A stretch of DNA of 25,514 bases from Chthoniobacteraceae bacterium (GTDB lineage: Bacteria; Verrucomicrobiota; Verrucomicrobiia; Chthoniobacterales; Chthoniobacteraceae): assembly GCA_031409655.1 (NCBI GenBank), contig JANNXQ010000177.1, positions 1 through 25,514 on the forward strand, written 5' to 3'. This document shows positions 1-25,514 of this stretch, one piece after another (the first letter of the stretch is position 1; each line of letters begins with the position of its first letter). Made by a program: the position numbers and the translations under genes. Under the pieces are notes generated by a model. That model made no database searches and was not told the DNA's origin. It saw only the letters and a program-made list of their open reading frames with translations.

Positions 1-2
1 CC

Positions 3-728
3 GGGCGCGACGCTCTACTCGCCGGGCCGCCGGAACTGCGCGCGCGGCAAAATGCGGATTTCGACTGCATCCGCGGGATCGCCGCGGGGATCGCCGATCC
101 GCGGTTTCGCGGGCTCGCGGATTTGTTTCTTTCCGAATACGGCGACCGCTTTCGCCGGACCGCGGCGGCCCGGCAAAATCACCATGCGCGCCGTGGCGGA
201 CTCGTCGAGCACGTCGCGCAGATGATGCGCTCGGCGGATGCGATCGCAGGCGCGTATCCCGCGTTGAATCGCGACCTGCTGCTGACGGCGGTGCTTTTTC
301 ACGATGCCGGAAAGCTGTGGGAAAACGCGCTGCCCGCGGATGGCTTCACCATGCCTTTCGACGAACTCGGCGAACTGCTCGGGCACATCACCATTGGCAT
401 CGAAGTCGTGAACACCCTCTGGCGCCGACTCCTTGCCGAGCCCGTCGCCGCCGATTGGAAGACGCTGCGGCCCGCGAGCGAAGACGTGCGCCGGCACCTC
501 CTGCACCTCCTCGCCTCGCATCACGGCGAGCTGCAATTTGGCTCACCCGTGGTGCCGAAAACGCCCGAAGCCTGGGCGCTGCACTACGTGGACAATCTCG
601 ACGCCAAGCTGGAAATGATCACCGCCGGATTTGCGAATGCCAAGTCGCTGGCCCCACGCATCCGCGAGCGCGCGTGGCCATTGCCGGGGAATCTCGTGGC
701 GCCTTTGCAGCGCTTTGAGGAGCCTTGA
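3..728 (+). CDS. yhaM: HD-domain 3'-5' exoribonuclease, YhaM/Cbf1 family (5' end outside window)
   Basis: Frame is open from base 3. Motifs HHARRGGLVEH, LFHDAGK, GELLGHI and SHHG..FGSPVVPKTPEAWALHYVDNLDAK are characteristic of YhaM. Confidence 0.85.
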   Translation, partial: GRDALLAGPPELRARQNADFDCIRGIAAGIADPRFRGLADLFLSEYGDRFRRTAAARQNHHARRGGLVEHVAQMMRSADAIAGAYPALNRDLLLTAVLFHDAGKLWENALPADGFTMPFDELGELLGHITIGIEVVNTLWRRLLAEPVAADWKTLRPASEDVRRHLLHLLASHHGELQFGSPVVPKTPEAWALHYVDNLDAKLEMITAGFANAKSLAPRIRERAWPLPGNLVAPLQRFEEP

Positions 729-841
729 GCCTCGTCCTCTTTTCGTCCCACTAAAGTTCTGTCAGAGCGGGAGTTTCCGCGTTGAAAGTGCATCCGTTCC
801 CTGCCACTTTTTCGTTCGCCTTTCGAAGACTGGCTTTGGTC

Positions 842-2308
842 ATGAATTTCATACTCGCTCGGTTAATCAGCACTACGGGCGCACTCCTCACCATGGGCTG
901 CGCGCTGGTGGCATCCCTTCAGGGTGGCCGAGTGCAGGCGTCGGAGTTCGCGATTGCGAATCGTTCGTTGGGGAAAGAGGACGCGCGGGCGCGCATCGAG
1001 CTGCTCGGCTGGGAGCCGACCACGGAGCGGTTTCTCGTGGCCATGGGGACTGGTCACCGTCCCCTCATTGATCTCTATCTGGACTCCGGCGCCGTCGTGA
1101 ATGCGCTCGATGAAAAAGGCCGGTCTCCGCTGCTCCTCGCGCTGCTCGCCAAGGACTGGACCCTCGCCGAACGCCTGCTCGGCGCGAATGCCGACATCGC
1201 GGCGGCAGACGCCCTCGGCACGACGCCCGTGATGGCCGCAGCCATGGGCGGCAATACTGCGCTCGTCCGCACCTTGATCACCCGCGGCGCCAAGCTCGAT
1301 ACCGTGGACACTCGCGGCCACACCGCGCTCCACTACGCCGTGGTCGGACGCCAGCGCCCCACGGTGGAGCTGCTCATGAGCGTCGGCCCAGTCGTATCCA
1401 CGCCGTGCTGCGACGGCTGCAACTTACTCGGGCACGCGCTGCAGACCGACGACTGGACGGTCATCGACCCGATCCTCGACCGGCTCGAAGGGACGCTCGA
1501 GTGGAACGATTGGTCCGGCACAGCGATCGTGAAGGCCCTCGCCAATTCCGATCGCTCCCGCATCCGCCGCCTGCTCGCAAAGCACCCTGGCCCTCCCGTC
1601 CCGGCGGAAGGCGCGCAGCCGCTGCTCGCCTACGCCGTCGCGCAGAATGACCTCAGCCAGCTCCGCGCCCTGCTCGATTGCGGCGCAAATCCGAACACTG
1701 CACTCACCCAGACCGTCGATCCCGCGTTCAATGCGCTCGTCTCTTCGAGCTTCGTCCGCTTCTACGGGGATAAGGAGCCGGGCTTCAATGTCCTGATGCT
1801 CGCCGCCGCCATGAAGCGTGAGGAAGGCCTGCGCCTGCTTCTGGAAAAAGGCGCCACCAAGGGCCTGGCCACCACCGGAAAATCGCGGCTCATCGCCCTC
1901 TATTTTGCGGCCTGGGCGGATAGCGCCTCCTGCGCGCAGATCCTCCTCGGGAAAGTGCCGCACCGCGACGAGCTCCGCGTGGAAATCTCCCTCGACGAGC
2001 AAAAGGCGGACGTCATCAAGAACGGCGCTCCCGTTTTCACCGCGCCCATTTCCAGCGGACGAAAAGGGTTCGCGACCCCGGTGGGTGACTTCGTCGTGAC
2101 CGACAAACATCGTGACCACCGCTCCTCGATCTACCAGGAAGCGAAGATGCCCTACTTCATGCGGCTGAGCTGCCGCGACTTTGGGATGCACGAAGGCGTG
2201 CTGCCAGGCCGTCCGGCGTCCCATGGTTGCATCCGCCTCCCCGGTGCCGCTGCGCGCAAGCTTTTTAAGGAAATCCCCATCGGGACTTGGGTGAGCATCC
2301 GGCGCTAG
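842..2308 (+). CDS. Ankyrin-repeat protein with C-terminal L,D-transpeptidase (YkuD) domain
   Basis: Ankyrin motifs GRSPLLLA, GTTPVMAAA, GHTALHYAV, PLLAYAV. C-terminal VEISLDEQ..PISSG..TPVGDF..MPYFMRL..GMHEG..ASHGCIRL carries the His/Cys catalytic motif. Hydrophobic N-terminus. ATG 842 preferred over the track's 782 start; start uncertain. Confidence 0.85.
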   Translation: MNFILARLISTTGALLTMGCALVASLQGGRVQASEFAIANRSLGKEDARARIELLGWEPTTERFLVAMGTGHRPLIDLYLDSGAVVNALDEKGRSPLLLALLAKDWTLAERLLGANADIAAADALGTTPVMAAAMGGNTALVRTLITRGAKLDTVDTRGHTALHYAVVGRQRPTVELLMSVGPVVSTPCCDGCNLLGHALQTDDWTVIDPILDRLEGTLEWNDWSGTAIVKALANSDRSRIRRLLAKHPGPPVPAEGAQPLLAYAVAQNDLSQLRALLDCGANPNTALTQTVDPAFNALVSSSFVRFYGDKEPGFNVLMLAAAMKREEGLRLLLEKGATKGLATTGKSRLIALYFAAWADSASCAQILLGKVPHRDELRVEISLDEQKADVIKNGAPVFTAPISSGRKGFATPVGDFVVTDKHRDHRSSIYQEAKMPYFMRLSCRDFGMHEGVLPGRPASHGCIRLPGAAARKLFKEIPIGTWVSIRR

Positions 2309-2338
2309 GGCGGGATCGCTCCGGGCGGCGCGGTGCTC

Positions 2339-3436
2339 TCAAGCCGCTACCGCCACCCCCGCAAACAGCTCCAGGGTCTGGCGCACGTTTTCCTCGATGG
2401 TGAACCGCGCCGCCTTCTCGAGCAGCCGCGGCCTCACCGCCTCCCGGCAGGCGGGATCGCTCCAGCGGGCCAGAGCGGCCGTCAACGCGCGCACGTCGTT
2501 GGGCGCGGAGACCACATCCCCTTCCACGCCTGCTTCGATGATCTCGGCAAAGCCATTGTGGACCGTCGTGATCACCGGCAGGCCGGCCCCGAGCGCCTCG
2601 AGACAGGCATTGGAAAAGGGATCGTAGAGCGTCGGCAGGATGAAGACGTCCGCCGCCGCCAGGTAGCGCGGCAGATCGCGCACCCCGCCCAGGAACATCA
2701 CCCGATCCGACTCCGGCAGCGGATTGGGATTACCCCGTCCCGCCACGAGGAGTGTCGCCTGGGGCGCATCGGAGTGCTCGATCGCCTCGATCGCCCAGCG
2801 CAGCCCCTTCCGCGTCCAACCCGTGCCCGCAAAGAGCACCACGTAGTCCTTTTCCCGAAGCGCGAGCGAGCGGCGCATCGTCTCCCGATCTTTCATCCGG
2901 TCGGCCGCGATGGCCGGCGCGGGCAGGCCATTGTGGATCACGTGGATCTTCTCCGCCGGATAGTCGTAGCAGCGCCTGATCTCCGCTTTCACCATGTGGG
3001 AATTCGCGATCACCAGGCCCGCGCCCCCATCGGAAAAGAGCGTCTTTTCGAGACCGAGGATGCTCCGGTGTTTGCCGTTCAAGCTGCGCAGCCAGGATTT
3101 CAGCCAGGGCTCGTGGGGCGCGCGACGCTCCAGCCAGACTTTGTGAACGCCATCACCGGCGCGGTAGCAATCGCACGCATGCAACCGCTCGAAGCTGAAA
3201 AGCACGTCACACTTTCCTTTCGCTCGCACCCGCCGCACCGAATCCGCAAAGCGCCCCGGCGACATCGAGCCCGAGAGTTGGAAAATCTCATGCGACCATT
3301 GCTCACGCGGCCAATCGCGGGTCGTGAAAAGCGCTAGCTCGTGCCCTGCTTCCGCGAGGCCCGCCGCAAACCGTTTCAAAAACGCCTCGGCGCCCCCGGT
3401 TGAAGAATACCCGCGTCGCACCAGCCCGAATTTCAT
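2339..3436 (-). CDS. GT4 glycosyltransferase, WaaG/RfaG-like (LPS core)
   Basis: GGAE near the N-terminus, YRAGDGVH, IANSHMVK, RKGL and ADVFILPTLYDPFSNACLEALGAGLPVIT. Confidence 0.88.
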   Translation of the reverse strand: MKFGLVRRGYSSTGGAEAFLKRFAAGLAEAGHELALFTTRDWPREQWSHEIFQLSGSMSPGRFADSVRRVRAKGKCDVLFSFERLHACDCYRAGDGVHKVWLERRAPHEPWLKSWLRSLNGKHRSILGLEKTLFSDGGAGLVIANSHMVKAEIRRCYDYPAEKIHVIHNGLPAPAIAADRMKDRETMRRSLALREKDYVVLFAGTGWTRKGLRWAIEAIEHSDAPQATLLVAGRGNPNPLPESDRVMFLGGVRDLPRYLAAADVFILPTLYDPFSNACLEALGAGLPVITTVHNGFAEIIEAGVEGDVVSAPNDVRALTAALARWSDPACREAVRPRLLEKAARFTIEENVRQTLELFAGVAVAA

Positions 3437-3526
3437 CGGCGTATCGACTGACGTTTGGGCGAGTCGGATGGCATTTCAGAGACATGTTCGCCGCAATCCT
3501 AAAATCTGTCTATCGGGCCAAGTACC

Positions 3527-3532
3527 TATAAT
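3527..3532 (+). promoter_or_regulatory. Candidate sigma70 -10 hexamer in the divergent GT4/GT4 gap
   Basis: Perfect TATAAT in an AT-rich patch between divergent genes; no convincing -35. Confidence 0.35.
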
Positions 3533-3599
3533 TATCATTGGGCGGATTGGGGGTCTCGCGCTTTCCTCTTTGCGATTCCCGTGCCACCCTCGGCGCCCC

Positions 3600-4760
3600 T
3601 TGGCCCTGCCGAAACATCTCCTCTACGCCACCTCCGCCCGCATCGGCGGCAGCGGCCTCGACGCCGTGGCGCTCGAGTCGTTGCGCGCCGCGGAGCAGGC
3701 GGGCTGTCTCGGGCGCGCGCTGGCCTTTGAAAATCGCAGTGAACTCCCAGCAGCACGCGTGCAGTCGCTGCGCTGGAATCCCGTGCGGCTGCTCTCGGGC
3801 CTCGGCAGCGAGTTTTACTACGGGGCAAAAAAACACGCGCTCGATCGGGCGGCCGCCGGCGAGCTGGCCCGCGGTGGGTACGCTCTCTTCCACGGCTGGT
3901 CCGGCGAAAGCGTGCGCACCCTGCGCGCGTGCCGCCGCCTCGGCGTGCCCGGCGTGATCGAGATCCCCACCTGGCATCGGAATAAAGGCCGGATCAAACC
4001 CGCCCGCCAGACGAAGAGCGAACGCGAGCGCGCCGAAGCCCGCGGCTGGCAAGGCTGGAAAAACCGCCTGCTCGTGACCCGGCAGCAGCTGCTCGAGGAA
4101 TACGATCTCGCGGACCTCATCCTCGTCCTCTCGGAACGCGCCGAAGAGACCTTTCTCACTGCCGGCATCGCCCCGGAGAAGCTCTTCCGCCATCAGCGCG
4201 GCGTCGATGTCACGCGTTTCGCTCCCGCGCTCGCGCCTCCAGAGAAATTTGTCGCCATCTTCGTCGGCGCGCTCATCAAACGCAAAGGCGTCCACCATTT
4301 ACTTGAGGTCTGGCAGCGGCTCGCGCTCCCCGACGCCGAGCTCGTGCTCGTCGGCACCGTCCACGAGGAGATCCGCCCCTGGCTGGAAAAGGCCGCGCCA
4401 AACGTGCGCGTCGCCGGCTTCGTCCAGCGCGTCGAGGACTGCTACCGCGCGGCCGCCGTCCACGTCTTTCCCAGCGAGTGCGAAGGCAGTGCCAAATGTA
4501 CCTACGAAGCCGCCGCGTGCGGCCTCCCGCAGATCACCACCCGGGAAAGTGGCGACGTCGTGCAGCACGAGGTCAACGGCCTCCTCATCCCGCCGAACGA
4601 CCCCGAAGCCCTCGCCGCCGCGCTCGAGCGCCTGCACCGCGACCGCGCGCTCTGCGCCCGACTCGGAGCCGCCGGCCGCCAGCGCGTCGTGGAAAATTTC
4701 ACCTGGGAACACTTCCGTGCCCGGCTCCTGGAGGCCTACCGGACGGCATGTAGCATTTAG
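3600..4760 (+). CDS. GT4 glycosyltransferase
   Basis: FVGALIKRKGV and VFPSECEGSAKCTYEAAACGLPQITT motifs. The track start (3324) overlaps the divergent gene, so TTG 3600 is more plausible. Confidence 0.85.
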   Translation: MALPKHLLYATSARIGGSGLDAVALESLRAAEQAGCLGRALAFENRSELPAARVQSLRWNPVRLLSGLGSEFYYGAKKHALDRAAAGELARGGYALFHGWSGESVRTLRACRRLGVPGVIEIPTWHRNKGRIKPARQTKSERERAEARGWQGWKNRLLVTRQQLLEEYDLADLILVLSERAEETFLTAGIAPEKLFRHQRGVDVTRFAPALAPPEKFVAIFVGALIKRKGVHHLLEVWQRLALPDAELVLVGTVHEEIRPWLEKAAPNVRVAGFVQRVEDCYRAAAVHVFPSECEGSAKCTYEAAACGLPQITTRESGDVVQHEVNGLLIPPNDPEALAAALERLHRDRALCARLGAAGRQRVVENFTWEHFRARLLEAYRTACSI

Positions 4761-4848
4761 GATTTAGCATTTGGATGTGTGGCGCTACGCGCATGGTGGG
4801 AATGGCGCGGGCCAAAATCCTAAATCCTAAATCCGACATGCTAAATGC
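4746..4848. repeat. Inverted heptamer arrays (G[CG]ATTTA)n / (TAAAT[CG]C)n
   Basis: Left arm 4746-4773 GCATGTA GCATTTA GGATTTA GCATTTG; right arm 4814-4848 AAAATCC TAAATCC TAAATCC GACATGC TAAATGC. The arms contain the upstream stop and the downstream ATG. Confidence 0.8.
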
Positions 4849-5866
4849 CCCGAAGATCCTCGCCCTCCAGCTCAAGCGCATCGGCGACGTGATCCTGACC
4901 GCGCCTGCCCTCGCCGCCCTCCGCCGCGCGCGACCGGACGACCGCATCACCCTCGCCGTGACCGCCGGCTGCGCGCCGCTGCTGGAGGTGATCCCGTCGA
5001 TCAATACCGGCATCGTCTTTGGCACCGGGCGCGGGTGGGCTCCGTGGCAGCAGGCGCTCACGGGCGGTTTTGACGCCGTGCTCGATTTCACCGGCACCGA
5101 TCGCTCCTCCGCCGCCACTGCACTCACTCGCGCGCCGCTCCGCGCTACTTTCGAGTGGGTGAAAAAGTCGCGGGCCCGCGCGCTGGCCTACCATCGTTTC
5201 ATCGCTTCGCCCGTCCGCGAATTTCACACCGCCGAGCACTACCTCCACCTCCTGCGCGCACTCGACCTCGACCCCATCGCTTCGCCGGACAATTGCGCGC
5301 TGCGCCTTCCCTCCACCGCGCACGCCGAAGCCGCAGCGGCCTGCCCCGCGACCCCTTTCGCCATCCTCCACCCGGGCAGCGCGCGACCGGAGAAATACTG
5401 GCTCCCCGAACGCTGGGCCACGCTCGCCGCGCATCTTCATGGCCAACACGGCCTCGCCATCGTCCTCACCGGCGGCGGCGACGACTTCGAGCAGCAGCAC
5501 CTCGCGGCCGTTCGCGCCGCCGTACCGACCGGCATTCCGCTCACCGACCTCAGCGGCAGACTCGGCCTCACGGGCTTCGCCGCAGCCATCGAGCGGGCGA
5601 AGCTGATCGTGAGTTGCGACACCGCCGCGGTACACTTGGCCTCGGAGTTGCAGCGCCCGCAGATCGCCCTTTTCGGCCCCACGAATCCCTTTCACTGGCG
5701 TCCGCGCCATCCGCACGCCGTGGTGCTTTCCGCCGCCCAGCCCGAGGCGCCGCTGACAACATTCACGCCAAAGATGAAAGGCGCGCCCATGGACGGCATA
5801 TCGACGGCGTTGGTCATCCGTGCTACGGACACGCTCCTCGGAGGCGCAGTGCCCGCGCTTCCCTGA
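4838..5866 (+). CDS. GT9 glycosyltransferase (ADP-heptose:LPS heptosyltransferase-like)
   Basis: KILALQLKRIGDVILTAP, LHPGS..EKYW, DLSGRLGL and SCDTAAVHLA..IALFGPT. ATG 4838 directly precedes the conserved start of the fold. Confidence 0.9.
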   Translation: MLNAPKILALQLKRIGDVILTAPALAALRRARPDDRITLAVTAGCAPLLEVIPSINTGIVFGTGRGWAPWQQALTGGFDAVLDFTGTDRSSAATALTRAPLRATFEWVKKSRARALAYHRFIASPVREFHTAEHYLHLLRALDLDPIASPDNCALRLPSTAHAEAAAACPATPFAILHPGSARPEKYWLPERWATLAAHLHGQHGLAIVLTGGGDDFEQQHLAAVRAAVPTGIPLTDLSGRLGLTGFAAAIERAKLIVSCDTAAVHLASELQRPQIALFGPTNPFHWRPRHPHAVVLSAAQPEAPLTTFTPKMKGAPMDGISTALVIRATDTLLGGAVPALP

Positions 5867-5878
5867 AGACCCATTGAA

Positions 5879-5974
<96 letters not shown>

Positions 5975-6002
5975 TTCCCCGGCCGCCTAGGCGCCCCCTC
6001 GC

Positions 6003-7889
6003 ATGGCCACCAAAAAACTCTCCCGCAAAGCCATCGCCAAAATGTCCTTCCGGGATTTTCTGCGCGAAGCCCGCGGGCCGTATGCGCGGCTCTTCAGCTA
6101 CCTGAAGCCGTATCGCACGCGCTTCTTCGCCGGCATCCTCTGCGGCGCGCTCTTCGGCATCGTGCAGGCGCTCCTTGTCTTTGATGTGCAATATGTCGCC
6201 AGTGCCGTCTTCCCGGATCGCGGCTCCCCGGCGGGCGGGCCGCTCGTGAAATGGTTCCCGCAGCTCGCTGATCTCCAGGTCGGCTCCAGCCTGTTCACGG
6301 TCCTGCTCATCTGCGCGAGCATCCCGGCGCTCATGGCCCTGCGCGGCCTCTGCGGTTATCTGAATTCCTACTGCATGCTCTGGGTCAGCGTGCGCGTGCT
6401 CGACGACATCCGCACCGAGGTCTTCCGCCACACCCTCGGGCAGTCGATGGAATTCTTTAACAAGTCCAAAGCTGGCGAGCTGGTGCAGACCGTCTTCAAC
6501 CAGACCCGCATGGCGCAACAGGCGCTCACGAATATCTCGGGCGACATCGTCAAGCAGCCCATCTCCATCCTCACCGGACTGGCCGCGCTCTTCATCATCG
6601 ATGCGCGTTTCATGCTCATGTCTTTCCTCATCTTCCCGCTCTGCATCGTGCCGGTGGTGCTGATCAGCCGGAAGGTGCGGCAGGCCGGCGTGCGTGAGGA
6701 GCAGGAAGCCGGACAGCTCATGGTCGTGATGCAGGAGGCCTTCGCCGGCATCCGCGTGGTGAAAACGCACGCACGCGAGGACTACGAGTCGGAGCGCTTC
6801 AATGCGGCCAATGACAAGATCATGCAATTCATCATGCGCTGGCGGAAGGCGCTGGAAATGGCGGGTCCGATGGTCGAGACCGTGGCGTCACTCGGCATCG
6901 CCCTCGCCCTCGCGTGGACGTGGTACTACCAGCTCGGCTTCGCCAAATTCATCGCGCTGAACGGCGGCATGGTGATGCTTTATCCGGCCTTCAAATCGCT
7001 GAGCCGCATCTATCTCACCATGCAGCGCTGCCTGGCCTCGACCACCGCGATCTTCGAGCTGCTCGACCGCGTGCCCGCGATCCAGGATGCGCCCGACGCG
7101 ACGAAGCTCCCGCGCGTCCGCGGCGAAGTGCGCTTCGACGGCGTCACCTTCGCCTACGGCATCGACACGCCCGCCGTGCATGGCCTCGAGCTCGCGATCC
7201 CCGCCGGCACGAGCTGCGCGCTGGTCGGCGCGAGCGGCGCGGGGAAGAGCACCGTGCTCGCCTTGCTCCAGCGTCTCTACGAACCGCAGCAAGGCAGCGT
7301 GCGCATCGACGGCCACGACATCCGCAGCGTCACCCAGGCTTCGCTGCGCGAAAACATCGCGACTGTCAGCCAGGACATCTTTCTCTTCCACGACACCATC
7401 GCGAATAACATCCGCTACGGTCGGCTCGACGCCACGCAGCCCGAGATCGAAGCCGCCGCGCGCCAGGCCCACGCGCACGATTTCATCATGGCGCAGCCCA
7501 AAGGCTACGAGACGGTGATCGGCGACAAAGGCAGCCTGCTCAGCGGCGGCCAGCAGCAGCGGCTCTCCATCGCCCGCGCCTTGCTGAAGAACGCCCCGAT
7601 CCTCCTGCTCGACGAAGCCACCAGCGCGCTCGACTCCGAGTCCGAGCAGCACATTCAAGCCGCGCTCGAAGCCCTCGCCGCCGGCCGCACCGTGGTCGCC
7701 ATCGCCCACCGGCTCTCCACCATCCTGCACGCCCATCAGATCGTGGTCATGGAAGGCGGGACGGTGAAAGAGATCGGCACGCACCAGGTGCTGATGGAAA
7801 AGAGCGGCTACTATCGCCGACTGTGCGACCTGCAGTTTGGGGGAAAATTTGAAACTCGAAATCCGAAACTCGAAACCAGTGAAGTATGA
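6003..7889 (+). CDS. msbA: ABC exporter, fused TMD-NBD, MsbA-like lipid A-core flippase
   Basis: Hydrophobic N-terminal half; Walker A GASGAGKST, signature LSGGQQQR, Walker B ILLLDEATSALD, IAHRLSTI. Adjacent to LPS core glycosyltransferases. Confidence 0.8.
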   Translation: MATKKLSRKAIAKMSFRDFLREARGPYARLFSYLKPYRTRFFAGILCGALFGIVQALLVFDVQYVASAVFPDRGSPAGGPLVKWFPQLADLQVGSSLFTVLLICASIPALMALRGLCGYLNSYCMLWVSVRVLDDIRTEVFRHTLGQSMEFFNKSKAGELVQTVFNQTRMAQQALTNISGDIVKQPISILTGLAALFIIDARFMLMSFLIFPLCIVPVVLISRKVRQAGVREEQEAGQLMVVMQEAFAGIRVVKTHAREDYESERFNAANDKIMQFIMRWRKALEMAGPMVETVASLGIALALAWTWYYQLGFAKFIALNGGMVMLYPAFKSLSRIYLTMQRCLASTTAIFELLDRVPAIQDAPDATKLPRVRGEVRFDGVTFAYGIDTPAVHGLELAIPAGTSCALVGASGAGKSTVLALLQRLYEPQQGSVRIDGHDIRSVTQASLRENIATVSQDIFLFHDTIANNIRYGRLDATQPEIEAAARQAHAHDFIMAQPKGYETVIGDKGSLLSGGQQQRLSIARALLKNAPILLLDEATSALDSESEQHIQAALEALAAGRTVVAIAHRLSTILHAHQIVVMEGGTVKEIGTHQVLMEKSGYYRRLCDLQFGGKFETRNPKLETSEV

Positions 7890-7991
7890 AGAGACGAAAC
7901 TTTGAAATGACTGACGTGCGCGCCTCGAACCGTTTTTTCCCTTCCAGCAGTTGGAATTTGGTGCGGATTGCGGATTGCGGATTTCGAGTTT
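7851..7991. repeat. Inverted heptamer arrays (GAAA[CT][TC]C)n / (GCGGATT)n overlapping coding ends
   Basis: 7851-7878 GAAACTC GAAATCC GAAACTC GAAACCA; 7963-7990 (GCGGATT)3 TCGAGTT. Bases 7852-7865 are the exact reverse complement of 7978-7991. Confidence 0.85.
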
Positions 7992-8389
7992 TCCTCCTCC
8001 TGTTTGCCTGCACCCTCCCGGCCTCGGCCGAGGACACCATCAAGAGCAAAGTCGTCGATGCCGAGAATCATTCCGTGACGGAAACCCTCGCGGACACCAA
8101 AGGCCGGATCATCAAAAAGACGCGCTTCTTTTTCGACGATAACAACTGGTCGAAGGGTGCAATTCACTTCGGGGAGAAAGACGTGGTGAAGTACAAAGAG
8201 GTCTTCAAACGCGACGCCAGTGGACGGCTGCTCGAGACCCGGCTTTTCGACAAGGACGACAAATCGCTCGGCAAACGCGTCTGCCAATACGACAGCGGCG
8301 GCAAGCTCCTGCGGATCGACGATTACGACGCCGCGGGCCAGCTCCTCACCCCGGCGCAGCGCGCGCTGCCGGTGAAAAGGAAACGGTAA
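7961..8389 (+). CDS. Exported hypothetical protein with YD/RHS-like beta-hairpin repeats
   Basis: Signal-peptide-like FLLLFACTLPASA|ED; repeats DTKGRII, RDASGRLLE, YDSGGKLL, YDAAGQLL. Start uncertain (GTG 7961 or ATG 7886). Confidence 0.7.
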   Translation: MRIADCGFRVFLLLFACTLPASAEDTIKSKVVDAENHSVTETLADTKGRIIKKTRFFFDDNNWSKGAIHFGEKDVVKYKEVFKRDASGRLLETRLFDKDDKSLGKRVCQYDSGGKLLRIDDYDAAGQLLTPAQRALPVKRKR

Positions 8390-8579
8390 TCCGCGAGCCC
8401 CCCGGGAGCGCCGCCGTCCCGTGCGGCATCGTGCCGATCCGCGCAGCGCCACTCCTGCACCGCGAGGGTGTCGCCGACGAGTCCGTAGGAGCGATGATCC
8501 TTCGCGAGTTGGCACAGCGACGCGAGACACGGAGTTCCGATTGACAGACCCGCGTGCCTCCATCGACACCTTCCCCGCC

Positions 8580-9338
8580 GTGCGCGTCTTTCTTCGCTCC
8601 CTCTCGATCTTCCTCCTGCTCGGTGCCTCCGCGGTGGCGCGGGAGTTCGATCTGCGACGCGACACCTTTGCCTTTTCCAATGACACCGCCCTCCAATACG
8701 GCGTCGATGAGCAGGGGCATCTGCATATTTCACGGCGCGAAAAGCCCGTCGAGTATTCGCACCGCTGCTTCGTCCTGGCCCGGGCCGTCCTGCAGTTCCA
8801 TCAGTTCGCGCGCTTTACTCCGAAAGAGCCCAAGCTCACTCGGGAGGAATACCGCGCGCGCATCAAACGCCTCTGCCGCATCGCCGTCTGGACCCGCGGC
8901 CCGCGCGAGCGGATCGTCTTTCCCGGCTTCGCGGATCTGCACGCTTTCTCGATCGCCTACGAAGGTCTGCTCAAGGAAAACCTCGGCAACTGGCTGCCCA
9001 CCTACCTGCGCATCGGCAACTGGCGCATGTGCATGGGCCACCTCCGCGCCGGCCAGGCCGCAGCCGCGCGCTGGCTCGAAAAATCGATCGCGGAAGGTCG
9101 CCCGCGCGCGCTCTACCTCGCGCGTTTTCCGCACATGAATCACGTCGTGGTGCCTTACTCGATGCAGCGCGAAGCCGGAGGCGATCTGCGCTTTCAGGTC
9201 TATGATCCAAACTACCCGAACCGCCCAAGCTGGCTGCTCTACCGGGCGAACGAGCGCAGCTTTGACTTTGAGAAGCGCTGGTACTTCCCCGGCGGTCGCG
9301 TGAATGTCATGCGCGTCTTCATCTCGCCGTTGCACTGA
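8580..9338 (+). CDS. Exported hypothetical protein, possible papain-like Cys-His-Asp fold
   Basis: GTG 8580 gives signal peptide MRVFLRSLSIFLLLGASAVA; motifs HRCFVL, NHVVVPY and VYDPNYP. TTGACA at 8541-8546 upstream. Confidence 0.7.
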   Translation: MRVFLRSLSIFLLLGASAVAREFDLRRDTFAFSNDTALQYGVDEQGHLHISRREKPVEYSHRCFVLARAVLQFHQFARFTPKEPKLTREEYRARIKRLCRIAVWTRGPRERIVFPGFADLHAFSIAYEGLLKENLGNWLPTYLRIGNWRMCMGHLRAGQAAAARWLEKSIAEGRPRALYLARFPHMNHVVVPYSMQREAGGDLRFQVYDPNYPNRPSWLLYRANERSFDFEKRWYFPGGRVNVMRVFISPLH

Positions 9339-9360
9339 ACGGTTCGCCAGCAGGCTGTCA

Positions 9361-9815
9361 AAGGACGCCCGGCTCCGTGCCGAATTTCAGGTCGGCGTCA
9401 ATGAGCCCCAGGACTTCGAGAGCGAAATCGACCGCGCCGCGATCATCCACGCCGCCTGCGGGACCCACGCCGACGCGCTCGCCGAGCACGGCTGGATCGC
9501 CGCCGATACCACCGACCTCGGCGCCGCCCTCGAGACGCTCGAAGGCGCGGGGAATACCCAGAACAACGCCAGGGCAAAAAGAAAGGCATCACCGCCCGCC
9601 GCAGCCGCGCCGCCAACGAACTCCACAAAAAGTGCCTGAGCCTGCAAAACGCCGCCCGCCTCGCCTACCCGAGCACGAAGATCGGCAAAGTGGGCGGCAT
9701 CGAAGAAGCCCGCGCCCGCTTCCTCCTCGACGAATTCCCACCCCGCACCGGCGCCAACGCCGGCGAAAACCCCGACCCAAACGGCCCACCGACGTCACCC
9801 GAGCCGGGAAAGTAG
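9361..9815 (+). pseudogene. 5'-truncated, frameshifted remnant of a hypothetical helical protein
   Basis: Coding-like frame KDARLRAEFQVG...TQNNARAK switches at the A-run near 9576-9584 to a second frame, KGITARRSRAANELHKKCLSLQNAARLAYPS...RARFLLDEFPP...PGK*, with stop at 9813-9815. No plausible start. Confidence 0.6.
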
Positions 9816-9920
9816 TTGCGGCATTGGGCATTCCGAAGGTTTGGCCAGAAAACTGACCACACGGGATGCCCTCCGCCTGGGATCTCTGACCGTTGAGCAG
9901 TCCATTCAGTTGCGGCTTGG

Positions 9921-10068
9921 CGGAGCAAAGCAGTCCACGACTTTAGTCGGCCAAGCCCTTCGCCAACAGAGGCAAACTTCGACCCGATAGAAGTCGCCGG
10001 TCGTGGAATTCGACGCTGCTACTGCGTTGCGCGTCGAGCCGACTAAAGTCGAAGAGTACTTTGCCGCC
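9921..10068. repeat. REPIN/MITE-like inverted repeat with CGACTTTAGTCG palindromic core
   Basis: CGACTTTAGTCGGC (9938-9951) is the exact reverse complement of GCCGACTAAAGTCG (10038-10051). Outer GCAAAG/CTTTGC also pair. A degenerate third copy lies near 10130-10156. Confidence 0.7.
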
Positions 10069-10249
10069 GCGCCGGTCGTACTGTTGGTGAGAGATGGGAT
10101 CACTCATGCCAAAGCGCATGAGCCTGTCGGAAAAGACTCATGCGACTTTGGTTGGCGAAAAGCCCTTGGCAACACCGAAACGCCTTGCTGTCACCCAGAG
10201 CGAATGCCCGGCCGCGTCGTTCTCGTCAACCTTCGCGGCGGCGTTGCCC

Positions 10250-11467
10250 CTATGGCTGGGTGGCGCGAGCCTGGAGGGTGACGAAGCCTTGGGGAAGGGT
10301 GGTCGTCACGCGCCATGTGGCGACATTGATGTTGCCGCTGATGCGAGTAGCAGGCAGTAACGAACGTGCAGAAAACTTTGGGATTAGGGCAAGCTCAACA
10401 ACGCCTTCGATGGGAAAGTCACGCGTCTCAATCACGATACTAACCGGCGCGTTGTTCTGAATGGCCACATCGGCGGCCGCGACGAGTGGAGATCTAGGAT
10501 CGGTGGGCGCAACTATGGAATCGACGCTAACAACGCGCGCCTTTGGCGCATTGGCAGCGGGCCAAATGATGGGCGGGTTTGCTGGTGGAACCCCTACAGT
10601 CTCCGGAGTTGAAACAAGACCGCTTGAGAGCCATCCTTCAATCCTGATCCGACCATCCGGAAACGCGCGGAGATTCGACAGGACTCCTTGAGACACTGAC
10701 GTCGTTCCTGTAACAGATTGAGCAATCAATCTTATCGCTCCGCCACTGCCATACTGTGGGTTAGCATAGGTTATTGAAGTACCACCACTTACATCAATCT
10801 GTCCAGTTACGTTGATAACATTGCCTGCAGCGATAAGGATTGCACCTCCTCCCCCCGCTCCCGCCACTTCAAAAGTTGGCTTGTGTCCAGACCCTCCAAT
10901 AAGCGGAAGAATCTGCGGGTTTCCATAAACTGATGCATAGCGGCCACTATTGTATCCGCCATTTCCCAAGGCGAAGCCCGGGCCATACCCGTCTCCAGAT
11001 CCTTGTGGACCCACCGCCCCACCCCGAAACCCACCTGGGCCTGCTTCAGCGGGAACAAGCCTCGATACAGCATCTCCACCTTCGTTTTGACCCAAAAGCA
11101 GTAATTTTCCAGCAATGTTAACATTTCCTTGCACGAGCCATACAACAGGGGCTTTGCTCGGATGATTCTTGAACCGGACGGTTCTGCCCACAAGCTGGGC
11201 GGGCGATCCGCTCGTGAAGCCCGCGATATTGACAGAAGTGTATTTGAAAACGATCGCCCACTTATCCGGGTCATAGACGCCCTTACCGGCATTGGCGGAA
11301 TTGTTTTGATTCCATGTGCCGGTGACGGCTTGGGAGAGGTCGATCACCGTGTCTGCGGTGATATTCAATGCACCATCGGAGCCGTCGCTGGGGATGGTGA
11401 GTTGGGCGGAGGCGGTCAGGGTACTGCCAATGAAGGCAGCGGCGAGGATTAGTTTGTGGAGTGTCAT
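10250..11467 (-). CDS. Exported Gly-rich hypothetical protein (405 aa)
   Basis: ATG 11467 gives signal peptide MTLHKLILAAAFIGSTLTASA|Q; SDGSDGAL, GPGGFRGG, GAGGGGAILIAA and GSGGAIRLIA motifs; beta-rich C-terminal domain. Confidence 0.8.
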   Translation of the reverse strand: MTLHKLILAAAFIGSTLTASAQLTIPSDGSDGALNITADTVIDLSQAVTGTWNQNNSANAGKGVYDPDKWAIVFKYTSVNIAGFTSGSPAQLVGRTVRFKNHPSKAPVVWLVQGNVNIAGKLLLLGQNEGGDAVSRLVPAEAGPGGFRGGAVGPQGSGDGYGPGFALGNGGYNSGRYASVYGNPQILPLIGGSGHKPTFEVAGAGGGGAILIAAGNVINVTGQIDVSGGTSITYANPQYGSGGAIRLIAQSVTGTTSVSQGVLSNLRAFPDGRIRIEGWLSSGLVSTPETVGVPPANPPIIWPAANAPKARVVSVDSIVAPTDPRSPLVAAADVAIQNNAPVSIVIETRDFPIEGVVELALIPKFSARSLLPATRISGNINVATWRVTTTLPQGFVTLQARATQP

Positions 11468-11521
11468 GGGTTTGGTGGGTTGGTTCGGAGGTTGTTGGGA
11501 CTTGGTTCTGATAGGTAGCAC

Positions 11522-12418
11522 TTAGGGTTCGTTAAAATTCAGGACGCTGACTTCACGCGAGTTGACTTCGAGAGCGGCAGTGGGGCTGCCGAGATTGAAG
11601 ACGCTCACTTCCCGCGTCTCGATTTGCAGGAGATCGCTGGAAGGAACCGCCTGGCCGTTGAAGACCGAACATTCACGGGAATGGGTGTAACCGATAAGGG
11701 TCGCACCGCCAGGATCGCCCCCACCTGAGTTGCTGCCACCGGGAGCACTGCCAAAGTTGAAGATGCTGAATTCGCGGGTCTCGATCTGAAGGAGGTCGCT
11801 GTAGGGGACGGCTTGGCCATTGTAGAGGGAAACTTCCTTGGAGCTCGCTTCAAACGTCGCGCTGGGGCTGCCGAAGTTGAAGATGGATTGCTCCCGAGTG
11901 TTGGCCTCGAAGGTGGCGGAAGGGCTGCCGAAATTGAAGATGCTGACTTCCCGGCCTTCGCGTTGGAGGATCTTGTAACTGGTGATCCGAAATAGGTTCA
12001 AATAGACTTGGTAATTGGTGAGTCCGCCGCCGCCTGGGGAAAGTTTGGACCCATCACTCGGATCGAGCGGATCGAGAATGTTCGGGTGGGACAGCTCGTA
12101 AGCGTCGTCTATTCCATCGCCATCGGTATCCAGAGGGGCAAATTTACTATACGGGATGGCGCGGAAGAATCCCTTGGGCACCCCTGGGACGATTTGGAGC
12201 TCAGAAGGAGTGCCGAGGCTCATATCGGCTGATTCCCAAGTGATAAGATCGTGGGAAAACTGCAGCAGGTAGTAGGCGCCGGGATCCTCGGCAAACTCGA
12301 CGACCGCCATTCCATTGATGAGCTGGAAGTTCTGGATGGTATTCAGCGGGACGGCCGAGGCGCCGGTGAGAATCGTGATCCACAGAGTGAGAAATAGGAT
12401 GGAAGATCGCGTCGTCAT
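11522..12418 (-). CDS. Exported protein with DxDGDG Ca-binding-like motif and seven RExSxxN repeats (298 aa)
   Basis: ATG 12418 gives signal peptide MTTRSSILFLTLWITILTGASA|V; YLLQFSHDLITW...FFRA module; DTDGDGIDDAYE..LDPLDPSD; C-terminal repeats. The track's extension to 12832 runs through a promoter motif and a REPIN. Confidence 0.8.
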   Translation of the reverse strand: MTTRSSILFLTLWITILTGASAVPLNTIQNFQLINGMAVVEFAEDPGAYYLLQFSHDLITWESADMSLGTPSELQIVPGVPKGFFRAIPYSKFAPLDTDGDGIDDAYELSHPNILDPLDPSDGSKLSPGGGGLTNYQVYLNLFRITSYKILQREGREVSIFNFGSPSATFEANTREQSIFNFGSPSATFEASSKEVSLYNGQAVPYSDLLQIETREFSIFNFGSAPGGSNSGGGDPGGATLIGYTHSRECSVFNGQAVPSSDLLQIETREVSVFNLGSPTAALEVNSREVSVLNFNEP

Positions 12419-12510
12419 TTGAGGATGTTTTGAAAGGCAATGAGTTTGGTCATTTTTGGTTCGGAAGCGGGAGCGACCTTGACGGTGGCGCGCAGGGTCC
12501 TCCCTCCTTG

Positions 12511-12537
12511 ATTCGGAATCGCGACCGCCGGGTTTCA
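12511..12537 (-). promoter_or_regulatory. Candidate ECF promoter, copy A
   Basis: Minus strand TGAAACC-cggcggtcgcg-ATTCCGAAT, 92 nt upstream of ATG 12418; same motif and spacing as copies B and C. Confidence 0.8.
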
Positions 12538-12615
12538 AAGAATCCGAAAAACCTTTGGCAGGGATTGAGAAATTCGGCGCGACTCCGGTTCGCCCGCCGC
12601 GGGATCGGAGCGCTT

Positions 12616-12745
12616 TGGAGTGCGCAGACTCGTCTGCGTTTTGGCGGCGGCGGCGACTGGTCGCCGGCGGCAGGGCGCAGAGGCTTTCCCCCCGCCGCCG
12701 ACAAGTCGGCCCCTCCGCAAAGCGCGGACAAGTCCGCGCACTCCA
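12616..12745. repeat. REPIN-like element with TGGAGTGCGC...GCGCACTCCA ends
   Basis: Inverted termini enclosing four palindromes with GAC-NN-GTC cores: GCGCAGACTCGTCTGCGT, CGGCGACTGGTCGCCG, GCCGACAAGTCGGC, GCGCGGACAAGTCCGCGC. Confidence 0.8.
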
Positions 12746-12863
12746 GAGCTGTCGCGTGCAACAACCCTTACTCGTTGTCCGTGCAGGCCACTTCGCACAC
12801 GCTACTGGCACTTTATCCACATCACGCGGCACTGAGGACGGGACGGTTTCGTTCTGTAACGCT

Positions 12864-15800
12864 TCAAAACTCTACGCCCCAAACCCAGAGGCTGCCGTCG
12901 CCGCGAATCCCTGCGGCTCCGTTCTCTCCTGCGGAAATGCTCACCCAGCGACCATCCGCACCGATCCGCACAGGGGACAGTCGATCGATGGTACTGCCAT
13001 CGCCCAGTTGCCCGCGGTGATTGTGACCCCAAGCCCAGAGGCTGCCATCGGCCTGCAAGGCAAATGTTGAGTCAACAGTCGCAGCTACGAGTGTCCAGCG
13101 GCGATTCCCGCCAACCGCCGTCCAATCGGATCGCGCGGCCTTCGATCCGATGCCGAGTTTTCCGAATTCGTTCCCGCCGGAGCCCCAAAGCGTTTGATCT
13201 TTTCCGATGACGAAGGACCGAGTCTGGCGCGTTTCCACCGCGATCCAGTATCCGTCCGGCCCGATCCGAACGGGATTAGGAACCTTTTCAGCAGTGGTCA
13301 GGCCCAGTTGGCCGGCTCGGTTGTCACCCCATCCCCAGAGGCTGCCGTCGGCTTTGATGGCACCACCAGAACCATAGGCAGCGCTGATGCAGGTCCAATC
13401 GTGGTCCGTTCCGATTTGCTTGGGATACAATTGCGGCGCCGAGGGTCCAGTGGACCGTTGCCCGAACTGATTTGCACCCCAGCCCCAAAGGGTGCCATCC
13501 GCTTTCAGCGCCAAAGTATGAAAGGCGGCGAGTGCGAGCCCAGTCCAGTCGGTGCCCGTCCCAACCCTGGTCGGTGCGGGTCGGTTCACCTCTGTGCCGT
13601 CTCCGAGGCACCCGTATCGATTTCTGCCCCAAGCCCAAAGGCTGCCATCTGTTTTGATCGCAAACGATGCGTCGGCGCGCGCTGCGGCCGTTTTCCAGTC
13701 GATGTCCGAACCGATGCGCACCGGCTCGCGTTTGTCCTCGAGAACGCCCACTCCCAATTGCCCAAACGATCCCTTTCCCCATGCCCACAGGCTGCCGTTG
13801 GCTTTGATCGCGAGAGCGTGGCTCTCGCCCACGGCGACGGAAATCCAGTCATTGTCCCTGCCGATCTGACGCGGAATCTGGCCAGTCGGAGCCCGCGGTG
13901 CGGTCTTTTCGGAGTTGCCAGCGGAAACAGCCACCACCTTTGCACTGACTCGATTCTGCGCAAGATAGTCGCCGCCTTGGTCCAGTACGCAGCGGAAACC
14001 GTAGTCTGCAATGCGTGCTGTCGCCGGATACGTTTGCCGCCGGGATGCGACTAGGAGCAATAGGTGCGGGGAAAACCAACTTCCGCCACGCACGATGCGC
14101 TTCGCTCCATCGGTATCGGCTCGATCTTCACAATACTCTCCGGCGTTGCCTGCCAGATCGAAAATTCCGAGGATATTTCCGCGAAAACTTCCAACCGGAG
14201 CAGTGCCGGAATACTCATCCCGGTAGCCAATAATCCGTTCCTTCATCACGGCTCCGAATTTGGCATAGGTTGCTTCGTCCCCGAAGTTGCCCGCTCCGCT
14301 CGGCGGCGGCCAGGCTGCACCCCATGGATAGTCTGGGATCACTCCATTTTTGTTCGAGGGCATCGCCGTTTCGTCCTCGCGATTCCCGATCCCCACGGCG
14401 CAACTCCACTGGTGGTCGGTAGGGAGACGGTAAGTCGCGCCGGCGGGAAGCACGCCTTGGGAAAGTTCGGTTTTTGTCAGCCAATCGCAGAATGTTTTTG
14501 CTTCGGTCCAACTCACCCGGATGACCGGATGGTCGGGACCCTGTGGGACGGGCATTCCCTTTGAGGTCGGCTGGGTCCATTCAGCATCCACGTCATTCGC
14601 TTTCGCAAACTCGGCGTAGTCACGCACGCGGGTTTCCCAAATGGAGAAGAGTATGTTGGTTCCCGGTACCGGCACGAATTTCATCCCCAATGAGTTCACA
14701 AAGGGCTGCTCTTTGCTCGCGCCAGGAAGTTTCTCGGCCAAGGCTGCGGCTTCGGACTTCGACAGCGGCCTTGGCGGGGCGTCGGAGGTCGCCGCTGCGC
14801 GCGCTGGTGCGACCTCAGCAGCCCGCGTGGCTTTGCGAAGCTCGCCACCTTTCCAAATAAAAATACTGGCGATCACGGTGATCGCGAGCGCGCCCGCCGC
14901 TGCGAGTGACCACGTTTTTCTCGGCGATGAGGTCGGCTTTTGCGGTGAAGTCTGCGGCGGCGTGGTGCGGATGTGATCCACATCCGTCTTCATCTCGCCG
15001 GCTTGCTGGTAGCGGCGGGCGGGTTCCTCTTGCAGGGCTTTGAGCACGACCTCGTCGAGGCGGATGTCCACCTGCACTTTGCGCGAGGGCGGGTCGAAGA
15101 CGCCGTGCGGGCGCTGGCCAGTGAGCATTTCGTAGAGCATCACGCCGAGGGCGTAGATGTCGGCGCGGGCGTCGGCGTGGCCAGTGCGCTGCTCGGGGGC
15201 CATGTAGGCGTCGGTGCCCATGATGGCGTTTGCGCTGGTGAGGACGGACGTATCTTCCGCGAGCGGGCGGGAGAGGCCGAAGTCGGCGACCTTGGCCCGG
15301 CCATCCGCGGTGACGAGGATATTGGCGGGCTTAATGTCGCGGTGGATGACGCCCTGGCGATGCGCGTAATGGAGGGCGTCGCAGACTTGGGAGATGAGGG
15401 TGAGGGCTTGCTCGGGATTCAGGCCGGGACCGCGCAGGATGCGCTGGAGATCTGTGCCCTCCACAAACTCCATGACGAAATAGGGATGACCCGCGCTGGT
15501 CTGCCCGAATTCATAAACGGTGACGATGCCGGGATGCTGGAGTTTCGCCAGAGTGCGGGCTTCGCGCTGGAAGCGGGCGATGAATTGCTCATCGGCCGCC
15601 AGCTCGGCGGAGAGGAGCTTGATGGCGACGGGACGATCGAGCGCGGATTGGACGCCGCGATACACGGCACCCATGCCACCGCAGCCGAGCAGCGCGGTGA
15701 TGCCGTGCTGCGGGAGCAGTGCGGCGAGTTCCTCGGGCGTCGGCGGCACCCATGACTGTGCGCCATGGGACGGCCGAACCGTGCGCAGGCCCATCGCCAG

Positions 15801-15884
15801 CAACTCACCCGGGTCGAGATCGGCAAGGCCACCGAGCAACGGATTGCGCGGTGCAGCGGGCGGCGATGGTTCCTCGGGATTCAC
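12864..15884 (-). CDS. Membrane Hanks-type Ser/Thr kinase with extracytoplasmic FGE-sulfatase (SUMF1-like) domain and 7-repeat RCC1/BLIP-II propeller
   Basis: LGCGGMGAVY, VAIK, HRDIKPANIL, DFGL, GTDAYMAPEQ; TM WSLAAAGALAITVIASIFIW; NSLGMKFVPVPG, HPVIRVSW, RLPT, RGGSW..YGFRC; seven GSLWAWG-type repeats. Confidence 0.92.
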   Translation of the reverse strand: MNPEEPSPPAAPRNPLLGGLADLDPGELLAMGLRTVRPSHGAQSWVPPTPEELAALLPQHGITALLGCGGMGAVYRGVQSALDRPVAIKLLSAELAADEQFIARFQREARTLAKLQHPGIVTVYEFGQTSAGHPYFVMEFVEGTDLQRILRGPGLNPEQALTLISQVCDALHYAHRQGVIHRDIKPANILVTADGRAKVADFGLSRPLAEDTSVLTSANAIMGTDAYMAPEQRTGHADARADIYALGVMLYEMLTGQRPHGVFDPPSRKVQVDIRLDEVVLKALQEEPARRYQQAGEMKTDVDHIRTTPPQTSPQKPTSSPRKTWSLAAAGALAITVIASIFIWKGGELRKATRAAEVAPARAAATSDAPPRPLSKSEAAALAEKLPGASKEQPFVNSLGMKFVPVPGTNILFSIWETRVRDYAEFAKANDVDAEWTQPTSKGMPVPQGPDHPVIRVSWTEAKTFCDWLTKTELSQGVLPAGATYRLPTDHQWSCAVGIGNREDETAMPSNKNGVIPDYPWGAAWPPPSGAGNFGDEATYAKFGAVMKERIIGYRDEYSGTAPVGSFRGNILGIFDLAGNAGEYCEDRADTDGAKRIVRGGSWFSPHLLLLVASRRQTYPATARIADYGFRCVLDQGGDYLAQNRVSAKVVAVSAGNSEKTAPRAPTGQIPRQIGRDNDWISVAVGESHALAIKANGSLWAWGKGSFGQLGVGVLEDKREPVRIGSDIDWKTAAARADASFAIKTDGSLWAWGRNRYGCLGDGTEVNRPAPTRVGTGTDWTGLALAAFHTLALKADGTLWGWGANQFGQRSTGPSAPQLYPKQIGTDHDWTCISAAYGSGGAIKADGSLWGWGDNRAGQLGLTTAEKVPNPVRIGPDGYWIAVETRQTRSFVIGKDQTLWGSGGNEFGKLGIGSKAARSDWTAVGGNRRWTLVAATVDSTFALQADGSLWAWGHNHRGQLGDGSTIDRLSPVRIGADGRWVSISAGENGAAGIRGDGSLWVWGVEF

Positions 15885-15916
15885 GGGGCGTGACGGTAGG
15901 GGATTCTATGCTGCTG

Positions 15917-15943
15917 ATTCGGAATAAGGGAACTTCGGGTTCA
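15917..15943 (-). promoter_or_regulatory. Candidate ECF promoter, copy B
   Basis: Minus strand TGAACCC-gaagttccctt-ATTCCGAAT, 32 nt upstream of kinase GTG 15884. Confidence 0.8.
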
Positions 15944-15957
15944 AAGATTCTGCGGCT

Positions 15958-16082
15958 GATCGGGCGCTCCGAGCACGATGCGTGGAACCGCCGCCGGAGG
16001 CGTATCCTTTTCGACCGCTCCTCTGGAGAGCATGGCGCTTTGCGCATGGGTTTTGCCATCGAGCTCGGAGCGCTCGATCCAC
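15958..16082. repeat. REPIN-like inverted repeat, GTGGAT/GCTCCG family
   Basis: GATCGGGCGCTCCGAGCACGATG (15958-15980) matches the reverse complement of 16057-16079 at 21 of 23 positions; each arm is itself a hairpin; related to 25391-25503. Confidence 0.7.
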
Positions 16083-16209
16083 GACGCCGCGAGCTCCCCA
16101 GCCGGCTTTTGCCGGCCGGGAAGCCGCCTCGCTGGTCCACGCCACCGCCACACCCGGCGCAATCTTCCGCCAAATCAAAAAGTCAGGCGCGGCCGGGCTG
16201 CGATGGTTT

Positions 16210-16938
16210 TCACACACAGGTCAGCAGCTCGGAGAGTTCGCCCTTGATTTCCTTTTCACTCGGGGAATCGAGGGTGGTGGCGACCTGTGCGAAGAGCAGC
16301 TCGCGCCAGCGCTGGCGGAGGCGGAAGACCTGCGTCTTGAGCGTGCCGACGGGCGTACCGGTGGCCGCGGCGATGTCTTCGTAGCGCTGCTCCGGGTCGA
16401 GACCAAAGCCAAGAAACGGGCGCAGGGTCTCGAATTGCGCGCCCTTGCCAGCGGCGACGAACTCTTCGCGGAGAAGCTGGAAGGACTGCTCCAGGATGGC
16501 GAGCGCCCAGCGCCGCTGGAAGAGACGGTCGGGAGTAACGTCGTCCACGAGTTCGACGGCGTAGGCTTCTTCGGCCCACTCGGGATTGAAACTCACGAGC
16601 ACGCTGGCACCGCGCTTCTGCGCCATGGCTCGATCGTGCTCGTCGGCGAGGTAACGGCGGACACAGGTAAGCAGGAAGATACGCAATCGGCCCTTTTCGC
16701 GATCGGCGGCGGCGAGAATGTCCTTTTCCAGCAGGCGGGCGAAGAAGCCCTGGGTCAGGTCCTCGGCGTCGTGCGAGCTTTTCCCCGAACGCCGGATGAA
16801 GGCGTACACCGGATACCAGTAGGCTTCGCAGAGCGTCGCGAGCGCCTTCCCGGCAGCGGGGTCACTAGCACTCAATGCCTGGCGGACAAGCGACCAGCGC
16901 GTGGTGTGGAAGGAGTGAGGGGCGGATGGTACGTTCAT
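16210..16938 (-). CDS. ECF RNA polymerase sigma factor, kinase-associated PVC type
   Basis: N-terminal FHTTRWSLV; region 2 LCEAYWYPVYAFIRR..DAEDLTQGFF; region 4 YEDIAAATGTPVGTLKTQVFRLRQR; C-terminal extension. Upstream of a Ser/Thr kinase, no anti-sigma gene. Confidence 0.92.
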   Translation of the reverse strand: MNVPSAPHSFHTTRWSLVRQALSASDPAAGKALATLCEAYWYPVYAFIRRSGKSSHDAEDLTQGFFARLLEKDILAAADREKGRLRIFLLTCVRRYLADEHDRAMAQKRGASVLVSFNPEWAEEAYAVELVDDVTPDRLFQRRWALAILEQSFQLLREEFVAAGKGAQFETLRPFLGFGLDPEQRYEDIAAATGTPVGTLKTQVFRLRQRWRELLFAQVATTLDSPSEKEIKGELSELLTCV

Positions 16939-16953
16939 GGACTCTACTTATGA

Positions 16954-16980
16954 ATTCGGAATCCAGCAGCCAAGGTTGCA
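16954..16980 (-). promoter_or_regulatory. Candidate ECF promoter, copy C (autoregulatory)
   Basis: Minus strand TGCAACC-ttggctgctgg-ATTCCGAAT, 15 nt upstream of the sigma ATG 16938. Confidence 0.8.
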
Positions 16981-17062
16981 GGAAATTTATCGCCGGCTGC
17001 AATGCTCGGTCCGGCCCTTTCGGCTTCCGCGCGGCGCGAAATCCCCGGATGGTGCGCACCGC

Positions 17063-18364
17063 ATGTCTCCCGCGCTTTCCCTCGCCGCCGCCGGTCCCGC
17101 GCCGCATCCGCTCATGGTGCTGCCCTTCGTCGTGCTGCTGCTCGCCATCGCCATCGCGCCACTCGCCTGCCGGCATCAGTGGGAGCGTTGCTATCACCTC
17201 ATCGCGCTGGGGCTCGGGGCGATCAGCGTTTTTTACTACGTCGTCGTCCTGCATTTTCCCGCGCCGATGATCCATGTGGCAGAGGAATATCTCAGCTTCA
17301 TCGCGCTGATCGGTTCGCTCTACATTGTCGCCGGTGGCATTCACATTCGAGTCAAAGGCGAGGCGACGCCGGCGGTGAATGTGCTCTTCCTACTGATCGG
17401 CGCGGTGATCGCGAATGTCATCGGCACCACCGGTGCGTCGATGCTGCTCATCCGTCCGTGGATTCGGATGAACAAATACCGCGTCACCGCGTTTCACATC
17501 GTTTTCTTCATCTTCATCGTGAGCAATGTGGGCGGCTGCCTCACACCGATCGGCGATCCGCCACTCTTCCTCGGCTTCCTGAAAGGCGTGCCATTCTGGT
17601 GGGTGCTCGAACATTGCTGGCAGGCCTGGTGCGTAGGCGTCGCCGGGTTGCTGGCGATCTTCTATGTGATCGATCGGCGGAATTTTTCCCGCGCTCCGCG
17701 CGCGGTGAGTGAAAAGCAGACGGCGCGCGAAGAGTGGCGCTTCGATGGCTGGCACAACGTCGCCTTCCTCGTCCTCATCCTCTTCGGCGTCTTTCAGCCG
17801 TTTGGCCTTCGCGAAGTCATCATGCTCGGCGCGGCGATCGGCTCCTACTTTACGACCTTCCCCGAAGTGCATCGGTCGAATGACTTCAACTTCCACCCGA
17901 TCAAGGAGGTCGCCTGGCTCTTCATCGGCATCTTCGCGACGATGGTGCCGGCACTCCAGTATCTCGAGGCCAACGCGAAGGCGCTGCCGCTGGCCACGGA
18001 GATGCACTTCTACTGGCTCACCGGCGCGCTCAGCGGTGTGCTCGACAATGCGCCCACTTACCTCGCCTTCCTCGCCGCCGCCTTCGGCCGCTACGGCCTC
18101 AGCCTCGATTCGCCGGCAGACATGCACACCTTCATCGCCGAGCACGATCATCACCTCGTCGCCATCTCGATCGGCGCGGTCTTCTTCGGCGCGATGACTT
18201 ACATCGGCAACGGCCCGAACTTCATGGTCAAAGCGATCGCCGAACATCAGAAGGTCGAGACGCCCGGCTTCCTCGGTTACATCCTCCGCTACTCGATCCC
18301 AGTGCTGCTGCCGTTCTTCTTCCTCGTGGGAATTCTCTTCTTCTCCCGGTGGCGAATTTTCTAA
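17063..18364 (+). CDS. IT-superfamily secondary transporter (putative Na+/H+ antiporter / CitMHS_2-like)
   Basis: Polytopic membrane protein with IGTTGASMLLIRP, LTPIGDPPLFLGFL, LDNAPTYL and MTYIGNGPNFMVKAIAE. ATG 17063 preferred over 16937, which overlaps the divergent promoter. Confidence 0.85.
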   Translation: MSPALSLAAAGPAPHPLMVLPFVVLLLAIAIAPLACRHQWERCYHLIALGLGAISVFYYVVVLHFPAPMIHVAEEYLSFIALIGSLYIVAGGIHIRVKGEATPAVNVLFLLIGAVIANVIGTTGASMLLIRPWIRMNKYRVTAFHIVFFIFIVSNVGGCLTPIGDPPLFLGFLKGVPFWWVLEHCWQAWCVGVAGLLAIFYVIDRRNFSRAPRAVSEKQTAREEWRFDGWHNVAFLVLILFGVFQPFGLREVIMLGAAIGSYFTTFPEVHRSNDFNFHPIKEVAWLFIGIFATMVPALQYLEANAKALPLATEMHFYWLTGALSGVLDNAPTYLAFLAAAFGRYGLSLDSPADMHTFIAEHDHHLVAISIGAVFFGAMTYIGNGPNFMVKAIAEHQKVETPGFLGYILRYSIPVLLPFFFLVGILFFSRWRIF

Positions 18365-18375
18365 GTTCGCCGCCA

Positions 18376-18966
18376 ATGTTCACCGGTCTCGTCGAAGAAT
18401 GCGGGGAAGTCGCCGCGCTTGCGCTTTCCGAAAGCGGTGCGCGGCTCAGCGTGCGGGCGCCGCTCGTCAGCAGCGACGTGAAGATCGGCGACAGCATCGC
18501 GGTGAATGGCTGCTGCCTCACCGTGACCGCGCGGGATGGCGAGACGCTTTCGTTTGATCTACTGCGCGAAACTTTGGAGCGCACGAGCTTGCGGTCCGCG
18601 GTGCCGGGCTCGGTGGTGAATCTCGAACGCGCGCTGGCCGCCCACGCGCGGCTCGGCGGGCATTTTGTACAAGGTCACGTGGATGGTGCGGCCGAGGTGC
18701 TGGCCTTCGCGCAGGTGGGCGCGGACTATCGGCTCGAAGTCGCGCTGGCGAGCGAGTCCGCGAGATATGTGGCCTTCAAAGGTTCGATCGCGATCGACGG
18801 CATCAGTCTCACGGTCGCGGAGGTGCGGGAGGCGAGTTTCGTGGTCTGGATCATCCCGCACACGCTGGCGGTGACGAACCTGAGAGCGCGCCGGAAAGGA
18901 GACAGCGTGAATCTCGAATTCGATCTGCTGGCGAAGTACGTCGAGCGCATCCTGGCCGCGAAGTAG
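18376..18966 (+). CDS. ribE: Riboflavin synthase alpha chain
   Basis: Diagnostic N-terminus MFTGLVEE; GDSIAVNGCCLTV, VNLERAL, GGHFVQGHVD, KGSIAIDGISLTV, IIPHT. Confidence 0.97.
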   Translation: MFTGLVEECGEVAALALSESGARLSVRAPLVSSDVKIGDSIAVNGCCLTVTARDGETLSFDLLRETLERTSLRSAVPGSVVNLERALAAHARLGGHFVQGHVDGAAEVLAFAQVGADYRLEVALASESARYVAFKGSIAIDGISLTVAEVREASFVVWIIPHTLAVTNLRARRKGDSVNLEFDLLAKYVERILAAK

Positions 18967-18979
18967 CGCGGGGGCGAAC

Positions 18980-19186
18980 TCCGGGGAGCGTCCGCGTCTC
19001 GCGGGTGGGTCGCGGCGTCCCGCCGCGACGAACTTTCGGATTCCCACGATCCCGACAAGAACTCCGCGCACGCAGAACATGCCGGTCCATCTTCATCCTG
19101 CGGAGCTCTCGCCAGTCCGATCAGCGTTGAAAGTCCGTTTCGGCGGGACGCCGAAACCAACACGCGGGACGCGGATGGTACCCGGA
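18980..19186. repeat. REPIN-like element between convergent genes
   Basis: Left arm TCCGGGGAGCGTCCGCGTCTCGCG..GTCGCGGCGTCCCGCCGCGACGAACTTT mirrored by right arm AAAGTCCGTTTCGGCGGGACGCCGAAAC..CGCGGGACGCGGATGGTACCCGGA; two internal palindromes per arm. Confidence 0.8.
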
Positions 19187-19208
19187 AACTCCTCCCCGCA
19201 CGCCCTCG

Positions 19209-19436
19209 TCAGGCCGCGAGCGCAAGAGGCTCACGGAGGATCGCATCCCGCCGCGCGCGGGCCTCGGCCAGAGACTTCGTCCTGAGCGAGCGCCGGACGC
19301 GCTCTTTCGTCAAGGGCGTGGGATGCACGACGTAGTGGATGAACCACGTGCCGTTATTGTTCCAGAGATGATGATTGGGGTTGCCGGGATTCACCCGGAG
19401 CGAGAGCTGATACATGATGAGCGGTAGGTGCCGCAT
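19209..19436 (-). CDS. Small basic protein (68-75 aa), putative AP2/integrase-arm-like nucleic-acid-binding fold
   Basis: NPNHHLWNNNGTWFIHYVVHP..KERVRRSLRTKSLAEARARRD suggests three strands plus a helix. Start is ATG 19436 or 19415; the track's 19508 start lies inside the riboswitch. Confidence 0.75.
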   Translation of the reverse strand: MRHLPLIMYQLSLRVNPGNPNHHLWNNNGTWFIHYVVHPTPLTKERVRRSLRTKSLAEARARRDAILREPLALAA

Positions 19437-19440
19437 CGTG

Positions 19441-19572
19441 GGAGAATCGGTTTCGCGACCGGCAGACGAATCCGGCGCGCACATCGCCCGCGAGCCAGTC
19501 GCGGGCATCCACCTTGGTTTTCTCCGACCAGGTTGGCGGACTCAGCCGCAGGGCTGGGTCTCTCTTGATGCA
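19441..19572 (-). ncRNA. SAM-I/IV variant riboswitch (SAM clan)
   Basis: Minus strand: P1 GCAUC/GAUGU; J1/2 AAGAG; P2 GACCCAGCC/GGCUGAGUC; P3 CCAACC-UGGU/ACCA-AGGUGG with L3 CGGAGAAA; P4 GCCCGCGA/UCGCGGGC; P5 GCGCCGG/CCGGUCGC; PK-2 between L3 GGAGAA and 3' UUCUCC. Confidence 0.85.
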
Positions 19573-19739
19573 AATTGTTAGTATTCCAAAAAGAACCTCC
19601 GACACCGTAGCGCCCACCGGAGCCCGCGCAACCCGGAATTTTTCCCAGTCCGATCTGGCCCGCGATCGGCTGGAAACCCCCAAGAAACATCCTTCCGACG
19701 GGTAGTGGTATCGACGGATCTCGCAGCTCTAGCCGACCC

Positions 19740-22163
19740 ATGCATACTTCATTCATCACCCGCTTCCTTTTCGCCGCCGGACTTTGCACCGCGACCTCCG
19801 GCGTCTTCGCGGCGCTGCAGTCGGACTTCGAAGTTTTCCCGGCGGACGTAAATCTGAAGTTTAAGCGCGATCAGCAAACCGTCGTCGTGCGCGTCGCGGA
19901 ACCGTCGGGCGTGCATCGGGATGTCACGGCGGAGGCGAAATTCACGCTGCTCGACCCGGCGAAGGCAAAGGTCGAAAAAGGCGTGGTCTATCCGCTCGCG
20001 GATGGGGAGACGAAGCTGAAAGTCGAGTGGCAGGGCAAGTCGATGGAGGTGCCGGTGAAGATCGCGCAGGCGACCGTGGAGGAGGCGATCAGCTTCCGGC
20101 TCGATGTCATGCCCGTCTTCATGAAGGCGGAGTGCAATCGCTGCCACGGGGCCGCGCGCGGCCAGGACGGCTTCATGCTCTCGCTCTGGGGCTTCGATCC
20201 GGAAAAGGATCACTATCGCCTGACCCGCGAGCAGCCCGGGCGCCGGATCAATCTCGCGATGCCGGAAGCCTCGATGATCGTGACGAAAGCGAATGGCGAC
20301 GCGCCGCACACGGGCGGTAAGAAATTCGACAAGAGCAGCGAGCTCAACAAGACGCTCATTCGCTGGCTCGAAGCGGGCGCGCCGAATGACCCGCCGACCG
20401 TCGCCACCTGCACGAGCCTCGAGATTTTGCCGAAGCAGCTCCTCCTCGAGAGCCCCGGGCAGAAGTTTAAGATCACCGTGCGCGCCCACTACAGCGATGG
20501 CAGCGATCGGGACGTCACCGGTCAGTCCCTTTTCCTGACGAGCAACGAAGCCAGCGCCAAGATCGGCGACGACGGCGTCGTCTCCACCGGACAGCGCGGC
20601 GAAGCCTTCGTCATGGCGCGCTTCGCGACGCACACCGTGGGGACGCAGGTCATCGTCGTCCCGAAGGCGCTGAAGTTTGAGTGGCCGACGATCGAAGAGC
20701 GCAACTACATCGACACCCTGGTGAATAACAAGATCCGCAACCTGCGGATGACGCCGAGCGAGCTCTGCGACGACGAGACTTTCCTGCGCCGCGCCTTCAT
20801 CGACATCGTGGGCCTCCTGCCGAATGCCGAGGAGGTCAAATTTTTCGTCGCTTCCCAGGATCCGAATAAGCGCGCGGACATCGTGGACAAACTGCTCAAG
20901 CGCGATGAGTTCGTGGACCTCTGGGCGCTAAAGTGGAGCGAACTCCTCCAGATCCGCACGGTGCAGAACCAGGGCAGCTACAAAGCCATCCTCAACTACC
21001 ACTCGTGGGTCCACGACCGGCTGAAAAAGAACGTCCCCGTGAACGAAATCGCGCGGGAGCTGATCGCCGCGAGTGGCTCGAACTTCAGCAAGCCGACCGT
21101 CAACTACTACCAGCTCGAGACGGACCCGCTGAAGCTCGCGGAAGACACCGCGCAATCCTTCCTCGGCATCCGCATCCAGTGCGCGCAGTGCCACAATCAT
21201 CCCTTCGACCGCTGGACCATGGACGACTACCGGGGCTTCGTCGCTTTCTTCACCCAGATCGGGCGGAAGAATGGCGAGGATCCGCGCGAGAAGATCATCT
21301 ACAACAGCGGCGGCGGAGAATCCAAACACCCGGTCGGCGACCGCGTGGTTCCGCCAAAATTTCTCGGCGGCGAAGCCCCCGACACGAAGAGCAAAGACCG
21401 CCGCCAAGTGCTCGGCGACTGGATCGCTTCGCCGGACAATCCGTATTTCCCCCGCCACATCGCGAATCTCGTCTGGGCCCAATACATGGGGCGCGGAATC
21501 GTCGAGCCCGTGGATGACGTCCGCATCTCGAATCCCGCTTCGAATCCCGAACTCCTCGAAGCCCTCGGGGCGAAACTCGTGGAATACAAATACGACCTGC
21601 GGCGGATCGTCCGCGATATCTGCACCTCGCGCAGCTACCAGCTCACCACCCGGCCAAACGCGACCAACGAACTCGACGAGCGCAACTTTGCCAAGGCCAC
21701 CATCCGCCGGATGCGCGCGGAGGTGATGCTGGATTGCATCAATCAAGTCACCGAAACCAAGGACCGCTTCAAGGGACTGCCCCTCGGCGCGCGCGCCGTG
21801 GAAGTGGCTGATGGCAAGACGACGAATTACTTCCTGACGACCTTTGGCCGCCGCGACCGGGAGGTCATCTGCGCCCGGGAGGAAGTCGGCCCGACGCTCA
21901 GTCAGGCGCTCCACCTGATCAACGGCGAGACCGTGGACAACAAGATCCTCGAAGGCGGCGTCGTGAAGCGCCTGCTCGCCGCCAACATGGGCCCGCGCGA
22001 CGTGGCCACCGATCTGTACCTCCGCTGCTTTGGCCGCCTGCCGAGCGACGACGAGCTGAACAAGCTGGAGAAACACTGGGGCGTGACCGAGGAACAACCG
22101 AAGGTCTTCAACGACGTCTTCTGGGGCCTCCTGAACGCCAAGGAGTTCATGTTCAACCATTGA
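19740..22163 (+). CDS. DUF1549/DUF1553 (PSCyt2/PSD1) protein with Ig-like domains
   Basis: Signal peptide; SFRLDVMPVF..CNRCHG..GQDGFMLSLWGFDP; DDETFLRRAFIDIVG; FLGIRIQCAQCHNHPFDRWT; NPYF..NLVW..GRGIVEPVDD; QALHLING; EFMFNH C-terminus. Confidence 0.9.
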   Translation: MHTSFITRFLFAAGLCTATSGVFAALQSDFEVFPADVNLKFKRDQQTVVVRVAEPSGVHRDVTAEAKFTLLDPAKAKVEKGVVYPLADGETKLKVEWQGKSMEVPVKIAQATVEEAISFRLDVMPVFMKAECNRCHGAARGQDGFMLSLWGFDPEKDHYRLTREQPGRRINLAMPEASMIVTKANGDAPHTGGKKFDKSSELNKTLIRWLEAGAPNDPPTVATCTSLEILPKQLLLESPGQKFKITVRAHYSDGSDRDVTGQSLFLTSNEASAKIGDDGVVSTGQRGEAFVMARFATHTVGTQVIVVPKALKFEWPTIEERNYIDTLVNNKIRNLRMTPSELCDDETFLRRAFIDIVGLLPNAEEVKFFVASQDPNKRADIVDKLLKRDEFVDLWALKWSELLQIRTVQNQGSYKAILNYHSWVHDRLKKNVPVNEIARELIAASGSNFSKPTVNYYQLETDPLKLAEDTAQSFLGIRIQCAQCHNHPFDRWTMDDYRGFVAFFTQIGRKNGEDPREKIIYNSGGGESKHPVGDRVVPPKFLGGEAPDTKSKDRRQVLGDWIASPDNPYFPRHIANLVWAQYMGRGIVEPVDDVRISNPASNPELLEALGAKLVEYKYDLRRIVRDICTSRSYQLTTRPNATNELDERNFAKATIRRMRAEVMLDCINQVTETKDRFKGLPLGARAVEVADGKTTNYFLTTFGRRDREVICAREEVGPTLSQALHLINGETVDNKILEGGVVKRLLAANMGPRDVATDLYLRCFGRLPSDDELNKLEKHWGVTEEQPKVFNDVFWGLLNAKEFMFNH

Positions 22164-22207
22164 CGACGGCCTCGAAACTTGGGGTCAGCCAACGTCCACC
22201 CCCAAGC

Positions 22208-22235
22208 GTAAACTTTCTCGAATACCGGGCGTAAT
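22208..22235 (+). promoter_or_regulatory. Candidate ECF-type promoter GTAAAC-N16-CGTAAT
   Basis: Canonical AAC-N16-CGT geometry just upstream of ATG 22248; single copy only. Confidence 0.35.
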
Positions 22236-22247
22236 CCGTTTGCCACT

Positions 22248-25200
22248 ATGAGACCTGAAACATCCCCACGCCTCGCCCTTATCACCGTCGCCGCCCTTTG
22301 TTTGGGCGGCCAGGTGCAGGCCCAGGAAAAGGTCACCTACGAGGATCACGTCCTGCCGATCCTGCGCAACGCCTGCAACAACTGTCACAACCCGGACAAA
22401 AAGAAGGCCGGTCTGGATCTGACGACCTATCAAGCCACGATGGCGGGCAGCGAGAATGGGAAAATCCTCAACCCCGGCGCCGCGGAAGCCAGCCTCCTCC
22501 TGAAGTGCGTGCTCCAGACCGAGGAGCCGAAGATGCCACCGAAAGGTGACAAGCTTTCCGACGCCGAAATCGGCATCATCAAAAACTGGATCGCCGGCTT
22601 TGCCCTCGAATCCGCGACCAGCAAACCCGCCGTGCCGGTGCAAAACAAAGTCAGCACCGCGGTCGTCTCGTTGGAGCGTCCGGAAGGTCCGGCGCCGATG
22701 CCGGGAGAGCTCCCGCTGGAACCGATCGTGCGCACCCGCAGCAACAATGCGCTGGTCGCGCTGGCCGCGAGCCCATGGGCGCCGCTCGTCGCCGTCGGCG
22801 GGCAAAAGCAAGTCATCCTTTACAACACGGAAACCCTGCAACCACTTGGCGTGCTTCCTTTCCCGGAAGGTTTCCCGACCGTGATGCGCTTCAGCCGCAA
22901 CGGCAAACTGCTCCTCACCGGCGGCGGCCTAGGCGGCAAGGTGGGCAAGGTGGTGCTCTGGGATATCGCCACGGGCGAGCGCATCGCGACTGTCGGTAGC
23001 GAGGTCGATCAAGTGCTCGGCGCGGATCTGAGCGCCGATCAGCAATTCGTGGCCCTCGGCGGTCCCACGCGCGTGCTCAAGATTTACGCCACCAAGGACG
23101 GCAAGCTCCTGCACTCGATCAAAAAGCACACCGACTGGCTGACCGCCGTCGCCTTCTCGCCGGATGGAAAATATCTCGCCACCGCCGATCGTGCGGGCGG
23201 CGTGGTCGTGTGGGAAGGTGCGACGGGCCGTGAATTTAACACTCTCGCGGGGCACAAGGCTCCGGTGACCGCGCTCGCCTTCATGCCCGGCGTGCTCGCC
23301 AGTGCCAGCACGGATGGCAAGATCGCGCTCTGGGATGTGAAGGAGGGAAAGGAAATCCGCAGTTGGGCGGCACACGCGGGCGGCGTTGAGTCGGTGGATT
23401 TCACGCCCGACGGGCGACTCGTCTCCTGTGGCCGGGATAAGATCGCGAAAGCGTGGGATCAGAACGGCAAGGTGCTCGCGACCAGCGAAGCTTTCGGCGA
23501 CATCGCCCTGCGCGCGGTGCTGAATAGCGAACGCGTCGTGGCGGGCGATTGGACGGGCGACATCCGCGTCTTCGGCCTCGATGGGAAACGCGTCGGCTCG
23601 CTCTCCGCCAACCCGCCCTCGATCGCGGAGCAGCTTTCCTCCGCCCAGAAGCGCGGCACCGACGCGCAGGGCGCGCTCGCTGGCTTGCAGCAGGCCGTGA
23701 CGGCTGCGGAGCAGAAGGTCCAGGCCGAACTGGCCGCTGCCCAGGAAAAGCAAAAGGCCGCGCAAGCCGTGCTCGACGCCACGAAGGCTGCCATCCCCCA
23801 ACTCGAGAACCGCATCGCCGAGGAGAAGGCGCAGATCGCGCCTTTGACCCAGGCGCAAACGGCGGCAGCCAAAGCGGTCACTGAGGCCCAGGCGGTGCTC
23901 GCCACGAAAATCGCGGCCCCAGCCCCCGCTGAAGAAATCGAAGCCGCGAAGAAGGATTTCGAAGCGAAAACCGCGGCGGCTGCGGAAGCCGGACGGAAGC
24001 CAGCTGAGCAAGTCGCCAAGGTCGCGAAAAGCGGGGTCGAGCTCAACGCCTTGAACGCCGTCCAGTCCGCGAAGATCGCCGCTGCCGAGAAGGCGCTCAA
24101 TGAATCCAGCGCCCAGCTCGCCGCGGTGCAGCCTCCGACTCCGCCCGCGCCCACTTCCGCCATCCTCGATGCGGCCCAGACGGCCGAGGTGAAGAAGAAG
24201 ATCGAAGCGCTGAGCGCCGAGGCAGACAAGCTGCGGACCGTTCGCGCCGCAACCAAGGAGGGCACCCCCGAATACAATGCGGCCAACGACAAAGTGCAGG
24301 CGAAGAAAGCCGAAGTCGCGAAAGCCCAGACCGAGATCGCTCCGCCACCTGCACCACCCGCCCTTTCACCCGCCCGCCAGGAACTCGCGAAAGCCAAAGG
24401 CGCGCTCGATCAAGCCAATGCCCAGATCGTCGCCAGTCGCGGTGAAACCGAGCGCTGGACCCGCGCGCAATTCTTCATGGGCGTCCACAAAGCCCGCGAA
24501 ACCTACGCCGCAAAGAAAACCCGCCACGAAGACCTCGTGCAGGCCGCGAAGGACGCCTCCATGCCAGTGGACCGCGCCAATGCCCAACTCGCCGCTGCGG
24601 AAAAATCCGTCGCCGACGGCCCCGCGAAGATCAAGGAAGTCGAGGCTCTGCTCGCCCAAGCCACCCAAGCCCGCGACGCCGCCAAACAGACCGTGACCGA
24701 CAGCCAAACCGCCGCCGCCACCAAACAGGCCATCGCGGGCGAAGGCAAAAAGGCCGAAGCCGCCGTCACCGAACTGACGAAGAAGCTCACCGCGCTCAAT
24801 GCCGAAGCCACCAAACGCCGCGAAGCTGCCGCCAAGACCGGCGAAGGATCGCCAGAACGCACCAAGGCCGACGCCTTGCTCGCCGCCCTGAAGCCCGACC
24901 TCGACAAAACCGAAGCCGACCTCGCCGCGAGCAAAGCAAAGGTGCCAGCCGCCGAGTTTGCGCAGGAACTCGCCGCCGCGCAGGAAGCCGCCAAGAAAGC
25001 CGTCGTGGACGCCAAACTCGCGACCGACAAAGCCACCGCCGCGGAAAAAACCCTGGCCACCGCCCGCAAGACCGCCGACGAAGCCGCCAAGCTAGTCGCG
25101 GACGTGCGCCAGAAACTCCCGGCCCTCGCCGAAGCCGCCAAAGCCGCCAAGGCCAAAGCTGAGCAGGACGCCGTCATCGCCGCCCAGGAAGTGGAAGCTG

Positions 25201-25301
25201 CCAAAGCCCAAGCCGAGCGCGCCCGCGCCGATTTCGACAAGCGCTACCAGCCCGCGCAAAAAGTCGCCGTCACCGCAAGCGCCACCATCGCTGGTCCGTA
25301 G
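22248..25301 (+). CDS. Planctomycete-type cytochrome c (PSCyt1) + WD40 propeller + long coiled-coil protein
   Basis: Signal peptide; VTYEDHVLPILRNACNNCH..GLDL..MPP..IKNWI; WD40 repeats (HTDWLTAVAFSPDG, GHKAPVTALAF, IALWD); Ala/Lys/Glu-rich C-terminal half. Confidence 0.9.
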   Translation: MRPETSPRLALITVAALCLGGQVQAQEKVTYEDHVLPILRNACNNCHNPDKKKAGLDLTTYQATMAGSENGKILNPGAAEASLLLKCVLQTEEPKMPPKGDKLSDAEIGIIKNWIAGFALESATSKPAVPVQNKVSTAVVSLERPEGPAPMPGELPLEPIVRTRSNNALVALAASPWAPLVAVGGQKQVILYNTETLQPLGVLPFPEGFPTVMRFSRNGKLLLTGGGLGGKVGKVVLWDIATGERIATVGSEVDQVLGADLSADQQFVALGGPTRVLKIYATKDGKLLHSIKKHTDWLTAVAFSPDGKYLATADRAGGVVVWEGATGREFNTLAGHKAPVTALAFMPGVLASASTDGKIALWDVKEGKEIRSWAAHAGGVESVDFTPDGRLVSCGRDKIAKAWDQNGKVLATSEAFGDIALRAVLNSERVVAGDWTGDIRVFGLDGKRVGSLSANPPSIAEQLSSAQKRGTDAQGALAGLQQAVTAAEQKVQAELAAAQEKQKAAQAVLDATKAAIPQLENRIAEEKAQIAPLTQAQTAAAKAVTEAQAVLATKIAAPAPAEEIEAAKKDFEAKTAAAAEAGRKPAEQVAKVAKSGVELNALNAVQSAKIAAAEKALNESSAQLAAVQPPTPPAPTSAILDAAQTAEVKKKIEALSAEADKLRTVRAATKEGTPEYNAANDKVQAKKAEVAKAQTEIAPPPAPPALSPARQELAKAKGALDQANAQIVASRGETERWTRAQFFMGVHKARETYAAKKTRHEDLVQAAKDASMPVDRANAQLAAAEKSVADGPAKIKEVEALLAQATQARDAAKQTVTDSQTAAATKQAIAGEGKKAEAAVTELTKKLTALNAEATKRREAAAKTGEGSPERTKADALLAALKPDLDKTEADLAASKAKVPAAEFAQELAAAQEAAKKAVVDAKLATDKATAAEKTLATARKTADEAAKLVADVRQKLPALAEAAKAAKAKAEQDAVIAAQEVEAAKAQAERARADFDKRYQPAQKVAVTASATIAGP

Positions 25302-25390
25302 CCGGAGCCTGCGGTTGGAACTCCCATCATCGGCTGTGGCGCGCCCTTATTGCGACAGGCAAGCAGCTTGGTGAAAAGCGGCAGAAACTT

Positions 25391-25503
25391 GGTGGATGGC
25401 GCGCTCCGCCGCGCCATGCCAGACCCTGCGCGACCGCGCCACTTCGGTAGAATGGCCTGCGGCGAGCGTTTTTCTCATGGTGCGGCGGAGCGCACCATCC
25501 ACC
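25391..25503. repeat. REPIN-like inverted repeat, GTGGAT/GCTCCG family
   Basis: 28-bp arms at 25391-25418 and 25476-25503 with 2 differences; each arm is an 8-bp hairpin. Confidence 0.85.
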
Positions 25504-25514
25504 CTGGCTACGCC

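Follow-up and report, generated by a model that had tools for sequence, protein, structure and literature searches.

A predicted ECF promoter repeated ahead of a sigma factor gene, its kinase partner and an exported pair in a Chthoniobacteraceae bacterium

Sigma factor, kinase and a threefold motif

The window, a stretch of 25,514 nucleotides from a Chthoniobacteraceae bacterium (contig JANNXQ010000177.1, positions 1 to 25,514), carries on its minus strand a gene for an ECF-like sigma factor of 242 aa (16210..16938) without an adjacent anti-sigma gene, followed by a Hanks-type Ser/Thr kinase gene and genes for two predicted exported proteins, A and B; all of these elements, proposed in a first-pass annotation, are borne out at the locus, the last as predicted outputs. 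The sigma factor matches PF04542 (sigma2) with an E-value of 4.7e-6 (26.7 bits, cut-off 24), a profile matched by 62 of 75 members of its family, and its match to TIGR02937, spanning residues 32-213, scores 35.7 bits and is thus below the cut-off of 42.9. No Pfam match to a sigma3 or sigma4 domain was found in the protein itself, PF08281 being matched by 16 of the 75 relatives; a profile of the family matches solved SigE chains (E 3.6e-6), in an alignment that runs through the SigE sigma4 helix-turn-helix. Region 2.2 contains an intact DAED motif (residues 57-60; 16759..16770, minus strand), of which D60 is invariant in all 75 family members. Near the N terminus, the motif F10-H-T-T-R-W-S16 (16891..16911, minus strand), a candidate phospho-switch, has T13 conserved in 75/75 sequences and S or T at position 16 in 75/75; in a comparison by eye, it takes the place of the D-x-E-L helix found in this genome's ordinary ECFs, where position 16 is acidic in 6/12.

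The kinase (1006 aa; 12864..15884, minus strand; PF00069, E 1.7e-48) retains intact catalytic motifs (GxGGMG, VAIK, HRDIKPAN, DFG and APE, at 67, 86, 181, 201 and 229) and has one membrane helix, placed by eye at about 325-344, beyond which lie an FGE-sulfatase-like domain (429-633) and an RCC1 propeller (669 to the end). GC3 is 0.79 in the sigma gene and 0.81 in the kinase domain, and lower, 0.53-0.68, in the sensor domains and the outputs. The sigma family, with members from Verrucomicrobia, Planctomycetota and Acidobacteriota, has 18 matches in this genome, and a kinase gene lies downstream of the sigma gene in 67 of 114 family loci.

A bipartite motif occurs three times on the minus strand, with the coordinates, sequence and spacing originally described: ahead of the sigma gene (P1, TGCAACC-N11-ATTCCGAAT, 16954..16980), the kinase gene (P2, TGAACCC-N11-ATTCCGAAT, 15917..15943) and the exported pair (P3, TGAAACC-N11-ATTCCGAAT, 12511..12537). 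The three matches in the window compare with none in 100 dinucleotide shuffles, and the spacers are unrelated while the motif positions are kept (16/16). P2 departs from the AAC core kept by 28/29 related sites, either by substitution or through a spacer one base longer. The intergenic status of the sites assumes that translation of the divergent transporter begins at the second Met (17063), which fits a Pfam match covering the mechanical ORF only from residue 59 onward, and that exported protein A starts at 12418, a position adopted because its homologues are mostly 280-300 aa long.

Read as an ECF promoter, the motif, which follows a T-rich stretch, would comprise a -35 element TG(C/A)AAC, 16 nt and a -10 element CG(A/T)A, and transcription would begin 9-10 nt beyond the 9-mer. 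This position replaces the earlier expectation of a start 5-8 nt downstream of CGAAT. A pyrimidine-purine step, reported for 67.3% of ECF promoters (PMC7776599), is found at the expected start in 26/28 related sites although it was not a selection criterion. The predicted +1 of P1 is A16945 (minus strand), at a T(-1)/A(+1) step shared by 22/28 related sites, and would give the sigma transcript a 7-nt leader without a Shine-Dalgarno sequence; that of P2 is A15907 (minus strand), and P3 would start near 12502 (minus strand), without a pyrimidine at -1.

The motif across the genome and related sigma loci

Across the 6.85-Mb genome, sites perfect over all 16 stated positions number exactly three, all at this locus, while of the three sites with one mismatch one is antisense within a gene (C124), one falls inside a gene (C94) and one covers a probable start codon (C127). 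A scoring matrix made from 10 sites of relatives only gave 68 hits genome-wide, among which P3 ranks first, P1 second and P2 fourth; the third is the kinase promoter of a paralogous sigma-kinase pair. Except for the kinase gene of that pair, no credible distant target was found in the assembly, which consists of 306 contigs, so that some targets may be missing. Dispersed matches in other genomes are mostly coding artefacts, one of them recurring inside one enzyme gene, or repeats.

Among 28 loci with close sigmas, which form one clade in a quick tree search (SH-aLRT 100), the motif precedes the gene at +1, usually the kinase, in 22 (shuffle mean 1.6; two of these sites, at L152 and L008, look like chance best hits) and the sigma gene in seven (shuffle mean 0.33), the loci not being independent samples; on the reverse strand there are no matches ahead of either gene. 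Both sites exceed the threshold in only 3/28 relatives. This conservation, together with the genome ranks, supports the -35/-10 promoter prediction, and modifies the positive feedback that had been postulated for both genes: its kinase arm appears to be a conserved link of the clade, whereas sigma autoregulation seems mostly limited to a subclade. Inspection by eye showed no relation between variants of the -10 element and residues of the sigma factor.

The same sites bear on the suggestion that a dimeric regulator uses the 9-mer as a palindromic operator, the heptamer being incidental. All three copies in the window read ATTC-C-GAAT, and no further copy was counted there, as had been claimed; nevertheless the symmetry is kept in 0/29 related sites, whereas these sites preserve the heptamer, the strand and a spacing of 11-12 nt. 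Of the 42 exact 9-mers in the genome, the remaining 39 are scattered, many within genes, and the locus holds no regulator gene. An operator is hence extremely improbable and is rejected in favor of a promoter, which the adjacent sigma factor very probably reads.

Whether that sigma factor reads it alone is a separate matter. The sites could be ECF promoters shared with paralogous sigmas in a cross-talking network, above all with one that is 65% identical (C194) and whose own kinase is preceded by a similar site, identical in the -35 and differing at three positions of the 9-mer; several distant paralogues also have TG(T/A)AAC...CG elements, recognized by eye, ahead of kinases. Sharing is unlikely, as the C194 -10 element reads CCTAG instead of CGAAT, the motif tracks one clade, and distant family loci match it only near background (5/72 ahead of gene +1, 3/73 ahead of sigma). 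The paralogous kinase gene is the only credible outside target in this assembly, but the description of the regulon as self-contained is overstated, since the 18 sigma-family matches in the genome leave room for cross-talk and insulation of the circuit is unproven.

The exported pair

Protein A (298 aa; 11522..12418, minus strand) has a signal peptide identified by eye, an FnIII-like domain (25-96), a DxDxDG calcium-type loop and C-terminal SREVSxFN repeats. It has 229 homologues and no Pfam match; its model (pLDDT 62) leaves the C-terminal repeats unresolved and reaches a best structural Z of 7.7, and the ESM Atlas gave TSP3-like leads only, under 0.9. Protein B (405 aa; 10250..11467, minus strand) combines a signal peptide, again identified by eye, with a glycine-rich beta-helix (29-296) and an Ig-like domain (304-405). 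Neither it nor 118 of its homologues, of which 1794 were found among 8000 scored, has a Pfam match; its model (pLDDT 92) has no Foldseek match at E<=0.001, and the ESM Atlas returned unnamed clusters only. The beta-helix resembles two-partner-secretion domains (P. mirabilis hemolysin A fragment 4w8q, FHA, HxuA and HMW1) with Z 7-9, at 11-14% identity over about 140 of 270 residues, the match to 4w8q having Z 9.1 and an rmsd of 3.0 over 139 aligned residues. Unlike two-partner-secretion proteins, protein B is only 405 aa long, ends in an Ig-like domain and has no transporter gene among its neighbors. The fold shows no function, and a surface role for the exported outputs has about even odds.

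Neither exported gene is present at the other sigma loci of the clade that were examined (sets of 80 and 19), many of which are cut by contig ends, and a fixed four-gene system is rejected on this ground. Full-length protein A occurs in only two other of 301 genomes of the order and in 1/401 phylum genomes sampled; protein B is found in 6/150 other family genomes, four of which also have a close sigma gene, located on a different contig, which hints weakly at an association. The claim of a complete circuit with two exported outputs is thus upheld for the outputs, as predictions, and overstated as to completeness, the pair being absent or free of the motif at the other loci examined.

P3 could even be the leftover of a local duplication or repeat element, and the exported genes would then not be outputs because P3 would not drive them. 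It resembles kinase promoters of relatives (36 and 34 of 52 bases identical in two of them, against 31 and 32 for P2), has no pyrimidine at -1 and precedes a pair that at 12 other loci stands without the motif; in one relative, G753, the motif sits within a 100-bp tandem repeat. These points are outweighed by the preservation of all 16 motif positions beside unrelated spacers, by the top genome score of P3 with a matrix that excluded this genome, and by a search of 9500-17500 that found no sigma-70-type promoter, which render a mere remnant improbable. Three other genomes also place exported genes behind the motif. In G285 (3.7 Mb), where a control pattern gave two matches as well, all four motif matches are at most 13 kb from the sigma gene and the motif precedes three other exported-looking genes; in G751 and G768 the genes that it precedes encode a passenger-repeat protein and a DUF5122 propeller. 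The pair would be swappable cargo, probably captured by duplication of the kinase promoter.

Switching of the sigma factor and relation to known systems

The explanation that we consider quite likely as a whole is that the motif is a promoter read by the adjacent sigma factor within a kinase-sigma feedback module. A signal outside the inner membrane would be sensed by the FGE-like and RCC1 domains of the kinase, which would activate the sigma factor, most likely through phosphorylation outside the DAED motif; active sigma would then raise transcription of the kinase gene, a link spanning the clade, of its own gene in the subclade, and of exported genes placed behind a promoter copy, at this locus a surface/adhesin-like operon of two genes. 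Control of the sigma factor by the kinase is probable, and the kinase could act on another target; control through the sigma factor's direct phosphorylation at T12/T13/S16 or at a linker site has somewhat less than an even chance.

A variant compatible with this explanation alters the switching step: the kinase would be mainly a membrane tether whose N-terminal helix (L23-L33, LDPGELLAMGL; 15786..15818, minus strand), a candidate docking or tethering element, binds the sigma factor like an anti-sigma domain until kinase activation releases it. The intact DAED motif implies a sigma factor able to bind polymerase and therefore in need of restraint. The helix, which corresponds to the zinc-finger-plus-helix of distant relatives but has no cysteines, is retained in 23/25 close loci despite loss of the finger (present at 32/42 distant loci, 0/25 close ones), and in this genome a zinc finger or helix occurs in 9/14 kinases near a family sigma as opposed to 2/10 others. 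In G285 the gene after sigma encodes the helix, a membrane segment and Sel1 repeats without a kinase domain, but a separate kinase gene follows it directly; moreover, the helix has merely about 11 residues and might pack against the N-lobe of the kinase or serve as a substrate-docking site. Tethering as the main role is consequently somewhat doubtful. More doubtful still is a scheme in which the receptor kinase doubles as anti-sigma via its N-terminal zinc finger or helix, phosphorylation at the invariant T-x-W-S/T motif frees and activates the sigma factor, and copying of the promoter in units of ~50 bp rewires the outputs; if true, a sigma family that is apparently unclassified and large would use a switch not previously described.

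Among known systems, the preferred kinase-sigma module is closest in operation to the ECF43/Hanks pairs EcfP-PknT of Vibrio parahaemolyticus and EcfK-PknS of Xanthomonas citri, with which it shares the lack of any anti-sigma factor, a single-pass kinase at +1, a variable extracytoplasmic sensor and a small output regulon (PMC8999054, PMC13147305, PMC7826278). ECF43 proteins, however, have Ser/Thr in place of DAED in region 2.2, are confined to Proteobacteria and have a predicted GTC/CAG promoter, whereas the present family branch belongs to Chthoniobacteraceae-like Verrucomicrobia and has the TG(C/A)AAC/CG(A/T)A motif; since DAED is intact, the ECF43 switch is inapplicable. Kinase-linked groups with an acidic region 2.2 have been noted as possibly different from ECF43 and in need of characterization (PMC8999054).

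ECF59, ECF61, ECF62 and ECF217, compared here by published description only, are kinase-linked and listed as 100% Planctomycetes. ECF62 likewise has, at +1, a kinase with a single membrane helix, together with an N-terminal zinc finger (subgroups s1-s3) and WD40 repeats (s1, s2). Distant members of the present family, some from Planctomycetota, are ECF62-like in their zinc fingers and in the WD40-type propellers on the kinases of 5/13 relatives; the kinase of this locus differs in carrying FGE-like and RCC1 domains and in lacking the zinc ligands, with the following helix kept. For ECF61 and ECF62, no conserved promoter emerged from the ECF reclassification. By analogy, the system would work like EcfP/PknT and resembles ECF62 in context, likenesses that do not establish membership of either.

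As regards the promoter itself, the SigM, SigW and SigX consensus has a 16-nt spacer. The hallmark geometry of ECF promoters is AAC/CGT, and the -35 box of Bacillus subtilis SigW is ATTGAAACCTTT (PMC8103513); both box and geometry are common to SigW-type promoters and the sites predicted here, but SigW-type sigmas have membrane anti-sigma factors and dispersed regulons instead of a kinase partner and local targets. Neither this promoter nor this clade is described in the literature searched; an earlier group assignment or motif in planctomycete or ECF-classification data is possible. About half of ECFs are autoregulated (PMC7776599), and with sigma-kinase pairs also known, the layout is in itself unsurprising to a specialist.

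In summary, the locus provides a concrete promoter prediction for one branch of the kinase-linked sigma factors. In an environmental bacterium that is harmless, it offers a sigma factor, a kinase, three predicted promoters with their starts, a candidate docking helix and candidate phosphosites, and illustrates how outputs may be exchanged behind a fixed sigma-kinase core.

A candidate ECF promoter at the sigma–kinase locus

The minus strand carries genes for an ECF-like sigma factor (242 aa, 16938-16210; PF04542, with TIGR02937 below its cut-off), whose family profile matches SigE structures, and for a Hanks kinase (1006 aa, 15884-12864), which has its catalytic motifs intact, a single membrane helix and an exterior part composed of FGE-like and RCC1 domains. 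As the first-pass annotation had proposed, the kinase occupies the place of an anti-sigma factor, for which there is no gene at the locus. The three minus-strand copies that it reported of a bipartite motif, in which the heptamer TG(A/C)A(A/C)CC and the 9-mer ATTC-C-GAAT are separated by 11 nt, were also borne out (three matches, none in 100 shuffles); they precede the sigma gene (P1, 16954-16980), the kinase gene (P2, 15917-15943) and a pair of exported genes, A and B (P3, 12511-12537). The 9-mer alone is unremarkable, occurring 42 times in the 6.85-Mb assembly, but a genome-wide scoring of the 16 positions of the bipartite motif gives only these three perfect sites; the three sites with one mismatch lie antisense within a gene, inside a gene and across a probable start codon, respectively. 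P2 deviates from the AAC core of the -35 element.

A matrix derived from 10 relatives' sites, excluding the window, gave 68 hits in the genome and ranked the three window sites 1, 2 and 4, with rank 3 going to a site that precedes the kinase gene paired with a 65%-identical sigma paralogue on contig C194. Moreover, when the window consensus was compared with 28 distinct sigma loci sharing 52% identity or more (window excluded, C194 paralogue counted), allowing up to 4 mismatches out of 16 positions, a site was found upstream of the gene at +1 in 22 loci (reverse strand, 0; shuffle mean 1.6, maximum 3) and upstream of the sigma gene in 7 (reverse strand, 0; shuffle mean 0.33, maximum 1), with 26 loci having either site and 3 having both; two of the 22 resemble chance best hits and have a better, five-mismatch site close by. 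Relatives of this kind are not independent samples. The close sigmas form a single clade in a quick tree (SH-aLRT 100; 28 rows, including the window and omitting one truncated locus), and the window sigma has its nearest relatives in Chthoniobacteraceae, Chthoniobacter and Prosthecobacter. Among distant family members, sites are near background, occurring upstream of gene +1 in 5/72 and of the sigma gene in 3/73.

The palindromic 9-mer had also raised the alternative of an operator, which the related sites contradict, as none of 29 is palindromic and strand, heptamer and a spacing of 11-12 nt are all kept. In 28 re-collected sites, all with an intact -35, a pyrimidine-purine step falls at positions 8-9 past the 9-mer in 22 cases, and at 8-9 or 9-10 in 26, at a distance of ten bases from the final A in CG(A/T)A; this signature is reported at ECF start sites (PMC7776599), and the AAC/CGT geometry is described as an ECF hallmark (PMC8103513). 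Minus-strand transcription is predicted to start at 16945 for P1 (7-nt leader), 15907 for P2 and about 12502 for P3, which lacks a pyrimidine at -1. Together, matrix ranking, relatives' loci, non-palindromy and the pyrimidine-purine step support the ECF-type -35/-10 assignment; as a prediction for a clade of Verrucomicrobial ECF sigmas that keep DAED and are linked to kinases, this promoter is real and well supported, and it is very probably read by the adjacent sigma. In the literature covered, which took in planctomycete ECF work and the ECF classification in part, we found no description of this promoter.

A conserved predicted link with exchangeable putative outputs

Of the self-contained circuit envisaged in the first-pass annotation, the link from sigma to kinase is, as judged from sequence, what is conserved, whereas a site for sigma autoregulation is missing in most of the clade and the exported pair lies outside the core. 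A sigma-upstream site occurs in 8/8 members of the window's subclade, two of them at five mismatches, and at three further loci outside it. The A/B pair is absent from a set of 80 related loci and from one of 19 sigma loci, many of them short; conversely, the motif is missing at 12 other A/B loci, one of which (L082) has a distant sigma–kinase pair 5 kb away. The predicted outputs of the clade's sigma–kinase pairs are local and exchangeable: in genome G285, the only four motif copies in 3.7 Mb all lie within 13 kb of the sigma gene and precede three unrelated, exported-looking genes (a control pattern matched twice), and in G751 and G768 the motif is upstream of genes for a passenger-repeat protein and a DUF5122 propeller, respectively. 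Kinase ectodomains also differ among relatives, and GC3 is 0.79-0.81 in the sigma gene and kinase domain and 0.53-0.68 in the ectodomain and outputs. P3 matches the kinase promoters of two relatives at 36/52 and 34/52 bases, a closer match than P2 shows to them, a modest hint which suggests that the exported pair was captured through promoter duplication.

Both exported proteins carry a signal peptide, as judged by eye, and neither matches a Pfam family. In the model of protein A (298 aa), an FnIII-like domain (Z 7.7) is accompanied by a DxDxDG loop and by SREVSxFN repeats that are left unresolved; the model of protein B (405 aa, pLDDT 92) combines an Ig-like domain with a β-helix resembling two-partner-secretion domains (Z 9.1, rmsd 3.0, 139 aligned), and Foldseek returned no match for it at E<=0.001. 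Their predicted folds would be consistent with a surface or adhesin-like role. The pair recurs as a two-gene operon in Verrucomicrobia (C277:1523-3738 in the same genome, L081, L187-L189 and L240), and the C277 and L081 operons share another upstream element, TTGCC-N16-CCGTA. Within the window, a 12-codon frame (12415-12453, minus) has a stop overlapping the protein A start codon, a possible case of translational coupling, and a REP-like inverted element, GGAGTGCG ... CGCACTCC, at 12600-12745 between the kinase stop and P3, with an 11-mer arm occurring 22 times in the genome, may terminate kinase transcripts. The flanks are ordinary, encoding an HD protein, an ankyrin-YkuD protein, two glycosyltransferases and an MsbA-like ABC transporter (123-9335), and a CitMHS_2 transporter, a lumazine-binding protein and DUF1549/1553 and cytochrome-WD40 proteins (17063-25301).

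Elsewhere, an intergenic tandem repeat of ~100 bp in G753 (L215:1190-2130, C1), clustered on several contigs, holds an exact motif copy; matches number 28 across that genome and 3 in G751. At L222 (G762:C235), whose genome has no close sigma at E<=1e-75, a good copy with the downstream signature precedes an exported-looking gene.

Paralogues and the switching of a DAED-intact sigma

The sigma family has 18 matches in the window's genome, several of them with similar elements upstream of their kinases, so the circuit may not be insulated. The kinase following the nearest paralogue, on C194 (58421-60310, minus), is interrupted by an in-frame TGA close to codon 66, just past its N-terminal helix, reflecting either a pseudogene or an assembly error. 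On C99 (20099-23725) and C265, single open frames of 1209 and 1256 aa, respectively, join a family sigma to a kinase; the one on C99 is without DAED and retains, at the junction, a form of the N-terminal helix.

The window pair would work like EcfP-PknT and EcfK-PknS, and the kinase probably controls the sigma. ECF43 sigmas lack the DAED motif, and their kinase makes up for its negative charge (PMC8999054); EcfK additionally uses a linker site (PMC13147305). The window sigma keeps DAED (residues 57-60; D60 in 75/75 family members), which places it outside the ECF43 definition and makes a charge-restoring switch inapplicable as such. By description, the wider family fits the context of ECF62, with a kinase at +1, one membrane helix, an N-terminal zinc finger and WD40 (PMC7826278); that group is described there as confined to Planctomycetes and without a conserved promoter, and the window kinase, unlike it, has neither zinc ligands nor WD40. 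Since that classification, as described, demanded Pfam matches to both sigma2 and sigma4 (PMC7826278), and sigma4 is matched at E<=0.001 in just 16/75 members, it may have passed over a large part of the family.

Direct phosphorylation of the sigma outside DAED is a tentative possibility. All 75 family members have T13, and all 75 have Ser or Thr at position 16. By eye, both residues lie on an N-terminal helix whose counterpart in this genome's ordinary ECFs reads D-x-E-L, with an acidic residue in place of S16 in 6/12; T62, S116 and T135 are further conserved candidates, and T13 may be a mere helix cap. The kinase itself starts with a helix (L23-L33) kept in 23/25 close loci, and in 32/42 distant loci a four-cysteine zinc finger ends in the same helix. 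In the window's genome, finger or helix is present on 9/14 kinases near a family sigma versus 2/10 others. In G285, the gene after the sigma (L178:3284-4771) encodes a protein with an N-terminal helix of the kinase type, a membrane-spanning part and Sel1 repeats, in which a kinase domain is lacking, and is followed by a different kinase gene. We read this N-terminal element as a candidate sigma-docking or tethering device; that it switches the sigma by tethering it appears rather unlikely. The interest of the locus lies less in surprise than in making testable how DAED-intact, kinase-linked sigmas are switched.
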